Of a stretch of 64,000 nt of DNA, positions 1 to 64,000 are shown one piece after another; position 1 is the stretch's first letter, and each line of letters opens with the position of its first letter. Where the stretch lies: the NCBI GenBank assembly GCA_028691835.1, contig JAQUYN010000001.1:21122-85121 (forward strand), in the 5' to 3' direction. Below the pieces are notes generated by a model. That model was given only the letters and a program-made list of their open reading frames with translations. It was not told where the DNA came from and searched no databases. This DNA comes from Alphaproteobacteria bacterium. Its GTDB lineage: Bacteria > Pseudomonadota > Alphaproteobacteria > UBA9219. Both the position numbers and the translations under genes were made by a program.

Positions 1-491
1 CCTGCGCTGTTTTTAGGAGCAATGCGCGTTTTGCATTGCTGTATTGGCATCGCCGTTCCTTCAAGCCCAGCGAGAACGCACTTTATGTCAGCATGGACGC
101 CTAGACTTTCCATTCTGTTGAACGCGAGATCATTGTCCCCAGCGAAAGATTTGATCATTGTCTCTTGCGACTTAAACACGCCCAGCAGTTCTCCTCCTTT
201 TCTCTTGATCGTATGGAGAACCGTATCGAAGAAAACCTCGCAACTATCGAAGCCATCAATAACCTTGACGTCCATTCTCTCGCGCCGGATGCCTTCTCCT
301 TCCAAAAAGGAAATGCCAGCTCCTTCAAATGCCTGACGGATTCGCGCGGTCGTGTTCTCGCGCGGCGATAGGTTACCGATTTCGAGATTGCGGATCGTGC
401 CAGACGAAATCCCTGATGCTTGCGCTAGTTCCTCTCGCGACCAATCGAGCATACCTCTCGCGGCTCTCATCTGTGCGGCACTTATGAACAT
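1..491 (-). CDS. XRE-family helix-turn-helix protein, partial (C-terminus lies beyond left edge); paralog of 1326..1994
   Basis: Own minus-strand translation from ATG at 491..489 gives MFISAAQMRAARGMLDWSREELAQASGISSGTIRNLEIGNLSPRENTTARIRQAFEGAGISFLEGEGIRR... This aligns with the N-terminus of the 1326..1994 product. It is absent from the ORF track because no stop lies inside the window. Confidence 0.7.
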   Translation of the reverse strand, partial: MFISAAQMRAARGMLDWSREELAQASGISSGTIRNLEIGNLSPRENTTARIRQAFEGAGISFLEGEGIRRERMDVKVIDGFDSCEVFFDTVLHTIKRKGGELLGVFKSQETMIKSFAGDNDLAFNRMESLGVHADIKCVLAGLEGTAMPIQQCKTRIAPKNSA

Positions 492-518
492 GGCAAAAAT
501 CTCTTTCGTTCGTAAAAA

Positions 519-851
519 TCAGTTCAAAACTTTGTCGATTTCTAAATCGACAAGAAACTCTATCATTTGTTGGTAATACCGGGACGGAAGCGTTTTCACG
601 TCCTCTCCGCCAAATTTAGCGGTCAGAATTGAAGCAACTGTGTTTTCGCAAACGCCCTGCGTATAGCCGACATAGGCGATCATGCTGTAAACGGCCTGCA
701 ACTCGATTTCATTAAGGGGCTTCTCGCCCATTTTCTTGAGAGCCATATAGCCAGAGGTAAGAAGGCTCAGGTCACCGGAGGAAATCTCCCGACCTTCTGT
801 GGCATCGTTGAAAATCTCTTCGGGGGTCTTGGCGGTTTGCTGTTTGCTCAT
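519..851 (-). CDS. hypothetical prophage protein (110 aa)
   Basis: ORF-track ORF with an AAGGAA Shine-Dalgarno about 8 nt upstream of ATG 851. No motif I can name. Confidence 0.55.
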   Translation of the reverse strand: MSKQQTAKTPEEIFNDATEGREISSGDLSLLTSGYMALKKMGEKPLNEIELQAVYSMIAYVGYTQGVCENTVASILTAKFGGEDVKTLPSRYYQQMIEFLVDLEIDKVLN

Positions 852-866
852 AATGGAGTTTCCTTA

Positions 867-1034
867 TTAAGCCGCGCTGCGAGTTGGTTCAGTGGCGCGG
901 AGGAAACGCTCCCAACGTTCTTCAAGTGTCATGGAGCAAGCATGCTGTACGCGGTTATCTCGTTCCCATATATGAAGGATGTCCCAAATGAAGTTTTCGC
1001 CGTGATTTTTGTAAAAAGTTTCAAAATCCAACAT
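867..1034 (-). CDS. small hypothetical protein (55 aa), apparently coupled to 519..851
   Basis: Own translation gives MLDFETFYKNHGENFIWDILHIWERDNRVQHACSMTLEERWERFLRATEPTRSAA. Its TAA stop lies 15 nt before the next start. It falls below the 60-aa ORF-track cutoff. Confidence 0.35.
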   Translation of the reverse strand: MLDFETFYKNHGENFIWDILHIWERDNRVQHACSMTLEERWERFLRATEPTRSAA

Positions 1035-1325
1035 TTTTGTCCCTCTTTGGTTAGAATGCGTTATCAGACCGCCTTATTTTGATAACGTAACGCAATTTTA
1101 GATCGAAAGCAATATAATAATGGTATTCCGTCGCAACGCAATTAGTTATGGTAACTAACGCATAAAACCCATCATGAAGTGCGTTGAAACTACGAATTAT
1201 GATAAGTTTGGGGGTACTGTTACCAAAAAATGGTAGATTCCTATTATTTTTAGGTAAAATGTTTTTAATTCCCTCTTAGGATTTTGCGTGTTATAAAGAT
1301 ATAAATTAGTTATGAAGGGCATGTT

Positions 1326-1994
1326 ATGATCACGGGAAAGCAAATTCGCGCTGCTAGGGTGCTACTTGATTGGGATGCTGAGGATCTGGCGGCAAAGGCT
1401 GGGGTCAATCGGGAGACTGTGTTTAACATTGAGAGAAACTCCGTTCAGGCGCGTCCGGGGACACTCGAAAAGATTGAGCGGGCCTTCAACGAAAATCGTG
1501 TTGAGTTCCTAGACGACCAAGGCGTGAGATATAAGCCTGAAGATGTTGTCGTCTTAAACGGCAAGCCCGGACTGAAGCGGTTTTTTGATCTTATATACAC
1601 GCACGTTCAAATTTCGGGCGGCATTATCCGCCAAAATGGGATTGAAGAAAATCTGTTTGATCGATACGGGGGCGATGTAACGTTGGCCCACAGGAACCGC
1701 ATGGCGGTATTGGTCAACGCACGTAAGGACATTTTTGTGCGCGCGATCCTTTTGGAAGGCGACCAGAATTTCGTATGTACAAATTATTCAGATTACAGAT
1801 GGCATCCCAAGAAGATGCCGGACCCGATCCCCTATTATATTTTTGGAGAGACGGTTGGCATTTTCTCCTTCGTCGGGGAGCATGCGCCGAAAATTGTGAT
1901 GATTTCCTCTCCCGTTATTGCACAGGCCTACATCAAACAATTTGACCAAACGTGGGGACTAGCTTCCGTTCCCAGCACAATTAGCAAGGAATAA
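1326..1994 (+). CDS. XRE-family HTH regulator with a ~150-aa C-terminal domain of unknown function
   Basis: N-terminus ITGKQIRAARVLLDWDAEDLAAKAGVNRETVFNIERN is a typical HTH_3 pattern. It is preceded by a visibly AT-rich 240-bp region and followed 4 nt later by the next gene. Confidence 0.75.
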   Translation: MITGKQIRAARVLLDWDAEDLAAKAGVNRETVFNIERNSVQARPGTLEKIERAFNENRVEFLDDQGVRYKPEDVVVLNGKPGLKRFFDLIYTHVQISGGIIRQNGIEENLFDRYGGDVTLAHRNRMAVLVNARKDIFVRAILLEGDQNFVCTNYSDYRWHPKKMPDPIPYYIFGETVGIFSFVGEHAPKIVMISSPVIAQAYIKQFDQTWGLASVPSTISKE

Positions 1995-1997
1995 TAA

Positions 1998-3008
1998 ATG
2001 CAGAAAGCCCATGTTAGAAATCTTGAATTTTGTTGCGCCTTTAATAACAAGGAGGAGGCTATTTTTCTCGACGACATGATTGATTTGTTTATGGGCATGA
2101 ATGGTGGCCACGTTGGAAAGTATTGTTACGATGGGAGTAACTGGGACGCTGTAATCGAGAATTCAACAAACTATTATGTACCACGTGCGGATAACGAACT
2201 TGTGCTTCAAGCATCGGCTGAGATTCGTGATTTTATCCCCCAGCAAACGCCTTACGTTGATTTTGGCGTTGGCGGCGCGGTCGCGTTCAAGCATCACGTT
2301 CTTCCAATAATCAACCGTCTGAATAGCCCCCTTTATGTGGGTGTAGATTTCTGTGAAAGAGCCTTGGATTCAATTGCCTCAATTCAGAAAGACGAAGATC
2401 AAGGGTTTGCAGTGCAGACCGTTCAAATGGACTTCTTTGCACCAAACTCACGGATTCTTACATCAACGCCCTCTCTTGGCGTCATGAACGGGCTAACCGT
2501 GACAAACAAATACGGCACACTGCGAGACGTGAATGTTGCGAGTGATTTCGCGCGCGATCTTGACCAATTGTGTCGGCTTACAAACTTTGGCTGGCTCCTT
2601 CTGACAATCGATACAAACCAAGACGAGACTTCCTTGCGCGACGCCTATGAAACGCCCATGACAAGTCGCCTCTATCTCAACGTCTTTCACCGCATGGCCA
2701 ACACGCTTCCTGTGAACGATTTTGATCCGTCACTTTTCGTCTATGAACCTGAATGGCATCCAGAGCTACATCTGTTTGCCCATATGGCGAAGGCAACGGA
2801 AGCTCAGAGTTTCTCTCTTGGGTCTCATCATTTTTCTGTAAAGAAAGGTGAGAAGATTCATCTTTTGAATTCTTACAAGTTCAGCAAAGACTTCTTTGAC
2901 TCTTGCAGTAGCAAGGCGGGGCTGCGTGTGCAAAAAATTTGGCATCACGAAACTCCTATGAAGCTTTACATGCTTGCAGGTAAAAACGCCGACAGGATAA
3001 TCCAGTAA
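1998..3008 (+). CDS. SAM-dependent methyltransferase, EgtD / Methyltransf_33-like
   Basis: YYVPRADNELVLQASAEIRDFI..YVDFGVGGA (motif I), LGVMNGLTVTN and a C-terminal FSVKKGEKIHLLNSYKFS..AGLRV segment match, from memory, the EgtD pattern YYPTR(T/A)E..L....EI, LGSG, FLGSTIGN, GE.i.tE.S.KF. Confidence 0.6.
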   Translation: MQKAHVRNLEFCCAFNNKEEAIFLDDMIDLFMGMNGGHVGKYCYDGSNWDAVIENSTNYYVPRADNELVLQASAEIRDFIPQQTPYVDFGVGGAVAFKHHVLPIINRLNSPLYVGVDFCERALDSIASIQKDEDQGFAVQTVQMDFFAPNSRILTSTPSLGVMNGLTVTNKYGTLRDVNVASDFARDLDQLCRLTNFGWLLLTIDTNQDETSLRDAYETPMTSRLYLNVFHRMANTLPVNDFDPSLFVYEPEWHPELHLFAHMAKATEAQSFSLGSHHFSVKKGEKIHLLNSYKFSKDFFDSCSSKAGLRVQKIWHHETPMKLYMLAGKNADRIIQ

Positions 3009-3135
3009 AACTTTCCCTTTCCTATCGGTGGTTCTGCGCGCTTTTCATCGCCACGTTGTCCCCCACCAGCGCAATAGCTGGCGAACGAAGCGGGTAAAAG
3101 GCCGAAGGAATGGGGACTGCGACAACATACTGCGC

Positions 3136-3336
3136 TCAGGCCGCTCTAGCTTCTTGATGGTTTGGACGTTCGTATTGCATGGCCAGATCGAATATGGCTA
3201 CGGCCTTGTTGGCTGCTATAAGTGCGTCCGCGTCGCGCCCCGCTCGAACCAAGGCATATGTCCGTAAAATAAATCTCTTGGATTGCCAAAGCAAAAGGCG
3301 TCCCCACAGGTTCAGGTTTTCGTCATACTTATCCAT
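3136..3336 (-). CDS. small hypothetical protein (66 aa)
   Basis: ORF downstream of the repressor gene, with the palindromic operator 3361..3375 just upstream of its start. No recognisable motif. Confidence 0.35.
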   Translation of the reverse strand: MDKYDENLNLWGRLLLWQSKRFILRTYALVRAGRDADALIAANKAVAIFDLAMQYERPNHQEARAA

Positions 3337-3360
3337 ATCATGCCCCTCAAATCGAAAATG

Positions 3361-3375
3361 TTACCAATTCGGTAA
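3361..3375. promoter_or_regulatory. 15-bp palindromic operator candidate TTACC-N5-GGTAA (copy 1: TTACCAATTCGGTAA)
   Basis: Perfect inverted repeat read directly. The same half-sites and spacing recur at 4060..4074 and 7948..7962, all in prophage intergenic regions. Confidence 0.5.
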
Positions 3376-3427
3376 GAAATGGCAAATTTGGGGGCGTAGA
3401 GTCAAGAAATGAATCGACTGGCGGGGG

Positions 3428-3874
3428 TTATTTTGCGCGGCGCTTATTAAACTTAACAACATGGGCAGCAAGGTTCACCGTCTCTCGATGGTTCATATGG
3501 CCATCAAGCACCTCGCGGTAAACATAGTTTGACCAATCGACAAGCTCTTGGCGGGAAACGTCCACGTCGAGCTTCTCTGCGGTTTCAAATATTGCGCCTA
3601 AAATCGTTCCCATAAGCGCATCATCGGCCTTCTTGCCCCCGAATTTCTTGCTAACCGGAAGATCCACGATTTCATCGGCTGTAGCGTCCAGAGCGCCACA
3701 AATCCTTAGCAGCCATTCGATGGTCAGCTTGCGGACGCTTTTCTCAAGCCTGTTAACTTGGGCAGTGGACGTGCCTAGCTTTAACGCCAAGGCTTCTTGC
3801 GTCATCCCACGCGATTCACGAACAGCTTTGATGTTGTTCGTTACCGTTTCCTGTTTTTGCTTTATCGCCTTCAT
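3428..3874 (-). CDS. cI/XRE-like prophage repressor (148 aa)
   Basis: IKAVRESRGMTQEALALKLGTSTAQVNRLEKSVRKLTIEWLLRICGALD is an HTH_3 motif. The gene is divergent from the replication operon across a 246-bp operator-rich intergenic region. Confidence 0.8.
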   Translation of the reverse strand: MKAIKQKQETVTNNIKAVRESRGMTQEALALKLGTSTAQVNRLEKSVRKLTIEWLLRICGALDATADEIVDLPVSKKFGGKKADDALMGTILGAIFETAEKLDVDVSRQELVDWSNYVYREVLDGHMNHRETVNLAAHVVKFNKRRAK

Positions 3875-4059
3875 AATTCGCCTTTATCGCCTGTTTGTGC
3901 ATCGCACAGTTACCTTATAGCACATTTACCGAAAACTGTTTACCATTTAGGAAATACCGCCTGTTAATAATTTATCTCATTACCATACTGTATTACGCCC
4001 TTTTTAGCAGGAAAATAACGAAAGTAAAAGCAAAAAAGAAGAATCCCGCTTGAATCATT

Positions 4060-4074
4060 TTACCGAAATGGTAA
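4060..4074. promoter_or_regulatory. 15-bp palindromic operator candidate TTACC-N5-GGTAA (copy 2: TTACCGAAATGGTAA)
   Basis: Perfect inverted repeat about 85 nt upstream of the Toprim gene start. A one-mismatch copy (TTACCATTTAGGAAA) lies at 3940..3954, and further TTACC half-sites lie at 3910, 3927 and 3980. Confidence 0.5.
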
Positions 4075-4159
4075 TGTAGCCTCACGCAAGGCGGTTTTTC
4101 CTTATTTCAAAAAAAGCCCCTTGGCGCGCTTACAACTTACATCATCGGGAGAAAAGATC

Positions 4160-4984
4160 ATGGCGGATCAAGGGGATCGTGCGTCTTTTGGCGTGGTTAC
4201 ACCATCGGATAAAGGACAAAAAGCAGAAAACAACGGGCTGGGCAACGAAACGGGGGGCACAAAGGGGCGAACACAAGCCCTGTCCCTTGAAAAGGGGCGC
4301 ATGACCGTCCGCGCTTTTATCCGCAAGGCGCAGATTGCCGCATCCGATCATGTGCAGAGGAAGCAAAAGGTTGACTGGTCACAGCGCATTTTTAACGAGA
4401 GCTGGGCGATCACAGACACGGACGGGGAACGCTATCTCTTTTCACGCGGGATCGAATTTGCGGAACAGCCGCCGCCTGAAGCCTTGCGCTTTCATTCCTC
4501 CGTTCTACACGAACCGACGCACAAACATTATCCTGCGTTGATCGCGGCGGTGACCAATGCCGATGGCTGCCTTGTCGGCATTCACCGCACCTATTTGCAG
4601 CCGGGCGGGAAAAGCAAAGCTGACATCCCCTTCGGCGGAACCAAGCGGATGCTGGGCGACTGCTACGGCTCCTTCGTTCGACTTTCTACAAACGTCGAAA
4701 AGAAACTAGTCATTACCGAAAGTATCGAGACAGCCCTGACCATCATGCAGGCCTGTCCTGAATATCCCGTCTGGGCAGCCATGTCACTTGGTAACATGAA
4801 GGCTCCCGTGCCATCGCACGTTCAGGAAATTATCCTTTGCGCCGATGGCGACAATCGTGACCCGAACGCAGCCGAACGCCTCCTCATGGATGCCGTGCGC
4901 CTTCAGCAGGAGGCCAACCATCGCGTGTTGATCGCGCGACCACCGCAAGGGTTGGACTTCAACGATTTGCTGTTGACGGAGTGA
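4160..4984 (+). CDS. Toprim-domain protein (primase-like, DUF7146/Toprim type)
   Basis: C-terminal LVITESIETALTI...ILCADGDNRDPNAAERL...PPQGLDFNDLLL gives the Toprim E and DxD signatures. Start moved to ATG 4160, which has GGGAGA 8 nt upstream; the ORF track starts at TTG 4121. Confidence 0.7.
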   Translation: MADQGDRASFGVVTPSDKGQKAENNGLGNETGGTKGRTQALSLEKGRMTVRAFIRKAQIAASDHVQRKQKVDWSQRIFNESWAITDTDGERYLFSRGIEFAEQPPPEALRFHSSVLHEPTHKHYPALIAAVTNADGCLVGIHRTYLQPGGKSKADIPFGGTKRMLGDCYGSFVRLSTNVEKKLVITESIETALTIMQACPEYPVWAAMSLGNMKAPVPSHVQEIILCADGDNRDPNAAERLLMDAVRLQQEANHRVLIARPPQGLDFNDLLLTE

Positions 4985-4991
4985 TGGTCAT

Positions 4992-5963
4992 TTGCGCGTC
5001 CTCGACCTTTTCTCCGGCATCGGCGGCTTTTCTCTCGGACTTGAAGCAGCAGGAATGCGAACCGTCGCTTTTTGCGAAATCGAGCCTTATTGCCGTGCCG
5101 TCTTGCGAAGGCACTGGCCGAACGTGCCGATCCACAAGGACGTGCGCGCGCTCGACGGCGGGCAATACAGGGGCACAGTCGAGCTTATTTGCGGGGGATA
5201 CCCATGCCAGCCCTTCAGCATGGCAGGACGCAGGCGTGGCACAGAAGATGAAAGACATCTCTGGCCGCAAATGTATCGCCTTGTTCGAGAGATCAAACCG
5301 CGATGGGTCGTTGCCGAGAATGTTGCTGGCCATATTAGCCTCGGCTTCGATGAGGTTACCACATCGCTGGAAGCTGAAGGCTTCACCGTCTGGCCGTTTG
5401 TACTTCCAGCTTGCGCCGTTGGCGCCCCGCACAGACGGGATCGAGTCTGGATTGTGGCTCACGCCAACCACAACAGCCATTGCACAACGCAGCCAAGCAG
5501 CCATGAGCAAGCGGCAGGCTTGGAGGAATGCGTCGGGGCGCAAGACCGTGCCACCGGGGAACCTTGCCGAGCAATTGACGGTATCCGGCGTGATGCCGTG
5601 TGCGGACATGATGAAGCCCTCTCTGCTGCCGACACCACGCGCAGGCAAGCAATCGGGCAAGAGCGGCGAGGGTTTTTCAAAGACACTGCTGGAAGCCCTG
5701 CTGCCGACGCCATCGACGAGCGATGCGAAGGGATCTTCGGCGAAGAGGTTTCGGGGCAGTCCAGAATCTCACGGAAACTTGCGCGAGGTCTTAAGAGATG
5801 GACCGACGGATGGCCAGTATCCGCACCCCGCCTTTGTCGAGTGGATGATGGGATACCCCATCGGACACAGCGTTTGCGCGCCCTCGGCAATGCCATCGTC
5901 CCGCAAATCCCGTTCCTTATCGGGCAAGCCATCCTGCAATACGAGCGGGAGGCAAGGTCATGA
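4992..5963 (+). CDS. DNA (cytosine-5)-methyltransferase
   Basis: Motif I DLFSGIGGF, motif IV GGYPCQPFS, motif VI ENV, motif VIII HRRDRVWIV, motif X RLRALGNAIVPQ. TTG start. Confidence 0.85.
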   Translation: MRVLDLFSGIGGFSLGLEAAGMRTVAFCEIEPYCRAVLRRHWPNVPIHKDVRALDGGQYRGTVELICGGYPCQPFSMAGRRRGTEDERHLWPQMYRLVREIKPRWVVAENVAGHISLGFDEVTTSLEAEGFTVWPFVLPACAVGAPHRRDRVWIVAHANHNSHCTTQPSSHEQAAGLEECVGAQDRATGEPCRAIDGIRRDAVCGHDEALSAADTTRRQAIGQERRGFFKDTAGSPAADAIDERCEGIFGEEVSGQSRISRKLARGLKRWTDGWPVSAPRLCRVDDGIPHRTQRLRALGNAIVPQIPFLIGQAILQYEREARS

Positions 5964-6181
5964 CGTATGAAACGCTTTTCTCGCGCTGTACGTTTCTTGA
6001 TTGCGACAGAGTCGTCCCGAACAGGGTAGCCCCCATCGAGCATGTTACGCTGGGTGAAGCTATCGACTTACGCCACAGGGACGCATGTGGCCAAGGACGC
6101 ATCAGCGAGGAAAGTTTTCAGAAGATCCGCGACTTTCGCGCCAAGATGGCGGAATACGACAAACAATGGGGTCGGAAATGA
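5960..6181 (+). CDS. hypothetical protein (73 aa)
   Basis: ATGA start/stop overlaps with both neighbours (5960/5963 and 6178/6181) suggest translational coupling within the replication operon. Confidence 0.45.
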   Translation: MTYETLFSRCTFLDCDRVVPNRVAPIEHVTLGEAIDLRHRDACGQGRISEESFQKIRDFRAKMAEYDKQWGRK

Positions 6182-7188
6182 ACAACCCGAACCCTTGGAG
6201 CAAATTTTTCTGGAATGACTGGGAGAATGACCCAGCCCTACGCTTGTGCTCATTGGCAGCACAAGGCCTCTGGATGCGGCTTCTCTGCATCGCGGCAAAA
6301 TCCAGCCCGACTGGCTTCGTAATCGTAGCAGGACGACCTTGTTCCTCGACGGACATCGCTCTTTTGACCGGTGTGGCCGAACAGGAAGTCGAAACGCTTA
6401 TCGGTGAGCTTTCTCGGAACGGCGTTTTTTCCCGCGACACACTGGGCCGCATGTATTGCAGGCGCATGATCCGCGACAACAAGAAACGAAACAAACTGCG
6501 CCAAAACGGCGCGAAAGGAGGACAAGCCAGCTTCTTGAATGGTAAGGGCGTTTTCGCACCGACCGAGCAAAAAGCCGAGCAAGCAACCGAGCAAGCCACC
6601 CAGCCCCAGAAGCCAGAGTCCAGAGTCCATAAGCCAGAAAGAATAACCCCCGAAGGCCCCCCTGTGGTTTTGGCACAATCGAAACCGAAAGCGGTTGTCC
6701 ATGCGCTGGCTTCCGATTGGTCTTTGCCGGAGGAATGGAAGGTCACGTCCCTTGAACGCAATTGGGGATCTGCGGCTATCGACAAACAAGCCGTAAAGTT
6801 CAAGCAGTATTTTGGTTTTGGCAAAGGCAGCGACATCAAGCGCAGCGAAAAAGGCTGGCGTCAGACATGGCTCAATTGGCTTGATCGAGCGTTGAAGATC
6901 GATCCTGATGCGGCAACCTTTGGGAAGGCGGATAGTCCGGCAGTTCCTACGAGCTATCCGCCCTTGCCGGAAGCCGTGCGCCAAAAACTGAAAGGGCATT
7001 TTGCCTTCAACGAAAGTTTCATTCAGCGGTGGCTTGCGCCGTGCGTCTTTGATCTTGACGCTGGCACCATTGCCGCGCCGTCGCGCTTTCAAGCCGACTA
7101 TCTCGAAACACATTACGGGTCGAGCCTGCGCCATGCTTTGGGCGATGGGCTGCAAATCCTCGTTTCCAAGAAAATAGGAGTGCTATGA
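6178..7188 (+). CDS. DUF1376 (YdaU-like) phage replication-associated protein
   Basis: N-terminus MNNPNPWSKFFWNDWENDPALRLCSLAAQGLWMRLLC fits the DUF1376 pattern W..F...DW..D..L..LS....G.Y..LL. Start set at ATG 6178, which overlaps the upstream stop. Confidence 0.65.
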   Translation: MNNPNPWSKFFWNDWENDPALRLCSLAAQGLWMRLLCIAAKSSPTGFVIVAGRPCSSTDIALLTGVAEQEVETLIGELSRNGVFSRDTLGRMYCRRMIRDNKKRNKLRQNGAKGGQASFLNGKGVFAPTEQKAEQATEQATQPQKPESRVHKPERITPEGPPVVLAQSKPKAVVHALASDWSLPEEWKVTSLERNWGSAAIDKQAVKFKQYFGFGKGSDIKRSEKGWRQTWLNWLDRALKIDPDAATFGKADSPAVPTSYPPLPEAVRQKLKGHFAFNESFIQRWLAPCVFDLDAGTIAAPSRFQADYLETHYGSSLRHALGDGLQILVSKKIGVL

Positions 7189-7415
7189 TCCTGTATCCAT
7201 CACTGACGGGCGACGGACGGGCGTATGCGCTCGGCATACAAAACCAATCCTATTTGGATATATTCCGACTGGCTGTTTCCATATCGGCAACAAAAGCCGG
7301 AATTTCTTCAGGAAAATCAGTCATAAATAACGGAATATCAACCATACCGTGCCATACTGATCGAAACTGGCAGGAGATGCTGTGCCGCCGGAATGCGGAG
7401 GCGCAGCATGGCTAA
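7185..7415 (+). CDS. hypothetical protein (76 aa), doubtful
   Basis: ATGA overlap with the upstream stop. No motif. The region contains the hairpin GTATGCGCTCGGCATAC and could instead be regulatory. Confidence 0.3.
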   Translation: MILYPSLTGDGRAYALGIQNQSYLDIFRLAVSISATKAGISSGKSVINNGISTIPCHTDRNWQEMLCRRNAEAQHG

Positions 7416-7893
7416 ACGGCGACGCAAAAAAGTGCCACTTCCTGCCCGCCAAGGAGAACGGGCAACGATGGAAAGACGCCTACAATTGGGTGGCGTGGTA
7501 GCGGAAGTTATTGATCGCGATTTACGTGGGAACCCCTTTATGAAGCGTGATCGAGCGCGGTGTGAATGTGTGCTCGATGATTATCTCTATCGCCTTCTTC
7601 TCACCTTGTCCGAACACGAAGCAGGTATGAAGTTCCGCTGCGCCTATCTGCGCGGCGTTTGCCGTGTCATGGTAGACGATCCCAGCGGGGGTGGCGAGTA
7701 TGATCCAGAAATGGCCATGCTTATCGTGCCTATCAGCGAAGAGATTTTGCGCGAGGCGTACAAGGTTTTGACCAAAGCGCAGAAAGAAATCATGATCCGC
7801 GTTTGCGGGCACGGTGAATGGGCGGGCGGCACCGATAAACTTGAAACGCTTCGTCGCGCATTGGAACGTTTGGTCACGCTTTGGAAGCTCTGA
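7408..7893 (+). CDS. hypothetical phage protein; possible HTH/sigma-region-4-like regulator
   Basis: GGAGG lies 6 nt before ATG 7408. The basic N-terminus is KRRRKK. C-terminal LTKAQKEIMIRVCGHGEW only loosely resembles a LuxR/sigma-r4 HTH. Confidence 0.5.
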   Translation: MAKRRRKKVPLPARQGERATMERRLQLGGVVAEVIDRDLRGNPFMKRDRARCECVLDDYLYRLLLTLSEHEAGMKFRCAYLRGVCRVMVDDPSGGGEYDPEMAMLIVPISEEILREAYKVLTKAQKEIMIRVCGHGEWAGGTDKLETLRRALERLVTLWKL

Positions 7894-7947
7894 GAAATTA
7901 TTTTTCAGATCATTGCATTTTCCCTATTGACGATCCCATGTTTTCTG

Positions 7948-7962
7948 TTACCGTTTCGGTAA
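7948..7962. promoter_or_regulatory. 15-bp palindromic operator candidate TTACC-N5-GGTAA (copy 3: TTACCGTTTCGGTAA)
   Basis: Perfect inverted repeat in the 330-bp gap between the replication operon and the ParB/terminase operon. Confidence 0.5.
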
Positions 7963-8145
7963 GGTCGGGAGACGTGGGAAAGGAAGCCGCAGAAAGATTT
8001 TCTGGGGCTTTTTTGATGGCCTTTTCCTCCCGCCGCGCACTGCCTCTCTAGGCTGCAACCTCTTGACAATCAAGGTACTTCCAGCCCGAAAACCTATGCG
8101 GGCGGGCGTAGCGCGGAACGTTTCTAGCGACAGAATCAAAAAAGG

Positions 8146-8194
8146 GTGGACACTTTCCCAAGAGTGGACAGGTGGACACTGTCCTTTTGTCCAC
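8146..8194. repeat. cluster of four GTGGACA heptamers (3 direct, 1 inverted)
   Basis: GTGGACA at 8146, 8164 and 8172; TGTCCAC at 8188..8194; internal palindrome GGACACTGTCC at 8174..8184. The cluster lies 30 nt upstream of the ParB-like gene start. Confidence 0.6.
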
Positions 8195-8224
8195 TTGCGA
8201 GGACAGCGCGGAGGTTTGCGATTT

Positions 8225-8851
8225 ATGGACACAAAACTTCCACGCATGGCCGAGCGTATTGAGTTTTGGCCTACATCAAAACTTCAGCCTTATGAAAAGA
8301 ACCCACGCCTTCACAGCGACGAACAAATTAGCCAGATCGCCGCGAGTTTCATTCGCTTCGGCATGGTGATGCCAATCCTCGTCGATAGCGAGGCGGGCGT
8401 GATCGCTGGGCATGGGCGGTTGGAAGCGGCAAAACTCGTTGGCCTCAAGAAAGTTCCCGTTGTCGTTCTCGATGGACTAACCGAGGAAGAAAAAAGCGCC
8501 TACGTCATCGCCGACAACAAGCTGGCCGAAAACGCGAGCTGGGATAAGGAACTTCTGGGCGAACACGTCGAAGTCCTGTTAGCCAAGGATTTTGATATGG
8601 GCGTTATCGGCTTTTCTAAAGACGAAATTGAGCGGCTTTTGCACGAAGCCCAAGACGATTTGAGCGACGGGTTTGACGGCAAAGATGCCGACGAACATCA
8701 AGAAGAGTCCGACACGCAATGCGTCGTTGGTTCCTACCGTCTCCCCGTTTCACGCGATGATTATCTGCGTTGGCACGATTCCATTCGCGACGCCGTTGGC
8801 TTTGAAAAAGACGCGATTAAGAAAGAAATCAGGAGGCGGTTGAAATTATGA
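8225..8851 (+). CDS. ParB-like nuclease/Srx-fold domain protein
   Basis: LQPYEKNPRLHSDEQISQIAASFIRFGMVMPILVDSEAGVIAGHGRLEAAKLVGLKKVPVVVL is a ParBc pattern. Start set at ATG 8225, since the ORF-track start at 8063 would read through the repeat cluster. Confidence 0.75.
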   Translation: MDTKLPRMAERIEFWPTSKLQPYEKNPRLHSDEQISQIAASFIRFGMVMPILVDSEAGVIAGHGRLEAAKLVGLKKVPVVVLDGLTEEEKSAYVIADNKLAENASWDKELLGEHVEVLLAKDFDMGVIGFSKDEIERLLHEAQDDLSDGFDGKDADEHQEESDTQCVVGSYRLPVSRDDYLRWHDSIRDAVGFEKDAIKKEIRRRLKL

Positions 8852-10350
8852 TCGAGCTTGTTCCGATTAACGACGTGCGCCCCAGCACATATAACCCCCG
8901 CAAGTCCGATCCCATTCGCCTCAAGATTATCGAATTATCTCTTCGCAAGCTGGGCTGGCTTCTCCCCATTTACGCCGACAAGGATGGAGAGATTCTTTCC
9001 GGCCATCAACGCCATCTTGTTGCGACGCGCATGGGCATGACGGAAGTGCCCGTTTGCTACATTCCGCGCATGACGCTGGAAGAGCGTAAAGCCATCAACG
9101 TCGCGTTCAATCGCGGCACGAACGATATGCAGAACTCGGACGCGCCCGACACGCTGAAACAGGCGCTTGAACAATGTAACGTCTTTGACATTGCCGCCGA
9201 GCTTCCCGATCAAACGGATGTCTGCCCTTGTTTGAATGTTGAAACAGTTCCTCTCGCGCCGCTCTTGAAAGCCAACAAAGGGCGGTGGGTTCCTTACGCC
9301 CGCAACCTCGCGCAAATGCTTCGCAAGCGAGGCATTCAAATGCCAATCATTGCCACCCGCGATCACAAAATCATCAACGGGATTGGGCGGCTGGAACTGG
9401 CAGCGGATCGTGGAGAAACCCACGTCTCGGTAGTCTGGATCACAGACACACAAGCCGAGCTGGCACAAGCTATGTTGAACTTTCTTAGCATGGATTTTGA
9501 TATTCATACCCGTTACGCCGACTTGCTGCGCTATAACTCCTTCCGGCGCGTCCGGCGGGTGCGCTCCGAGCTGGGTTGGGGTTTCATTTTTGCCCATTAC
9601 AAGAAAACCGCCGTCAAGGAATATGACGTTACCGACCCTAAGAACGCAGCACACTGGAAACAACTTTACGGCACCTCGGTGGTAGATTTCGGCGCGGGGC
9701 ATCTGACCGAAACACAAATATTGCGATCCATCGGGGTTCGCGTCTCTCCATTCGAGCCTTTTCGGATCGGCGACACGGATGAAATCGACAAGGCCGAAAG
9801 CCTGCGTGTTGCGCGCGCCTTTCTGGCCGACGTTGCGGCGGGCGTGAAATATGACTCCGTCTTCATTTCATCGGTCTTGAACAGCGTCCCCTTCAAAGAG
9901 GATCGGGAACATATCGCCTGCCTGTGCGCCGCGTTGTGTGGCCCCAAAACGCGGCTTTATGCGGCGGCCTCCTCGCGGGGTCATTCCAACTGGCGCAATG
10001 TCGCCGGAGGCAATCAAATATCCGAGCGTCGCCTGAAAGAATGTATCTTCCGGCTGGAATATGAGGGCGGTATCACGCTGGGGGATTTTCAGGCCAAGCC
10101 AAAGGTTCAGAAGTACCATTCACAGAAAGAGTTTTACGATCTATTCAGCCCGTTCTTTGCGCGGGTGCAAGTCGAAGACAAAGCCAACAACGTCACGGCG
10201 ATTTGCGGTAGCCCGCTGCCCGTTGACGCGAAGAAATTAAAAGCAGCTATCGCTTTTGAGTTTGATTTACCGTATCCTGATGGCAGTCGCATGGGGTTGG
10301 TGGACGAAGCCGTCGCCGCCTATGAAAAGCGGCTAGGTATTACGTTATGA
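8848..10350 (+). CDS. fusion protein: two ParB/Srx-like domains plus a C-terminal class I SAM-methyltransferase-like domain
   Basis: Domain 1 has YNPRK...ILSGHQRHLVATRMGMTEVPV. Domain 2 has MPIIATRDHKIINGIGRLELAADRGETHVSVVW. The C-terminus has VVDFGAGH (motif I) and DSVFISSVLNSVP. I saw no [DNS]PP[YFW] motif. Confidence 0.65.
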   Translation: MIELVPINDVRPSTYNPRKSDPIRLKIIELSLRKLGWLLPIYADKDGEILSGHQRHLVATRMGMTEVPVCYIPRMTLEERKAINVAFNRGTNDMQNSDAPDTLKQALEQCNVFDIAAELPDQTDVCPCLNVETVPLAPLLKANKGRWVPYARNLAQMLRKRGIQMPIIATRDHKIINGIGRLELAADRGETHVSVVWITDTQAELAQAMLNFLSMDFDIHTRYADLLRYNSFRRVRRVRSELGWGFIFAHYKKTAVKEYDVTDPKNAAHWKQLYGTSVVDFGAGHLTETQILRSIGVRVSPFEPFRIGDTDEIDKAESLRVARAFLADVAAGVKYDSVFISSVLNSVPFKEDREHIACLCAALCGPKTRLYAAASSRGHSNWRNVAGGNQISERRLKECIFRLEYEGGITLGDFQAKPKVQKYHSQKEFYDLFSPFFARVQVEDKANNVTAICGSPLPVDAKKLKAAIAFEFDLPYPDGSRMGLVDEAVAAYEKRLGITL

Positions 10351-10766
10351 TCATTTTGTTGGACTTGAATTTTACGCTGGTTTCAAACAGTCACGAAAAA
10401 CTGAAACCCTTTGCTCGTCAGATAGAAAACGAAACCTACTGCTTCGACCTTCTCAGCCGGATCAAACACGCCACGGTCATATTGATTACGGCGCGCCCCG
10501 CCATGCACAGTACGGCGACGCTCAAAAGCATAAAAGCAAAGACGGGTTGGAAGCCAGACGCGGCTTACTTCAACGAATGGTTCTTTTCGCCGCCTGCCTG
10601 CAAAAAGAAGATTCTTGAAACCTACATCTTCCCGAAGTTTGGCGCGAACCCCGACACCTACGTTGCCATTGAAAGCAACCCCTCGACCCGCGCTATGTAT
10701 GAAAAGCTCGGCATCGTTGCCCTGACAAGAGACACGGTTCTCGAAACCTTCCGTCCCAAAGACTAA
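10347..10766 (+). CDS. HAD-superfamily-like small protein (motif I variant DLNFT)
   Basis: MIILLDLNFTLV resembles the DxDxT motif with Asn at the second acidic position. VILITARP is motif II-like. ATGA overlap with the upstream gene. Weak call. Confidence 0.4.
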   Translation: MIILLDLNFTLVSNSHEKLKPFARQIENETYCFDLLSRIKHATVILITARPAMHSTATLKSIKAKTGWKPDAAYFNEWFFSPPACKKKILETYIFPKFGANPDTYVAIESNPSTRAMYEKLGIVALTRDTVLETFRPKD

Positions 10767-10805
10767 TCCCCCCAAACAACTTAAAATGTGAAAGGAGGCT
10801 CTGCC

Positions 10806-11471
10806 ATGCAGATCCCGAAAGAATGGACGTTTGCCAATAAGGATGTTGCCGAAGGCTTTGATCATCATGTCCGCGAGCAATTGCCGTGGTACGATCTTCT
10901 GACCTCCGCCGTTTCATATATCGGGCGGCATTACATCCCGCAGGGCGGTCTTGTCTATGACATCGGCGCATCCACGGGCAACATTGGCCGTGCCTTGCAA
11001 TCGACCCTCGACTCTCGCGGGGCCGAGCTTGTCGCCATTGAAGAAAGTGCCGAAATGGCCGCGCTCTATGATGGCCCCGGATCGCTGGCTATCACGAACG
11101 CCTTGTCGTTCCCGTATCAGCCTTTTGATCTAGCCATTTGCTTTTTGGTCCTCATGTTCTTCCCGCCAAGCCAACGCGAACGGTTCCTTGACAGGCTGAA
11201 GGAAAACCTCCGCCCCGGTGGCGCGATCCTCGTGGTCGATAAATGTGAGGCTGTGCAGGGCTACCCCGCAACCATCCTCTCTCGCATTGCTCTGGCTCAT
11301 AAGATCGCGGCGGGCGTAAAGCCGGAGGAGATTATCGCTAAGGAATTGAGCCTGAGCGGCGTTCAAAGACCCATCGATCCAACCATCTTGGGCGACGAGG
11401 CCATTCCGTTTTTCCGCTTTGGCGAGTTCGCCGGATGGATCATCGACTACAACAGCCTTCATAGAACCTGA
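10806..11471 (+). CDS. CmoA-like class I SAM-dependent methyltransferase (carboxy-SAM synthase-like)
   Basis: EWTFANKDVAEGFDHHVREQLPWYDLL...GGLVYDIGASTGN...LVAIEESAEM...LRPGGAILVVDK parallels, from memory, E. coli CmoA [26 protein letters not shown]...VYDLGCSLG...[10 protein letters not shown]...[20 protein letters not shown] lies 7 nt before ATG 10806. Confidence 0.6.
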   Translation: MQIPKEWTFANKDVAEGFDHHVREQLPWYDLLTSAVSYIGRHYIPQGGLVYDIGASTGNIGRALQSTLDSRGAELVAIEESAEMAALYDGPGSLAITNALSFPYQPFDLAICFLVLMFFPPSQRERFLDRLKENLRPGGAILVVDKCEAVQGYPATILSRIALAHKIAAGVKPEEIIAKELSLSGVQRPIDPTILGDEAIPFFRFGEFAGWIIDYNSLHRT

Positions 11472-11479
11472 AATGAACG

Positions 11480-12010
11480 ATGGGACTTTCAATCCGAGCC
11501 TATGCCGCGCATCGGGGATGCTCGAAAAGTGCCGTGATGAAAGCCGTCTCGCGGGGGCGTATCTCCCGCGACCCCGACGGCAAGATTGATCCCATTCAAG
11601 CCGACCGCGAATGGGAACAAAACAGTGATCCGGGGCAAGTGGAAGCGCAAGGCGCGGAAAAACCCGCCCTACAGACGAAACTTAAAGCGAAAGCGGAAAG
11701 CTCTTCAGAAACCCCATCCAACGAAGGCCCGACCTATATCCAAAGCCGCGCAATCCGCGAGCTGTACGTCGCGCGGCTGCGTAAGATGGAATATGAGGAA
11801 AAAGCGAACCGCCTCGTTCCCCTCGATAAGGTAACGGTACGTTGGTTCAACCTCGCACGGCAATTACGCGACCAGCTTTTGTCTCTTCCTAACCGCATCG
11901 ACGCCATCCTTGCCGCCGAAAGTGACCGTTTCAAGGTCAATCAGCTTTTGACCGAGGAGATCACGCGCGTGCTCGAAGAGTTCTCTAAATCTGACCCCGC
12001 GAATCTCTGA
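11480..12010 (+). CDS. phage terminase small subunit (Nu1/Terminase_5-like, N-terminal HTH)
   Basis: MGLSIRAYAAHRGCSKSAVMKAVSRGRIS pattern. The gene sits immediately upstream of, and overlaps, the GpA-type large subunit gene. Confidence 0.75.
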   Translation: MGLSIRAYAAHRGCSKSAVMKAVSRGRISRDPDGKIDPIQADREWEQNSDPGQVEAQGAEKPALQTKLKAKAESSSETPSNEGPTYIQSRAIRELYVARLRKMEYEEKANRLVPLDKVTVRWFNLARQLRDQLLSLPNRIDAILAAESDRFKVNQLLTEEITRVLEEFSKSDPANL

Positions 12011-13926
12011 TGAATAGCGCGCAGGAAGTTGCCTACATCCTTTCCTATCTGGAAGGGCTGAAACCCGATCCCGTGCAAACGGTATCGACATGGGCGGATG
12101 AGAACCGCTTTCTCTCCGGCAAGGCGGCCTCCGAGCCGGGGCCGTGGCGCACAAGCCGAACGCCTTATATGCGCGAAATTATGGACTGCCTTTCGGCCTG
12201 TTCTCCGGTAGAGCGGGTCGTTTTTATGAAGGGCGCGCAGGTCGGCGGGACAGAATGCGGCAATAACTGGCTGGGTTATATCATCCATCATACGCCGGGG
12301 CCGACGCTTTCTGTTCAACCGACCGTAGAAATGGCCAAGCGCAATTCCAAACAGCGCATTGATCCGCTTTTGGAAGAAAGTCCAGAACTTCGCAAACTTA
12401 TCAAGCCCGCAAGGTCCAAGGATTCCGGCAACACGATTTTGGTCAAAGAGTTTCCGGGCGGCATCTTGGTGATGACGGGCGCGAACAGCGCGGCGGGGCT
12501 TCGCTCCATGCCCGTGCGGTTTCTGTTTTTGGATGAAGTTGATGCGTTCCCCGGCGACGTGGAAGATGAAGGCGATCCCGTAGCTCTGGCCGAGGCGCGC
12601 ACCCGCACTTTTGCGCGGCGCAAGATTTACATTGTCTCGACGCCGACGGTGAAAGGCCTGTCACGGATTGAACGTGAATACGAAGCCAGCGATATGCGCC
12701 GCTTTATGGTGCCGTGTCCTTTGTGTGGGGCGTTTCAGTGGCTCAAATTCTCGCAACTCAAATGGCCTCACAACGAACCCGATAAAGCGGCTTATGAATG
12801 CGAACATTGCGGCCAGCTTTTTGCCGAGCATCACAAAACAGAAATGCTCGCGCATGGTTATTGGGAAGCCCACGCGGAAGGCGATGGGCGCACGGCAGGA
12901 TTTCACATCTCAAGCCTCTATTCGCCGCTCGGCTGGCGAAGTTGGGCAGAGATCGCGCGCGCATGGCTCGACGCGCAAGGTTCGGATGCGTCCATCAAAT
13001 CGTTCAAGAACACCGAGCTTGGCGAGACCTACGTTGAAAGCGGTGAAGCCCCAGAATGGCATCGCCTCTATGACCGCCGTGAAGATTATCGCATTGCTAC
13101 CGTGCCGATGGGGGGCTTGTTCCTCACGGCTGGTGCGGACGTTCAGAAAGACCGCCTTGAACTGGAAATCGTGGCATGGGGCCGCGACCGCGAATGCTGG
13201 TCGGTGGATTACCGTGTCTTGCAGGGAGATCCTGCCAAGGCCGATGTGTGGATCGCGCTGGATGCGGTTCTGGCCGAAAGTTTCACACATGAAAACGGGG
13301 TCAATCTCGCGATCCTGAAGTTGGCCATCGACACGGGCTATGCAACGCAGGAAGTTTACGACTGGGTACGCCGTCAGCAAGGGGATAGGGTACTAGCGAT
13401 CAAGGGCGTTGACCGCCTTGGTGCGCCCTTGGGCGCGCCCAGCCATATGGATGTGACGGTTGAAGGGAAACGCAAGCGCCGTGGGCTTCTGGTGTGGCCC
13501 GTGGGATCGTCTTTTACCAAGTCCGAGCTTTATGGATGCCTTCGCAAGGACGCGCCGACGGACGAGCAAAAGGCGCAAGGCATTCGCTATCCGGCAGGCT
13601 ATTGCCACTTCCCGAAATACGGCGAGGATTATTTTAAGCAACTGACGGCGGAACGGCTCGTCACCAGCAAAAACAAGCGGGGCTTCCCCTTCCGCGAATG
13701 GCGCAAAGAACGTGACCGCAACGAAGCGTTGGACTGTCGCGTGTACGCGCGCGCCGCCGCCGCAAGCGTCGGTATCGACCGCTTCAATGAAACTGTTTGG
13801 CTCCGTCTTGAAACCGCTCTCGGCATTGTCACTGAAGTCACCAACCCCGCGCCCGAAGTCAACACAGCGCAGTCCAAGTCAACATCCGCCCCGCAACGCC
13901 GAACAATAAGGAGCAGTTATCTATGA
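12010..13926 (+). CDS. phage terminase large subunit, lambda GpA family
   Basis: 638 aa. WADENRFLS...PGPWRTSRTPYMREIMD...FMKGAQVGGTE (Walker A-like), LFLDEVDAF (Walker B) and the zinc-like CPLCG..CEHCG are typical of Terminase_GpA. Confidence 0.85.
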   Translation: MNSAQEVAYILSYLEGLKPDPVQTVSTWADENRFLSGKAASEPGPWRTSRTPYMREIMDCLSACSPVERVVFMKGAQVGGTECGNNWLGYIIHHTPGPTLSVQPTVEMAKRNSKQRIDPLLEESPELRKLIKPARSKDSGNTILVKEFPGGILVMTGANSAAGLRSMPVRFLFLDEVDAFPGDVEDEGDPVALAEARTRTFARRKIYIVSTPTVKGLSRIEREYEASDMRRFMVPCPLCGAFQWLKFSQLKWPHNEPDKAAYECEHCGQLFAEHHKTEMLAHGYWEAHAEGDGRTAGFHISSLYSPLGWRSWAEIARAWLDAQGSDASIKSFKNTELGETYVESGEAPEWHRLYDRREDYRIATVPMGGLFLTAGADVQKDRLELEIVAWGRDRECWSVDYRVLQGDPAKADVWIALDAVLAESFTHENGVNLAILKLAIDTGYATQEVYDWVRRQQGDRVLAIKGVDRLGAPLGAPSHMDVTVEGKRKRRGLLVWPVGSSFTKSELYGCLRKDAPTDEQKAQGIRYPAGYCHFPKYGEDYFKQLTAERLVTSKNKRGFPFREWRKERDRNEALDCRVYARAAAASVGIDRFNETVWLRLETALGIVTEVTNPAPEVNTAQSKSTSAPQRRTIRSSYL

Positions 13927-14108
13927 CGCTCCCTGATCTTGATAAATATCGGAAAATGGCAGAGGGTTTTGACTTGTCTGATGAGCAAAAGGACGAACTT
14001 ATCATGACTGTGTGGAATATTATGGGGCAATTTGTTGATCAAGCCTTTGGTGTCCATCCAGTACAATTGTGCCAAAAGAATCGTGAAAGCAAGCATTTGA
14101 CCCAATGA
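13923..14108 (+). CDS. hypothetical protein (61 aa) coupled to terL
   Basis: ATGA overlap with the terL stop; AT-rich. No similarity to lambda gpW that I can see. Confidence 0.4.
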   Translation: MTLPDLDKYRKMAEGFDLSDEQKDELIMTVWNIMGQFVDQAFGVHPVQLCQKNRESKHLTQ

Positions 14109-14166
14109 TTTTATGGCTGTTTGTGTTATCATGGTGCGGGCAACGAAACAGATAAAAGTGAGAAAA

Positions 14167-14517
14167 ATGCCTATTCAGTGCGTAATTTATTGCCGTACAG
14201 CTTGTGTCCCACAAGAAGGGCTAGACATAGAGGCGCAAAAACAAGAACAATTTTGCCGCGACTATGCGGCGGCATACGGGAACGAGGTTGTCGAAGTTTT
14301 TTGCGACTCTGGCGTGTCAGGTCTTTCAGAAAACAGATCGGGCTTTAATGCAATGCTGGATTTTCTGGGCCAACAACAAAAACCGTTTGCCGTCTTGATT
14401 GCTTCGCGGGATAGGCTCGCGCGTGATCTTGATTTGCTTCTGGCGTTGGAGAAAAAGCTCTCCGATTTATGTGCTCCCCTTGTTTCCGTGAATGAGGTGC
14501 ATCAAAAGGTCGCATGA
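14167..14517 (+). CDS. resolvase-domain-only protein lacking the canonical nucleophile serine
   Basis: CVIYCRTACVPQEGLDIEAQ aligns with the downstream integrase's VTYCRVSSAKQVKEGHGLSSQ, so R-V-S-S is replaced by R-T-A-C. The SRDRLARDLD arginine motif is retained. ATGA overlap with the integrase start. Confidence 0.6.
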   Translation: MPIQCVIYCRTACVPQEGLDIEAQKQEQFCRDYAAAYGNEVVEVFCDSGVSGLSENRSGFNAMLDFLGQQQKPFAVLIASRDRLARDLDLLLALEKKLSDLCAPLVSVNEVHQKVA

Positions 14518-16082
14518 TTAAATTTGCTGTCACTTATTGCCGCGTTTCCAGTGCCAAACAGGTCAAAGAAGGCCACGGCCTAAGTTCGCAAGAAACGCGA
14601 TGCCGCGAATATGCTAGGCACAAGGGCTATGAGGTCATCGAAACGTTTTTCGATGAAGGCATTTCAGGAAGCCTTATCGAACGCCCCGGCATGCAGTCCA
14701 TGTTGGGGTTCCTGCGCAAGAGAAAAGGCGAAATTATAGCCGTCATTATCGACGACATCAGCCGTCTTGCGCGTGGACTTGAAGCGCATCTGGATTTACG
14801 AACTTCAATCGGTGCCGCTGGCGGCAAACTGGAATCCCCATCTATCGAGTTTGGTGAAGATTCCGACAGCATCCTAGTTGAGAACCTTCTGGCCAGTGTT
14901 TCGCAACACCAACGGCAAAAGAACGCCGAGCAGGTCAAAAACCGCATGCGGGCGCGCGTGATGAACGGGTACTGGACAGGAAAAGCTCCGTATGGTTATC
15001 GCTACAAGTCCATGCCTAACCACGGCAAGCTGTTGGTTCGTGACGAACCTTTGGCTTCAATCGTACAGGAGGCTTTGGAGGGCTATGCTTGTGGGCGTTT
15101 TGAAACACGACCGGAGATAAAATACTTTCTGGAAAGCCACGCCGTCTTTCCCAGAGGATATAATGGGCGAGTTCATTATCAGCGCGTTGACGACATGCTC
15201 AACAATGCCCTGTACGCAGGATATGTTCATTTTCCACGATGGGATGTTCATTTCCAACCGGGAAAACACGAAGCCATAATCAGCCTTGAAACGTGGCAAA
15301 AGGTTCAAGATCGCTTGAAGGGTCAGGCCAAGGCACCAGCCCGCGTGGATGTACATGACGATTTTCCTCTGCGCGGATTTGTGGTCTGCGCTTGCTGCGG
15401 ACAGCCTATGACCGCTTGCTGGTCGCGAGGGAGGAAGAAGGCTTATCCCTATTACCTTTGCCAAACGAAGGGGTGTTCCGAATACAAAAAATCTGTCCGC
15501 AAGGAGAAATTGGAAACAGAGTTCGAAATCCTTCTGAAAAGCCTGTGCCCGTCCGAAGACATGTTCAAAATAGCTGTTGAGGCGCTCAAGGATCATTGGC
15601 GCGAGGGGGAAAAGAACTTGGGGCAGGAATCCATGCTTGCGAAAAAGGAGCTAGCGGAAGTTGAAAAGAAGGTTGGGCAACTCATGGATCGGATTGTCTC
15701 GACGGACTCGCCCAGCGTGATCAAGGCCTATGAAGAGCACATCAAAAATCTTGAGATGAGGAAGGCGGGACTAGCCGAGATTGCGAAGAATTGCGGCAGG
15801 CCGTTAAAGCCGTTCGATCAAACTTATCGAACCGCCCTTGAATTCCTCCGAAACCCGCAGAAACTCTGGGTTTCCGAGCGTATCGAGGATAAGAGAATTG
15901 TGCTGAAATTGGTTTTTGCGAAGCCTTTGGAATACTGCCAAAACGGCGGTTATCGAACCGCCCTAACTTCTTGTCCCTTCACACTTTTTCGGGGCTTTAG
16001 TACCCCTAATAAAGTTTTGGTGGAGCCAAGGGGGATCGAACCCCTGACCTCAACAATGCCATTGTTGCGCTCTCCCAGCTGA
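14514..16082 (+). CDS. large serine recombinase (phage integrase type)
   Basis: YCRVSSAKQ nucleophile motif, DDISRLARG, a recombinase domain, the zinc ribbon CACCGQPMTACW...YYLCQTKGC and a coiled-coil. The last ~22 codons (VEPRGIEPLTSTMPLLRSPS) are the antisense of tRNA-Ala. Confidence 0.85.
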   Translation: MIKFAVTYCRVSSAKQVKEGHGLSSQETRCREYARHKGYEVIETFFDEGISGSLIERPGMQSMLGFLRKRKGEIIAVIIDDISRLARGLEAHLDLRTSIGAAGGKLESPSIEFGEDSDSILVENLLASVSQHQRQKNAEQVKNRMRARVMNGYWTGKAPYGYRYKSMPNHGKLLVRDEPLASIVQEALEGYACGRFETRPEIKYFLESHAVFPRGYNGRVHYQRVDDMLNNALYAGYVHFPRWDVHFQPGKHEAIISLETWQKVQDRLKGQAKAPARVDVHDDFPLRGFVVCACCGQPMTACWSRGRKKAYPYYLCQTKGCSEYKKSVRKEKLETEFEILLKSLCPSEDMFKIAVEALKDHWREGEKNLGQESMLAKKELAEVEKKVGQLMDRIVSTDSPSVIKAYEEHIKNLEMRKAGLAEIAKNCGRPLKPFDQTYRTALEFLRNPQKLWVSERIEDKRIVLKLVFAKPLEYCQNGGYRTALTSCPFTLFRGFSTPNKVLVEPRGIEPLTSTMPLLRSPS

Positions 16083-16093
16083 GCTATGGCCCC
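16018..16093 (-). tRNA. tRNA-Ala (anticodon GGC)
   Basis: Reverse complement is GGGGCCATAGCTCAGCTGGGAGAGCGCAACAATGGCATTGTTGAGGTCAGGGGTTCGATCCCCCTTGGCTCCACCA. It folds as a cloverleaf by hand, with a G3:U70 pair, anticodon loop AU-GGC-AU and encoded CCA. Confidence 0.9.
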
Positions 16094-16189
16094 ACACGTC
16101 GAGGAAGCGTCAAAATACAGGGATGGGCGTGAAATACAAGCTTAAAATGAGCCCCTCCCCCACCTTATTCACACTTTTCTGCTAACGCC

Positions 16190-16798
16190 TTATGCCGAGG
16201 TATCGACCTTATGCGTTGTAGGCCCACCCTTGGCGACAACAACCATGGCTTCGCGCAACAGGCGGTCATGAATCATATAGCCCGGCTGAAGAACTTGCAC
16301 GATCATGCCCGCAGGCTTAGACGGATCCTCGGCTTCCATCATCACCTGATGATAATGGGGATCGAACGGTTGCCCCATCGGATTAAGCTTTTTAACGCCG
16401 AACTTTTCAAAAGTGGAAAGCAGTTGACGCTCTGTCGCCTCAACCCCCAGGATCAAATTCTTCAGCGTATCGCCATCGGCCCCACCTTCAGGCACAGCCT
16501 CAAGAGCACGGCGGAAATTATCGGCAACATTCAACATTTCTTTGGCGAATCCGCCGACGGCATATTTTTGCGCATCATCAATTTCTTTTTTCATACGGCG
16601 ACGGGTATTTTCCGTTTCCGCCATAGCCCGCAAAATTTGATCTTTAAGCTTCTCAATTTCTCTTTGAGCAGATTCAAGAGCATCTTCAGTCGCTTCTACA
16701 GATGTTTCAGCCTCTTGATCGGCATCATCTTGTACTGAGGAAACGTTTTGTGTTTCGTCTGCAACAAAAGGCTCTTGATTTATCTTCGTATCGCTCAT
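16190..16798 (-). CDS. grpE: nucleotide exchange factor GrpE
   Basis: KDQILRAMAETENTRRRMKKEIDDAQKYAVGGFAKEMLNVADNFRRAL...PFDPHYHQVM are GrpE hallmarks. Start set at ATG 16798 (MSDTK). Confidence 0.9.
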   Translation of the reverse strand: MSDTKINQEPFVADETQNVSSVQDDADQEAETSVEATEDALESAQREIEKLKDQILRAMAETENTRRRMKKEIDDAQKYAVGGFAKEMLNVADNFRRALEAVPEGGADGDTLKNLILGVEATERQLLSTFEKFGVKKLNPMGQPFDPHYHQVMMEAEDPSKPAGMIVQVLQPGYMIHDRLLREAMVVVAKGGPTTHKVDTSA

Positions 16799-16851
16799 AA
16801 TTTTTGTTTCCTGTTTCTTAACCGAGAGAGGGCATACTTCGTCCGCTATCA

Positions 16852-17901
16852 TTGCCCTATATGGGGGCGTTTGCCAACAAATTCAAGCAGCAAAACATGA
16901 CAAAACCTCAGACCTCTCCTATTCAGATTATTGGCATTCTTTCTGGTCGCGAAATCATCGGCGATGCCCTGATTAAAATCCCATTCTTACGCGCCTTACG
17001 AACCACATGGCCAGATGCCCAGATTCATTGGGTCACCACCAAGGGATCAACAGCTTATAGCGGGCCCTTGCGCGAAACGATCAAGCCCCTTATCAACGAA
17101 GTCCATGAAGTGCCTGATTGGCTTCATTCTTCTTCATCCGCTGCGCCCGATTTCGATTTACTGATTGATACGCGTGGGCGGTGGAAAATGGCCCTTGCCG
17201 CACGAATGAGTTTGCCCCACAAACTGTTCATCGCCCCCGCCGCTCGTTATCTGTTTTCAGACCGCAGGCCTTCCCTTTTTTCAAAGCGTCCCAGCAGGTT
17301 AATCCAACGTCTTCTACAAACGGTTGAGCTTGCCTCTGGCTTTGCGCCCCCCGTTACGGGACGCCTTCCGGCTCCGGCCGACTTTATGGCCAAGGCCCGA
17401 CACATCCTTCCTGAAGGCCAGATCTATGTTGGCTTCGCTCCCGGCGCGGGCAACCCCATCAAAAAATGGCCGCTCGATCATTTTATCAAAGTCGCCCAGC
17501 TTCAAGCCCGCATGAACCGCTTCCCTGTTTTCATTTTGGGGCCGGATGAAATGGGAATTTATGACGAACTGTTCCGGGCAGTGCCAGAAGCCATCTTCCC
17601 GCTGCAAGCCCATGAAGCTTGGGGCGACGATAAGATCTGCCTTGAAAAAACTTTAGCCTTGGGACACTGCCTTGACATCGCCGTCACAAACGACAGCGGC
17701 ACCAGCCACATGCTGGCTGCCGTAGATTGCCCCCTTGTCAGCCTGTTTGGCCCCACCTCCGCATCGAAACTTGCCCCCAGCGTTAGCCTCGGAGCTGTTC
17801 TGCGAGCGCAAGACTATGGCAGCAATGACATGATCGCCATACCACCCGAGGCGGTGCATGAGGCGGTCAACAAGGTCCTGCTTCTGCAAAAACGCATGTA
17901 A
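16852..17901 (+). CDS. glycosyltransferase family 9 (heptosyltransferase-like)
   Basis: IGDALIKIPFLRALR..WPDAQIHWV, GFAPGAGNPIKKWP, VTNDSGTSHMLAAVDCPLVSLFGPTS. The start is uncertain (TTG 16852, ATG 16861 or ATG 16897). Confidence 0.75.
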   Translation: MPYMGAFANKFKQQNMTKPQTSPIQIIGILSGREIIGDALIKIPFLRALRTTWPDAQIHWVTTKGSTAYSGPLRETIKPLINEVHEVPDWLHSSSSAAPDFDLLIDTRGRWKMALAARMSLPHKLFIAPAARYLFSDRRPSLFSKRPSRLIQRLLQTVELASGFAPPVTGRLPAPADFMAKARHILPEGQIYVGFAPGAGNPIKKWPLDHFIKVAQLQARMNRFPVFILGPDEMGIYDELFRAVPEAIFPLQAHEAWGDDKICLEKTLALGHCLDIAVTNDSGTSHMLAAVDCPLVSLFGPTSASKLAPSVSLGAVLRAQDYGSNDMIAIPPEAVHEAVNKVLLLQKRM

Positions 17902-17973
17902 TACCAATCTGTCTATGAACTGACGTATTGAGAGCGACCCTTTCAATTGAGTCCGTTCATAGGCTCGCTGGTA
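17902..17973. mobile_element. MITE family 1, short (~72 bp) internally deleted copy, TAA target duplication
   Basis: TACCAATCTGTCTATGAACTGACGTATTGAGAGCG...GAGTCCGTTCATAGGCTCGCTGGTA, flanked by TAA (17899..17901, which is the GT9 stop codon) and TAA (17974..17976). Confidence 0.75.
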
Positions 17974-17990
17974 TAACAGCAAAAGCGCAT

Positions 17991-18025
17991 AAAAAAGGGA
18001 GCCCGAAGGCTCCCTTTTCTTTTTG
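17991..18025. terminator. bidirectional intrinsic terminator (GT9 / rpsI)
   Basis: AAAAAA-GGGAGCC-cgaa-GGCTCCC-TTTTCTTTTT. Confidence 0.7.
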
Positions 18026-18039
18026 TATCCCCTTGCAGC

Positions 18040-18573
18040 TTAACGCTTGGAGAACTGGAAGCGCTTACGAGCTTTCGCACGGCCATACTTCTTACGTTCA
18101 ACAACGCGTGAATCGCGGGTCAAGAACTTAGCCGCCTTAAGAGGCGCACGAAGATCAGGTTCAAACTCAGTCAAAGCCTTGGAGATGCCATGCTTGACAG
18201 CGCCAGCCTGACCAGACAAGCCACCACCACTTACGAGGCACATAACATCAAATTGGCCGGCACGTTCAGCAACAGCAAAAGGCTGGTTGACAATCATTTG
18301 CAGAACAGGGCGCGCAAAATAAACCGTGATGTCACGACCATTGACAATAATCTTGCCATTGCCGGGCTTGATCCAAACGCGTGCAATAGCATTCTTACGT
18401 TTACCCGTTGCATAAGCACGACCATATTGGTCAACCTTGCGTTCACGCTTAACAGGCATGTCGGACGCGACAGTTTCAACAACTTTAGTTTCGGTACTAA
18501 CAGGAGCTTCAACAGCAGCATCCTTAACAGCAGCCTTAATCCCGGACAGGGAAGATTTACGTGTCGTTGCCAT
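18040..18573 (-). CDS. rpsI: 30S ribosomal protein S9
   Basis: [30 protein letters not shown]...[19 protein letters not shown]...[24 protein letters not shown]. Confidence 0.95.
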
Positions 18574-18575
18574 GA

Positions 18576-19079
18576 TTACTTGATCCTCTTATTCTTGGGA
18601 TTGGCGGCGACGAAATCAATGTTCGTCGGTGTTTGAGCCGCGTGTGGATGCTCAACACCCGCATAGACCTTCAAATTGCCGAGCTGGCGACGGCCCAAAG
18701 GACCACGTGGCAGCATACGTTCAACAGCCTTTTCGATGACACGTTCAGGATAATTGCCCGCCAAAATCGCGGCGCGCGTACGGCCCTTGATGCCGCCAGC
18801 ATACCCTGTGTGATAAAAGAACTCTTTATCCGTGGCCTTCTTGCCTGTCATGGCAACCTTCTCGGCGTTGATCACAATGACATTGTCACCGCAATCAACA
18901 GAAGGTGTGAAAGTTGCTTTATTCTTACCGCGCAACGTTGTCGCAATCACGGCGGCTAAACGGCCCAGAATGACGCCGTCGGCATCAAACAAAACCCAAT
19001 TCTTTTCCTGTTCGCCATGTTTGGCAGCAAAGCTCTTCGTTTGAACGCTTCGCTTGGACAGTGAAATCTTCCCAGCCAT
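18576..19079 (-). CDS. rplM: 50S ribosomal protein L13
   Basis: [48 protein letters not shown]...[10 protein letters not shown]. The N-terminal extent is uncertain. Confidence 0.9.
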
Positions 19080-19220
19080 TCTTTATCCTTTCAAGCATGC
19101 GGTGCCATTATCTTCAACAAAACGTCTTGAAGGCCCACGAGATCAGGTGCGTTTTGTACGGATTTGCATGCACAGAGTCAACAATAAATAAGCTTTCAAG
19201 CCAAGAAATGTTGTGTGGTA

Positions 19221-20081
19221 TTATATTACCGCACTTAAGAGCGCGCGCAGCTTCCCCCTGAGCCAAATCACGCCATAGATCGCCCAAAGGAGCGGCTGAA
19301 AGTACTTATCTCCATGATTCTCATGGAAGTAACGAATAAATTCCAACACCTTTTCTTCTTCCCTTTGCACGACAGGGGCGGATTTCTCTTTATCAGCCAT
19401 GAATACTTTAAGCTGAGGAAGGAAATAAGTATGACCGCCCCATTGGTTAAATCGGTAACAAAAGTCCATATCGGCCACATAAGTCTTGTAACACTCAAGA
19501 AAGCCATGAACGGATAGATAGTTTTTCGTCCTGAGGAACATAAATGAGCCACTAATAGCGGGAACAAGGTCTTTTTTGGCAGGAAGCGGCTCCTGATGAA
19601 GATAAAGGCGCCGACCCGGAAAATATTTAGCAAGGTGTAAGCCTTCAATCGCCGCCGACGCCGGAGAAAGCAAAGAACACCGCGAACCCTTTTTGTTTCG
19701 GCCCATCTGATCAACAAGCCTTGCCCCCAGGAGATAAGGGGTTTGGGCTGTCGCGGCTTGCTCAATCAAAACGGCGACAGTGGTTGGCGGCAGTAAACAC
19801 CGTGGATTAACAAGCAAGACATGATCACCGCTTGCAACCCGCACGCCCAAATTATACCCACGCGCCAGCCCAATATTGCCATGGCCAGTCATCAACCTGA
19901 CGGCAGGATCATCCCGAAATTTTTCAATCAGCCGCTTTTCAAGCTCGGGGGGATTGCCATTATTCACAAGAATCAGCTCAACCTCTGCCGTTTGATCTAA
20001 AACAGCATCAATGGCGGCCTCAAGCACGCGGCCTGTATGGTATGTCACCATAATAATGGATGTCAGCTCTGGCGCCATCAT
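19221..20081 (-). CDS. glycosyltransferase family 2
   Basis: SIIMVTYHTGRVLEAAIDAVLDQT...LILVNNGN...NIGLARGYNLG. Start set at ATG 20081, preceded by GGAGAGGG. Confidence 0.75.
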   Translation of the reverse strand: MMAPELTSIIMVTYHTGRVLEAAIDAVLDQTAEVELILVNNGNPPELEKRLIEKFRDDPAVRLMTGHGNIGLARGYNLGVRVASGDHVLLVNPRCLLPPTTVAVLIEQAATAQTPYLLGARLVDQMGRNKKGSRCSLLSPASAAIEGLHLAKYFPGRRLYLHQEPLPAKKDLVPAISGSFMFLRTKNYLSVHGFLECYKTYVADMDFCYRFNQWGGHTYFLPQLKVFMADKEKSAPVVQREEEKVLEFIRYFHENHGDKYFQPLLWAIYGVIWLRGKLRALLSAVI

Positions 20082-20200
20082 TGACAGCCCTCTCCTTTTC
20101 TCATTTAGTAGGCATTCCTTAGTGTTGTAATGTTGTCTCGGATAAATATGATAAAGGACCACAGGCACCATACCCGTCTTTTTCCTAAAGGACTATATTT

Positions 20201-21259
20201 ATGCAAACTCTTTTTGTAACGGGGGCTGCCGGTTTTATCGGATCTGCCGTTTGTCGTTACCTTCGCCGTAACGGCCTTGCGCACGTCGTCGGGATTGATG
20301 CCATGACCTATGCCGCCAGTCGCGAGTCGGTTGGCAATTTGGCAAACGATCCGTCCTTTACGCTGATCGAAGCCAACATCACAGATGCTGCAATGCTTGC
20401 TCAACTTTTCATGCAGTATCTTCCCGACGGCATCCTTCATTTGGCTGCTGAAACACATGTGGACCGATCCATTGATACCCCAAGCGAATTTTTGACCTCC
20501 AATGTTGTTGGCACCTTCTCGCTCTTGGAGACGGTTCGCTCCTGCTTTCCCCTTCTTAGCCCCGAACAACAAAAAAACTTCCGCTTTCTTCACGTTTCAA
20601 CGGATGAAATCTATGGCTCGCTGGGCGACGAAGGCACTTTTGACGAAGGGGCACCCTGTAATCCAAGTTCCCCTTACGCCGCGACAAAAGCTTGCGCGGA
20701 CCATTTGGTCAGCGCATGGCATAAAACCTATGGCCTGCCAACACTCATCACCAATTGCTCAAACAATTATGGGCCGCTGCAATTCCCCGAGAAACTCATT
20801 CCCTTAGCCATAACGAAAGCCCTGAACGGCGAATCCATACCCCTTTATGGCGACGGGCAACAGGTGCGCGATTGGCTTTATGTCGAAGATCATGCTCAGG
20901 CTCTTTATCAAGTTTTCACCCGGGGACACATCGGCGAGCATTACAACATTGGCGGCAATTGTGAAAAGACAAACATTGATCTTATCTATCAGGTCTGTAC
21001 GATTCTTGATGAACTCATGCCCAATGCTGTTTACCGCCCTCACAAGCGCCTTATCACCCACGTCGAAGACAGGCCCGGACACGATAAGCGCTATGCCCTC
21101 AATTATGGAAAGCTCGCATCCGAACTTGATTGGCGCCCTGAAACAAGCCTTGAGAGTGGGCTTTATGAAACCGTTCGCTGGTATCTGAACAATCAAATGT
21201 GGTGTAATGCCATTCAGGGCCGCAAATATGCGGGCCAGCGTATGGGGATCATTAAGTAA
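20201..21259 (+). CDS. rfbB: dTDP-glucose 4,6-dehydratase
   Basis: LFVTGAAGFIGSA, YAATKACADHLV, TNCSNNYGPLQFPEKLIPL, GDGQQVRDWLYVEDH. Confidence 0.9.
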   Translation: MQTLFVTGAAGFIGSAVCRYLRRNGLAHVVGIDAMTYAASRESVGNLANDPSFTLIEANITDAAMLAQLFMQYLPDGILHLAAETHVDRSIDTPSEFLTSNVVGTFSLLETVRSCFPLLSPEQQKNFRFLHVSTDEIYGSLGDEGTFDEGAPCNPSSPYAATKACADHLVSAWHKTYGLPTLITNCSNNYGPLQFPEKLIPLAITKALNGESIPLYGDGQQVRDWLYVEDHAQALYQVFTRGHIGEHYNIGGNCEKTNIDLIYQVCTILDELMPNAVYRPHKRLITHVEDRPGHDKRYALNYGKLASELDWRPETSLESGLYETVRWYLNNQMWCNAIQGRKYAGQRMGIIK

Positions 21260-21270
21260 AGGCACCTTAC

Positions 21271-22194
21271 ATGACACGACATCGCATCATGGTTTTGGGC
21301 GCAGCCGGACAAGTTGGACAATCGATCCAGCATCTTGCAAGCCACAAACACCTGCCGGAAAACTGGGATCTAAGCCTCTTTTCACGCACAGAATGTAATA
21401 TTACAAACCCATCCATGCTGCGCGATGCCATTCAACGAACAAACCCCGACCTCATCATTAATGCTTCAGGCCTTACAAATGTCGAACACGCCGAGCGGGA
21501 TGAGAACCTTGCCATGGCAACAAATTTTCATGCCGTTGCCCAAATGGCGGCCCAATGCTCGGCCCTTGACATTCCAATCATCCATCTTTCGACGGATTAT
21601 GTTTTCGATGGGCGCGAACACACGCCTTATAAACCCAACGACCAGATGAACCCCCTGAACACCTATGGCGGCAGCAAAATGATGGGTGAAGAGGCCCTGC
21701 GTCATGAGCATCCTTGGCACGTCATTCTGCGCATTTCCTCGGTCTTCAGCGCGTTTCGACGCAACATTCTCACGGGGGCCCTTGCCCTTATCGAAGAACA
21801 GGAGGAACTGCGTTTCGTCACGGACATTGTGAGCACGCCGACCTATGCACTTGATGTCGCGCAGGCCATCGTGACCATCGGAAAAGAGCTTATGCTTGGC
21901 AAAGCCGATGGCTATGGCACGTTTCATTTGACGGGGGAACCGATTGCCTCGCGCTTCGACTTCGTCGAGGAAGTGATGAAAGCCTATGAACCCTTCACGA
22001 TGCGTCGCCCAAAACTCGTCGCCACCGTTTGCGCCGAATTCCCAGACTATGTTCGCCGCCCACCCTATTCCGTCATGGACTGCGCAAAAATCAAAGCCAC
22101 CTACGGAATTGATCAAAAATCGTGGAAAGACGGCATTCGAGACGCAATCTCAATCCTTCACAATGCTGGTCGCACGCCACGGATGCCACGATGA
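21271..22194 (+). CDS. rfbD: dTDP-4-dehydrorhamnose reductase
   Basis: IMVLGAAGQVGQS...HLSTDYVFDG...PLNTYGGSKMMGEEAL; adjacent to rfbB. Confidence 0.85.
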   Translation: MTRHRIMVLGAAGQVGQSIQHLASHKHLPENWDLSLFSRTECNITNPSMLRDAIQRTNPDLIINASGLTNVEHAERDENLAMATNFHAVAQMAAQCSALDIPIIHLSTDYVFDGREHTPYKPNDQMNPLNTYGGSKMMGEEALRHEHPWHVILRISSVFSAFRRNILTGALALIEEQEELRFVTDIVSTPTYALDVAQAIVTIGKELMLGKADGYGTFHLTGEPIASRFDFVEEVMKAYEPFTMRRPKLVATVCAEFPDYVRRPPYSVMDCAKIKATYGIDQKSWKDGIRDAISILHNAGRTPRMPR

Positions 22195-22244
22195 AGAAAG
22201 TGAAACACAAAAAGGAATCGCTTTTACGTTCACAGAACAACCTT

Positions 22245-22393
22245 CAACGTCTTTCCGCACGATTTTCTTTTCGGCCCCATAGGGACGAAAGAAAATTGAT
22301 GCGGAATCCAGAGGACTTATCAAAGCGTGAGTCAGTCTAGATTCCAGATAACCCACTGCCGCAAGCGCGTTGCGGGTTTCCGCAAAGACGTTG
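22245..22393. repeat. palindromic repeat family 2, copy A (~150 bp)
   Basis: Shares TTTTCTTTTC..GAAAGAAAATTGAT(G/C)CGGAATCC with 23265..23416. Outer inverted ends are CAACGTCTTT / AAAGACGTTG. Confidence 0.55.
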
Positions 22394-22450
22394 AATTGAG
22401 TTAGTAACGAATAAACGCCGCTTTTTCCTCCCACCAACCAAGAGCCCAAC

Positions 22451-23209
22451 ATGACCCTGCGCCCGCCTAATAGCTTTTCCGAAGAAACTTTTACGTTACC
22501 AACCCCCGATGACAAAAAAATCTATGGCATCCTCAACAAAAGCACAAACCCGAATGGCAAGGTCGTAGTCCTCTCACATGGGATGACGGATCATTACCAC
22601 GGATACCTCGCCGTTATCGCCCGCAATGTTTTCACAGCGCAGGGTTATGACGTTGTCGGATTCAACTATTATGCTTTTGAAAACGACGCACGAAAACTGA
22701 ATGAATGCACAATCCAAACGCACGCCGACGATTTGAACCTTATCTGCAATCACTTTCGGCCATCCTATGACAAGCTATGTATTGCAGGACATTCCTATGG
22801 CGGCTATGCGATAATCGTGGCCAACACAGGCGCCGATGCCTTAGCTTTTTGGGATTCCTCATTCGTCCCTTATGAATCTTTTTGGAAAGAGCATGCCCCA
22901 AAGCTTGAGAGCACACGCTTTCATATCCATGGGTGGGGATGTTATAACCTAACCAATCCCGCGATGATCAAGTTGGATCAAAACACAAGCGAAGCGGGTG
23001 CCGTGGCTATGGCTCAGAAGATAACAGCTCCATCGCTAGTTGTTCTTGCCGCAGAATCCCAAGAAAACCCTGTGCGCACAATCCTTTATGATTCTTTGGC
23101 CTGCCCCAAAAAGCTTATCGACATAGACGGCGCAAATCATATGTTCACCAACGGCCACACAGTCTATGATTTGTTAGACACAACGATGGAATGGTTCGAT
23201 GCCCATTAA
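22451..23209 (+). CDS. alpha/beta-fold hydrolase
   Basis: VVVLSHGMTDH and the nucleophile elbow IAGHSYGG. Confidence 0.65.
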   Translation: MTLRPPNSFSEETFTLPTPDDKKIYGILNKSTNPNGKVVVLSHGMTDHYHGYLAVIARNVFTAQGYDVVGFNYYAFENDARKLNECTIQTHADDLNLICNHFRPSYDKLCIAGHSYGGYAIIVANTGADALAFWDSSFVPYESFWKEHAPKLESTRFHIHGWGCYNLTNPAMIKLDQNTSEAGAVAMAQKITAPSLVVLAAESQENPVRTILYDSLACPKKLIDIDGANHMFTNGHTVYDLLDTTMEWFDAH

Positions 23210-23264
23210 GTCCAGCCGCGCACAAAAAATGAAAAAGGCAAACGAAGAATCCTTCAAAGATTTT

Positions 23265-23416
23265 GTCATTCTGGACAGTTTTCTTTTCACGACGCTGTGC
23301 GGCGGGAAAGAAAATTGATCCGGAATCCCATTTGTTTTACAGTAATGAAACCAAATGGGATTCTGGATCTTCGCCCGTCTGCCGCCAAGGCAGCATCAGG
23401 GCTTGTCCGGAATGAC
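23265..23416. repeat. palindromic repeat family 2, copy B (~152 bp)
   Basis: Outer arms are GTCATTCTGGACAG / CTTGTCCGGAATGAC. Inner arms are GATCCGGAATCCCATTTG / CAAATGGGATTCTGGATC. Confidence 0.6.
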
Positions 23417-23457
23417 AAAACCCAACATATTTATGCACGCCATCAAAACAAAGTATT

Positions 23458-24477
23458 ATGCAAATTTCACTCACAATTCTCCTTTTCGTTACCATCATCG
23501 CCTTCTTCGCAAGCTGGGGGTTAACGGCGCTTTTGCGCAAACGGCTTCTGGCCAAGGCAATCATGGATGTCCCCAACGAACGCAGCATGCACACCCTGCC
23601 TGTACCACGTGGTGGCGGGCTGTCCGTGATGGCGACCATCCTTGCGGGACTCTCTTTTTGTCTCAGTCAGGAAAACTTAATTCCCATCGGTTGGTTACTT
23701 GCCGCGCTTGGCTTGCTCCTATGTGTCTCATGGATTGACGATAAGAAACACGTCAACCCGGCTCTACGTCTTGTGCTTCACCTTGTCGCAGCCAGTATGG
23801 GAAGTCTCGCCTTGGGCAACAACGCCCTTCTTTTCGGCGGCCTTCTCCCCCTTTGGCTGGATCGTGCCGTAATGATCCTTGGCTGGGGCTGGTTTATGAA
23901 CCTCTACAATTTTATGGATGGCATTGACGGCATCACGGGAACGCAGACGATTTGTTGCGCGGTAGGGGCCGGGCTTCTTTTGTCCCTGTCACAAGTCGAA
24001 AACGTGAACTTTCTGCTTACCCTTTGCGCCCTTATCGTAGGCAGCTGCCTTGGCTTTCTCATGCTGAACTGGCATCCCGCTAAGATCTTCCTCGGCGATG
24101 TGGGCAGCGTCCCTTTGGGCTTCCTGATCGGATTCTTGCTTTTAAAGCTGGCCACACAAGGGACGGCCACTCTTCTTCCCTCTCTTTTGATCCCACTCTA
24201 TTACATTGCGGATAGCGGCATAACGATCACCAGACGCCTTTTACGTGGCGAAAAGGTCTGGCAAGCTCATCGTCAGCACTTTTATCAACGCGCAACCCTT
24301 GGCGAAGGATCGCCCGTTCCTATCGTAGCATGGGTTCTCGTCACCAATATTGGGCTCATCGCCTGCGCGCTGCTGTCACGAAACGACCCTTGGCTTGGGG
24401 CTGGGCTTGGTGTAGGTATTCTCCTCCTCCTTCTAGCGAAAATGACTCACTCTGCCCGGAAAGCTAGCAAGCTATGA
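23458..24477 (+). CDS. glycosyltransferase family 4 (WecA/WbpL-type undecaprenyl-phosphate sugar-1-P transferase)
   Basis: NERSMHTLPVPRGGGL, NLYNFMDGIDGI and a polytopic membrane profile. Confidence 0.8.
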   Translation: MQISLTILLFVTIIAFFASWGLTALLRKRLLAKAIMDVPNERSMHTLPVPRGGGLSVMATILAGLSFCLSQENLIPIGWLLAALGLLLCVSWIDDKKHVNPALRLVLHLVAASMGSLALGNNALLFGGLLPLWLDRAVMILGWGWFMNLYNFMDGIDGITGTQTICCAVGAGLLLSLSQVENVNFLLTLCALIVGSCLGFLMLNWHPAKIFLGDVGSVPLGFLIGFLLLKLATQGTATLLPSLLIPLYYIADSGITITRRLLRGEKVWQAHRQHFYQRATLGEGSPVPIVAWVLVTNIGLIACALLSRNDPWLGAGLGVGILLLLLAKMTHSARKASKL

Positions 24478-26375
24478 AAATATCGTTTCCTCCCCGCCTT
24501 AATCGTCGAGGCATGGCCTTTACTCATGACGTGCTGATTGCGGCCATTTCTTATGTATTGGCCCTTTATCTGCGCGTTGGGGATGACATTGCCGACATGG
24601 CTATGTCGCAAATTTCGGCAGGCACAGCCCTTTTCACAGCGACTTGCGCCGTTATCTTCCTGTTCAGCGGTCTCTATCGGGGAATATGGGCCTTTGCCTC
24701 GTTGCCAGACCTCAAACAAATCCTGCGGGCAGGCTCGATCTCTGTCATCGCCTTCACCATGGTTGCTTTTTTCGTCATGCGTCTTGATGGCGTACCGCGT
24801 ACGGTGCCGCTTATTGCTTGGTTTGTCCTTCTTGCTGGCCTCAGCGGTTCACGCCTTCTCTATCGCATGCTGCGTGAACGACGCGTCAGCGCCCTGTGGG
24901 AGCGCTCTGGCGGCGGACGTGTCAATATCCTACTTGTTGGCGCGGGCGATGAAACAGACCTGTTCATCCGCGCCGTTGCCAGCAATCCCCAAGCCCCGTT
25001 CCGCATCGTCGGCATTGTCGGTGAGAACGCCAAACGCGTAGGTCGCCATTTCCATGGGGTCAGCGTCCTTGGTACCGTGGATGACATCCCCGCCATTGTT
25101 GAACGCTTAAAAACAGAAGACCGCGCCCCAAGCCGCCTTGTCGTCACGCGAGCCTTAACACGCATGAATGCAACGTTGACGGCAACGTTGCTTGAACAGT
25201 GCACAACGTTGGGCATCAAACTTTCACGCTTGCCGGCCCTGACCGAGCTGAGCAATGATTTGTCCAGCCCGCAGGGCTTACGTGACCAGCCGTTAGCGCT
25301 CGAAGATTTGTTAGGCCGCCCCGAGACCATCTTAAATCGCGACGCGATTAATGAACTTATCACGGGTCGCCGCGTGCTGGTTACAGGATCGGGCGGCTCC
25401 ATCGGGTCCGAACTTGTCCGCCAAATCGCCGCACTGAATCCGGCTCATCTTATCATTTTAGATTCATGCGAGTTCAACCTTTATAAAATAGAGATGGAGG
25501 TTCATGAAAGCCTGCCTCTTCTCAGTACCCGCGCTTATTTGGCCGATGTACGTGACGTAGCGCGCCTCACACAAATCTTCAACGATGAAAAGCCAGAGTT
25601 AGTCTTCCATGCCGCAGCCATCAAGCACGTTCCCATCGCTGAGTTCAACGCACGCGAAGCCTTGTTGACCAACGTGGTAGGCACCCGCCTTGTCGCCGAT
25701 TGCGCGGCTAAATCTGGCGCTATCGCGATGGTAATGATCTCCACCGACAAAGCCGTTTATCCTACCAATGTCATGGGCGCCACCAAACGTTTGGCTGAAA
25801 TGTACATTCAGTCGCTCGACCTTATGTCGCCGACAACTCGTTTTGTCACTGTTCGCTTTGGCAATGTGCTGGGATCAACAGGCTCCGTTATTCCACGCTT
25901 TCAAGACCAGCTAAGCAAAGGTGGACCGATCACGGTCACGCATCCCGACATTACGCGCTATTTCATGACTGTTCGTGAAGCGGTCGAACTTGTCCTGCAG
26001 GCGTCGGCTCTTGGCGTGCAGCCGGGCGATCAACGCGGCAAGGTCATGGTTCTCGACATGGGCCAGCCCGTCAAAATCGTCGATCTGGCACGCCAAATGA
26101 TCCGCCTTGCGGGGCTGCGTCCCGACGAGGACATCAAGATTACCTTCACAGGCCTGCGCCCCGGTGAAAAGCTGTATGAAGAATTGTTCTCACCGACCGA
26201 GGAGCTGATCCCCTCTGGCGCGGACGGCGTGCAGTTGGCGCGCGCCCCAACAGTTGAACTGCCCCAACTTCAGCAAACGCTGGCTAACTTCGCGACATTA
26301 TTACAAGCGGGCATGACCGAAGCCGCCGCCATCGCTCGCCTTGAAGAATTGGTGCCAGAGTTTACAAGGAAATAG
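24474..26375 (+). CDS. CapD/WbpM/PglF-type polysaccharide biosynthesis protein (NDP-sugar 4,6-dehydratase)
   Basis: N-terminal TM helices, VLVTGSGGSIGSEL, ISTDKAVYPTNVMGATKR, RFGNVLGSTGSVIP. Confidence 0.85.
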   Translation: MKISFPPRLNRRGMAFTHDVLIAAISYVLALYLRVGDDIADMAMSQISAGTALFTATCAVIFLFSGLYRGIWAFASLPDLKQILRAGSISVIAFTMVAFFVMRLDGVPRTVPLIAWFVLLAGLSGSRLLYRMLRERRVSALWERSGGGRVNILLVGAGDETDLFIRAVASNPQAPFRIVGIVGENAKRVGRHFHGVSVLGTVDDIPAIVERLKTEDRAPSRLVVTRALTRMNATLTATLLEQCTTLGIKLSRLPALTELSNDLSSPQGLRDQPLALEDLLGRPETILNRDAINELITGRRVLVTGSGGSIGSELVRQIAALNPAHLIILDSCEFNLYKIEMEVHESLPLLSTRAYLADVRDVARLTQIFNDEKPELVFHAAAIKHVPIAEFNAREALLTNVVGTRLVADCAAKSGAIAMVMISTDKAVYPTNVMGATKRLAEMYIQSLDLMSPTTRFVTVRFGNVLGSTGSVIPRFQDQLSKGGPITVTHPDITRYFMTVREAVELVLQASALGVQPGDQRGKVMVLDMGQPVKIVDLARQMIRLAGLRPDEDIKITFTGLRPGEKLYEELFSPTEELIPSGADGVQLARAPTVELPQLQQTLANFATLLQAGMTEAAAIARLEELVPEFTRK

Positions 26376-26394
26376 TTTTTTATCCGTACGCCTT

Positions 26395-27522
26395 TTATCC
26401 GTATGTCGAGCCATCCGGGCGATAGATTTTCGTGGGCGGCTGGCTGGATGCCCGAACCTCGGCCCTGATCGTATCAAGCCATGTTCCATTCGCCCCGATC
26501 CCAGGATATGGACAAGTTATCGTGCTTCCCTTACTCAGCGGTTGGATCATCATGTCCAAAAAGTCGGGAGGCAGCGTGTCCATGCTTCGCCTGTCTGTGG
26601 CGGTAAGGCGCGATTCATACTTGCGAAAAGCAAAGACAAGCGAAAGCACGTCGGTTTTCAATTGCTCGATGGTTATGTCTTTATAGGGATTATACACCGC
26701 AACCTGATTGTTCAGATTCTTCAGGGCGTCCAATTTTATACCGCCGTAACCATAGGACTGAAGGTTCTTACGGAATGTCAGGTCAAAATAGCCAATCGGC
26801 TCCCGCGTATAAGGATCCCGGCTCGGCATATTGACAAACAGACAACGACTTCCGCGAGCCTTGCCGTTGATCGACGTGTTCGTCAAACGGATCAAGGCCT
26901 CTGTATCTGTTCCAAACCCGCCCGGCCAGAACAGGATGATATTGGCAAGTCCGATAAGCGAGTCCGTACGCAACCCAAGATGGCTGTCCCCTTCGGAATC
27001 CATCAGGCAGATAACCGTGCCCGGCGCAAAGCGCAGCCCCTCTTTGGTCACCAGCCCTTCGGTGATAACACAGTATAACGGGTACCCTCCATCCACCACA
27101 CCTTTGGAGTGGCACCCCATCAAACCGGGCCTGCCCGTGATTGGCGAATCAGCACCGCCGCCGTTGATCGGTGGCATATGCAAAAACGGATGGGAAAGAT
27201 TGAGCTTGGCCAGATCATAGGCATAGGAATAAACGGCAGGGCCCAAGATCGGATACCCTTCCATGGGACTGCCCGCCATCATGGAACAAACAACGCAGGC
27301 ACCTTGATCAATCCCCATAAGGGCACGCATCACGGCAGGCGGTCCAATACGATCAACAACGCAGATTTCAAGGCCAGCCGCGCCAAACTCCCGCACGGTC
27401 CGCTCTAATTCGGGCGAAACGACAGGGGTATCATAGCTATACGGCACAATCGGCTTGGTCGGATCAAAAACAAATTTTTGTACGGTCGCTGCGCACATAA
27501 TATAAAAGCCCAATAAACACAA
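26395..27522 (-). CDS. LOG/TIGR00730-like Rossmann protein (possible nucleotide N-glycosidase)
   Basis: FWPGGFGTDTE matches the PGGxGTxxE LOG motif, and INGGGADS..GLMG is loosely GGGxxGxMG-like. The start is uncertain. Confidence 0.45.
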   Translation of the reverse strand: MCLLGFYIMCAATVQKFVFDPTKPIVPYSYDTPVVSPELERTVREFGAAGLEICVVDRIGPPAVMRALMGIDQGACVVCSMMAGSPMEGYPILGPAVYSYAYDLAKLNLSHPFLHMPPINGGGADSPITGRPGLMGCHSKGVVDGGYPLYCVITEGLVTKEGLRFAPGTVICLMDSEGDSHLGLRTDSLIGLANIILFWPGGFGTDTEALIRLTNTSINGKARGSRCLFVNMPSRDPYTREPIGYFDLTFRKNLQSYGYGGIKLDALKNLNNQVAVYNPYKDITIEQLKTDVLSLVFAFRKYESRLTATDRRSMDTLPPDFLDMMIQPLSKGSTITCPYPGIGANGTWLDTIRAEVRASSQPPTKIYRPDGSTYG

Positions 27523-27766
27523 TGAATTACAGTTTTTGACTTATTCCACATACGATATGAGGGTTCAACCCTTTTTCATTTGGCCTTACCTGAAGCCGAT
27601 ACGGAGAAAATGGGCATTTTTCGGATAAACTGACATCTTGCTTTTCAAATCAGTGATACCCATATAAAACAATGTTCACGGGCGCCGCGTTGGGCGCCTC
27701 TTTCTTAGGCGGATCTTTTTGTTAACCAAGATCGTTCGCCTTATCGTGTTTTTTTCCGAGGGTTTC

Positions 27767-30493
27767 ATGATTACGTCTTTGGCTCGCAAACTGTTTGGTT
27801 CCCATAACGAGCGCGTCCTTCGCGCCCAAGATTTGACCATTGCGGCCATCAATGCGCTGGAACCTCAATTCGTCAAACTAACCGATGACGAGCTTCGCGC
27901 TAAAACGGATGAATACAAGACCCGCATCGCGGGCGGCGAGTCGCTCGACAGATTGCTCCCCGAAGCTTTTGCAACCGTGCGTGAAGCTGCCAAGCGCGTT
28001 CTTGGCCAACGGCACTTTGATGTTCAACTTCGCGGCGGCATGGTTTTAAACAGCGGCAAGATCGCTGAAATGAAAACAGGTGAAGGCAAAACGCTTGTTG
28101 CCACCCTCGCCGTCTATCTCAACGCCCTGTCTGGCAAAGGCGTCCATGTCGTCACCGTCAATGATTATCTGGCCAAACGCGACAGCAATTGGATGGGCCG
28201 CATTTATCGTTTTCTTGGTCTTTCCGTTGATTGCATCGTGCATGGCCTGACAGACGCCGAACGCCAAGCCGCCTATAACGCTGACATTACGTACGGCACA
28301 AATAACGAATTTGGATTTGACTATCTGCGCGACAACATGAAGTTCGAAGCTGCCGAGCTGTGCCAGCGTCCCTTCAACTATGCCATCGTTGACGAAGTTG
28401 ACAGCATCTTGATCGACGAAGCACGGACTCCGTTGATTATCTCAGGCCCTGCCGAGGATTCGTCCGATCTCTATCAAAAAGTCGATGCGTTGATCCCCAG
28501 CTTGATTGATGAAGATTATGAAACAGATGAAAAAGCCAAGACCGTCACGCTTACCGAAGCCGGCAATATTCATATCGAACAGCTTCTTGGCGAAGCAGGC
28601 CTGTTAACCCCCGGCGGTGGCCTTTATGATGCGCCCAATATCATGGTTGTGCATCACGTCAACCAAGCCTTGCGCGCGCACAAAATGTTTGCTCGCGATG
28701 TGGACTATATCGTCAAGAACGGCAAAGTCATCATCATCGATGAATTCACAGGCCGCATGATGGAAGGCCGCCGTTATTCCGACGGCCTGCACCAAGCCCT
28801 TGAAGCCAAGGAACACGTGCAGCTTCAACGTGAAAACCAAACGCTCGCGTCTATTACCTTCCAAAATTATTTCCGCCTTTATCCGAAATTGTCTGGCATG
28901 ACTGGCACGGCGATGACGGAAGCAGCAGAATTTGCTGAGATTTATGGCCTTGAAGTCGTTGAAATGCCAACCAACGTTTCCGCCGCACGTATCGATTCAG
29001 AAGATGAAGTCTATGGCAGCATGGCCGAAAAATACAACGCCATCGCGCTTAAAATCAAAGAATGCCAAGAACGCGGCCAGCCCGTTCTCGTCGGAACCGT
29101 CTCAATCGAAAAATCGGAAGCTCTGTCCGAACTTCTCAAACAGCACAAAATCAAGCACAGCGTTTTAAATGCGCGCTATCACGAACAAGAAGCGACCATT
29201 ATTTCGCAAGCGGGGCGCTCTGGCTCCGTCACCATTGCAACCAATATGGCCGGTCGCGGTACCGACATTCAAATGGGCGGCAATCTGGATATGCGTATCG
29301 AACAAGAACTCAAGGACATCACGGATGAAGCCGAACATAAGCGTCGCGCCGAAGAAATTCGGGCCGACATCGCTGCCGATGCGCTGAAAGTGCGTAGCGC
29401 GGGCGGCCTGTTCGTCATCGGAACGGAACGCCACGAATCCCGCCGTATCGATAACCAACTGCGCGGCCGTTCGGGTCGTCAAGGCGATCCCGGCGCGTCG
29501 ATGTTCTATCTGTCGCTTGAAGATGACCTGATGCGAATCTTCGGTTCTGAACGTATGGAAGGCATCTTGGCCAAACTGGGCCTTCGTAACGGCGAAAAGA
29601 TCGCCCACCCATGGATCAGCACCGCTCTTGAAAAAGCCCAGCAAAAGGTTGAAAGCCGCAACTTTGATATTCGTAAAAACTTGTTGAAGTTCGACAACGT
29701 GATGAATGACCAACGCAAGGTCATCTATGAACAACGCCGCGAAATCATGAACGCCGCAAATGTCAACGAAACCATCCGTGATATGCGCGACGACATCATC
29801 CACGCCCTTGTCACACAAGCCATCCCCCCCCATTCCTATGCTGAACAATGGGACATCACAGGCCTTGAAGCCCGTGTGAAAGAAATTCTGGCCCTTACTT
29901 TGCCCATTCAAGCTTGGGCCAAAGAAGATGGCATTGCCGAAACGGAAATCGAAGAACGTATCCGCGCCGCCGCCAACGATACGATGGCCGCCAAAGTCGC
30001 TTTGGTCGGTGAAGAACGCATAGCGCAAGCCGAAAAGGCGGCCCTCCTCGGGCTTCTCGACGTTGCATGGAAGGATCACCTTCTCGCCCTCGACCAACTC
30101 CGCCAAGGCATTCACCTACGCGGCTACGGCCAACGCGACCCCTTCAACGAATACAGCCGCGAAGCCTTCGGTCTCTATCAAATAATGCTGGAATCCATCC
30201 GCGAGCAAGTCACGCGCGCCCTCATGCATGCTGAAGTCCGCATGCCATCGTTGGAGGAATATGTCTCCACACGTCGTGAACAGGAAATGCGTGAGCTGCA
30301 TGGGTTGGCCTCAGACGAACTCCCCGCAGAAGACGCGCACGCGGCTGCCGCCAACTTCCGTCTTGCTCACACGCCAGCGCACAATACGTTCGACCCCAAG
30401 GACTCGAACACATGGGGCAACACACCACGCAACGCCCCCTGCCCCTGTGGCAGTGGCAAGAAGTACAAACATTGCCACGGTGCTGCGGGATAA
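27767..30493 (+). CDS. secA: preprotein translocase ATPase SecA
   Basis: [18 protein letters not shown]..., [32 protein letters not shown] and the C-terminal zinc motif [14 protein letters not shown]. Start set at ATG 27767. Confidence 0.95.
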
Positions 30494-30536
30494 GATAAGT
30501 TAGCTGGCAATCACTCATAAGTCGTGGAAGCCTGTC

Positions 30537-31406
30537 ATGAAAAAACGTCTTCTCGCCCTTGTTTTAGTCGTCGTTTGTGGTTCATCGGCTTTTGCAGCCG
30601 ACACGCAAGAAAGCGTTTTCGAGCGAGTCAATCGTACGGGTCTGCTTCGCTGCGGTTATTTCACGTGGCCGCCTTTTTTGATGATCGATCCGAACACCAA
30701 ACAGGCGAGCGGCATCTATCACGATGTCATCGAAGAAATCGGCAAGCAACTTCATCTCAAAATCGAATGGACAGAAGACACAGGCCAAGCCAATCCGTTT
30801 GAAGGGATGAAAACAGGACGCTTCGATATGTTCTGTGGCCCGATCACGCCGACACCGGATCGCGCCAAACAGGTCGGTTTCTCGCGTCCGTTTTTCTATA
30901 TCCCCTATTATGCTTATGCTCGCGCCGACGATGCGCGTTTCAAAACCGCAAAGGACATCAACGACCCGAAAACAAAGATCGCGGTCATCGATGGCGAGTT
31001 CGCCTATGAAATCGTCAAACGCGATTTTCCCAAGGCGAGCCTTCTCACCCTGCCCGCGCTTTCCGACGGAGCCCAGGTCATGATGTCCGTTACGTCAAAG
31101 AAAGCGGATATCTTCTTGAACGACTCGGCTGCCACAGCTGTTTTTATGGACAAGAACCCCGACCAAATCAAAATCGCTTCCAAAGAGCCGCTTCGCACCC
31201 TCGCCGCCGTGATCGTCCTTCCCCAAAACGATATGGCTTTTAAGACAATGATCGACACTGTTTTGGACCAGCTTCTTGAAGACCGTTTTGTCGATAGCGT
31301 TGTGAGTACATATGCCCTCAAAGGCAGTGCCTTCCTCCCCGTCGCAAAGGGGTATCGGCTCGCCAAGGAGCCTCGAGCAAGACCGGCCGCTGTTAACCAT
31401 AAATGA
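30537..31406 (+). CDS. periplasmic substrate-binding protein (SBP family 3, amino-acid ABC type)
   Basis: Signal peptide LVLVVVCGSSAFA. LRCGYFTWPPF...IEW.....F.GL..GRFDM-like pattern. Confidence 0.6.
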   Translation: MKKRLLALVLVVVCGSSAFAADTQESVFERVNRTGLLRCGYFTWPPFLMIDPNTKQASGIYHDVIEEIGKQLHLKIEWTEDTGQANPFEGMKTGRFDMFCGPITPTPDRAKQVGFSRPFFYIPYYAYARADDARFKTAKDINDPKTKIAVIDGEFAYEIVKRDFPKASLLTLPALSDGAQVMMSVTSKKADIFLNDSAATAVFMDKNPDQIKIASKEPLRTLAAVIVLPQNDMAFKTMIDTVLDQLLEDRFVDSVVSTYALKGSAFLPVAKGYRLAKEPRARPAAVNHK

Positions 31407-31606
31407 GATTTCCCATTTTAAGGCCCGTACAGTGCGATGTTTCACATGCCAAGCTAGGGCTGTAGCAGGCCTCCCTGTTAAACGCGCCCACGGGCCTCTT
31501 AGGGGCCTTTATGGGGGTCGTCTTTTGGCGAGTCTCGCCCCCCTTTTCCAAAACAGGCCCAAAACTACCCTTTTGCCTAAAAAAGAGGCAAAAGAACAGT
31601 AGTCAC

Positions 31607-32125
31607 CTATACCCGTTCCTCGACCATCTCGGCATTGTCGATATAGGCACCCGTGACGGCGTTGATAAAGAACCAATGACTGACGACCATGGTTCTATCC
31701 GCAGCATCCTGATAGCCCCATTCTTCACGGAAGGACTGCACACGCTGTTTCAACGAAGCATAAGGTTCTGGAAAAGGAAGCCACCAGGTCCCTTTATCCA
31801 CCTTTGAAAAATCCAGATGCGGCCATGCTTTTTCGAGATCACACACAGGCGATCCGTAATCACAGCTATACTGCCTGTATTCGCCAACCAACGGCTCAAC
31901 GACAATCGGCACGTTCAGGATCGATGCCGCGATTGTCGCCGTTTCTAAGGCACGCGTGTACGGGCTTGCTAAAATGAACTCAACCTTTTTGCCAAACCTC
32001 TGGGCCGCCAGCGTAACCTGTTTCTTGCCCTGCCCCGTTAATGGCGCATCATGAATCTGGGGATCGCAGCCCATATGTTTCAAGCCCTCATTAAACGTCG
32101 TTTGTCCATGGCGCATAAAAAACAT
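31607..32125 (-). CDS. histidine phosphatase family protein (phosphoglycerate-mutase-like)
   Basis: FFMRHGQTTFNE (RHG motif) and ILASPYTRALETA. Confidence 0.75.
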   Translation of the reverse strand: MFFMRHGQTTFNEGLKHMGCDPQIHDAPLTGQGKKQVTLAAQRFGKKVEFILASPYTRALETATIAASILNVPIVVEPLVGEYRQYSCDYGSPVCDLEKAWPHLDFSKVDKGTWWLPFPEPYASLKQRVQSFREEWGYQDAADRTMVVSHWFFINAVTGAYIDNAEMVEERV

Positions 32126-32131
32126 GCGTTC

Positions 32132-33067
32132 CTATCCCCTTTTCTTCTTCCCCGCCAAGGGATGATGGTCCGTGACTGTTTTTGTCAAGCGGTCAGAGGC
32201 GACGTGCGTATAAATCTGCGTCGTCGCAATATCGGCATGGCCGAGCATCGTTTGCACACTGCGCAGGTCCGCACCATGTTCAATCAAATGTGTGGCAAAG
32301 GCATGACGGAGGACGTGGGGGCTGAGCCTCTCGGGCGCAATTCCAACCTGTGCGCCGATACCTTTCAACAACTGGAAAAAGCGTTGGCGCGTGATGTAGC
32401 CCGTTTTCGATTGTGAGGAGGGAAACAAAAACAGATGCATTGATTTGGTATCAACGCGAGCCTTCAGCCCCGCCTTGCGAAAATCCAACCAGTCTTTGAT
32501 CGCCGCGATGGCGGGATCCCCCAACGGCACGACGCGATCTTTGCCACCCTTGCCGCGCACTTGTACAAGGCCACGGTCAAACAGAACGGCCCCAAGCGGC
32601 AGACTGACAAGCTCGGTCACGCGCAAGCCGGATGCATAAAGAAGCTCCAGCAGCGCCCGCAGGCGCGCCCCATCATAACCCTTCACCTTATGAACCGCTT
32701 TGATAAGCGACAAGACTTCTGCCTCGGTCAGGTATTTAGGCAAAGATCGGCCCATCTTGGGCGCGTCAATATTGCGAGTCGGATCTTCAAGCCTCAGCTT
32801 TTCAGAGGCCAAAAAGCGATAATATTGATGAAGCGCCGAAAGCCTGCGCGCTTGCGTGCGGGGTGATCCATCCTTGAGCGAAAGGATATAGGCCCGAACG
32901 TCTTCTTCTACGGCTTGGTCCAAGGCGACCTTTTTCTTGGCCATAAACGCCGCCGCATCCAAAAGATCGCGTTGATACGCGAGACGCGTATTGGCCGCCG
33001 CGTTACGTTCGGCCAACATCATGTCGAGGAAACCGTCAATATGGTGTGTGAAAGGGGTAAGCACCAT
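32132..33067 (-). CDS. xerD: site-specific tyrosine recombinase XerD
   Basis: FLDMMLAERNAAANTRLAYQRDL...GLRVTELVSL...GKGGKDRVVPL...LSPHVLRHAFATHLIEHGADLRSVQTMLGHADIATTQIYTHV. Confidence 0.85.
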   Translation of the reverse strand: MVLTPFTHHIDGFLDMMLAERNAAANTRLAYQRDLLDAAAFMAKKKVALDQAVEEDVRAYILSLKDGSPRTQARRLSALHQYYRFLASEKLRLEDPTRNIDAPKMGRSLPKYLTEAEVLSLIKAVHKVKGYDGARLRALLELLYASGLRVTELVSLPLGAVLFDRGLVQVRGKGGKDRVVPLGDPAIAAIKDWLDFRKAGLKARVDTKSMHLFLFPSSQSKTGYITRQRFFQLLKGIGAQVGIAPERLSPHVLRHAFATHLIEHGADLRSVQTMLGHADIATTQIYTHVASDRLTKTVTDHHPLAGKKKRG

Positions 33068-33068
33068 C

Positions 33069-35375
33069 TTAGTTCGTCAAACCGACCAGAATTTCTCGAG
33101 CATAAGATTGAGATTCAGACATCAACCCAGTTTGCCGCAGCGCCCGTAAAATCCCGATTTTCACCGCAAATGGCGTTGCCGTCTCGGACGAACTACCTTC
33201 CATAAGAAGCCCCAAAAGGATCATCTCCCCCTTTCGATCCGCTGCCGCAGCTTGTGCCATCCGCTCAACAAGCAGGGTCGCAGGCACCATCTGTCTCGTC
33301 GGAGGCTGTGGCTCAATCACGCGCTCCCAAGCCTCTTCATTCACGGCATACCCCAAGGCATTAAGCAAAAGAAGAATATTGCCACAAAGGGCCCGTCGTT
33401 CGTAAAGAGCGTTGCCATTGTCACTGCCTTCTGGCACGGTTAACGCCACGTCCAACCAATCTTTTAAACCTTGTGCATATTCACCATCGGCCACAAGACC
33501 GGACAGGACAAAAAGAGGCCAGTTTTCGATCAGATGGGATTTAATTTCCCCCCCCTGTGCCGCTGCTGCACGAGCAAGATTCAACCAAACCATCGCTTTA
33601 TCAGGCTTACCGGCCAAGGCAAAGGTGCGCGCCAACGTGACAGAAAACGCATTATAATCAGCAATGACTGGGATGTTTTCAAGATAAGACGTAATCAAGG
33701 ACCCTTGCGTTCCAATTAAAGCGGAAAGAGAAAGACCAGACGTAACCTTTTGAACCAAGTCAATTTTCTTCTGTGGAGCCTGTTCATTCGCCAACGCTTG
33801 GAAGGCCATGGCCCGCGATGTGGGCGAGGCTTCAGTCTGGCTATTCGCCTTGGCAATGTCTTCGGGCGTGAAAACAATATCCTTGTAAACATCCCCCAAC
33901 TGTGTCGCCGTCAAAAGGCCACGTGCCGCTGACTTTTCTGCCAACAGAACACGGGCCCCCTCATTGCTGGACTTGGCACGCAACAATTCCGGGATCATCG
34001 GCGCTTCAGCCCGGGCATACAACTCAGGCGGCAAAGGCAAATTGATCTGCCGCAAAACAGCAAGATTCAACGGCCGCAAAGGCGTCAACTGGCGTGGAAG
34101 CCTCAAGCTGTTCGCCAAAACGTTTTTGTTGATTAACGAAAGAAACAGAACATCTTTAACATGCTGTTCCCGCATAAGGTCAACACCAAGTTGAACCGCT
34201 TTGACATCTCCGGCCCGCAACTGACAAACAAGCAAAGACTTTTGCCACGCACCTCCCGACTCTTCCGTCGTCGCATGGGCAGCAATCAGACTGGGCATCT
34301 TATCACAAATTTCTTTGCTATCAGGGCCGATCAAAGCGGCTTCGGTCAAAAGCCGCAACGTCACCTCATCCACAAGCTTCGGATCGGCAAGAGAGGCCAG
34401 CTTCCACGCATCCGCCACTGCCCCCAAAGCCATAAGAGCCTCAATGCGTTGAGAAAGAAGGCTCCTGGCTGATTTTTGTTGCGTGCTCTGGCGCGGAGCT
34501 GCCGCTGTAGAAAGAAACATCCGGCGGGCAAGATCATTCAAAGTTGAGGAAGCTGTCGGCAAGGCCACAGCAGGCATCAGCCGATCCACAATAACGCGAT
34601 CCGTCTCTTTCCATAGGGCCGACCCAAGACCACCATTTGACGCTGAAAGAAGCCCCAATGTTTCGGGATCAACATCAGCAAGCGTCATTGTAGAAATCTC
34701 TTCCCCCAGTGAGGCCACAGGCTGTGGCGATGGGGGGGCACCCGCGACGGACGGGATAGCCTCTGCCGCTGGGCTTGGGGCTGAGGGGGGAAAAGCAGGC
34801 GTAGTCGCAACGCTAGAAGCAGCGGCTGAGATAGGAGCAGGCGCAACGGCTGGGGCTGGGGCTGGGGCTGGGACCGAGGCTGCGGCTGGCGTAGGTATGG
34901 GGGTTGAGGCGGGCACAGCACGCGCCGCAAGGGACCTTACGGGTTCCGGGGCCACCACAACAGGTGGCGTTGCCTTGGCCTTCTCGATGCTAGCCTTCTC
35001 GACGTTAGCTTTCTCGACGCTGGCCTCCATCGACGGAGCAACGGGCATAGCGGGCTTCACATTAGCCACAGGCGCTTTTTCTGTCTTCGGTGTAAAAGGA
35101 GGGGGCGTGATTAAGACCTCCGCAGAGGGCTTTGTCACCGCAGCTTTGGTGTCCGAAGCCACAGAGCCAGTTTTAGCCTTTGGCAACGCCTGCTCACCTG
35201 TTTCTGGCGTAGAAACAGGCGGTTCAACTTTTAAAATCGATTCCGGCGGGGGAAGAAAGCTCGCCTCGCGATCATCAACTTCTTCCAGTTCATCCGCAGC
35301 CATAGCCTGCTCAGAAGTCACAATATTGGCGAAAACAACCAAAAGAATCCATAAACCCCAGACAGCTCGAGACAT
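33069..35375 (-). CDS. large secreted/membrane-anchored protein with Ala/Pro-rich low-complexity region, unknown function
   Basis: Signal/TM segment WGLWILLVVFANIV and a ~200-aa A/P/S/V-rich tract, including three 15-bp tandem units at about 34977..35021. Start set at ATG 35375, preceded by AAGGAAG. Confidence 0.6.
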   Translation of the reverse strand: MSRAVWGLWILLVVFANIVTSEQAMAADELEEVDDREASFLPPPESILKVEPPVSTPETGEQALPKAKTGSVASDTKAAVTKPSAEVLITPPPFTPKTEKAPVANVKPAMPVAPSMEASVEKANVEKASIEKAKATPPVVVAPEPVRSLAARAVPASTPIPTPAAASVPAPAPAPAVAPAPISAAASSVATTPAFPPSAPSPAAEAIPSVAGAPPSPQPVASLGEEISTMTLADVDPETLGLLSASNGGLGSALWKETDRVIVDRLMPAVALPTASSTLNDLARRMFLSTAAAPRQSTQQKSARSLLSQRIEALMALGAVADAWKLASLADPKLVDEVTLRLLTEAALIGPDSKEICDKMPSLIAAHATTEESGGAWQKSLLVCQLRAGDVKAVQLGVDLMREQHVKDVLFLSLINKNVLANSLRLPRQLTPLRPLNLAVLRQINLPLPPELYARAEAPMIPELLRAKSSNEGARVLLAEKSAARGLLTATQLGDVYKDIVFTPEDIAKANSQTEASPTSRAMAFQALANEQAPQKKIDLVQKVTSGLSLSALIGTQGSLITSYLENIPVIADYNAFSVTLARTFALAGKPDKAMVWLNLARAAAAQGGEIKSHLIENWPLFVLSGLVADGEYAQGLKDWLDVALTVPEGSDNGNALYERRALCGNILLLLNALGYAVNEEAWERVIEPQPPTRQMVPATLLVERMAQAAAADRKGEMILLGLLMEGSSSETATPFAVKIGILRALRQTGLMSESQSYAREILVGLTN

Positions 35376-35475
35376 GTAATACTTCCTTTTGCTTGGACTT
35401 TTGTGATGAGACATTCTAAATCATATGACGAAAAGGGGGATAAAGCCCCTCTTGTTTTAAGCGACGGACGTGGTG

Positions 35476-36060
35476 ATGCACACAATATCAGACCTTCATC
35501 CTTCTGAACACCCCCTGCTCCCGAAAAGCATCGTTTTGATCGGGATGCCTGGGTCTGGAAAAAGCACGATAGGTCGCAAGATCGCGTCCCATCTGGGTCT
35601 GCCTTTTGTCGATTCAGATCATGAAGTTGAAACTGCCGCCAACATGTCAATCTCCCAGATTTTTGAAAAGCTTGGCGAGCCTGCGTTTCGTGACGGCGAA
35701 CGCAAAGTGATTGCGCGTCTCCTCAGCGGCCCTCCGATAATCTTATCGACAGGCGGCGGCGCCTTTATGAACGACCAAACACGACAGCTTATTCAAAAAC
35801 AGGCTCTTTCAATCTGGCTTCAAGCCACACTGGATACCCTTGTGGAAAGAACGTCACGAACAGATGACCGCCCCTTGCTTCAAAACGGAAATCCCAAAAC
35901 GATACTCAGCAATTTAATGTCTGTACGAGAACCCATCTACAGCCAAGCCGACTTGACCGTTGTTAGTCAAAACGTGTCCGTAGAAACCACGGCGCAGCAC
36001 GTTCTCGCCGCCATCAAGAACATCATTCCAAACACTAACGGAAGCCTAAATAGTCCATGA
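35476..36060 (+). CDS. aroK: shikimate kinase
   Basis: IVLIGMPGSGKSTIGRKIASHLGLPFVDSD...ISTGGGAF. Confidence 0.9.
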   Translation: MHTISDLHPSEHPLLPKSIVLIGMPGSGKSTIGRKIASHLGLPFVDSDHEVETAANMSISQIFEKLGEPAFRDGERKVIARLLSGPPIILSTGGGAFMNDQTRQLIQKQALSIWLQATLDTLVERTSRTDDRPLLQNGNPKTILSNLMSVREPIYSQADLTVVSQNVSVETTAQHVLAAIKNIIPNTNGSLNSP

Positions 36061-37166
36061 TTGAACCCCAAACTGTTCGTATAGACCTTTCCACATCACC
36101 GCGCGGCTATGACATCATTATCGGCGAGAATATCCTTGCCAATGCCGGAACCTATATTTCGCAACGGATGGGCGAACGTCGCTGTATCATTGTCACGGAT
36201 TCAAACGTTGCCCCTTTATACCTTCAACGCACAGAGGCCGTTTTTGCCACAGCTGCGCATACGCTTCTGCCCTCCATCGTCATGCCTGCTGGAGAATCCT
36301 CTAAAAGCGTCGATGGGCTGCAAACCTTGTTAGGCCAACTTTTTGATCGAGCCCTTGATCGCGAAACCGTTTTGATTGCCCTTGGCGGTGGCGTCATTGG
36401 CGACCTAACAGGCTTTGCCGCCTCTATTGCTTTGCGTGGCCTAAACTTCGTCCAAATCCCCACAACGCTTTTGGCGCAAGTGGACAGTTCCGTCGGCGGC
36501 AAAACAGGCATCAACAGCAGCTATGGCAAAAATACGCTCGGCTCCTTTTATCAACCGCGCCTTGTCCTTGCCGACACATCCACGCTTGACTCTCTACCCG
36601 AACGCCAAATGATGGCGGGCTATGCCGAAGTCGTGAAATACGGATTGATCCATGACCTGGATTTCTTTATGTGGTGCGATGAACATGCCTCGCAGTTGAT
36701 GTTTGGCAATCCCGACATTCGCATTCAAGCTATCAGTAAAAGCTGCGCGTATAAGGCCCAAATCGTCGCTGAAGATGAACGCGAGTCGGGGCGGCGCGCC
36801 CTTCTCAATCTTGGCCACACGTTCGGCCATGCGCTTGAAAGCGTCACAGGATTCAGCGACAAGCTTTTCCATGGCGAAGCCGTCTCTATTGGCACAGTCA
36901 TGGCGTTTGATCTTTCAGCCCAAATGGGCCTGTGCCCCACGCAAGATGCGCAGGCCGTGCGCAACCATCTCATTCGGTTGGGGCTTCCCGTCACGCCGCC
37001 AAACGGAAACTATGACATTGATGAGCTGATGAACTTAATGGCTCAGGACAAAAAAGCATCCCGTGGTAAACTGACCTTAATCCTTACCAAAGGTATCGGC
37101 CAAGCTTTCATAGCCAAAAACGTTGATCCCCAGCCCATCCGCGAGCTTTGGGCCCATACTATTTAA
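36057..37166 (+). CDS. aroB: 3-dehydroquinate synthase
   Basis: GGGVIGDLTGFAASIALRGLNFVQIPTTLLAQVDSSVGGKTGIN...GHTFGHALE. Confidence 0.9.
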   Translation: MIEPQTVRIDLSTSPRGYDIIIGENILANAGTYISQRMGERRCIIVTDSNVAPLYLQRTEAVFATAAHTLLPSIVMPAGESSKSVDGLQTLLGQLFDRALDRETVLIALGGGVIGDLTGFAASIALRGLNFVQIPTTLLAQVDSSVGGKTGINSSYGKNTLGSFYQPRLVLADTSTLDSLPERQMMAGYAEVVKYGLIHDLDFFMWCDEHASQLMFGNPDIRIQAISKSCAYKAQIVAEDERESGRRALLNLGHTFGHALESVTGFSDKLFHGEAVSIGTVMAFDLSAQMGLCPTQDAQAVRNHLIRLGLPVTPPNGNYDIDELMNLMAQDKKASRGKLTLILTKGIGQAFIAKNVDPQPIRELWAHTI

Positions 37167-37265
37167 GCCAAAAAAAATGAGAGGCTCAACATCCCCTTGC
37201 CCGAATCGGTAAAGATTGGAAAACTCAGTCCATATCTTTCTCTCTATCGCAAAGGCAACCCAACG

Positions 37266-37718
37266 ATGAAACCCCCATCCAAACCGCTTTCCCTCCTAAG
37301 CGTCCCCGTATTGCTGACCCTCATTCTGTTTTCAACAGCCCCGTGCTTTGCGAAAACATCCCCCACGGCAACGACAACAGCGACAACCGAAACCGCAGAC
37401 GCAAGCCCAAGCGCACACGACCCTCAGCTGAAGAAAGAAATCGAGTCGCTCCAAGCCAAAATGAAAATCAAGCACGAGAAAATTAAGGGGACGAGAGAAA
37501 AGCTCCGCGCCGAACGCGAAAAGCTCAAACCGGAAATTGAAAGCCTGAAGGCGGATCGCGAAAAGCTGAAGACATTGAAACAACAAGCGAAGGCACGGCG
37601 CGCCGCCCAAAAAACAAGGATGGAAGAAAAAATGGAAACGCGAATGAAGCGCCATAAAGCCAAGCTCGACACCGCGCAAGAAACAACAGCGACAACGCCC
37701 ACCCCCAAACAAGAATAG
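37266..37718 (+). CDS. secreted Lys/Glu-rich coiled-coil protein, unknown function
   Basis: Signal peptide LLSVPVLLTLILFSTAPCFA, then EKLRAEREKLKPEIESLKADREKLK heptad-like repeats. Start set at ATG 37266. Confidence 0.55.
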   Translation: MKPPSKPLSLLSVPVLLTLILFSTAPCFAKTSPTATTTATTETADASPSAHDPQLKKEIESLQAKMKIKHEKIKGTREKLRAEREKLKPEIESLKADREKLKTLKQQAKARRAAQKTRMEEKMETRMKRHKAKLDTAQETTATTPTPKQE

Positions 37719-37733
37719 AAACGATCCCCCCTC

Positions 37734-38132
37734 GTGTCCACGCAACAAACGCCACTCTACCAAGGCCGGGATTGGTTCACTTATCGGTGGATCATCGCAG
37801 AAGCTTTTGACACTCTGGAACGCATGCATGACCTCTGCCTTTGTCAGGACTGGACTGAGGCCGAGGATCAAGCTCATGAGGAAACAACCACGCTGCTTCC
37901 ACTGTTATCTGACTTTGCTTGCGATCTGGCATGCTCGCTTGATCTGGCGTGCGCGGATACGATTCCCGCAACCGAATTTTTCGGCTCGCCAAAACATCGG
38001 TGGAAGTGCAGGGAAATTCAATTGTGGACACAATTTCTGACGAATCAGATCGAAGAACAAACGTTTCAGCCACAGGAACTGGCCTTGATCCTTACAGAAA
38101 TCAAACAACTGATCAGGGCCATCGACATATAA
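37734..38132 (+). CDS. hypothetical protein (132 aa)
   Basis: ORF only; alternative (GTG) start; no motif. Confidence 0.35.
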   Translation: MSTQQTPLYQGRDWFTYRWIIAEAFDTLERMHDLCLCQDWTEAEDQAHEETTTLLPLLSDFACDLACSLDLACADTIPATEFFGSPKHRWKCREIQLWTQFLTNQIEEQTFQPQELALILTEIKQLIRAIDI

Positions 38133-38196
38133 CCAAGGCGCAAACGCGAAACCCTCGCCTTAAGCGGCAAGGAAAGGACGGTCAAAGGACCATTTC

Positions 38197-38505
38197 TTAC
38201 ACTTCTGTTTGGATCGATGCTTGTTCGTCTTTGAATGGCGTCCCATCTGCCGATAAACCAGACCGGAGGTACGCAACAACGGTTTCCGACGGCAGCTGAG
38301 CTGTCTTATCACCAGAGTCCGTCAAATATTCCATGATAAGCACACCTGCGGTCGGATCGACCGTCATACGCGGCGACAAGGGAGCGACCTGCACAACACC
38401 GTTTTCTGCTCCGCCTTGCGAAGCAGGCGCAGTCGTTGTCGCAGCAGCGACTGCGCGTGGCGCACTGCTTACTCCCGATCCAACATTGCCAACTGCTTCA
38501 AACAT
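38197..38505 (-). CDS. FlaG-like flagellar protein
   Basis: RMTVDPTAGVLIMEYLTDSGDKTAQLPSETVVAYLR resembles the FlaG core (f.vd..tg..vv.v.d..tge.i.qiPse..l). It sits in a flagellar neighbourhood. Confidence 0.5.
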   Translation of the reverse strand: MFEAVGNVGSGVSSAPRAVAAATTTAPASQGGAENGVVQVAPLSPRMTVDPTAGVLIMEYLTDSGDKTAQLPSETVVAYLRSGLSADGTPFKDEQASIQTEV

Positions 38506-38894
38506 AATACACCTTGCTGTCTGTAACTTGGTGAGATAACCAAGCCAAGTTCCTTAGCCTTAAAAACGAAACAATCTCATATCCAGAATTAATACGATCC
38601 AAAAAACTTCTAGTCTTCAAGCCACAAACCAAACTATCAACAGTGATCATCATACCACATTTTTTTTCTCTTGACAAGACAATCACGTTGTGGTCCACGG
38701 CAGAAACGAAGGCAAACGGGAGAAGCCTATATTTTTCATGGGGTTTTGCCCAAGAGCCGAACAAGCGACGTTACGGCTATATTCACTCCAAAAGCACAGG
38801 GCGGCATCTCTTAACCCAATTTTATCGTTTTTTTAAGAAAATCTTCAGGATCTGATACCGCCCCCACGATCCGTGAAAAGAAAGTCCGCGCCCA

Positions 38895-40070
38895 ATGCCC
38901 TGCTCTCCAATTGCCCTCACATGGGCCCTTTCAACCATTTCAGGCTATGGCATCTATGGACTGCACCTCTTACAACAATATTTGCGTCGTGGCGGCCCGC
39001 AATTTATCGCGACACATCAACCGGGACGCATTGTACTGCCAGCCCTCACGCTCAAAAAACTCGAACCAACATTGGTTCTCGCGCAAAAAATAGCGCAAGT
39101 GCTTCAGCAAAACGCAAACGAAACCCTCGCCTTCACACATCCCGTATTATACGCCGTTGGCAACGAATGCGCTGGTTTTGAAGGGCAAGATCGTGTACGC
39201 GGCACCGTCAATATTGGCTGCGCGGCAATCGAACATAAAAGCTTTGGTCCTCACGCCCGCGACTATGCAAAAAACTATGATATGTTTATCGCGATCTCGC
39301 GATGGAATGAAACATTTTTACGTGAGGCCGATGTTGGTCCTGTCCACCTTTGCCATCAAGGGATCGACACCACACTTTTTGCGCCGGGGCCAAGTTCCGG
39401 CTTATGGAAAGACAGATTCATCATCTTTTCCGGTGGAAAGTTTGAGTTCCGTAAAGGCCAAGACATTGTTGTCACCGCCTTCAAACGCTTTCAAGAAAGA
39501 CATCCCGAGGCCCTCCTTCTGACCTGCTGGCAAACCTTGCTGCCACAGGACCCGGCCCCCTTTCAAATGGCAGGGCATTGCCAAACGGTCCCCGTCATCG
39601 ATGCTGCGAAAGGGATTCAAATTGCGCCATGGCTTCTTGCTCAGGGCTTGCCACAGGGCAGTTTTCTCGACATCCCCTACACCCCCAATATGCTGATGCC
39701 CTCCATTCTGCGTGAATGTCAGGCTGCCATTTTCCCCAATCGCTGTGAAGGCGGCACAAATCTCGTTGCCATGGAAGCCATGGCCTGCGGCATACCTACG
39801 CTTGTTTCCAACAACACAGGGCAGCGGGACTTGGTGGAACTTTTGGGTTATCCCTCCTTGGGCGAACAGCGCCCCGTCAAAGCCCCGGCAACATATGCCA
39901 ACCTTGATGATTGGGGAGAGACAGACCCCGATGCTGTCGTCGAGAGCCTTGAAAAAATATATACGGACTATGAATCTGCCAAGCGTGAGGCCCTTGTTCT
40001 GGCCGAAAAAACGAAAGCATGGGACTGGGGTCCGCAAAACGAAAAATTACTTCATCTTGTCTGCGACTAA
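38895..40070 (+). CDS. GT-B glycosyltransferase (glycosyl transferases group 1)
   Basis: FPNRCEGGTNLVAMEAMACGIPTLVSNNTGQRDLV is the EX7E-type C-terminal motif. Confidence 0.7.
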   Translation: MPCSPIALTWALSTISGYGIYGLHLLQQYLRRGGPQFIATHQPGRIVLPALTLKKLEPTLVLAQKIAQVLQQNANETLAFTHPVLYAVGNECAGFEGQDRVRGTVNIGCAAIEHKSFGPHARDYAKNYDMFIAISRWNETFLREADVGPVHLCHQGIDTTLFAPGPSSGLWKDRFIIFSGGKFEFRKGQDIVVTAFKRFQERHPEALLLTCWQTLLPQDPAPFQMAGHCQTVPVIDAAKGIQIAPWLLAQGLPQGSFLDIPYTPNMLMPSILRECQAAIFPNRCEGGTNLVAMEAMACGIPTLVSNNTGQRDLVELLGYPSLGEQRPVKAPATYANLDDWGETDPDAVVESLEKIYTDYESAKREALVLAEKTKAWDWGPQNEKLLHLVCD

Positions 40071-40247
40071 ATTTTTATCTGCGGCTCAATTTGTCTGCGC
40101 GCAAATTCGCATTCGGCACTTTTTGCCGGGCAGCCTTTGCCAAATCGAAGATCAATGCGGCAATATTTGCCTACCTGAAGGGCGCAATGATTAACAAGGC
40201 CGCCGCAACACGGCGCAAACCCTCACCTGCCCATTAACGTATTCAGC

Positions 40248-40263
40248 TGGCATGATTCTCGCA
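40248..40263 (+). promoter_or_regulatory. candidate sigma-54 (-24/-12) promoter TGGCAT-N5-TCGCA upstream of flagellin
   Basis: TGGCATGATTCTCGCA has the GG and GC dinucleotides correctly spaced, about 100 nt upstream of flagellin ATG 40367. The inverted repeat CGGCA-N5-TGCCG at 40114..40128 could be an enhancer. Confidence 0.45.
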
Positions 40264-40366
40264 TCCTTGGATGTGCCGTTAAGTTGATTTTCATGAATGA
40301 AAAGCAAAATAGCGACATCAACCTCGCAGAAGGAGTCTGCGTTTACTCTTGAAAGGAGTTCCAACT

Positions 40367-41190
40367 ATGTCTATCGGTGACATCTCCCTGAGCTCATCGC
40401 TCGTTCTAACCTGCTATCGCTTCAGTCAACGTCAAAATTGCTGAGCCAAACGCAGTCCCGTCTTGCTTCTGGTAAGAAGGTAAGTTCTTCGCTTGATAAC
40501 GCATCAGCGTACTTCTCGTCAAAGGGCTTCTTAGATACAGCGAATGACTTGTCAAACTTGAAAGATAGTATGTCAACAGCCATCCAAACGGTTACGGCCG
40601 CCACGGATGCTATTGACTCGATCTCGGATATCATCTCGCAAATGCAAGGTCTTGCTAACTCTGCGCTTCAGACATCTGATGCAACGACACTCGGTGACCT
40701 CGCAACACAGTACAATGATCTTCGCACTCAGATCGATTATCTTGTTGAAGATGCTAAGTTCAACGGTACAAACCTGTTGGATACGACAGTTTCAACAGAG
40801 CTTCAGGTGTTCTTCAATGCCAGCAACTCGACGTCTTTGACCATCGATGCCGTTGATGCGGACTCGACAGGTCTTGGACTAACAGCTGCTGCAAGCAGTT
40901 GGGCTGCCGCTGCGAAGATTCGTACAGACCAATCATTGCTGCAAACAGCTTTGACAACTCTTCGTACCTATTCGTCATCGTTCGGTTCGAACAACACCGT
41001 TCTAACAACGCGTCAGGAATACACGTCAACAATGATCTCCACGCTGCAAACAGCGTCTGATAACTTGACACTTGCTGACACGAACGAAGAAGGCGCAAAC
41101 ATGCAAGCCCTGCAAGCGCAGAGCTCCTTGGGTGTTATTGCCCTTGGTATCTCTGGCACGCAGGCGCAAGCTATCTTGCGGTTGTTCTAA
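40367..41190 (+). CDS. flagellin, reading frame interrupted by an apparent 1-nt deletion near codon 11
   Basis: ATG 40367 (GAAAGGAG SD) encodes MSIGDISLSSS and then hits a stop at 40442. The -1 frame continues ARSNLLSLQSTSKLLSQTQSRLASGKKVSSSLDNASAYF...QAQSSLGVIALGISGTQAQAILRLF, the conserved flagellin N- and C-termini. The ORF track only reports 40438..41190. Confidence 0.75.
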
Positions 41191-41202
41191 GCCTAAAGGG
41201 AC

Positions 41203-41226
41203 GAGCGTGGGGGCAACCCCACGCTC
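41203..41226 (+). terminator. hairpin downstream of flagellin
   Basis: GAGCGTGGGG-gcaa-CCCCACGCTC, a 10-bp stem with a T-poor tail. Confidence 0.45.
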
Positions 41227-41309
41227 AACTCTTCGCGTTTTGGTTCATTTGTTTTATTATGTGTTTTGCGGAGGGAATGAGCCCTCCTTTACATCGAAGG
41301 AGTCGATCT

Positions 41310-41750
41310 ATGCCACTTAAAATTCGCGTCAAGCCTGAAGGCAAAATTTTTGCCGGTGGGGCCGTTCTCAAAAACGTTGGCACGCGCCCTGCCGAGTTAT
41401 TGATCCTCTCAGACAGCCCCGTCTTACGGGATGACTATCTGATGAATGTAGATCGCCGTGACGAATCGGATGCATCAAACATCTATTTTTTACTTCAAGT
41501 TATCTATCTCTTTAAAGGCAAGGGGCAACCCTTGGATGATCTTGTCGTCAATACGCTCAAAAGTTTTTCAATGCTGTACCCAGCGCTGTCGGGCAACGTC
41601 AATGAGATCATCACCCTTTTAGAAGCGGGGGAAGCCTTTAAAGCCCTACGATTAGCGCATACTTTGTTAGCTGCAGAACAAAAACAAGACCCCAGCAAAG
41701 ACACTTTTACACAGCAACCCGCCGAAGTTGAAACTTCGGCCGTGAATTGA
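41310..41750 (+). CDS. flbT: flagellin synthesis repressor FlbT
   Basis: MPLKIRVKPEGKIFAGGAVLKNVGTRPAELLILSDSPVLRDDYLM matches the FlbT N-terminal pattern. GAAGGAG SD. Adjacent to flaF and flagellin. Confidence 0.8.
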   Translation: MPLKIRVKPEGKIFAGGAVLKNVGTRPAELLILSDSPVLRDDYLMNVDRRDESDASNIYFLLQVIYLFKGKGQPLDDLVVNTLKSFSMLYPALSGNVNEIITLLEAGEAFKALRLAHTLLAAEQKQDPSKDTFTQQPAEVETSAVN

Positions 41751-41762
41751 TAGGAGATCACA

Positions 41763-42206
41763 ATGAGCCAGGATAAAGTCGCCGCCTATTCCACGCATCA
41801 ACGGCAAGATGAAACAGTCCGCGAAACGGAAGCGCACGCGCTTTTAAGCTGCGCCAGTCGTCTGGAAACAGCGCGGCAACCTGATTGCTCAAAAGAATTT
41901 TTCACGGATGCCCTGCATCACAATCAACAACTCTGGACTCTGTTCCAAGCTTGCTTGTGCGATCCAGAAAATCCCCTTCCCCGCGACTTAAAAACGCTTT
42001 TGCTGAACCTCAGCTGCTACGTTGACAAAGTCACGTTCCGCGCCATGTCAGAACGCAACACAGACCTATTAAGCGGCCTTATTAGCATCAATCGCACCAT
42101 CGCAGCTGGCCTTCGGCAAAAACCAGAGGGTCAGACAGAACCAGCGACAGCAGCGCCCGTGGTTCCCGAAAACACGTCGCCCACTTCGTTAATGACATCG
42201 GCCTAA
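41763..42206 (+). CDS. flaF: flagellar biosynthesis regulator FlaF
   Basis: RETEAHALLSCASRLE....A...NQQLWTLF......NPLPRDLKTLLLNL is the FlaF pattern; it pairs with flbT. Confidence 0.75.
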   Translation: MSQDKVAAYSTHQRQDETVRETEAHALLSCASRLETARQPDCSKEFFTDALHHNQQLWTLFQACLCDPENPLPRDLKTLLLNLSCYVDKVTFRAMSERNTDLLSGLISINRTIAAGLRQKPEGQTEPATAAPVVPENTSPTSLMTSA

Positions 42207-42374
42207 TACCAACGATCAGATGAAGTGACTCTTTGGGTCACGAGCGGTCGCGAGGAGGAGGACGCTCGCTGGAGCGGAAAAGAAATTACAAACAAGGGTG
42301 AAGCCCAGCAAGCGTCCTGCGAGGCGCGGAGCGAGTGATGTTGGGCTTGCGTTCCGTTCATGCGTTTCTTGGTA
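42207..42374. mobile_element. MITE family 1, diverged copy, TAA target duplication
   Basis: TACCAACGATCAGATGAA..GGGTCACGAGCGGTCGCGAGG...GCGAGGCGCGGAGCGAGTGAT..TCCGTTCAT..TTGGTA, flanked by TAA 42204..42206 (the flaF stop codon) and TAA 42375..42377. Confidence 0.7.
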
Positions 42375-42389
42375 TAATGCCCTTTTGAC

Positions 42390-42426
42390 AAAAACCCCTC
42401 CTTGTTTAAAACAAGGAGGGGTTTTT
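42390..42426. terminator. bidirectional intrinsic terminator (flaF / fabI)
   Basis: AAAAACCCCTCCTTGT-ttaa-ACAAGGAGGGGTTTTT. Confidence 0.8.
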
Positions 42427-42453
42427 GTTATCTCAGCAGTTTTCAAGAAAAGC

Positions 42454-43242
42454 TTATCCCAAAATATGCAATCCACCGTCAACATAAAGCGTTTCGCCCG
42501 TGATTAACTTAGCGGCATCCGTCGCAAGAAGCGCCGTCGCCTGACCAACATCTTCAATCGACACTAAACGCTGCATCGGGGCGCGCTCAGCGGCTTTATC
42601 AAGAAGTTCGTCAAAACGATCAATGCCGCTGGACGCACGCGTTTTAATGGGCCCAGGAGAAATCGCGTGCAGGCGAATACCCTTACCACCAAGTTCAAAC
42701 GCGAGATAACGTACGCACGATTCCAAAGCCGCCTTAACAGGCCCCATAAGATTATAGTGCTCAACAACTTTCTCGGCGCCGTAATAACTCATCGCAAAGA
42801 TGCTACCACCATCCTGCATTAACGGTTCTGCCAAGCGACAGGTGCGTATAAAAGAATGGCATGAAACATCCATGGCCATTGAAAATCCGTCACGCGACGA
42901 ATCTGTCAAGCGCCCATGCAGATCTTCGCGGGGAGCAAAAGCGATAGAGTGAAGCACAAAATCCAAGCGACCCCAACGCTGTTTGATGGTTTCAAAAACA
43001 GACTCAAGCTGCCCCTCTTCACGAACGTCACACGGCAAAAGAAGCTCTGCGCCCAATTGCTCGGCAAGAGGTTCGACATGAGGTTTAGCCTTTTCATTTA
43101 GGTACGTTACGGCAAGATCAGCGCCAAATCTGCGGAAAGCGCTTGCGCAGCCCCAAGCAATAGAGCTGTCATTCGCGATGCCAATAATAAGGCCTTTTTT
43201 GAAGGCCAAAGGGGTCATCATGCCAGGCGTGATGGGAAGCAT
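42454..43242 (-). CDS. fabI: enoyl-ACP reductase FabI
   Basis: GLIIGIANDSSIAWGCA...MSYYGAEKVVEHYNLMGPVKAALE (Y-x6-K)...ISPGPIKT. Start set at ATG 43242, so there is no overlap with motB. Confidence 0.9.
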   Translation of the reverse strand: MLPITPGMMTPLAFKKGLIIGIANDSSIAWGCASAFRRFGADLAVTYLNEKAKPHVEPLAEQLGAELLLPCDVREEGQLESVFETIKQRWGRLDFVLHSIAFAPREDLHGRLTDSSRDGFSMAMDVSCHSFIRTCRLAEPLMQDGGSIFAMSYYGAEKVVEHYNLMGPVKAALESCVRYLAFELGGKGIRLHAISPGPIKTRASSGIDRFDELLDKAAERAPMQRLVSIEDVGQATALLATDAAKLITGETLYVDGGLHILG

Positions 43243-43306
43243 GGGCGTATCCTTTTCAAACTGAGGGAGAGGTAAGTTGAGGTGACGTGAAGAACGAGAA
43301 CTTATT

Positions 43307-44284
43307 TCAAGGTTTATGAGTCGTAGTGGACGGCTTTGGCACCGCATCGGCCGCAGGGGTCTGTCTGAGAAGAACGATACTGATGCGGCGATTGCGTGGA
43401 TCTTTCGGATCAGACATAACAAATGGATCCTTATCTGCCAAGCCTACAACGCGTGCGATACGATTGTCTGCAACACCACCAGCTTGGAGTTCTGCACGAC
43501 TTACATTCGCTCGATCCGTCGAAAGGTCCCAATTGTCACGACGAGAGCCAGCAGCAAACGGACTGCTATCTGTATGCCCGGTGACCGAAATTTTATTTGG
43601 CAAGCGAGAAACAACGGCACCGACCAAGCGCAACAAGTCCCTTCCCTTTTCATAGGGGCTCGAAGAACCGGAAGGGAAAAGAGAGAACTTGTCTTTATCG
43701 ATAATCTGGATCCGCAACCCCTCGGGCGTGCGATCAATAATCAGATGCTGCGCAAGCTCCTTCATGCCGGGAGCCTCCATAATCGACTGCATCAAAGCGC
43801 TTTCCGCTTCTTTAAACTTTTCTTCTTCCTGTTTCATGGCCTCGGCCATCGCAACAGCATCTTTTGTCAAAAGCTCTTGATAGGCCGCCTGTTTGTCGGC
43901 CTCTGACATAGTCTCGCTTTTGCCGGGGACATCCTCTTCGCCCAAATCCCCCTTGCCAGCGGTCGTTGTTGTATCCGCCTCAACACCAGGGGGGGAAGAC
44001 GACGATATTTCGGCCCCACGCGGGGACGTGATGCTTGTCCCCCCCATAACGCCGCCAGACCCGCCTTCGGATCTTGACACGGACATGGGCGCGAAGAAAT
44101 CGGCAATGCCTTTTCGTTGATCAGACGTTGTCACATTCAAAATCCAGAGCAACAAGAAAAAAGACATCATCGCGGTCACGAAATCGGCATAAGCCACTTT
44201 CCATGCGCCGCCATGGTGGCCAGCGTGACCACCCTTCTTCTTGCGTCGGATAATGATAACGGGCTGATTATTATGATCTGCCAT
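43307..44284 (-). CDS. motB: flagellar motor stator protein MotB
   Basis: GGAWKVAYADFVTAMMSFFLLLWI and the OmpA-like C-terminus VTGHTDS...NWDLSTDRANVSR...NRRISIVL. Confidence 0.85.
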   Translation of the reverse strand: MADHNNQPVIIIRRKKKGGHAGHHGGAWKVAYADFVTAMMSFFLLLWILNVTTSDQRKGIADFFAPMSVSRSEGGSGGVMGGTSITSPRGAEISSSSPPGVEADTTTTAGKGDLGEEDVPGKSETMSEADKQAAYQELLTKDAVAMAEAMKQEEEKFKEAESALMQSIMEAPGMKELAQHLIIDRTPEGLRIQIIDKDKFSLFPSGSSSPYEKGRDLLRLVGAVVSRLPNKISVTGHTDSSPFAAGSRRDNWDLSTDRANVSRAELQAGGVADNRIARVVGLADKDPFVMSDPKDPRNRRISIVLLRQTPAADAVPKPSTTTHKP

Positions 44285-44301
44285 CGGTTACATATCCACG
44301 T

Positions 44302-45177
44302 TCATGATGGAGCCGACAAAGCTTGTGTCGCTTCTTCAACTTCAGTGAAGCTGGGACGAACATCGCTTAAGATCGTCTTGCGAGCATACTCAACAGAAAT
44401 AGATGGGGCGAAAGCTTGTAAATGAGCGAGCATGCCTGTCTTCAAACATTGCAAATACCTAGATTCAGCATCCAAGGCGGCCTTGATGCAGACCCCCATC
44501 GGGCCAACAAACCCATAAGCAGTCCACACGCCCATAAAGGTTCCAACAAGCGCGCCGCCGATCAAACGGCCCAAAACCTCTGGGGGTTCGGCAATCGCAC
44601 CCATTGTATGAATAACGCCAAGCACGCACGCCACAATACCGATAGCGGGCATGCCGTCGGCCAACGTTTGGATAGCCCCAACGATGGCCTCATTTTCAGA
44701 ATGATGGACTTCAAGCTCTTCATCCATCAGAGCTTCAATCTCGTACGGTTTGTCTGCGCCCAATGTAAAAAGTCGTAGGTAGTCGCAAAAAAATTCGAGA
44801 GCGTGATGATTCTGCAAAAAGCCGGGGAACGCCTGAAAGATTGAACTTTCTTCGGGATTCTCAACATGAGCTTCAAGAGCAAGCATACCTTTCGTTTTGG
44901 CAAGCTTGAACATCTGGTACATCAAAGACAAAAGCTCAATGTACGAAGCCTTCGTAAATTTTGGTTTTTTGAACAGATGTTTCAAGGACTTCCGCACACC
45001 TGTTTTGACAGCTTTGGGATTTCCGATAATAAAACCACCAGCAGCCGTCCCCCCCATGATCACGATTTCTAAGGGAGCCGACTCGGCTAGAACAGAAATA
45101 TGGCCGCCCGCAGCAACATAGCCACCGAGCGTACAAGCCACCGCCGTCACAACGCCAATAATAAAGTTCAACTGCAT
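44302..45177 (-). CDS. motA: flagellar motor stator protein MotA
   Basis: Four-TM profile with PEVLGRLIGGALVGTFMGVWTAYGFVGP; directly upstream of motB. Start at ATG 45177 (the track starts at TTG 45189). Confidence 0.85.
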   Translation of the reverse strand: MQLNFIIGVVTAVACTLGGYVAAGGHISVLAESAPLEIVIMGGTAAGGFIIGNPKAVKTGVRKSLKHLFKKPKFTKASYIELLSLMYQMFKLAKTKGMLALEAHVENPEESSIFQAFPGFLQNHHALEFFCDYLRLFTLGADKPYEIEALMDEELEVHHSENEAIVGAIQTLADGMPAIGIVACVLGVIHTMGAIAEPPEVLGRLIGGALVGTFMGVWTAYGFVGPMGVCIKAALDAESRYLQCLKTGMLAHLQAFAPSISVEYARKTILSDVRPSFTEVEEATQALSAPS

Positions 45178-45409
45178 CGAAGAAACCAACCAGAAAAGAC
45201 AAATGCATTATTTCGCAAGTCATGGTGAGATAAGCACCATTTTCGTTAACATCGCTTTAACGCTCGAAATGCCTCCCCTTTTTTTCCGTTCCTTCCTGCG
45301 AGAACAACCACACTTTTCTATACCGAAAACAATTGAACGGTCATTCACCTCCTATTAATTATATCTATCGCATAGTTACGGTGTTTTTCTGAGACACAAC
45401 GCAAGGCTT

Positions 45410-45919
45410 GTGATGGATATGCCGCTCGCTCACAACTTTATTCTTGCTCTGGCTGGGATCCTTATGATCTACGCAGCCGGAAGCGATGCTGCACGTTTTC
45501 GTATTCCCAATATGTCGTGTCTCGCTATCCTTGCCCTCTTCCCTCTCTTCGTCCTGACGGCGCCAACAACGGTGCCTTGGCTCAAACACCTTGCCGTCTT
45601 TGGCTTGGTCTTCGTCGCTGGTTATGTTTTATTTTTAAAGAATATCGCCGGAGCCGGTGACATCAAATTGATCGCCGTGATCGCTTTGTGGGCGGGACCA
45701 ACGTACTGCGCTCACTTTTTATTCATTACGGCCATCTCTGGTGGTATTTTAAGTCTTGGCATTGGGGCGGCTACACTTATCCGTCGTCATCTTTCAAAAA
45801 CGAAAGAGGGGCCGGCTCTTCGCCAAACACCCATCCCCTATGGCGTTGCTATCGCTGTGGGTGGTCTTTGCACACTCGCTCTTTTGTCTCACCCCGATCT
45901 GCTTCAAGCACAGATCTAA
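45410..45919 (+). CDS. cpaA: prepilin peptidase CpaA/TadV (A24 family)
   Basis: AAGSDAARFRIPN and AGAGDIKLIAVIALWAG (two Asp motifs); polytopic; first gene of the cpa locus. Confidence 0.8.
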   Translation: MMDMPLAHNFILALAGILMIYAAGSDAARFRIPNMSCLAILALFPLFVLTAPTTVPWLKHLAVFGLVFVAGYVLFLKNIAGAGDIKLIAVIALWAGPTYCAHFLFITAISGGILSLGIGAATLIRRHLSKTKEGPALRQTPIPYGVAIAVGGLCTLALLSHPDLLQAQI

Positions 45920-45931
45920 GGAGATTGTCCT

Positions 45932-46891
45932 ATGGCACCACGTAAACTCGTTCTTCTTCTCGTAGCCCTCGTAATCGCCGGGGGAACCGTCATCATTTCA
46001 CGCGGCATGCTCACAAACAGTTCGGTGACAGCCCCAGTCGAAACGAAAGCGCCCCCGACACAAGAAATTCTTGTAGCCGCGCATGATTTGCCTGCTGGCA
46101 GCTTGGTCAAAGAGGGTGATCTCAAATGGCAAACATGGCCCAAAGAAGAGGATACCTCGGACTCAGGGTTTGCCATCAAGGGAGAAAAGGAAATCAAGGA
46201 TTATATCGGCACTGTCGTGCGTAACGGCATGCGCGTCGGTGAGCCCGTTATGCCGGGACGCATTGTCAAGGCGGGCGAACAAGGCTTTATGGCGGCAGCT
46301 CTCGCGCCGGGTATGCGGGCTGTCTCTATCGCCATTACGCCCGTTGCTGGCGTTGCTGGTTTCGTTTTTCCAGGCGATCATGTGGATGTGATTGTAACGC
46401 ATCAGATTGGCCAGAAGAGCGAAAACGAAGGGTTTAACCGCCGCGTTAGCGAAACCATGCTAAAAAACGTGCGTGTTTTGGCTCTTGACCAAAAAATGAA
46501 CGACCAAATCTCGGAACCTAAGGTGGCTCAAATTGCCACACTGGAAGTAAGCCCCAAGCAAGCCGAAACCATGGCCCTCATCACAGAACTTGGCACCGTG
46601 TCGCTGGCCCTGCGCAGTATCGCCAATGATCCCTCAGCCGAAGAAATCTCCCCCCCTTCCGAGCCAACGCAAGCCACCGCCGAAACCACACCCCCCAGCA
46701 TCGTTCTTGACGCTGCCGCGCTTGCCACAGGGGCTGCCCATCGGCCCCCGTCTTTGGACCAGATCACATGGGACAGTGACGTCAGCAAAGTTCTTCCCCG
46801 TCCTGCCAACCGTTCGGGAGCCGTTCAAAAAATTCAAATCATTCGAGGCAAAGAGACGACCGAGTCTATCTTTGAGCTTCAACAACCATAA
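45932..46891 (+). CDS. cpaB: Flp pilus assembly protein CpaB/RcpC
   Basis: N-terminal TM, SAF-like ILVAAHDLPAGSLVKEGDL; position in locus. Confidence 0.8.
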   Translation: MAPRKLVLLLVALVIAGGTVIISRGMLTNSSVTAPVETKAPPTQEILVAAHDLPAGSLVKEGDLKWQTWPKEEDTSDSGFAIKGEKEIKDYIGTVVRNGMRVGEPVMPGRIVKAGEQGFMAAALAPGMRAVSIAITPVAGVAGFVFPGDHVDVIVTHQIGQKSENEGFNRRVSETMLKNVRVLALDQKMNDQISEPKVAQIATLEVSPKQAETMALITELGTVSLALRSIANDPSAEEISPPSEPTQATAETTPPSIVLDAAALATGAAHRPPSLDQITWDSDVSKVLPRPANRSGAVQKIQIIRGKETTESIFELQQP

Positions 46892-46902
46892 GGAAACTGG
46901 TC

Positions 46903-48516
46903 ATGCTACGCTTTCGCCCTTTATCCTTGTCTTTTCTTTCTGGTTTGACGCTTTTGTCCTTTTTGTTGAGCGTCAATGAACCCAGCTTTGCGGCAACGCC
47001 ACACAAAGCCGCCGTCAAGACAGAAAAACTTACCCATCAAGCGGCACAAGGCCTTCCCACAGCCTTGGAAGTTATGATCGACAAAAGCGTATCGGTAAAG
47101 TTTAGAGCGCCTGCGGCTTCGATCTTTATCGCAAACCCGGACATTGCGGACATTCAAGTTCTTTCACCAACCTCCATCATGGTCTATGGCAAAAAAGAAG
47201 GCCAAACGACCCTTAAAGTCACAGATGACACTGGCAAAGACCTTGTCTATCACACCGTGATCGTGTCGCAAAATCTTGCCGGTCTGCGCGAGGCCTTACG
47301 CACCGTCATTCCCGGCAGCAACATCAAAGTTGAATCCGTGCCAAATGGCCTCATTCTGACGGGCGATGTCACAGACTCGTCTGCTGTCGAAGATGCCCGC
47401 CGCCTCGCCTCCCGCTATATTCCCAGAGATGGCGGCGACATCATCAACCGCATTAAAGTCAAAGCCAACAATCAAGTTCAAATTCGCGTGCGCTTTGCCG
47501 AAGTCTCCAAAGATGTTGATAAACGCTTTGGCATTAACTGGGAAAATGCAGCCTCATTGGGCAGCTTTACGCTCGGCCTCGCAACGGGAGCCGACTTTAT
47601 CGACTCCACGACAACGGCGCTTTATGATCGCACGGGCCTTGACGGTCTCACAAACGATGCCCTGGCCGGAAGCTTTAACAATAAGCATTTCAGCATCAAT
47701 GGCATGATCGATGCCTTGGCAAAGAACGGTCTTGTTACCATTTTAGCTGAACCATCCTTATCGGCAATGTCGGGTGAAACGGCCAGCTTCCTTGCAGGCG
47801 GTGAGTTTCCTGTTCCTGTGCCACAATCCGGTGACACGGTAACGATTGAATGGAAGCAATACGGCGTATCGTTAGCCTTCACACCAACCATTATTGGCGA
47901 TAATCGTATCAATTTGCATGTGCGTCCTGAAGTCAGCCAACTGTCGGATGTGGGGTCGATCACCCTAAGCAGCACATCGAACAATTTCTCTGTTCCGGCT
48001 TTGACAACACGCCGCGCCGAAACAACCTTAGAACTAAACAGCGGACAAAGCTTTGCTATTGCAGGCCTGCTCAACAACCAGCAAACGCAATCCGTCAGCA
48101 AGTTCCCCTTCCTTGGCGATATTCCTGTTCTTGGCCCGCTCTTCCGTTCAACGCGGTTCCAGAACAACGAAAGCGAACTCGTCATCATCATCACGCCCTA
48201 TATCGTGAAGCCGACAACACAAGAACTCTTGGCCTTGCCAACCGATGGGTTTAGTCCCCCGACAGACAGTGATCGCATCTTCCGCATGAGGGAAACAAAC
48301 AGCGATCCAGAAGCACCAACACTCAGTGGTGAACCAAGAGCCGCACGCGTTGAAGAGGCCTTGGCTCAAAACTCTCCGGCCCCTATGGCTGCGCCGCTGA
48401 CCCCTGTGACAAGTTCTTCTTACGAAAGCAAGACACAGCCGATTTCAACCCCAGCTCCTTTTTCAAAAAAGATAACCCCGACGCCTGCAGGGCCCGGCGG
48501 CTTTATAATGGAGTAA
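46903..48516 (+). CDS. cpaC: Flp pilus secretin CpaC/RcpA
   Basis: Signal peptide, BON-like segment, secretin core LLAEPSLSAMSGETASFLAGGEFPVP...FPFLGDIPVLGPLFRS. Confidence 0.85.
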   Translation: MLRFRPLSLSFLSGLTLLSFLLSVNEPSFAATPHKAAVKTEKLTHQAAQGLPTALEVMIDKSVSVKFRAPAASIFIANPDIADIQVLSPTSIMVYGKKEGQTTLKVTDDTGKDLVYHTVIVSQNLAGLREALRTVIPGSNIKVESVPNGLILTGDVTDSSAVEDARRLASRYIPRDGGDIINRIKVKANNQVQIRVRFAEVSKDVDKRFGINWENAASLGSFTLGLATGADFIDSTTTALYDRTGLDGLTNDALAGSFNNKHFSINGMIDALAKNGLVTILAEPSLSAMSGETASFLAGGEFPVPVPQSGDTVTIEWKQYGVSLAFTPTIIGDNRINLHVRPEVSQLSDVGSITLSSTSNNFSVPALTTRRAETTLELNSGQSFAIAGLLNNQQTQSVSKFPFLGDIPVLGPLFRSTRFQNNESELVIIITPYIVKPTTQELLALPTDGFSPPTDSDRIFRMRETNSDPEAPTLSGEPRAARVEEALAQNSPAPMAAPLTPVTSSSYESKTQPISTPAPFSKKITPTPAGPGGFIME

Positions 48517-48520
48517 TGCC

Positions 48521-48940
48521 ATGAAGCAAACAAACTCTCTTCGCTTATGTCTTTCATGCCTCGTTCTTTTGGCCGTCCTTGGTGGCTGCGATACGACGAT
48601 GGGTCCCAAGCCTGACAACCGTATCAAGCTAATGCCAAGCGCCGATAGCAAACGCACCATCGCCGTGCCCCCAGAGTGCCTCAGCTGGCACGACGCGGCC
48701 AATGATCCTTTAGCAAACACGCCAACACCTCAATATGGGTGCGCCACAGCGCGTAATTTGGCGGCGCAAGTCGAACGGCCTGAAGACTTGGCCGAGGGCA
48801 AACCTTTGGGGACAGGCGACGGCGTCCTCTCGGCAGCCTCAATCCAAAACTATCGCGCAGGAAGAACAAAACCATTGATCGATGCCAAGGCCGATGCGCC
48901 TTTGGCTCAAACTCCAACAGGTGCTGGCGCGACGCCCTAA
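48521..48940 (+). CDS. cpaD: pilus assembly lipoprotein CpaD
   Basis: Lipobox LAVLGGC. YGCATARNLAAQVERPEDL...YRAG is CpaD-like. Confidence 0.65.
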   Translation: MKQTNSLRLCLSCLVLLAVLGGCDTTMGPKPDNRIKLMPSADSKRTIAVPPECLSWHDAANDPLANTPTPQYGCATARNLAAQVERPEDLAEGKPLGTGDGVLSAASIQNYRAGRTKPLIDAKADAPLAQTPTGAGATP

Positions 48941-48980
48941 TTCAACGCGCCCAAGTGAAGAAAGAAGTTTAAGGTGAGCT

Positions 48981-50198
48981 ATGCATAACGAGTTTATGGC
49001 ATTTGTCAGTGACGAAAAGACAGCCGATACGGTTCGGACTTGGGCCGACCGTCAGGGCTTTCCTGCCGATACGGTTCAGATCGGCGGTCCAGAACTTTTC
49101 ACAACCTTATTAGAATCTGATGCTCCGCCCAAGCTTGTCCTGATCGACTTTGACAATCAAGAACAGCCTGTACAAATCGCCGCCCGCATTGTCAGCCTGT
49201 GCGGCTCGACAGTGCGTGTCGTTGCGCTGGGAACAGCCAACGATGTCCCCCTGTTTCGCGACATGCTTTCTGCGGGCGTCAGTGACTATTTGGTCAAGCC
49301 CCTCACCCCTGAACTTCTGACACAAACCATGATGGCGGCCACGCGTGGCCAAAATGCAAATGGGGCGGGTCCAGCCAAAGATTGCAAAAACATCGTTGTT
49401 ATTGGCGTGCGCGGCGGGGTCGGCGCCAGCACCTTGGCCACAAATACTGCTTGGATCATCGCGCATGAAATGAAGAAAAAATGCGCCCTTCTCGATCTTG
49501 ATCTTCAATATGGAACCAGCGCCCTTGCCTTGGACATTGAACCGGGCCACGGACTGCGCGATGTGCTCAGCTCTCCACAACGCGTCGATAGTTTGATGAT
49601 TGCCGGGGCCATGATTACCGAAGGTGAAAACTTTTCAATTTTAAGCGCCGAAGAATCCATCGAAGAAGTCATCCATATCGATCCCAACGCCATCATGGCG
49701 TTGCTGAAAGAAATGCGAACAGGGTATCAAGCTGTTGTCATCGACTTACCCCGGCACATGGTGGCCACGCAAAAAAGACTTCTGGCAACAGCGCATGAAA
49801 TCGTGCTGATCACGGAAATGTCGCTTGTCGGCATTCGCGATACGTTGCGGCTTCGGTCAACGCTCAAAGGCCTGGGGTCAACGGCAAGAATAACCCAAAT
49901 TACAACAAAGATAGGCCCGAACCGTCCAGCCGCCGTGGACGAACCAACCTTTACGAAAGGGGCGCAGGCCAAAATCGATTTCACTGTGCCTGACGACCAC
50001 AAAACACTTGTGACCGCCAGCAACGCAGGCAAAATGCTTGGTGCGGTTGCTCCGAATGCGTCCATCACAAAGGTTCTTCGCGATTTGGCCAAACACCTTG
50101 TCGGAGACAAGGAGACAAAGGGTCAACAGGCCAAATCAAGCTTTGGCCTGCTTGGCAGCCTGTTTAAATCCGGCGGTAAGGAGGCCCCCAAGGCATGA
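48981..50198 (+). CDS. cpaE: CpaE/TadZ (receiver-like N-domain plus MinD/ParA-type ATPase)
   Basis: VIGVRGGVGASTLATNTAW deviant Walker A; locus position. Confidence 0.8.
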   Translation: MHNEFMAFVSDEKTADTVRTWADRQGFPADTVQIGGPELFTTLLESDAPPKLVLIDFDNQEQPVQIAARIVSLCGSTVRVVALGTANDVPLFRDMLSAGVSDYLVKPLTPELLTQTMMAATRGQNANGAGPAKDCKNIVVIGVRGGVGASTLATNTAWIIAHEMKKKCALLDLDLQYGTSALALDIEPGHGLRDVLSSPQRVDSLMIAGAMITEGENFSILSAEESIEEVIHIDPNAIMALLKEMRTGYQAVVIDLPRHMVATQKRLLATAHEIVLITEMSLVGIRDTLRLRSTLKGLGSTARITQITTKIGPNRPAAVDEPTFTKGAQAKIDFTVPDDHKTLVTASNAGKMLGAVAPNASITKVLRDLAKHLVGDKETKGQQAKSSFGLLGSLFKSGGKEAPKA

Positions 50199-51838
50199 TA
50201 TCCGCGAGCGGTCTTGACTCCCGATCCGTCATTCTCGACAGCACGATTGCTGTCTTGCGGGACCGTATCTTGCCTGGCCTTCAAAAAGAAATCCCTTCCA
50301 AAAAAATAGCCGCCATGTCACGCAACGACGTGTCCCGCGAAGTCAAAGCCTTTGCAACGCAGTTTCTCAGCAATCAAGGAATCGAACTCAATCTTCTTGA
50401 CCAACGTGATCTTGTGGGGGCCTTGACCAATGGCCTTTTGGGCGTGGAAACAAAACAAACGCCGCCACCGTCACAAACGCCTGCGACAACCAGCGGCTTT
50501 ACCCCCCCCACGGCTGACCCGGAACCAGAGCCGGAACCCGTCCAGCGCCCAGTTGAAAAACCGATGGGCACGGCAAGCCGCATGAGTGTTGACCAAGCCA
50601 AGAGAAAGCTGCAACCGCTAATCCTTGAACGCATCGATACCTCTGCCGCCGCACGCATGGCGCGGGAAGATCTCGCCCGGGATTTAAAAAGCATTGTGGG
50701 CGAACTTTTGATCGAAATGAAAATGCAACTTAACGCCGCCGAACGCGTTGAGTTTGTCGAACAATTGCTCAACGATATGCTGGGGCTTGGGCCCCTTGAG
50801 CCGCTTTTAGCGGACGAGAACATTTCCGAAGTCATGGTCAACGGCCCCAAACAAGTCTATTGCGAAAGCAAGGGGCGCCTCACCCTAACCGACATCACGT
50901 TTCGCGACAACGCGCACGTCCTTTCCATCGCAACCCGCATCGTGACGGCTATTGGTCGTCGTATTGATGAAAGCTCGCCCCTTTGCGATGCGCGCCTTAT
51001 GGATGGCAGCCGCGTCAACATCATTATTCCCCCTTTGGCAATTGATGGGCCGTCCATCACCATTCGTAAGTTCTCAAAAAAGAAAATTACGCTGGATGCC
51101 ATGATCAAATTTGGAAGCATGTCTCCACAAATGGCCCAAGTATTACGCATTGTGGGGCGTTGTCGCCTGAACATTCTGATCTCGGGAGGAACAGGTTCAG
51201 GAAAAACAACGCTGCTGAACGCGCTGTCACAAATGATCGACCACGGCGAGCGTATTGTGACTATCGAAGACGCCGCCGAGCTGCAACTTCAACAACCGCA
51301 TGTCGTGCGTTTGGAAACGCGTCCGGCCAATCTTGAAGGCCATGGCGAAATCACCATGCGCGATCTTCTCAAAAACTGCCTACGCATGCGTCCAGATCGC
51401 ATTATTGTCGGTGAAACACGCGGTGGCGAAGCCATCGACATGCTGCAAGCCATGAACACGGGGCATGACGGCTCACTGTCCACCGTTCACGCCAATCGCC
51501 CACGTGAGGCCATTATGCGTCTTGAAAACATGGTTGGCCTTGGCGGTGCGAACCTTGCCCCACGGGCCATTCGCCAACAAATTGCCTCTGCCGTTGACAT
51601 GATCATTCAGGTCAGCCGTATGCGCGACGGATCACGACGCATCACACACATTTCTGAAGTCATCGGCATGGAAGGCGAAGTGATTGCCATGCAAGATCTC
51701 TTTGTCTGCGAAGTGACGGGAGAGCTTCCAGATGGCCGCCTGACCGTTGAGTTCAAGAACAACGGCCTGCGCCCCTTCTGCCTGCCCAAAGCCTCTTACT
51801 ATGGTCTTGAAAAAGACTTGCTGGAGGCCATGTCATGA
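50195..51838 (+). CDS. cpaF: CpaF/TadA secretion ATPase
   Basis: [55 protein letters not shown]. Confidence 0.9.
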
Positions 51839-52821
51839 ACCCTCAACTTCTCGTTATGATTGCAGGCGGCGTACTTTTCACGTTTGTCATCCTCCTTCTT
51901 TTATTCGGTGGCGACGGCACAGAGGCCTCCGTCAAGAAAAGGTTAGACCGGGTTGGCGGAACAACGCCGGCAAAAAATCTGAAAGAAAGCGGATCGGCGG
52001 CAACCTTACGCCGCCGCACCAGCGACAGCGAGATTGCCCTTCTGGATCGCATCATCAAAACCACACTTCCCAATCCCGAAAAAATGCGCGCACGCCTTGC
52101 GGCGACAGGCAAAAATATATCACTGAGTGAATACCTAATGGTCAACCTTCTGGGCATTTTGGTTTCTTATCTGATCTTCGCCTATATCGTAAAATGGGGT
52201 CCTGTCGTCGCCTTTTTTATGGCCATTGCCGTTGGTCTTTATTTGCCACATATGGTCACGGGCCGGATGGGACGTAAGCGCATCAACAAGTTTCTCGCGA
52301 CCTTCCCTGAGGCCATTGATACCATTTGCCGTGGTTTGCGTTCGGGGCTTCCCATTACGGAAACCATTGCAGCCGTTGGGCTAGAGCTGCCGGATCCTAT
52401 TGGCATCGAGTTCACACGCATCAGCGACGGTGTTCGCATGGGCCGTTCCTTGGAAGAGTCCATGTGGGAAGTCGCAGGGCGGCTTGACATCCCAGAGTAT
52501 CGCTTTTTCATCATCGCGTTGGCCATTCAGCGCGAAACGGGCGGCAATCTGGCTGAAACCCTTGGCAATCTCGCCGAGCTTTTACGCAAACGCCGCCAAC
52601 TCAAACTGAAGATCCGCGCCATGTCATCTGAAGCCCGCGCTTCGGCGATGATCATCGGGTCCCTTCCCTTCCTAATGTTCACCCTCCTTTACTTCGTGAA
52701 CTCAGACTACATCATGATTTTGCTTCACGACACACGCGGCAAGTTTCTTTTTGGCGGTGGTTTAACGTGGCTCAGTATGGGCGTTTTCGTCATGAAGCAA
52801 ATGATCAACTTCGAGATTTAG
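51835..52821 (+). CDS. tadB: TadB (type II secretion F-family inner membrane protein)
   Basis: T2SSF-like FPEAIDTICRGLRSGLPI; locus position. Confidence 0.8.
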   Translation: MNPQLLVMIAGGVLFTFVILLLLFGGDGTEASVKKRLDRVGGTTPAKNLKESGSAATLRRRTSDSEIALLDRIIKTTLPNPEKMRARLAATGKNISLSEYLMVNLLGILVSYLIFAYIVKWGPVVAFFMAIAVGLYLPHMVTGRMGRKRINKFLATFPEAIDTICRGLRSGLPITETIAAVGLELPDPIGIEFTRISDGVRMGRSLEESMWEVAGRLDIPEYRFFIIALAIQRETGGNLAETLGNLAELLRKRRQLKLKIRAMSSEARASAMIIGSLPFLMFTLLYFVNSDYIMILLHDTRGKFLFGGGLTWLSMGVFVMKQMINFEI

Positions 52822-52827
52822 GGGCCC

Positions 52828-53793
52828 ATGTTAAGTTCACTTGACCGCACCTTTCACAGCCCAGATTTTCTCTCGATCCTTTGTGGGGGCGCGGCCTTTG
52901 CTGTGGTCGTTTTAGTCTGGACGGCCTTCCTTGACAGCGGTCCACAACCCGAACGGCTCAAAGCCGTCACGCAACGTCGTGATGATTTTGAAAACGAGCG
53001 CCACAAGAAAAACTCGCGCCGCGCTAGCCTTCAAAAACACAGCCTTATGAAACGGGTCGTCGAATGGATGAAGTTAACCCAAGGCAAAAGCGTTGAAGGC
53101 CTGCGCCTCAAACTGCGACGCGCTGGATTCCAATCCCGTGACACACTGTTTGTTTTTCTCTTCACCAAACTCGCTCTGATGTGCGGCTTGGCGGCCACCG
53201 CTGGCTTTTTCGTCTTCGTCGTCGGCGTGGGCAACATGAACCCAGCCTTTCGGCTTCTTATCGCCCTGTTTGGCGCCGTCATCGGGTGGATGCTCCCCGA
53301 TGTTATGATTAAAAACCTAATCCAAAAACGAGAAGAGGTCCTGCGCAAAGGAACGCCTGATGCTCTGGATCTCATGGTTATCTGCGCCGAAGCCGGTCTT
53401 GGCCTTGATGCCGCTTTCGACCGTGTAGGCAAAGAAATCATTCCAACGTGCCCCGAACTTGCCGAAGAAATCGGTGTCACCAGCGTCGAACTCAACTTCC
53501 TGCCCGACCGCAACAAAGCCCTGCATGGTCTCGCAGAACGTGTGCCGCTTCCCAGCATCGTCGCCTTGGTCAACACCCTCATCCAAACCGAAAAGTATGG
53601 CACGCCGCTTGCCCAATCCTTGCGTGTCCTTTCGGGAGAAATGCGCGACGAACGCATGATGAAGGCTGAAGAAAAAGCGGCTGCCCTGCCCGCCATTCTG
53701 ACCGTCCCAATGATCTTGTTTATTCTGCCCCCCCTGTTTGTGGTCCTCATCGGCCCCGCAGCCTTGAAAGTCAGCGCCGCCTTCACGCACTAA
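52828..53793 (+). CDS. tadC: TadC (type II secretion F-family inner membrane protein)
   Basis: PDALDLMVICAEAGLGLDAAF; locus position. Confidence 0.8.
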   Translation: MLSSLDRTFHSPDFLSILCGGAAFAVVVLVWTAFLDSGPQPERLKAVTQRRDDFENERHKKNSRRASLQKHSLMKRVVEWMKLTQGKSVEGLRLKLRRAGFQSRDTLFVFLFTKLALMCGLAATAGFFVFVVGVGNMNPAFRLLIALFGAVIGWMLPDVMIKNLIQKREEVLRKGTPDALDLMVICAEAGLGLDAAFDRVGKEIIPTCPELAEEIGVTSVELNFLPDRNKALHGLAERVPLPSIVALVNTLIQTEKYGTPLAQSLRVLSGEMRDERMMKAEEKAAALPAILTVPMILFILPPLFVVLIGPAALKVSAAFTH

Positions 53794-53974
53794 CGGTATG
53801 CCCACAAAAAAGCCGTCATCCCCCCGAATGACAGCCTGATTTCTTTGATTTCGTACACCCGGCAAAATCTGGGCGCACCACCCCGTAGGAGTGTCAATAC
53901 CATAACCCGTTGATCTTTGTCAACAGAAAAATCACTCTAAACAAAAGATTTTTCATTAACCAAGGCTAAGCCTT

Positions 53975-54238
53975 ATACCAACGAGCCTATGAACGGACTC
54001 ATACCAGCGGGTCTATGAGCGGACTCACTGGTGGCGTTGTTTTTACTCATTCGCTCTGCGCCTCGCACTCCTCTTGCCGGACGGCACCCCTTGCTTTTTA
54101 AGGAGAGGACTGTCCGGCGAGAGGCTATCTCCTCGCAACCGCTCATGACCCAGCGCGTCGGTTCATCGGGCGGTTGGTATAACTCTGCGCCTCGCAACCG
54201 CTCGTGACCCGAACAGGTTGGTTCATCGGGCGGTTGAT
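53975..54238. mobile_element. MITE family 1, nested: full copy (54001..54182, reverse orientation) inside a short copy (53975..54000 plus 54183..54238)
   Basis: ATACCAACGAGCCTATGAACGGACTC | ATACCAGCGGGTCTATGAGCGGACTCAC....CATCGGGCGGTTGGTATAA | CTCTGCGCCTCGCAACCGCTCGTGACCCGAACAGGTTGGTTCATCGGGCGGTTGATGT. Confidence 0.7.
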
Positions 54239-54239
54239 G

Positions 54240-54746
54240 TTACACGGCCATACCAATGGCTTTCAACTGCAACAGCATTTCGAACTCAGAAACATTGGGA
54301 CGACACCGCACGAGCATTCCGATACGGGTTTCCAGCGTTGTAAGGCATTTACGAAGTTTCCACTCGCGTACGTCAGCCCGATCCGAACCAAGGGGATCAT
54401 CGACATTCCAATGCACGCGCACGGGTGACCCGGGCCAGTCCAGAGGACAAAGCTCTCGAGCCTCTTCTGACAACGTCACAATAATATCAACTTTGACAAG
54501 ATCGGCATGCGCATAAAAATCTTCCCATTTTTTGGGATAAAGTTTTTGCGTGTCATAGCATGCCGACTCTAACAAAAACCTCGTTTCGGGATCGATGGCC
54601 TCTGCGGGGGCAATCCCGGCACTGCGTGCGCGATAGGCATGGCTCCCCTTCGCGTTCAACAAAGCCTCGGCCACAATGCTGCGCGCAGCATTGCCCGTGG
54701 ACAGGAAGAGAACAAGAAGAGGTTTAGGGCTCATGAACTGGCGCAC
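54240..54746 (-). CDS. LMW-PTP/ArsC-fold protein lacking the catalytic cysteine
   Basis: LVLFLSTGNAARSIVAE corresponds to the CX5R(S/T) P-loop (C-T-G-N-S-C-R-S in ArsC/LMW-PTP), but reads S-T-G-N-A-A-R-S here. HWNVDDP is conserved. Confidence 0.65.
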   Translation of the reverse strand: MRQFMSPKPLLVLFLSTGNAARSIVAEALLNAKGSHAYRARSAGIAPAEAIDPETRFLLESACYDTQKLYPKKWEDFYAHADLVKVDIIVTLSEEARELCPLDWPGSPVRVHWNVDDPLGSDRADVREWKLRKCLTTLETRIGMLVRCRPNVSEFEMLLQLKAIGMAV

Positions 54747-54944
54747 CCCGAGAAATAAAACGAATCACGGGATCAAAGGTAAGGGGGTGCGATTCCGTGA
54801 GCAACGGTTACATTAACCGTTTGATAACCATTTTGCTGAGTGTTGCAGATACGACTCGCTTTGCGTGCTGCTCTCTTCAGGACGGTATCGCAACAATCAA
54901 GGCGTACGCTTAAAAAACAATCAACATCGAATAAACCGTAACAA

Positions 54945-55526
54945 TTACGAAGAAGGTCTTATAACTTCCTTTTCCGTGACAATAGCCCCCAAAAGCACAT
55001 CATGTTCACCTGTGGGAATCTGAGGGACCTCTTGCGCGGCATAAGCAAGGCCGACAGCAAGGATCTTTTTCTGGGCGCGAAGAAGAGCAAGCGTACGATC
55101 ATAAAAGCCGCCACCCTGCCCCAACCGACGCCCCCCGCGATCAAAGCCAACCAACGGGACAAGTAAAACATCGGGAACGACAAGAGGGGCCAGCGATAAC
55201 GGCTCAGGAATCTGCATCGCGCCCAAACAAAAAAAGTCGCCCAATTGGTACGACCGAAAAGACAGAGGGTGCTCGGCTTCATCAACAACGGGCAGACAAA
55301 GGCTGTGCCCACGTTCAACCAAAACTTCCGTCAAAGGCAAGGGATCAAGCTCATCACCTTGAGCGAGATAACAAGCAATCTGCGCTTTTTCGGGCAAAGA
55401 AAAACTCTCAAGAAATAAGTCTCGCACAGCTAAGGCAGCGTGCGGCGTGTCAGTGAAAGCCTTTGTCCTGCATAGGCGCAACTGTTGTCTCAATTCTTTT
55501 TTCTGCACATAAAGACTTTCAGCCAT
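54945..55526 (-). CDS. 5-formyltetrahydrofolate cyclo-ligase
   Basis: ACYLAQGDELDPLPL...LVPLVGFDRGGRRLGQGGGFYDRTL. Start at ATG 55526, preceded by GGAGAG. Confidence 0.8.
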   Translation of the reverse strand: MAESLYVQKKELRQQLRLCRTKAFTDTPHAALAVRDLFLESFSLPEKAQIACYLAQGDELDPLPLTEVLVERGHSLCLPVVDEAEHPLSFRSYQLGDFFCLGAMQIPEPLSLAPLVVPDVLLVPLVGFDRGGRRLGQGGGFYDRTLALLRAQKKILAVGLAYAAQEVPQIPTGEHDVLLGAIVTEKEVIRPSS

Positions 55527-55534
55527 CTGCTCTC

Positions 55535-55972
55535 CTAATCCACGACGCGCCAAGCCCCGTCAGGTTGCAAGCAGGCGGTGCCATAAATCTGGCTTTGCTG
55601 CCCGTTGACAAGCGCCATTGATTGATATTCACGACAGAGTTGTCCGGTTTCGTTGACATAAGAAGCCGAAGCCGGATCTGCGACAAGGGCTGATTCCGTC
55701 ACATACTGCGGGGGGACCTGTATCACAGGCGTTTCATAAATGACTGTTGGCGATGGTTGAACATAAATAAGAGAAGAATGGGGTCTATAATAATGGGGAC
55801 GATAAGACTGCCGATGATGACGCGGCCCGTAAAAAGGCTCTCGACTATAGTGATGCGGATAATCGCCATCGGACATCGAAAACGAAAAACTCGTTTCAGC
55901 ATGAGCCGCATTGGGAAAAAAGACGCCGCCCAACGTAAATGATAAAACCAAAAGGCCAAGCACATTTTTCAT
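55535..55972 (-). CDS. secreted protein with C-terminal surface-antigen-like Cys motif (COG4520-like)
   Basis: Signal peptide, His/Tyr/Arg/Pro-rich middle, C-terminal CREYQSMALVNGQQSQIYGTACLQPDGAWRVV. Confidence 0.55.
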   Translation of the reverse strand: MKNVLGLLVLSFTLGGVFFPNAAHAETSFSFSMSDGDYPHHYSREPFYGPRHHRQSYRPHYYRPHSSLIYVQPSPTVIYETPVIQVPPQYVTESALVADPASASYVNETGQLCREYQSMALVNGQQSQIYGTACLQPDGAWRVVD

Positions 55973-56019
55973 AAGATCAGCTCCCTCCCTTCGGGGGACA
56001 AAGAACATAAGAACGTTTA

Positions 56020-56346
56020 TCAGCGATACGAAAAAACATCACGTCCATAAACAGAATCGCGTGCCGTGATAATCGGTGAAGGCGAATAAACCACCTGCGT
56101 GCGATAAGTCGGCATGATCGGTTGATAGACATACTGCACAGGCGGCGGCGCATAGCGGCGATGATGATGATCCCGCACGCGCACATAACCATGGCGACGA
56201 GTCCGATGATCAAAGCGATCTTCATGATAACGAGAACGTCCATCATTTGAAACAAAACTGATAAAAGTATCGGCCTTGGCAAAAGATGGGGCAGCGATCA
56301 AACCGACAAAGACCGCAGCAGAAAGAGCAGAAGCAAACGTACGCAT
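56020..56346 (-). CDS. secreted His/Arg/Tyr-rich protein, paralogous to the N-terminal part of 55535..55972
   Basis: Signal peptide AAVFVGLIAAPSFA. DTFISFVSNDGRSRYHEDRF...VQYVYQP parallels ETSFSFSMSDGDYPHHYSREPF...LIYVQP. Confidence 0.5.
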   Translation of the reverse strand: MRTFASALSAAVFVGLIAAPSFAKADTFISFVSNDGRSRYHEDRFDHRTRRHGYVRVRDHHHRRYAPPPVQYVYQPIMPTYRTQVVYSPSPIITARDSVYGRDVFSYR

Positions 56347-56420
56347 AGGGAGACTCCTTTACGAAAGAGAGAGAAGCGGGCTTGGCAATCCCTGTGGCCG
56401 CCAAGCCCACCCTCTTGACG

Positions 56421-57008
56421 TTACTTTGTCGTCGCGCTCTTGGCGTTCGCGGACGCGTCATCATCCATCATCATCGAACGATCAGGATTCATTCCAAGCC
56501 CCCGACCAGCGCCCCTTTTGCCGCCGTGAGGCCCTTTGCCATCGCGGCGCATAGCCATCATTCCACGGTCAGCAAAACGGGCTCGCTCCTCAGGTGTCAT
56601 CTTTTCTGCGACAGAAGCAAAAGCCTCGGCGCGATCAGACGACAGCTTGGCCATCAAGGATTGGATCTCTTCATGCTTGGCAAGATAGGCACTCTTATCA
56701 AACGTTGGGGCCTTCATAATCTCTTGCATTTCTTTGTGCTTGGTCTGCACAGCCTCAAAGGTGGCCTTGCTGTCCTCATGAAGTTTGTCCATGGTTTCTT
56801 GCATCAACTTTTGTGAAGCCTCGGACAGCTTTGGCATGCCGGGGTGATTTTTCCTCATCATTGAAGCTTGATCTGTGACGGCCTCTGTCGTGGACGTTGT
56901 CTCTGCTGGTGTTGTTTTTGCCGTTGCTTTGGCTTCAGCAAAACTGCCGACAAGCAAAACAGAAAGCAGAGCGGTGGCGGCGAAGAGATGTGTCTTTTTC
57001 ATAATCAA
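56421..57008 (-). CDS. periplasmic Spy/CpxP-family-like protein
   Basis: Signal peptide, helical LSEASQKLMQETMDKL and MTPEERARF (LTxxQ-like) segments, Gly/Arg/Met-rich tail. Confidence 0.45.
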   Translation of the reverse strand: MIMKKTHLFAATALLSVLLVGSFAEAKATAKTTPAETTSTTEAVTDQASMMRKNHPGMPKLSEASQKLMQETMDKLHEDSKATFEAVQTKHKEMQEIMKAPTFDKSAYLAKHEEIQSLMAKLSSDRAEAFASVAEKMTPEERARFADRGMMAMRRDGKGPHGGKRGAGRGLGMNPDRSMMMDDDASANAKSATTK

Positions 57009-57310
57009 TCCTTTTCGTTCGAGTTGTTGTCACCTTAAGTCACAGTAAGAACGAAGCACATGGCAAAATTATGCCCAAAACCCTTTTTTCTTGCCATAGA
57101 TTCGGCACAACTAGCAGATCGTGATAAGATCGGAGGTTTCAACCGCCAATCGTTTGCGTGAATTGGCGCTAAGTTCTTTAAAGATTGAGCCACAGAATAC
57201 AGTTGTGCAACCAACCGAAGGCACATGGGAAAAAGCCGTTAAAGCGATGATCGACAGCAACGCGTAAACACGCTATGCTCATGCCCAATTCATCATCAAA
57301 GGAGCTCCCC

Positions 57311-57640
57311 ATGAGTAAATCAAACACACTTCGCAACACGCTTATTCTTGTTATTATTATTCTTGCTGGCCTTGCCATCTATAAAGCCACGATGACGCCA
57401 ACGGATGAAATGCCCACCGTTGTAGAAGGTTCAAGCGACGTGCAAGGCGATGCAAATTCTATCGCTGTACCAGAACCAGAAACAATGATTGAAAAAGCAG
57501 AAGATGCGGCAGAGGCCGTTAAAAAAGGCGCTGAAGATGCAGCCGAAGATGTCAAGGAAGGCGCTGAAGACGCCGTTGATCAAATGCAGCAAACAGCCCC
57601 AACCATCGAACCAGAATCACCAGAAGGAAAAACAGAATAA
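57311..57640 (+). CDS. membrane-anchored acidic repeat protein
   Basis: AAAGGAG SD, TM segment LILVIIILAGLAIY, then AEDAAEAVKKGAEDAAEDVKEGAEDAVD repeats. Confidence 0.5.
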   Translation: MSKSNTLRNTLILVIIILAGLAIYKATMTPTDEMPTVVEGSSDVQGDANSIAVPEPETMIEKAEDAAEAVKKGAEDAAEDVKEGAEDAVDQMQQTAPTIEPESPEGKTE

Positions 57641-57818
57641 TTTCATTTTTCTTTTCCTTAGACCTCTTGCTAAACCAACAAAAAATCACGTCATGTCGGC
57701 TAAGCCGGGGGTGACGCTTTGAAGTTAATCAAGAAGTCTAGAGCAGATCGCGATAAGGTTGGGGCCTTTGTTATGCGCCAACCTACTCCAAAACCGCTCT
57801 ATTGTGTAAAAACTAAGC

Positions 57819-57861
57819 CTTTCTCCCTCTTGCGTTTTATCGTTAGAGGGAGAAAGTTTTT
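57819..57861 (+). terminator. strong intrinsic terminator/attenuator 39 nt upstream of the radical SAM start codon
   Basis: CTTTCTCCCTCT-(14 nt loop)-AGAGGGAGAAAG-TTTTT. Confidence 0.6.
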
Positions 57862-57899
57862 AAATTGTTTCCTCCCTCCGTGCCAGATGCCGTTGTCCC

Positions 57900-59330
57900 A
57901 TGTCCAAAGTCGCCCTCGTCAGTCCTCCCTACCTTGATGCCTATACACGCAATTCACGCTGTGACCTTATGTCGCCAGCGTCATCGTCGTGGTATCCTCT
58001 ATGGCTTGGCCAAGCTGGGTGCTGGCTTGAAGGCAAAGGTCACCAAACGATCCTTATTGATGCGCAAGCTTGTGGTATGAAGCGCCAACAAGCCTTAGAT
58101 GCAATCACGAGCTTCAACGCCGATATTGTGGCCATCTATACGGGCCGTTTGAGCGAAGACAGCGATATAGCCTTTGGAGATGAAATAGCGGCCACAGGAC
58201 GCACCGTTGTCTTTGTCGGGCCTTACGCCTCGGCGAACTGCAGCGGACTTCTGGCCAAAGCTAAAACGGCCACGCTGGCCATCCAAAGAGAATTCGACCT
58301 CCCTCTTGAAGAATTAGCATCGGGAGCGACGCCACTTTGCGTCCGCAACGTATGGGTCAAAGATCATACAACGGGGGCGATCACCTTTACGCCTCCACGC
58401 CCCTTGCTTAAAACAGAAACGCTCGACCAATTTCCGCTCCTTACCCAATATTTTAACGAGCATTTAAATATTCGGAACTATCGCATCCCCTCCGAACCTT
58501 ATCCCTTCATTGACGTGCAGTCGGGACGCGGCTGCGCTTGGGGCCGTTGTGACTTTTGCCTGTGGACGCATACCTTTATCACGGGAAGCGCCTACAATCT
58601 GAGATCTATCGAGCCTTTTATGCAGGAATTCGACTATATCCGTACGCACATGCCATCCATCAAAGGCGTGATGGTTCAAGACGACATGCTGACCAACCGT
58701 CGCGCCCTTGAAATTGCAGAAGCCCTGATCGCCCGCAAAAATAAACTTCGTTGGTCGTGCTATGCGAAACCGAATTCCAAGCTTACGCCCGAAACGCTAT
58801 CCTTGATGAAAAAATCAGGATGCCTCAATCTTCACGTTGGCTTTGAATCCGGCAATAATGCCATCTTGAAGGAGATCGACAAAGGAACAACCGTTGAACA
58901 AGCGTTGGAGTTTGGCGCGATGGTTCGCGAATCCGGCCTTCGCTTATGTGGCGAGTTCACCTTTGGCCATGTCGGCGAAACCGAAGAAACTATGGCCGAC
59001 ACACTGCGCCTCGCGCAAGCCATCAATCCCCACATGGCTCACTTTCTTGTTATGATCCCACTTCATGGCACCCCGTATTGGGACAAACTGAAACAAACAG
59101 GAACCCTGAACGCCGAAGGACAACCCTCTTTTGAATCCGTGGGAGGCCCAAGCGCCAAAGAAATCAACCAAACGACCAAAGAGGCCTATCGACAATTCTA
59201 CGTCTCAGGGCGTTATCTGAAAAAAGTAATTCAAAACCCAGGTGATCTTTTCTTCAAACGACTGGGCCTTTACGCACGTGTGCTCGTTCCCGTTCTGGGG
59301 CGCAAAAACATCTATACGGCTCGCAATTGA
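57900..59330 (+). CDS. B12-binding-domain radical SAM protein
   Basis: N-terminal Rossmann-like B12-binding-type region, then SGRGCAWGRCDFCLW Cys cluster and the GFESGN element. Confidence 0.7.
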   Translation: MSKVALVSPPYLDAYTRNSRCDLMSPASSSWYPLWLGQAGCWLEGKGHQTILIDAQACGMKRQQALDAITSFNADIVAIYTGRLSEDSDIAFGDEIAATGRTVVFVGPYASANCSGLLAKAKTATLAIQREFDLPLEELASGATPLCVRNVWVKDHTTGAITFTPPRPLLKTETLDQFPLLTQYFNEHLNIRNYRIPSEPYPFIDVQSGRGCAWGRCDFCLWTHTFITGSAYNLRSIEPFMQEFDYIRTHMPSIKGVMVQDDMLTNRRALEIAEALIARKNKLRWSCYAKPNSKLTPETLSLMKKSGCLNLHVGFESGNNAILKEIDKGTTVEQALEFGAMVRESGLRLCGEFTFGHVGETEETMADTLRLAQAINPHMAHFLVMIPLHGTPYWDKLKQTGTLNAEGQPSFESVGGPSAKEINQTTKEAYRQFYVSGRYLKKVIQNPGDLFFKRLGLYARVLVPVLGRKNIYTARN

Positions 59331-59480
59331 AGAGTTGGGTTTTATCGTCCCGTTATGCCAAGAGAACCTCGACAGATTTTTCACCAGCAGGCCTCTCCTT
59401 TTGCGTCAATCCAGGCCCGCGAGCCGGGATCCAGCCTGCCTTGCTGAAGGCTCTTGCGTCCGCAGGCTATATGAGTCTTA

Positions 59481-59659
59481 TACCAACCCTCGAATGAAAG
59501 CATCCAATCAGATCACGAGCGGTTGCGAGGAAGGATCCTCTCGCCGGACAGTCCTTTCCTTTAGGCGCAAGGCGTTCCGTCCGGCAAGAGGATCGTGAGG
59601 CGCAGAGCGAGTGATTGCATGCAGCGCTCTCAATACGTCAGTTCATAGGCTCGCTGGTA
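59481..59659. mobile_element. MITE family 1, full-length copy, TTA target duplication
   Basis: TACCAACCCTCGAATGAA..GATCACGAGCGGTTGCGAGG..CTCTCGCCGGACAGTCC..TTTAGGCGCAAGGCGTTCCGTCCGGCAAGAGGATCGTGAGGCGCAGAGCGAGTGA..GTTCATAGGCTCGCTGGTA, flanked by TTA 59478..59480 and TTA 59660..59662. Confidence 0.8.
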
Positions 59660-59778
59660 TTATGCCGCGTGGACACGCGGCTCTGGATCCCAGATGGGTT
59701 CAAGCACGGGATGACGCTAACGGTGAGCATGGGCTCAAAATGACCAACTCTTGATGTGCGAGGGGGTATATCAAACGG

Positions 59779-61047
59779 CTAACTTGCGCGCACCGTTTTC
59801 AAGAACGTGCCGATTTCACGCCGCAAGGACTCGGCCTGTCGCGAAAGCTGATCGGACGACGACAAAACATCACCAGACAATCTTCCCGTTTCATCGGCGG
59901 CTTGCTTGACCATCGTGGTGTTATCCGTGACCTCTTGCGTCCCAAGGCTTGCTTGCCCTGCATTACGTGCAATCCCAACAGTCTCCCCGCTTTGCCGTTC
60001 AACATCGTTGGCGATCTGCGAGGCAACCTGATTGATGCTAGTGATTGTACCCGTAATCTTCGCAATAGCATCCACCGCGCCTTGCGTGTTGCTTTGCACA
60101 CGGCTTATTTGCGCCGAGATTTCTTCGGTCGCTTTGCTTGTTTGGTTTGCCAAATTCTTAACCTCACTGGCAACAACGGCAAACCCTTTCCCCGCTTCTC
60201 CAGCCCGGGCGGCTTCAATTGTGGCGTTCAACGCCAACAGATTTGTTTGATTGGCAATTTCCGAAATAAAGTGCACCACCTCGCCAATCTTATTAACAGA
60301 CTCGGCAAGCTCACGCACTTTTGCATTCGTTTGATCAGCCTCACTCACAGCTGACTGTGAAATGCCTGCGGCCTCTTCAAGACGTTTACTGATCGTGTGA
60401 ATAGAGGAAGAAAGCTCGTCTGCCGCCACTGAAACAGCCTGAACATTCGACGCAGCTTGACTCGATGCCGCCGCAGCCGATGCAGATTGGTTTGTGGTTG
60501 CCGCTGCTGTCGTCGAAAGACTTTCGGCCAAGCCCCGCAAAGATGTAGATGCCGTCGTAACATTTTCAACAATGCTGCCAACCTTGGATTCGAAAGAATC
60601 CGCGAGCATGTTGCGCATCTGGAGTTCTTCTTCTTGTTTGCGTTTTTCAGAAGCAATTTGGTCCTTCTCCAAACGTTCTTTCTCAATCCCATTCTTCTTG
60701 AACACATCGACCTTGCGGGCCATGCTCCCAATCTCTGAGTGCGACGACGTATAGGGAACATCAACATCAAAATGATTTTTGGTGAGCTTGCGCATAACAT
60801 CCGTCAATCCGCGCACAGGTTTCGTAACAATCCGGAAAACGATGCGCGACACCACGACGTTCACAATAACGGCAATAACAAGCTGCCACATCAGATCAGA
60901 GAAAAATGCAGCCCCCGCCTCTTCTCCAAACTTATTGAGGATATGAAGATAGCTCTTAATGCCAAACAAAACACCGACAACGGACAGAAACAGCATCACC
61001 GACTGAAGCTGAAAAGATAAGCTTCTAAACAAGCGACTTAATTGCAC
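59779..61047 (-). CDS. methyl-accepting chemotaxis protein
   Basis: Two TM segments plus HAMP, and the signalling hairpin [38 protein letters not shown] start. Confidence 0.9.
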
Positions 61048-61277
61048 AACACAACCTCACAACAGAAAATGGGAACCGCCCCTTGATCTTGGCACATAAA
61101 AAAGGCCGGCCCAAAGAACGGGCGTTCACTGAACACATGGATATGGTTAATACCCCTAATTTAAAAAAAGGTAAATGCCGCGCGCCCTTACCTGCAATAT
61201 TAGACCTCCCTTTGATCAGCTTAACGAAGGCTTTCCAAGGTTCGTTTAAAAGCAGGCACCAAGGCGAGTGTCGATAA

Positions 61278-61685
61278 CGGTTATCAAGGGCTCCAACACG
61301 AGCATCCGAACACAGCCAAGCCGGTCAAAAAAACAAAGCGCAATCCTTTGACAAAAGAGCAAAAACGAGCCAACAAAGAACAAGCAAGAAGACGGGGGAG
61401 ACATCGACAGAGACGAGGTTTTATCTCTCCTCGCTTCCCTGCGCCCCAGAACTTATCCTTCGCGCCACAAGATCCCACTGGAGCATAGAGAACAAACTGC
61501 ACTGGGTATTGGACGTGACGTTCCGTGAGGACGTATGCCGAACAAGGAAAGATTATGCCGCCGCAAACTTATCCTTGGTGCGCAAAATCGTCCTTAACCT
61601 TCTCCGGCAGGACGATTCCTTCAAAAAGTCTTTGCGGCTTAAGGCTTCTCTCAATCTCGATTATACAGGATGGATTCACGATTGA
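61278..61685 (+). pseudogene. ISAs1-family transposase, C-terminal remnant
   Basis: Own translation gives ...ETRFYLSSLPCAPELILRATRSHWSIENKLHWVLDVTFREDVCRTRKDYAAANLSLVRKIVLNLLRQDDSFKKSLRLKA...*. This matches the ISAs1/H-repeat tail (RRYYISSL...R.HW.IEN.LHWVLDV.F.ED..R.R). There is no start codon and no N-terminal 250+ aa. Confidence 0.7.
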
Positions 61686-61711
61686 AGTGCAACGATTGAA
61701 AAGAAGCTTAA

Positions 61712-61890
61712 TACCAACCGCCCGATGAACCAACCTGTTCGGGTCACGAGCGGTTGCGAGGGGATATTCTCTCGCCGGACAGGCCTCTCCTTTAGGCGCA
61801 AGGCGTTCCGTCCGGCAAGAGGATCGCGAGGCGCAGAGCGAGTGATTGAGAGCGGCCCTTTCAGTGAGTCCGTTCATAGATCCGCTGGTA
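61712..61890. mobile_element. MITE family 1, full-length copy, TAA target duplication
   Basis: TACCAACCGCCCGATGAACCAACCTGTTCGGGTCACGAGCGGTTGCGAGG...GATCGCGAGGCGCAGAGCGAGTGA...GTCCGTTCATAGATCCGCTGGTA, flanked by TAA 61709..61711 and TAA 61891..61893. Confidence 0.8.
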
Positions 61891-62109
61891 TAAGAATACC
61901 TCGGCGGGTGTTTTAAAGCCAAGGCATTTTCTGGGCGTGTTGTTGTGGAGGTCGGCGATGAATTGCAAGTCCTTGGCAGACAAGGTGGAAAAGTCAGTTG
62001 CGCGAGGAAGGGAACGGCGGAGGCGTCCGATCATGTTCTCGATCCCTCCCTTTTGCCAAGGAGAAGAAGGATCACAAAAGAAGGTTTCAAGGCCATGCCT
62101 TCTGGCAAC
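61891..62109 (-). pseudogene. IS30-family transposase, C-terminal remnant, 3' end cut by the MITE
   Basis: Own minus-strand translation gives IVARRHGLETFFCDPSSPWQKGGIENMIGRLRRSLPRATDFSTLSAKDLQFIADLHNNTPRKCLGFKTPAEVFL. This matches the IS30 tail (P..PWQRGtNEN.NGLLRqy.PK.td.s......l..v...LN.RPRK.LG..TP.E.F). Stops lie immediately upstream. Confidence 0.7.
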
Positions 62110-62180
62110 AATCTAAATCGATACTAACTATTTGAAATACAAATGCCCCTTGCCACCATCTTTGGCGTAGAGCCATAAAT

Positions 62181-62256
62181 TGGCGTCTCCTACGGGGTTC
62201 GAACCCGTGTTACCGCCGTGAAAGGGCGGTGTCCTAGGCCTCTAGACGAAGGAGAC
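62181..62256 (-). tRNA. tRNA-Glu (anticodon UUC)
   Basis: Reverse complement is GTCTCCTTCGTCTAGAGGCCTAGGACACCGCCCTTTCACGGCGGTAACACGGGTTCGAACCCCGTAGGAGACGCCA, with anticodon loop CU-UUC-AC and the typical Glu D-arm. Confidence 0.9.
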
Positions 62257-62455
62257 ACACGTTGTCTGCCACTTCAACAATGGCAAGAAGGCACAGTTAG
62301 ACGACCAGCAGGAAGAAATCAATCAAAAACTGCAAGGCAGCTGCATAAATATATGTTTGAGCAAAAGAATCCTGTCAAAAAAACCGGATTAACCATGGCG
62401 CTCACACTTTCGCGACCATCCCCCCCCCTGAGGCGGCGTCCTTCATGAAAACGCG

Positions 62456-63121
62456 TTATTTCGTATCCTGCTTACGCAGGCGATAAACAAAGTCCATGGT
62501 GTTTTCTTCACCGCCGGGGGCCTTCCTACACTCGGTCGTTGCCACATCAGGAGAGACGGGCAAGATCGTATGAGCCGCACTTGCGTTAATCGTGACACTG
62601 ACTAAACCCAAGGGCATATCGGCCCCAGAAAGTTTATCCGCCAGCGAAATACAGCTTGAATATTTGATCCCACGCAGGCGGATACGGAAAAACTGTGATG
62701 AATCTGTTGATCCATCAACACCAATCCCCCCATTCGACAAAACAGAGTTATCTGGCGCCGAGGACCCCCAAGGATGGTCGGCAAGCAAAATGGCCGCCGA
62801 ACGGTTTCTGATTTGCTCCGGCAGCAATACACTTTGCTGAAGAAGATAACTTGTTATCGCGGCAAACCCCGTTCCTCCACCAGCGTCTGTGACCCGAATG
62901 CGATTGGAATAAAAATCACGGATATTATTGACCATCACAACCATTTGCTCGACCATTTCTTGTCGTCTGACATTTTCACGAACCATGGAAACAACGCCCC
63001 ACAACGAACCTAGGACAAGCCCCATAATGGCAAGAACAATGGCTAACTCAGGCAACGAGAAGCCCACACACACCGTTTTTAAGAATCTAGTTTCTGATCT
63101 TAAAGTCAATATCCACCTCAT
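62456..63121 (-). CDS. type IV pilin-like / pseudopilin protein (prepilin-type N-terminal motif)
   Basis: VG|FSLPELAIVLAIMGLVLGSLWGVV has Gly at -1, Glu at +5 and a hydrophobic helix. It is paralogous to 63087..63749. The start is uncertain. Confidence 0.7.
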   Translation of the reverse strand: MRWILTLRSETRFLKTVCVGFSLPELAIVLAIMGLVLGSLWGVVSMVRENVRRQEMVEQMVVMVNNIRDFYSNRIRVTDAGGGTGFAAITSYLLQQSVLLPEQIRNRSAAILLADHPWGSSAPDNSVLSNGGIGVDGSTDSSQFFRIRLRGIKYSSCISLADKLSGADMPLGLVSVTINASAAHTILPVSPDVATTECRKAPGGEENTMDFVYRLRKQDTK

Positions 63122-63749
63122 TCCCTGTCAGACTTGTTACGCCACACCACGCCACAGCGGTGGACGCAGACATGGGCAAAGGAACGCCCCCACCTGGATT
63201 CGAAATGTTTGTAATGTCGATGTCTGCGCTGTTTGAACTTCCGGCAATACGAACAACCCCCATTTCGGGCATAAGAAACGGGAACTCCATAAGCAATTTT
63301 ACACAATTGGTCTGGCTCAAACGAAGAAGCCGAATACGCATAACGCGCCCTGCCCTTTGACTTTCAACGCGAAACGATCCGCCCGCGACGACACCCAAGG
63401 GATGGTTGATGTCAGACATCTCATTCGATTGATTCAAGCGCATATCCATCGGGATCAGGCGCCGATCATCATCATTGAGAAGTTGTGTAATATCTGTGCC
63501 GTCGGCCTGCGCCGTTTTGGTAACAGAATTGGTGTAGATCCCGCCCATAGGGCCATAATAATCGCGGACATTATTAACAATCGTAACTAACTGCTCTTTT
63601 GCCTTGTAATAACGATAATTGTCCCAAACAACACCCACAATTGCCCAGACACCGCCCATGACCAAAGACATGGCCCCCAAAACGATGGCAAGCTCAGTCA
63701 AAGTCAAGCCTCGCCGTTTTTTGTTGGCTGCTCTAAAAAAAATGGTCAC
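63087..63749 (-). CDS. type IV pilin-like / pseudopilin protein (prepilin-type N-terminal motif)
   Basis: KKRRG|LTLTELAIVLGAMSLVMGGVWAIVGVV. Start moved to GTG 63749 (AGAGGAAA SD 4 nt upstream), giving a 220-aa product, almost the same length as its 221-aa neighbour. Confidence 0.7.
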   Translation of the reverse strand: MTIFFRAANKKRRGLTLTELAIVLGAMSLVMGGVWAIVGVVWDNYRYYKAKEQLVTIVNNVRDYYGPMGGIYTNSVTKTAQADGTDITQLLNDDDRRLIPMDMRLNQSNEMSDINHPLGVVAGGSFRVESQRAGRVMRIRLLRLSQTNCVKLLMEFPFLMPEMGVVRIAGSSNSADIDITNISNPGGGVPLPMSASTAVAWCGVTSLTGNEVDIDFKIRN

Positions 63750-63762
63750 AGTTTTCCTCTTC

Positions 63763-64000
63763 TTACATGCCGCCCATAGTGCTTGCTTTTGACACTTCAG
63801 TAACAACAGCAAACACAGATTGCATCGCCCAAGCAATCGTACCACCAACGACAACCAAGCCGATGTTTCGCGTTACGCCCGCTTGCGCCTTCAAGGAATC
63901 AATTTGTTCCCGAATCCACTCATTCGTGACTTGTTCGATGACGCTACCAACATCGGCACGTTCGGACAAAATCTCAAGATCAATGGCAACGGCAGGATCA
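63763..64000 (-). CDS. hypothetical membrane protein, 5'-partial (continues beyond right edge)
   Basis: The frame stays open to position 64000 (...DPAVAIDLEILSERADVGSVIEQ...). C-terminal TM-like NIGLVVVGGTIAWAMQSVFAVV. It appears to be cotranscribed with the pilin pair. Confidence 0.4.
   Translation of the reverse strand, partial: DPAVAIDLEILSERADVGSVIEQVTNEWIREQIDSLKAQAGVTRNIGLVVVGGTIAWAMQSVFAVVTEVSKASTMGGM

Follow-up and report, generated by a model that had tools for sequence, protein, structure and literature searches.

The window, by which we mean the whole stretch of 64,000 nucleotides that was analysed, carries two ORFs on the same DNA and the same strand. Alpha spans 4992..5963 and beta, which is shifted by +1 relative to alpha, spans 4981..5970; both were found exactly where a sequence-only reading of this DNA had placed them. 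The beta frame extends 8-11 nt beyond alpha on the 5' side and 7 nt on the 3' side. Its longest forms comprise 329 aa (from GTG 4981) and 328 aa (from ATG 4984), and the conserved part of the beta protein begins near 5179. The gene and its borders are organized as follows:

4978..4986, + strand: GGAG plus TGATG; GGAG (4978-4981) lies 10 nt before the alpha TTG, and the stop codon of the upstream Toprim gene (TGA, 4982-4984) overlaps the beta-frame ATG (4984-4986)
4981..5970, + strand: beta reading frame, +1 versus alpha, stop-free along the entire gene
4992..5963, + strand: alpha ORF, 323 aa, TTG start; putative catalytic portion (large domain) of a C5 DNA methyltransferase, carrying motifs I-VIII as well as X, with an unconserved linker between them
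5960..5963, + strand: ATGA, the alpha stop overlapping the ATG of the next gene (a 73-aa ORF, 5960-6181)

The overlap between the Toprim stop codon and the beta ATG may result in translational coupling. A second, diverged copy in the same genome also shows the two-frame layout. The source genome is a draft of 146 contigs with 93.6% completeness.

Alpha matched the Pfam family DNA_methylase (PF00145) with an E value of 2.3e-43, but over profile positions 1-172 of 324 only. It scored 115 bits against TIGR00675 (cut-off 100.65) and matched phrog_363 with an E value of 2.4e-83. The catalytic motifs I, IV, VI, and VIII of C5-methyltransferases are all present in alpha, and together with motif X they agree with the motifs that had been recognized from the letters:

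5010..5027, + strand: alpha motif I (FSGIGG, SAM-binding loop), residues 7-12
5193..5219, + strand: alpha motif IV (GGYPCQPFS, catalytic Cys72), with GYPCQPFS at residues 69-76
5316..5324, + strand: alpha motif VI (ENV), residues 109-111
5430..5444, + strand: alpha motif VIII (HRRDR), residues 147-151
5472..5858, + strand: alpha linker, residues 161-289; unconserved and of varying length, pLDDT ~45, yet kept stop-free
5883..5906, + strand: alpha motif X (LGNAIVPQ), residues 298-305

A variable region and motif IX within the same chain were not found in alpha, which has motif X only; both are located in the +1 frame instead. The structural model of alpha reached pLDDT values above 90 at residues 1-160 and 290-323, and about 45 at residues 161-289, which were modelled as disordered. 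The linker resembles a translation of non-coding sequence.

Methylase-like motifs had already been noticed in the +1 frame, and its translation indeed contains GLWLTPTTTAIAQRS, LLPTPRAGK, LLPTPSTSDAKG, and PAFVEWMMGYPIGHS as quoted. Profile searches performed separately for the two frames, as had been recommended, assigned alpha to PF00145 and phrog_363 and beta to phrog_1008 (E = 1.7e-24, beta residues 61-255), while no family for beta was found in Pfam or NCBIfam. A search of solved structures with a beta profile returned nothing meaningful (best E = 0.65, apolipoprotein E), and beta folded alone gave a low-confidence model (pLDDT 60.5, pTM 0.26). The amino-acid sequence of beta residues ~1-60 is unconserved. 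Conserved beta starts with LFAGDTHASPS, which is encoded by the bases of alpha motif IV, and continues with three parts:

5302..5418, + strand: predicted N-terminal docking element of beta (helix plus hairpin, ...RLPHRWKLKASPSGRLYFQLAPL), over alpha motifs VI-VIII; alpha synonymous sites are constrained there
5452..5826, + strand: target-recognition modules of beta (LWLTP..., LLPTPRAGK..., LLPTPSTSDAKG...); their homologue in single-chain enzymes is the in-frame variable region
5827..5871, + strand: motif IX of beta (PAFVEWMMGYPIGHS); the conserved stretch ahead of motif X in alpha (RLCRVDDGIPHRTQ) overlaps it

Beta of the window has three recognition modules. In close relatives, such modules have been exchanged while alpha was retained. 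The family consensus of the beta motif IX is LNP.WVEWLMGFP.GWTDL. The dual coding that had been suspected just before motif X was borne out, with nucleotides 5827-5871 encoding both the pre-motif-X stretch of alpha and the motif-IX-like stretch of beta.

The sequence-only reading had warned that an open frame is weak evidence in a GC-rich region. With 56% GC in the gene region, this caveat carries little weight. Resampling of alpha's synonymous codons led to a mean of 5.1 expected stops in the +1 frame and a probability of 0.003 for none, and permutation of the gene's own codons gave P = 0.009 for zero +1-frame stops. Across the window, 37 open frames reach 300 codons or more; they contain on average 3.4 +1-frame stops per 100 codons, and alpha is the only one with none. 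The openness of the +1 frame is not due to chance.

We then compared 152 fetched loci in which both alpha ends were found; they come from phage contigs and many bacterial phyla, and the window itself is outside these totals. The N- and C-terminal parts of alpha lie in one shared frame in all 152 loci. The alpha frame is also open through the variable region, an openness partly favoured by the selection of the loci as best full-length tblastn matches. A beta-like peptide was detected by tblastn in 91 loci, every time in the +1 frame. Whether homologs carry stops in this frame had been named as a check: the +1 frame has no stop across the variable region in 147/152 loci versus 7/152 for the +2 frame, corresponding to ~0.05 versus 5.3 stops per 100 codons. 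At many columns within alpha codons 1-54, +1-frame stops occur in 15-60% of the loci; they are nearly absent from about codon 60 on, with 4 in total at codons 67-175 of 148 loci. Judged by these alignments, the two-frame layout is conserved in ~150 loci. In L162-L164, the annotation calls the beta frame and has lost the Dcm frame.

The substitutions between the window and two relatives, counted at alpha codon positions 1/2/3, were distributed as follows:

Window versus L161, alpha codons 1-56: 1/0/9
Window versus L161, variable region: 22/3/2, with 24 alpha and 3 beta amino-acid changes
Window versus L162, variable region: 45/20/9, with 57 alpha and 20 beta amino-acid changes

Changes accumulate at the wobble position of alpha at the ends of the gene and at the wobble position of beta in the middle. 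Suppression of synonymous changes, another of the proposed checks, was found as well: third-position entropy at fourfold sites dropped from 1.86 bits (alpha codons 1-56) to 1.47 bits (codons 67-157; Mann-Whitney p = 3e-7). Some alpha codons are nearly fixed, e.g., A140 as GCT in 133/147 loci, and spell the WK and FQL.P motifs of beta. By these substitution patterns, both frames are shown to be under purifying selection, and the dominant constraint switches frame along the gene.

The comparison also bears on the start of beta. Most loci have an ATG at alpha codons ~52-59, directly after the last +1-frame stop and with an AGGAG/GAGG/AGGA core 5-10 nt upstream. This internal SD-ATG, typical of most relatives, is absent from the window, which offers the following internal candidates:

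5236..5250, + strand: possible internal starts of beta, GTG 5236 with AGGA lying 7 nt upstream, and ATG 5248

An ATG at the column of the window's 5248 is present in 73/148 loci, and the comparative data place the beta start at or upstream of alpha codon ~60-86. In the subclade of the window, a beta-frame ATG adjoins alpha's own start, and relatives may use one SD for both xTG (alpha) and ATG (beta) within xTGAATG. The corresponding ATG 4984 of the window is located 8 nt before the alpha start and merely 2 nt after GGAG. Beta of the window probably starts either at ATG 4984, coupled to the upstream stop, or at the internal GTG 5236 or ATG 5248. We keep several candidates because the window has no internal SD-ATG and the first ~60 residues of beta are unconserved. 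An overprinted internal gene beginning at the ATGs of MSKRQ or MMKPS had been proposed before. The separate +1-frame gene under purifying selection stands, but these two starts were rejected: they lie well inside conserved beta, downstream of its N-terminal element and of the first WLTP module.

For the subclade of the window, total overlap is a tentative reading that we consider possible, if somewhat doubtful. Two proteins of ~325 residues would then be encoded by the same 0.98 kb from start codons 4-8 nt apart, in the window with a stop-coupled ATG 4984 and with GGAG serving TTG 4992. The docking element (beta residues ~65-137), for which no counterpart was detected in single-chain enzymes, would have been born de novo by overprinting alpha motifs IV-VIII after compensating frameshifts in a single-chain ancestor.

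Such single-chain enzymes allow a direct comparison. P0141 (492 aa) and P0173 (500 aa), both members of PF00145 with WxTP-repeat variable regions, match the window in their catalytic motifs, the kind of recognition modules, motif IX (LNP.WVE.LMG.P.G.T), motif X, and the order of these elements. They differ from it in being encoded as a single chain in a single frame, whereas the middle part in the window is +1-shifted and would form a separate protein with an additional N-terminal docking element. Three segments tiled P0141 one after the other, namely alpha 1-157 with an E value of 8e-28, beta 157-296 with 2e-17, and alpha 270-305 with 1e-5, and PAFVEWMMGYPIGHS aligned with the in-frame motif IX of P0141. 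The comparison of the +1 peptide with methylase sequences had been set beforehand as a refuting test; the peptide proved significantly similar to the variable region of P0141 (pairwise E = 2e-17). At the level of alignments, beta is shown to be homologous to the variable region plus motif IX of single-chain enzymes.

Structure prediction for the alpha-beta complex resulted in a score of 0.86 versus 0.00 for the best control, a mark met by 58/80 solved complexes and 2/110 mismatched pairs in a calibration that is only rough, own alignments having been used. This score may partly echo single-chain C5-methyltransferase structures, given that the two chains resemble the halves of a split enzyme. 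The runs share 61% or more of the contacts, and the pLDDT of the partner is 53 or higher. The predicted interface is formed by alpha residues 134-149 and 266-320 on one side and the hairpin and motif IX of beta on the other, and for some residues in contact, the alpha and beta codons share nucleotides.

We consider it highly likely that a heterodimeric DNA (cytosine-5) methyltransferase is encoded here, with both subunits coming from a single stretch of DNA read in two frames. Beta is probably translated, the model predicts binding of the two chains, and activity would probably need both. Alpha would provide the catalytic large domain, consisting of motifs I-VIII, a disordered linker, and the motif X helix. 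Beta would represent the small domain with the alpha-docking N-terminal element, the WxTP-repeat target-recognition modules, and motif IX. Upon assembly, motif IX of beta would pack onto motif X of alpha and the beta hairpin onto the alpha strand 134-138, so that the two chains reconstitute the architecture of a single-chain enzyme. Instead of a second C-terminal isoform, as the sequence-only reading had offered, the product of beta would be a partner subunit that supplies the recognition modules and the motif IX missing from alpha.

A comparable organization has been described for the alpha/beta C5 methyltransferase M.EcoHK31I from E. coli HK31, which recognizes YGGCCR (Lee, Kam and Shaw 1995; Fung et al. 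2006; as reported in PMC2836561 and PMC3404938). Its beta subunit, which contains motif IX, is wholly encoded within the alpha gene in a different frame; activity requires both chains, and N-terminal deletions of beta weaken the association with alpha (PMC2836561). Like M.EcoHK31I, the window has an alpha with motifs I-VIII and X in one frame and a same-strand beta with motif IX in an alternative frame of the alpha gene, a likeness that refers to the published description and not to sequence. The need for the beta N-terminus in the association with alpha fits the docking element predicted here. In contrast, published work places the target-recognition domain of M.EcoHK31I in alpha, with only motif IX in beta (PMC2836561; PMC3404938), whereas in the window the recognition modules lie in beta and the variable region of alpha is unconserved and modelled as disordered. 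Moreover, beta of M.EcoHK31I is nested inside alpha, while in the window the beta frame is open from one end of the gene to the other and has an ATG 8 nt ahead of the alpha start. The window locus belongs to the M.EcoHK31I kind, with the co-extensive frames as its special feature.

Phage Lily of Paenibacillus larvae (NC_028841) provides an annotated case: gp63, termed "g62 internal gene", begins within gp62, 184 nt from the start of gp62, in the +1 frame and matches phrog_1008 (E = 5.8e-44), as does beta of the window. The two-frame layout of gp62/gp63 and the architecture of beta (LTLF..., TSG.K, WK..TP...LLFQL.PS, LPTPTA, motif IX) are as in the window. In Lily, beta is short (163 aa), has a single recognition module, begins at an internal ATG, and stops short of alpha motif X, unlike the window, where beta has three modules and its frame is open from the alpha start to 7 nt beyond the alpha stop. 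M.AquI (CYCGRG) is another two-subunit C5 methyltransferase (PMC3404938). As in the window, two polypeptides result from a split within or near the variable region. The M.AquI genes are presumably separate and not overprinted. A full-text literature search found no published account of widespread two-frame phage C5 methyltransferases, which does not prove the absence of one.

Different explanations for the two frames have to be weighed. One polypeptide could be produced by two programmed frameshifts, a +1 shift downstream of motif VIII (~5440-5460) and a -1 shift downstream of motif IX (~5860-5875), which would restore the order I-VIII, variable region, IX, X. The succession alpha-N, beta, alpha-C is collinear with single-chain relatives, and at both junctions each frame carries conserved motifs. 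However, no in-phase X XXY YYZ heptamer was found at 5380-5480 in the alpha frame, which takes in the stretch near 5430..5460 where a slippery site was to be looked for, or at 5820-5900 in the beta frame. The sole hits of the search for slippery heptamers and homopolymers were the beta-frame GGGTTTT at 5670 and runs of five bases at 5069, 5193, and 5673, none of them at the junctions. Programmed frameshifting is very unlikely because of this lack of slippery sites. Furthermore, the alpha VWIVAH strand shares its bases with beta GLWLTP, and beta GYPIGHS with alpha PHRTQRL, and one chain cannot hold both. Frameshifting would require neither the protection of the +1 frame from stops from alpha codon ~60 on, ~90 codons upstream of the putative shift, nor the continued openness of alpha across the variable region, and internal SD-ATG starts are found in most relatives, with the internal gene annotated in phage Lily. 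A sequencing error had been considered too, and the draft state of the genome and an alpha linker that looks like translated non-coding DNA would agree with two sequencing indels or with a recently frameshifted single-chain pseudogene, its second frame being accidental. We exclude such a relic or artefact as extremely improbable because the layout is conserved across loci, namely in 147/152 independent ones from phage contigs and many bacterial phyla. The genome's second, diverged copy has it too; beta is under purifying selection in the central part and alpha at the ends, and the gene alone already gives a probability of ~0.003-0.009 for zero +1-frame stops.

Finally, beta could be a real and selected protein but not a subunit of alpha, e.g., an independent DNA-binding or regulatory protein, with alpha being active alone. 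Beta-like modules are indeed fused to other domains, as in P0145, which has an HNH_3 domain and no C5-methyltransferase domain, and the binding of alpha and beta is a predicted one. But alpha lacks a structured small domain and a motif IX of its own, beta shows homology to precisely what single-chain enzymes have between motifs VIII and X, and both are co-inherited on the same bases at 147/152 loci. In addition, the predicted interface reproduces the packing of motif IX on motif X, and in the precedent M.EcoHK31I, whose beta we take to be 176 aa long, both chains are needed. We therefore regard an independent beta as unlikely. The heterodimer would be an orphan methylase belonging to the early/replication module of a prophage-like element, and its role would most likely be to shield the DNA of this element against host restriction.

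In prokaryotes and phages, long overlaps between genes on one strand continue to be regarded as rare and questionable. The window locus, together with ~150 relatives, shows ~1 kb under purifying selection in two frames, and the functional logic is clear, with the catalytic domain in one frame and the recognition domain in the other. Annotation pipelines call one frame only, at times the wrong one, and if the recognition modules sit in beta, a specificity predicted from alpha alone would be meaningless. The swaps of beta modules on a retained alpha suggest that the arrangement may permit rapid changes in specificity. Total overlap in the subclade of the window, if true, would represent the datable birth of a new structural element within a highly conserved enzyme core. 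The locus would offer a natural split C5-methyltransferase scaffold and a natural test bed for the co-evolution of two proteins on shared bases.

The methyltransferase gene carries two open reading frames on the same strand, offset by one base. This claim of the sequence-only reading was confirmed in both the ORF listing and the raw sequence, where the +1-frame peptide reads exactly as quoted there:

4992-5963, plus strand: alpha, the C5-methyltransferase frame, 323 aa from a TTG start
4981-5970, plus strand: beta, offset from alpha by one base, 329 aa when counted from GTG 4981; the same frame has an ATG at 4984

Against the earlier caution that the region is GC-rich, its GC content is just 56%; the 329-codon alternative frame is therefore not due to composition. 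Synonymous resampling of alpha gave a mean of 5.1 expected +1-frame stops and a probability of 0.003 for none, and permutation of the gene's own codons gave P = 0.009. The window has 37 open frames that reach 300 codons or more, and alpha alone among them has no +1-frame stop. Two antisense ORFs also cross the gene on the minus strand, at 4959-5660 (233 aa) and 5459-6043 (194 aa).

Alpha matches the Pfam profile DNA_methylase (E 2.3e-43), but the match is confined to positions 1-172 of the 324-position profile. Motifs I, IV, VI, VIII and X are all found, and the stretch between motifs VIII and X is rich in Arg, Gly, Ala and Glu. Thousands of homologues span 98-99% of its length and keep motifs I-VIII and the C-terminal W.DGWP.S.P..CRVDDGIP.R..RLRALGNAVVPQIP, whereas residues ~160-270 vary in length and cannot be aligned. 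Residues 150-300 of the +1-frame peptide match two kinds of proteins. The first are ORFs of ~200-310 aa without a Pfam domain (P0121, with 82% identity, P0122 and P0123), which are gene-finder calls of the +1 frames in homologous genes. The second are genuine single-frame PF00145 enzymes, P0141 (492 aa) and P0173 (500 aa), where motif VIII is followed in the same frame by the same WxTP-repeat modules, motif IX (LNP.FVEW.MG.P.G.T) and motif X. In pairwise alignments, alpha 1-157 corresponds to P0141 3-164 (E 8e-28), beta 157-296 to 267-427 (E 2e-17) and alpha 270-305 to 443-476 (E 1e-5). Thus, the gene holds the information of a normal enzyme in normal order, with the middle part in the +1 frame, and the methylase likeness proposed for this peptide is borne out. 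In PHROGs, alpha (phrog_363) and beta (phrog_1008) are both labelled DNA methyltransferase; beta has no family in Pfam or NCBIfam. Two further proteins are P0146 (460 aa), in which motifs I-IV run on in frame into a beta-like protein and motifs VI and VIII are missing, and P0145 (400 aa), in which an HNH_3 domain is fused to beta-like recognition modules and motif IX and the catalytic domain is lacking. Their genes may be frameshifted, or the beta module may truly have other uses.

In the structure model, alpha has a pLDDT above 90 at residues 1-160 and 290-323 and is unstructured (~45) at 161-289, so modelled a large domain with a linker in place of the expected small domain. Beta alone folded poorly (pLDDT 60.5), apart from a helix plus hairpin (WKLKASPSGRLYFQL) and two further helices, one following the first WLTP and one in motif IX. 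The predicted alpha-beta complex scored 0.86 (best control 0.00), a mark that 58 of 80 solved complexes and just 2 of 110 mismatched pairs attained, with a contact agreement between runs of at least 61% and a partner pLDDT of at least 53. Confident contacts were predicted between alpha 134-138 and the beta hairpin and between motif X of alpha (294-304) and motif IX of beta. The prediction supports binding of the two proteins, but since the pair resembles the halves of solved single-chain enzymes, a passing score may show this likeness rather than binding; on the other hand, no relative of beta is detectable by sequence among solved structures. At 5391-5412, the strand of alpha (134-138) and the beta hairpin with which it is predicted to pair are partly encoded by the same bases (5401-5405), so that contacting residues of both subunits would share nucleotides.

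We compared 160 fetched loci, 80 on viral contigs and 80 on contigs of bacterial genomes from many phyla. In all 152 loci with both alpha ends located, these ends lie in one frame, and tblastn found a beta-like peptide in 91 of them, every time in the +1 frame. From motif VIII to motif X, the +1 frame lacks stops in 147 of these 152 fetched loci (the window's own row being left out) and the +2 frame in just 7, corresponding to ~0.05 versus 5.3 stops per 100 codons; locus selection partly favours openness of the alpha frame and leaves that of the +1 frame unaffected. Counted column by column, +1-frame stops are common in alpha codons 1-54 (codon 1 in 83 of 133 loci; codons 4, 10, 15, 17, 22, 25, 38, 51 and 54 in 22-44 loci each) and nearly gone from codon ~60, with 4 in 148 loci over codons 67-175. 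Protection of the second frame therefore sets in ~90 codons ahead of the variable region that separates motifs VIII and X. Beta-like matches occurred in 7 of 41 genomes searched, the window's own among them.

Selection was analyzed against the close relatives L161-L164, fetched by identity. The codon phase of the nucleotide differences switches along the gene:

Differences between the window and close relatives at alpha codon positions 1/2/3, and amino acid changes
L161, alpha codons 1-56: 1/0/9; alpha 1, beta 9
L161, variable region: 22/3/2; alpha 24, beta 3
L162, variable region: 45/20/9; alpha 57, beta 20

In codons 1-56 the differences from L161 read as ordinary alpha wobble. Alpha position 1 is the wobble position of beta, so the pattern in the variable region indicates purifying selection on beta. 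The suppression of synonymous changes that had been put forward as a test was seen in the doubly coded codons 57-157: alpha changes synonymously at roughly half the rate seen in codons 1-56, and across the family fourfold sites have a third-position entropy of 1.47 bits, versus 1.86 bits in codons 1-56 (p = 3e-7). Near-fixed alpha codons (A140 GCT in 133 of 147 loci, L126 CTG in 59 of 70) spell the WK and FQL.P motifs of beta. In three close relatives (L001, L082, L084), the N-terminal 160 alpha residues are 80-90% identical to the window and the beta recognition modules (window 5452-5826) are unrelated, which looks like module swapping within the doubly coded region.

In most loci, an ATG lies at alpha codons ~52-59, with AGGAG, GAGG or AGGA 5-10 nt before it, directly after the last +1-frame stop and shortly before a conserved QLTLF.... 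Paenibacillus phage Lily is annotated accordingly: gp63 ("g62 internal gene"; 163 aa, +1 frame) starts 184 nt into the cytosine methyltransferase gene gp62. The window's subclade is without this internal start; its +1-frame ATG adjoins the alpha start, with no stop anywhere along the frame. Relatives (L162, L163, L164, L001, L082, L117, L144 and L169, the second copy in the same genome) start with SD-(G/T)TG-AAT-G, the alpha GTG/TTG and the beta ATG being 4 nt apart behind one SD. At such starts the beta frame is closed right before its ATG by the TGA within xTGAATG; gene callers then choose the beta frame, so that the Dcm frame is lost. In the window and L161, the stop of the upstream Toprim gene overlaps the beta-frame ATG (TGATG, 4982-4986), and GGAG lies 10 nt upstream of the alpha TTG. 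The +1 frame is open over codons 2-66 in 22 of 32 loci with a +1-frame ATG near the alpha start versus 21 of 116 others (Fisher p = 1e-7, overstated because the loci are related). The first ~60 beta residues show no protein-level conservation and would be a leader at most. Candidate beta starts in the window are the ATG near the alpha start and two alternatives:

5236, plus strand: GTG, AGGA 7 nt upstream
5248, plus strand: ATG, with an ATG at the same column in 73 of 148 loci

The frames are joined to different neighbours (4978-4994, 5960-5970), the beta ATG to the Toprim TGA and the alpha TGA to the downstream side, where it overlaps the ATG of a 73-aa ORF (ATGA); the beta stop follows 7 nt further on.

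The same 2.5-Mb genome holds a second co-extensive locus (contig C110:23556-24359, minus strand; L169). Both frames are open, its start reads GGGAGG-TTG-AATG, and its beta is 58% identical to that of the window. Its recognition modules differ (WATPNTMDHLP..., WPTPDVRGFTNDG..., WPTPNASDCRDRG...), so its specificity is probably different. The window gene is flanked by a DUF7146/Toprim primase-like gene on one side and by a small ORF and then a DnaA_N-containing protein on the other, as in L161 and L163. With no restriction gene next to it, the methylase is an orphan, carried by a mobile element. At ~4000, GC content steps from 46-47% (1-4000) to 53-57% (4001-14000), which fits a boundary between mobile-element modules.

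The product could in principle arise from a double programmed frameshift, and a programmed frameshift had been among the earlier suggestions. This is unlikely. Slippery sites are absent; at each junction the two motifs are encoded by overlapping bases, so that a single chain could not contain both; and stop avoidance in both frames reaches far past what frameshifting needs. A sequencing error, also suggested earlier, or a pseudogene is excluded by the layout conserved across loci and by the diverged second copy in the same genome.

Two separately translated frames have a precedent in M.EcoHK31I, a two-chain methyltransferase of E. coli with motifs I-VIII and X in alpha and motif IX in beta; both chains are required, and N-terminal deletions of beta weaken their association (PMC2836561, PMC3404938). 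In its layout, the window gene agrees with this published description. It differs in that its recognition modules lie in beta, the variable region of alpha being merely a linker, and in that the frames are co-extensive, whereas those of M.EcoHK31I are nested. The two-frame gene is genuine, with good support, and adds a further member to a known but little-appreciated kind.

Follow-up and report, generated by a model that had tools for sequence, protein, structure and literature searches.

The first demonstration of natural DNA carboxymethylation dates from December 2025 (Nat Commun, PMC12783734) and concerns one enzyme class, CmoX, acting at cytosine C5. In the phages concerned, CmoA is encoded together with CmoX, a C5-cytosine carboxymethyltransferase that produces 5-carboxymethylcytosine, with or without CmoY. 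CmoX accepts carboxy-SAM (Cx-SAM) only, binds its carboxylate through an Arg, and is recognised by an SPPC motif and Arg350. These systems lie frequently, not obligatorily, near a gene for a ParB-domain protein. The same authors found no other CmoA-associated DNA carboxymethyltransferase candidates, and suggested that phage CmoA might serve to deplete SAM (PMC12783734). ParB-fold proteins also occur in other phage DNA-modifying systems: ParB176, a ParB homolog encoded beside the phage thymine dioxygenase 5mYOX176, is required for the action of this enzyme on dsDNA (PMC13229309). According to a survey, the ParB-methyltransferase fusion architecture is enriched in prophages (PMC12704722).

The locus studied here lies in a window of 64,000 nucleotides from an Alphaproteobacteria bacterium (contig JAQUYN010000001.1). 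Four genes on its forward strand encode a stand-alone ParB-fold protein (8225-8851, 208 aa from ATG), a 500-aa fusion of two ParB-fold domains with a divergent class-I SAM-type methyltransferase domain (MT500, 8848-10350), a capless HAD-fold protein of 139 aa with DxNxT replacing DxDxT (10347-10766), and a CmoA-like protein of 221 aa (10806-11471). We read this set as a late-operon phage nucleic-acid modification module running on Cx-SAM, with a probability of about 0.5, and most likely as a variant form of the DNA carboxymethylation system first reported for phages in late 2025. The new part is the composition, in which the fusion and the HAD-fold protein replace CmoX. The initial annotation had stated that no such system was described, which is outdated since phage CmoA, CmoX and CmoY have already been published (PMC12783734).

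Downstream on the same strand follow terS (11480-12010; phrog_57, E 1e-31), a terL of the lambda gpA type (12010-13926; PF05876 (GpA_ATPase), 344 bits; PF20454 (GpA_nuclease), 326 bits; phrog_15) and a 61-aa ORF (13923-14108), which had no family match in Pfam, NCBIfam and PHROG profile searches and is conserved in close relatives (90% identical in loci L003/L004). Re-reading of ORFs and junctions confirmed the genes, their order and the start/stop overlaps first annotated: ATGA is seen at 8848, 10347 and 13923, and TGATGA at 12008-12013 makes the ATG of terL overlap the terS stop. A ribosome-binding site, GGAGG, lies upstream of the ATG at 8225, and gaps of 39 nt and 8 nt precede the CmoA-like gene and terS. 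The CmoA-like ORF (10788-11471) is open from a GTG at 10788, and the ATG at 10806 was taken as start; the earlier length of 222 aa is corrected to 221 aa because AAAGGAGG lies 7 nt before this ATG, homologs begin MxIP..WTF and the protein is 221 aa long in public gene calls. The peptide blocks quoted earlier for this protein are found as written in its translation.

The same element carries a canonical C5-cytosine DNA methyltransferase gene (4992-5963, forward strand; PF00145, 149 bits) and two tandem serine recombinase genes for proteins of 134 aa and 522 aa (14113-16082, forward strand; PF00239, PF07508, PF13408). The module sits in an integrated prophage just upstream of the DNA-packaging genes, and the recombinases are the right end of the element: related IMG/VR contigs terminate at serine recombinase genes, and grpE, rpsI and rplM come next in the window. 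The identical gene set and order were found on three IMG/VR contigs at 83-97% protein identity, and the order is also kept on dozens more at about 55%. Since genes and order recur in this way, the set is not a chance assembly.

For the 221-aa protein, TIGR00740 is the best NCBIfam match (E 1.3e-14 versus 1.4e-8 for the next family), in line with the earlier preference for a CmoA-like over a generic methyltransferase. Its nearest PDB structures are CmoA (4gek) and YecO (1im8), which the family profile finds at 1.2e-18 and 9e-16, versus 1.8e-9 for the next structural group, a lead of nine orders of magnitude; phrog_4752 is matched at E 8e-48. E. coli CmoA contacts its cofactor through Y39, D62, G64, S66, D89, D117, F137 and E164 (PMC3663124), and the aligned columns in the window's clade hold Y, D, G, S, E, N/D, F and D. 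In this comparison SAM contacts are kept or conservatively replaced, but Glu occupies the column of R199, the sole residue touching the Cx-SAM carboxylate in E. coli CmoA, by a salt bridge (PMC4482062). In the alignment this Glu is invariant in the window's clade ('AKELSLxGV') and K198 is kept; R188 ('VQRP') might conceivably take over the role of R199. Scores are under the NCBIfam cut-offs (TIGR00740, 54.5 versus 193.3 bits; NF011995, 39.8 versus 285). The invariant Glu and the TIGR00740 score were counted against the module.

Such features would also be expected if the 221-aa protein were an ordinary SAM-dependent methyltransferase with a CmoA-like fold and the fusion, tethered by ParB, methylated DNA from SAM, with no Cx-SAM in this lineage. 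The exchange of R199 for Glu is a charge reversal at the carboxylate site, the score is under the cut-off, Pfam gives only the generic Methyltransf_11/12/25 domains, and carboxyl O-methyltransferases (CysG/BelI type, PMC11408123; E about 1e-9) come next among the structural relatives. However, SpCmoA, an experimentally validated phage CmoA with 25% identity to the window's protein, also has Glu at the R199-aligned column and likewise stays under the TIGR00740 cut-off (115.6 versus 193.3 bits). Moreover, the same CmoA clade, with proteins up to 99% identical, accompanies CmoX-signature enzymes, and in 58 other fusion pairs (about a third of homologs) the partner is a canonical CmoA keeping R199 and E164 (34-35% identity to E. 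coli CmoA, E 1e-44). We regard ordinary methylation as quite improbable, and the 221-aa protein as a probable carboxy-SAM synthase, judging from homology and gene context.

The ParB-ParB-methyltransferase architecture proposed for the fusion holds, with agreement among the AF2 model (pLDDT 84.7), Foldseek matches, of which the top ones overall are ParB/Noc domains, and an internal profile duplication. The first ParB-fold domain (8848-9183) scores 21.1 bits with PF02195 (below the 26.3 cut-off), matches phrog_620 at 3.8e-27 and shows the box II Gly-x-x-Arg as SGHQRH. The second (about 9211-9513) is recognised solely by the internal profile match, in which family residues 28-94 and 154-217 align profile-to-profile (hhalign, 94.9% probability, E 4e-8), and has NGIGRL at the box II Gly-x-x-Arg. 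Foldseek matches of the methyltransferase domain (about 9610-10347, all three domains on the forward strand) are small-molecule methyltransferases at weak E values of 3e-4 to 1e-3, the closest folds being XrdM, ToxA, CcbJ, SgvM and AzeJ. The fusion matches phrog_5475 (E 3e-113), listed in PHROG as of unknown function, and its family keeps a DFGAGH motif I and E303 invariant. Residues 241-500 match no Pfam or NCBIfam family, including PF00145, PF01555 and PF02384; PF13489 matches some homologs (P0177, SM1 gp052).

A DNA methyltransferase of known type (C5, N6/N4) was rejected for the fusion, as motif IV and PF00145/PF01555/PF02384 are absent: its methyltransferase domain has no Pro-Cys and only loose [DNS]xP[YF] matches, SVPF346 and DLPY473. 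A CmoB-type carboxymethyltransferase, judged by homology to CmoB including the Lys91, Tyr200 and Arg315 carboxylate site, was also rejected; hhalign against E. coli CmoB aligned 15 columns at motif I with a probability of 7.7%. There is no CmoB homolog within the window. The unlikeness of this domain to any DNA methyltransferase and to CmoB was counted against the module.

Cx-SAM may instead be made for a fusion whose substrate is not polymer DNA, such as a free nucleotide, RNA or protein; the HAD-fold protein would then dephosphorylate a nucleotide or phospho-intermediate within this small pathway. The small-molecule enzymes nearest in fold to the methyltransferase domain would fit this, as would the lack of an evident DNA-methyltransferase catalytic motif and the tight link of the HAD fold to the fusion and its absence from CmoX loci. 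ParB folds bind CTP, ATP or GTP. For ParB-CTPase folds that are fused to SAM-dependent methyltransferases, ATP binding is described in the survey (PMC12704722). However, the fusion stands where the DNA carboxymethyltransferase stands in otherwise similar cassettes, the stand-alone ParB-fold partner is common to DNA-acting CmoX systems, and the capless HAD resembles phosphatases working on nucleic-acid ends. We consider a non-DNA substrate unlikely, and retain the fusion as a candidate for a second carboxy-SAM-dependent transferase, so far undescribed and probably with DNA as its substrate.

The HAD-like call in the initial annotation is right by fold. The AF2 model (pLDDT 96) is a capless HAD resembling the T4 PNK 3'-phosphatase, and Foldseek aligns it to 2ia5 (T4 Pnkp phosphatase domain, TMq 0.71), Pnkp1 4xru (TMq 0.76), HisB-N and MDP-1. 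The protein has no Pfam or NCBIfam match and no sequence-level match to any solved HAD; it matches phrog_32036 (E 4e-31), listed in PHROG as of unknown function. D6, N8, T10, T48-A-R-P51, K86 and E109-S-N111 are invariant in the family. Motif I thus departs from DxDxT as D6-L-N8-x-T10 (D-L-H-Y-T in Evaa gp4), T48 of motif II and K86 of motif III are in place, and motif IV is E109-S-N111. The gene occurs in 67/77 fusion loci and in 0 CmoX-type loci. A HAD-fold partner with neither the general acid/base Asp nor an explained role was counted against the module. The 208-aa ParB-fold protein exceeds the PF02195 ParB_N cut-off (33.4 versus 26.3 bits) and matches phrog_620 at E 1.5e-53. Its type lies upstream of the fusion in 67 of the 77 IMG/VR loci and is present in CmoX-type loci too. 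That phage DNA-modifying enzymes are known to have ParB-fold proteins as partners or activators (PMC12783734, PMC13229309) is a precedent supporting the module reading.

The neighbourhood survey covered about 150 fusion loci, drawn from at least six phyla and from three groups of cultured phages; across at least six bacterial phyla, hundreds of phages and prophages carry a member of the fusion family. Hosts include Alphaproteobacteria, Vibrionaceae, Verrucomicrobiota, Cyanobacteria, Chloroflexi and others. A CmoA homolog follows the fusion in 75/77 distinct IMG/VR loci and in 68/71 informative genome loci, and these counts are not independent events because many loci come from related phages with conserved synteny. 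CmoA partners fall in at least four clades, and cultured phages with both genes are Gordonia phage Evaa, Pseudomonas phage SM1/PaMx31 and Aeromonas phage HJ05. Four loci (L094, L174, L199, L200) have the fusion and HAD genes and no CmoA homolog, which was counted against the module.

Synteny may exist without shared function, with the CmoA homolog acting alone, by draining host SAM/prephenate or by feeding host tRNA modification, and with the fusion as an unconnected SAM-dependent enzyme that occupies a common 'moron' slot before the terminase genes. The proposal of SAM depletion by phage CmoA (PMC12783734) and the four loci without CmoA are in accordance with this, and the gpA-type terminase of most surveyed loci means that they may be one phage lineage. 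However, the pairing holds across at least four CmoA clades and three terminase families (phrog_15, phrog_38, phrog_9), and in an actinophage with inverted genes between fusion and CmoA homolog. In addition, when loci were collected by the CmoA gene alone, nearly all of them had the fusion or CmoX. We judge a merely syntenic association to be very unlikely.

Comparative genomics of the fusion, CmoA clades and CmoX strengthened the earlier idea of a carboxymethyl-type modification. The window's CmoA clade adjoins a C5-methylase in 31 distinct loci, and all of these enzymes have GSPPC and the motif-X Gly-Arg, the signature of CmoX (PMC12783734); Moraxella phage Mcat8 is an example of this clade beside a CmoX-signature enzyme. 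The partner of this clade is either the fusion or a CmoX-signature enzyme, never both: in the surveyed loci the two never share a locus, and C5-methylases of fusion loci are canonical. The swap is clearest between L061 (ParB-CmoX-CmoA) and L064 (ParB-fusion-HAD-CmoA-terL), whose common CmoA gene shows 95.5% nucleotide and 99% protein identity, with homology ending at the gene borders. Because sister phages pair the same donor-synthase gene with CmoX, the fusion fills the 'transferase' slot of the CmoX system. Thus members of the window's clade, although not the one in the window itself, lie beside a Cx-SAM-consuming enzyme. The window's own C5-methylase at 4992-5963 was rejected as CmoX, having GGYPCQPFS and LGNAIVP (Asn) versus SPPC and Arg350; no other CmoX-like match occurs within the window. 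SpCmoY, an asparagine-synthetase-like amide ligase, has no tblastn match in the window and none in any fusion locus.

Building on the observed gene content, folds, family relationships and co-occurrence, we infer every chemical step of the following scheme. The 221-aa CmoA-like enzyme, by homology and context, would convert SAM and prephenate to Cx-SAM. The fusion, kept on DNA by its pair of ParB-fold domains, would bind Cx-SAM in its divergent Rossmann methyltransferase domain and pass the carboxymethyl group on to the phage genome. DNA as the target is a conjecture, as is the initial annotation's idea that the modification is made at packaging time. The stand-alone ParB-fold protein would probably be a loader or activator, and the HAD-fold protein an accessory of the fusion, possibly a phosphatase, dispensable in some lineages. 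We tentatively propose, at somewhat less than even odds, that the fusion (phrog_5475) represents a second natural family of nucleic-acid transferases that depend on carboxy-SAM and have no relation to C5-methylases or CmoB, and that it installs a carboxymethylated base so far undescribed for phage DNA, modified at an exocyclic amine or elsewhere and possibly processed further with the HAD-fold partner.

The conserved CmoA-fusion pairing suggests a second acceptor enzyme and, perhaps, a modified base that is new. If the module were confirmed, it would have implications for how phages escape restriction and other defences, could offer a new enzymatic handle for DNA labelling, and would give a function to three PHROG families, 5475 and 32036 ('unknown function') and 4752 ('tRNA methyltransferase'). 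The idea is directly testable because module-bearing cultured phages exist, namely Evaa, SM1/PaMx31 and relatives, and HJ05.

As in the bacterial CmoA/CmoB pathway of tRNA cmo5U34, a gene for a CmoA-family donor synthase adjoins one for a class-I fold transferase, and the window's protein keeps the N-terminal lid and SAM contacts of bacterial CmoA. The differences are that R199 is not kept in the window's clade, that the window's genes form a phage late operon with ParB domains, and that the fusion matches CmoB at motif I only. Phage ParB-methyltransferase fusions (ParB_N with N6_N4_Mtase; ParB-CTPase with Methyltransf_23), as described in passages of PMC12704722, likewise place ParB N-terminal to the methyltransferase domain; unlike the fusions in those passages, the window's has two ParB-fold domains and a methyltransferase domain undetectable by Pfam, and is coupled to a CmoA gene, a link not found there. 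The HAD-fold protein shares its fold (TMq 0.71-0.76), nucleophile Asp, motif II Thr and motif III Lys with the T4 PNK 3'-phosphatase and other capless HADs (Pnkp1, HisB-N, MDP-1), whereas the +2 general acid/base Asp is Asn in its family (His in Evaa gp4) and motif IV is E-S-N. 5mYOX176/ParB176 (PMC13229309) is likewise a stand-alone phage ParB next to the gene of a DNA-modifying enzyme, and a precedent for the proposed role of the 208-aa protein; there the enzyme is an Fe/2OG dioxygenase. The CmoA-CmoX-CmoY system of Synechococcus phage S-B43 (5-carboxymethylcytosine, glycine amide; PMC12783734) has in common with the window a phage CmoA clustered with a nucleic-acid-directed transferase, and the ParB-domain neighbour of such systems is found at 8225-8851. 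Unlike S-B43, the window has neither CmoX nor a CmoY-like ligase, and its transferase slot is occupied by the unrelated fusion of two ParB domains with a class-I methyltransferase, together with the HAD-fold partner.

The gene set, order and start/stop overlaps proposed in the initial annotation are borne out by the ORF list and the junction sequences, and its observation of a CmoA-like methyltransferase and a HAD-like protein inside a phage packaging operon is confirmed. On the + strand, a ParB-like protein (8225-8851), a 500-aa double-ParB and class-I methyltransferase fusion (8848-10350, phrog_5475), a 139-aa protein (10347-10766, phrog_32036), a methyltransferase-like ORF (10788-11471, phrog_4752), terS (11480-12010, phrog_57), a lambda gpA-type terL (12010-13926) and a 61-aa ORF (13923-14108) follow one another. 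ATGA overlaps occur at 8848, 10347 and 13923, the terS stop is overlapped by the terL ATG as TGATGA, and the other gaps in the module are 39 nt and 8 nt. Since ATG 10806 is preceded at 7 nt by a strong ribosome-binding site, AAAGGAGG, and homologs start with MxIP..WTF, the CmoA-like protein is 221 aa long. Complete E. coli genomes gave zero megablast matches to 8000-14200.

We suggest that the CmoA homolog would provide carboxy-SAM (Cx-SAM), that the fusion would be the enzyme consuming it, and that ParB-fold domains, both fused and free, would carry this enzyme to DNA, with the HAD-fold 139-aa protein as a putative fusion-specific accessory. We assign this full chain a probability of about 0.5. 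A published ParB-dependent phage thymine dioxygenase is a precedent for ParB bringing an enzyme to DNA (PMC13229309), and a location at the start of the late operon would be in keeping with replicated DNA being modified ahead of packaging or in its course.

Assignment of the 221-aa protein to CmoA stands as far as family and nearest structures are concerned, but its score is low and a key arginine is replaced. Pfam recognizes only generic Methyltransf_11/12/25 domains, and the top NCBIfam family is TIGR00740 (CmoA; E 1.3e-14, model positions 11-203 of 239), with the second-ranked family at 1.4e-8. The score of 54.5 bits is far under the 193.3-bit cut-off; SpCmoA, the experimentally validated CmoA of phage S-B43, which makes Cx-SAM (PMC12783734; Nat Commun, December 2025), is also under it at 115.6 bits. 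Among solved structures, E. coli CmoA (4gek) and H. influenzae YecO are the nearest in sequence, and a 15-sequence family profile matched the CmoA/YecO structures at 1e-18 to 1e-15, followed at 2e-9 by cystargolide/belactosin O-methyltransferases. The PHROGs label of phrog_4752 is 'tRNA methyltransferase'. CmoA-like homologs number roughly 2,400.

Among the cofactor-contact residues catalogued for E. coli CmoA (PMC3663124), Y39, D62, G64, S66, D89, D117 and F137 are retained or conservatively substituted, and E164 is replaced by Asp, the single substitution occurring in the CmoA family according to the same study. Arg199 is the sole residue touching the Cx-SAM carboxylate (PMC4482062), and its column holds an invariant Glu in the window clade, that is, the CmoA homologs resembling the 221-aa protein ('AKELSLxGV'). 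This substitution is one point in favour of plain methylation in place of carboxymethyl transfer. SpCmoA likewise has Glu in this column ('DKEKEL'), and therefore Glu199 weakens the CmoA assignment without excluding it; we regard plain methylation as quite unlikely. In the alignment of CmoA homologs from surveyed loci L003-L240, residues 164 and 199 covary, the canonical type having Glu164 and Arg199 and the window type Asp164 and Glu199. In the window type, the charge at the carboxylate-binding position is thus reversed, and an invariant Arg ('VQRP') follows nine residues further on.

The fusion belongs to a family whose function is unknown in PHROGs. Its 868 homologs, each about 500 aa and about 55% identical across phyla, are nearly always named, where they are named at all, just 'ParB N-terminal domain-containing protein' or 'hypothetical protein'. 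Profile-profile alignment matched residues 28-94 with 154-217 at 94.9% probability, and the ParB fold is therefore duplicated. Pfam and NCBIfam gave nothing at E ≤ 1 for the second ParB-like region or the C-terminal 260 aa, and a PDB profile search found ParB/Noc only, leaving the methyltransferase domain without a sequence relative in that database. With the AlphaFold2 model (pLDDT 84.7), Foldseek returned ParB/Noc N-terminal domains and, separately, the small-molecule class-I methyltransferases XrdM, SgvM, ToxA, CcbJ and AzeJ, all with modest E-values; in BFVD, nearly all matches were to ParB domains, and none was a characterised full-length relative. Motif I (DFGAGH) does not vary among homologs, nor does E303, the motif II acid, and the invariant basic residues of the methyltransferase domain include R353, K419, K422 and H424.

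The resemblance of this domain to small-molecule enzymes, not to DNA methylases, would be expected if Cx-SAM were made for a substrate other than DNA, a reading which we consider unlikely; in the chain preferred here, the ParB-fold domains would direct the same domain to DNA. SVPF346 is a weak lead for motif IV of amino-methyltransferases; it is equally compatible with 'vlhhVPd', the generic motif after β4 in small-molecule methyltransferases. A CmoB-like identity was rejected, hhalign having aligned motif I alone, and so was a defence-system reading, as PADLOC matched only a Type II methyltransferase model, and this through ParB-N. A recent survey of the ParB-CTPase fold describes Methyltransf_23 fusions as phage-enriched and uncharacterised (PMC12704722), and a Methyltransf_23 Pfam match is present in some of the fusion homologs.

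For the 139-aa protein, Pfam and NCBIfam gave no match even at E ≤ 1, and a PDB search with the family profile gave no meaningful one. Its structure model is confident (pLDDT 96) and has a capless HAD fold, nearest to the T4 polynucleotide kinase 3'-phosphatase domain (TMq 0.71), bacterial Pnkp1 (TMq 0.76), HisB-N and MDP-1; what had been offered as a weak HAD-like call was thus right as to fold. The family retains Asp as nucleophile, Thr in motif II and Lys in motif III. In place of the general acid/base residue it always has Asn (D-L-N-x-T), with His there in a Gordonia phage homolog; to judge from its sequence, the protein is perhaps not a typical phosphatase.

A phage route from Cx-SAM to modified DNA has been published (PMC12783734). 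CmoX forms 5-carboxymethylcytosine from Cx-SAM only; it is homologous to C5-methylases, carries an SPPC motif and has Arg350 where these have the motif-X Asn, and CmoY adds glycine to its product by ligation. In the S-B43 CmoX sequence we located SPPC at 95-98 and R350 within ERVGRMVPP. ParB-domain proteins are frequent neighbours of phage CmoA and CmoX, and a preliminary search by the same authors gave zero CmoA-associated adenine-N6 or cytosine-N4 carboxymethyltransferase candidates (PMC12783734).

With the CmoA-like gene and the fusion as seeds, IMG/VR gave loci on 113 distinct contigs. The 77 distinct fusion loci have the order ParB (67), fusion (77), HAD (67), CmoA homolog (75), terS and gpA-type terL (63), with no further recurrent partner; many of the counted loci come from related phages and are not independent events. 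A separate scan, of species-representative genomes, yielded 80 fusion loci, in Alphaproteobacteria, Vibrio/Photobacterium, Verrucomicrobiota, Leptolyngbyaceae, Chloroflexi, Phycisphaerae and Rhodothermia, and a CmoA homolog lies downstream of the fusion in 68 of the 71 with sufficient downstream sequence.

Cultured phages carry the module as well. Gordonia phage Evaa encodes a ParB-like protein (gp1), a 49% identical fusion (gp2), an annotated 'phosphatase' of phrog_32036 on the opposite strand (gp4), a phrog_4752 protein (gp5) and a phrog_38 terminase (gp6). Pseudomonas phage SM1 and its PaMx31-like relatives have ParB (gp051), the fusion (gp052, phrog_5475, E 2e-184), an annotated 'tRNA methyltransferase' of phrog_4752 (gp053) and a phrog_9 terminase large subunit (gp055); Aeromonas phage HJ05 gp1-gp5 have the same order. 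Because these phages carry it, the fusion-CmoA pairing persists over three terminase families and an actinophage. In Evaa (1-7228), the fusion and the CmoA-like gene are separated by two genes of opposite orientation, gp3 (phrog_4273, unknown function) and gp4 (HAD-fold, DLHYT), and a gp3-type gene belongs to the module nowhere else. In the literature we found neither a report of DNA modification in Evaa, SM1/PaMx31 or HJ05 nor a paper on the fusion-CmoA pairing.

Real absences of CmoA are found at four loci (L094, L174, L199 and L200), where the fusion and HAD-fold genes are present and no CmoA homolog could be detected ahead of the terminase gene. These few loci favour mere adjacency of the two genes, without functional coupling; but host CmoA could furnish Cx-SAM there, as E. 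coli CmoA supplied it to CmoX (PMC12783734), and we hold uncoupled adjacency to be highly improbable. Dependence of such phages on the CmoA of their host is one possibility, a fusion without a strict need for Cx-SAM another. At L140 (1956-3302), a divergent CmoA-like match (53 bits) lies in an open frame overlapping or following the HAD gene, so that either a gene fusion or an artefact of the frame is possible, and L168 (6898-7251) has only a 118-aa CmoA-like fragment, possibly a pseudogene.

Where a window-type CmoA gene does not adjoin the fusion, it lies beside a C5-methylase in 31 distinct loci, and all 31 of these enzymes show the CmoX signature of GSPPC plus motif-X Gly-Arg; in Moraxella phage Mcat8, one such case, the order is ParB, CmoX-like, CmoA-like, terS, terL. 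C5-methylases within fusion loci are canonical without exception. Hence, the fusion and CmoX are alternatives. At least four clades are represented among the CmoA homologs adjoining the fusion (window, canonical, SM1/HJ05 and Evaa types). Window-type partners (Glu199/Asp164) form 65 pairs with the fusion and canonical-type partners, which keep Arg199 and Glu164 ('RKR[LM]SLEGV'), form 58; the latter are 34-35% identical to E. coli CmoA (E 1e-44), and validated SpCmoA is more distant (29%, 5e-33). Two metagenomic phage contigs, L061 (ParB-CmoX-CmoA) and L064 (ParB-fusion-HAD-CmoA-terL), have a common CmoA-like gene (1579-2216 in L061, 2531-3168 in L064) with 95.5% nucleotide and 99% protein identity; homology stops where this gene does and the flanks are otherwise unrelated, an apparent exchange of the transferase cassette around a fixed donor-synthase gene.

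The sole C5-methylase of the window is a canonical C5-cytosine DNA methyltransferase (4992-5963, +; PF00145, 149 bits; GGYPCQPFS, ENV, LGNAIVP), upstream of the module in the same element. It was rejected as a Cx-SAM user because its motif X has Asn, not Arg, and SPPC is absent. The element may hold two distinct DNA-modification activities. An alternative-frame ORF (4981-5970) wholly overlaps this gene, with conservation at about 58% identity in loci L003 and L005.

The right end of the integrated element is marked by tandem recombinases, a 134-aa serine recombinase with the resolvase domain only (14113-14517, +) and a 522-aa large serine recombinase (14514-16082, +), which overlap each other and directly follow terL and the 61-aa ORF. 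Related IMG/VR contigs end at these genes, and grpE (16190-16852, -), rpsI and rplM lie beyond. Downstream of terL, the element (window 1-16100) has no portal, capsid or tail genes, and one related IMG/VR contig reaches 39 kb further upstream of the module, so head and tail genes may sit at the far side of the prophage, beyond the window. The element may be the right-hand part of a prophage of about 50 kb with structural genes upstream of the window, as is suggested by IMG/VR contig 3300004154_000015 (51.6 kb), which has the module at its end, or it may be a small satellite-like element with its own terminase. Replication genes comprise a DUF7146 and Toprim_3 primase-like protein (4121-4984, +) and a 367-aa replication protein (6085-7188, +) with a weak phrog_13246 replisome-organizer match and a DnaA_N-like C-terminus (24.3 bits, just under cut-off). 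The window sequence matches metagenome-assembled contig JBINOD010002877.1 (GCA_043956595.1), and the fusion has its nearest relatives in Alphaproteobacteria, Rhodospirillaceae and Micavibrio MAGs. Near the left side, an XRE-type HTH protein (1326-1994, +) is directly followed by a 336-aa Methyltransf_33 protein resembling EgtD/histidine N-methyltransferase (1998-3008, +), which PADLOC did not match; G+C of the 1326-3008 stretch is 0.46-0.47, below the 0.53-0.57 of the element.

The initial annotation, which proposed a non-canonical modification of phage DNA or another phage substrate and knew of no described system of this composition, is supported in part and was overtaken in part by a 2025 paper. 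CmoA pairing is widely conserved in gene neighbourhoods and is not unprecedented, the CmoA-CmoX-CmoY system having been published (PMC12783734). Judged from sequence comparison, what is new is the putative transferase: a widely distributed double-ParB methyltransferase fusion, so far uncharacterised, that is genetically tied to CmoA and exchangeable for CmoX. The published system and the window both have a CmoA homolog and a ParB-domain neighbour; however, the window is without CmoX and CmoY, and across its whole 64 kb no CmoX-, CmoY- or CmoB-like sequence was detected, the fusion standing beside CmoA instead.
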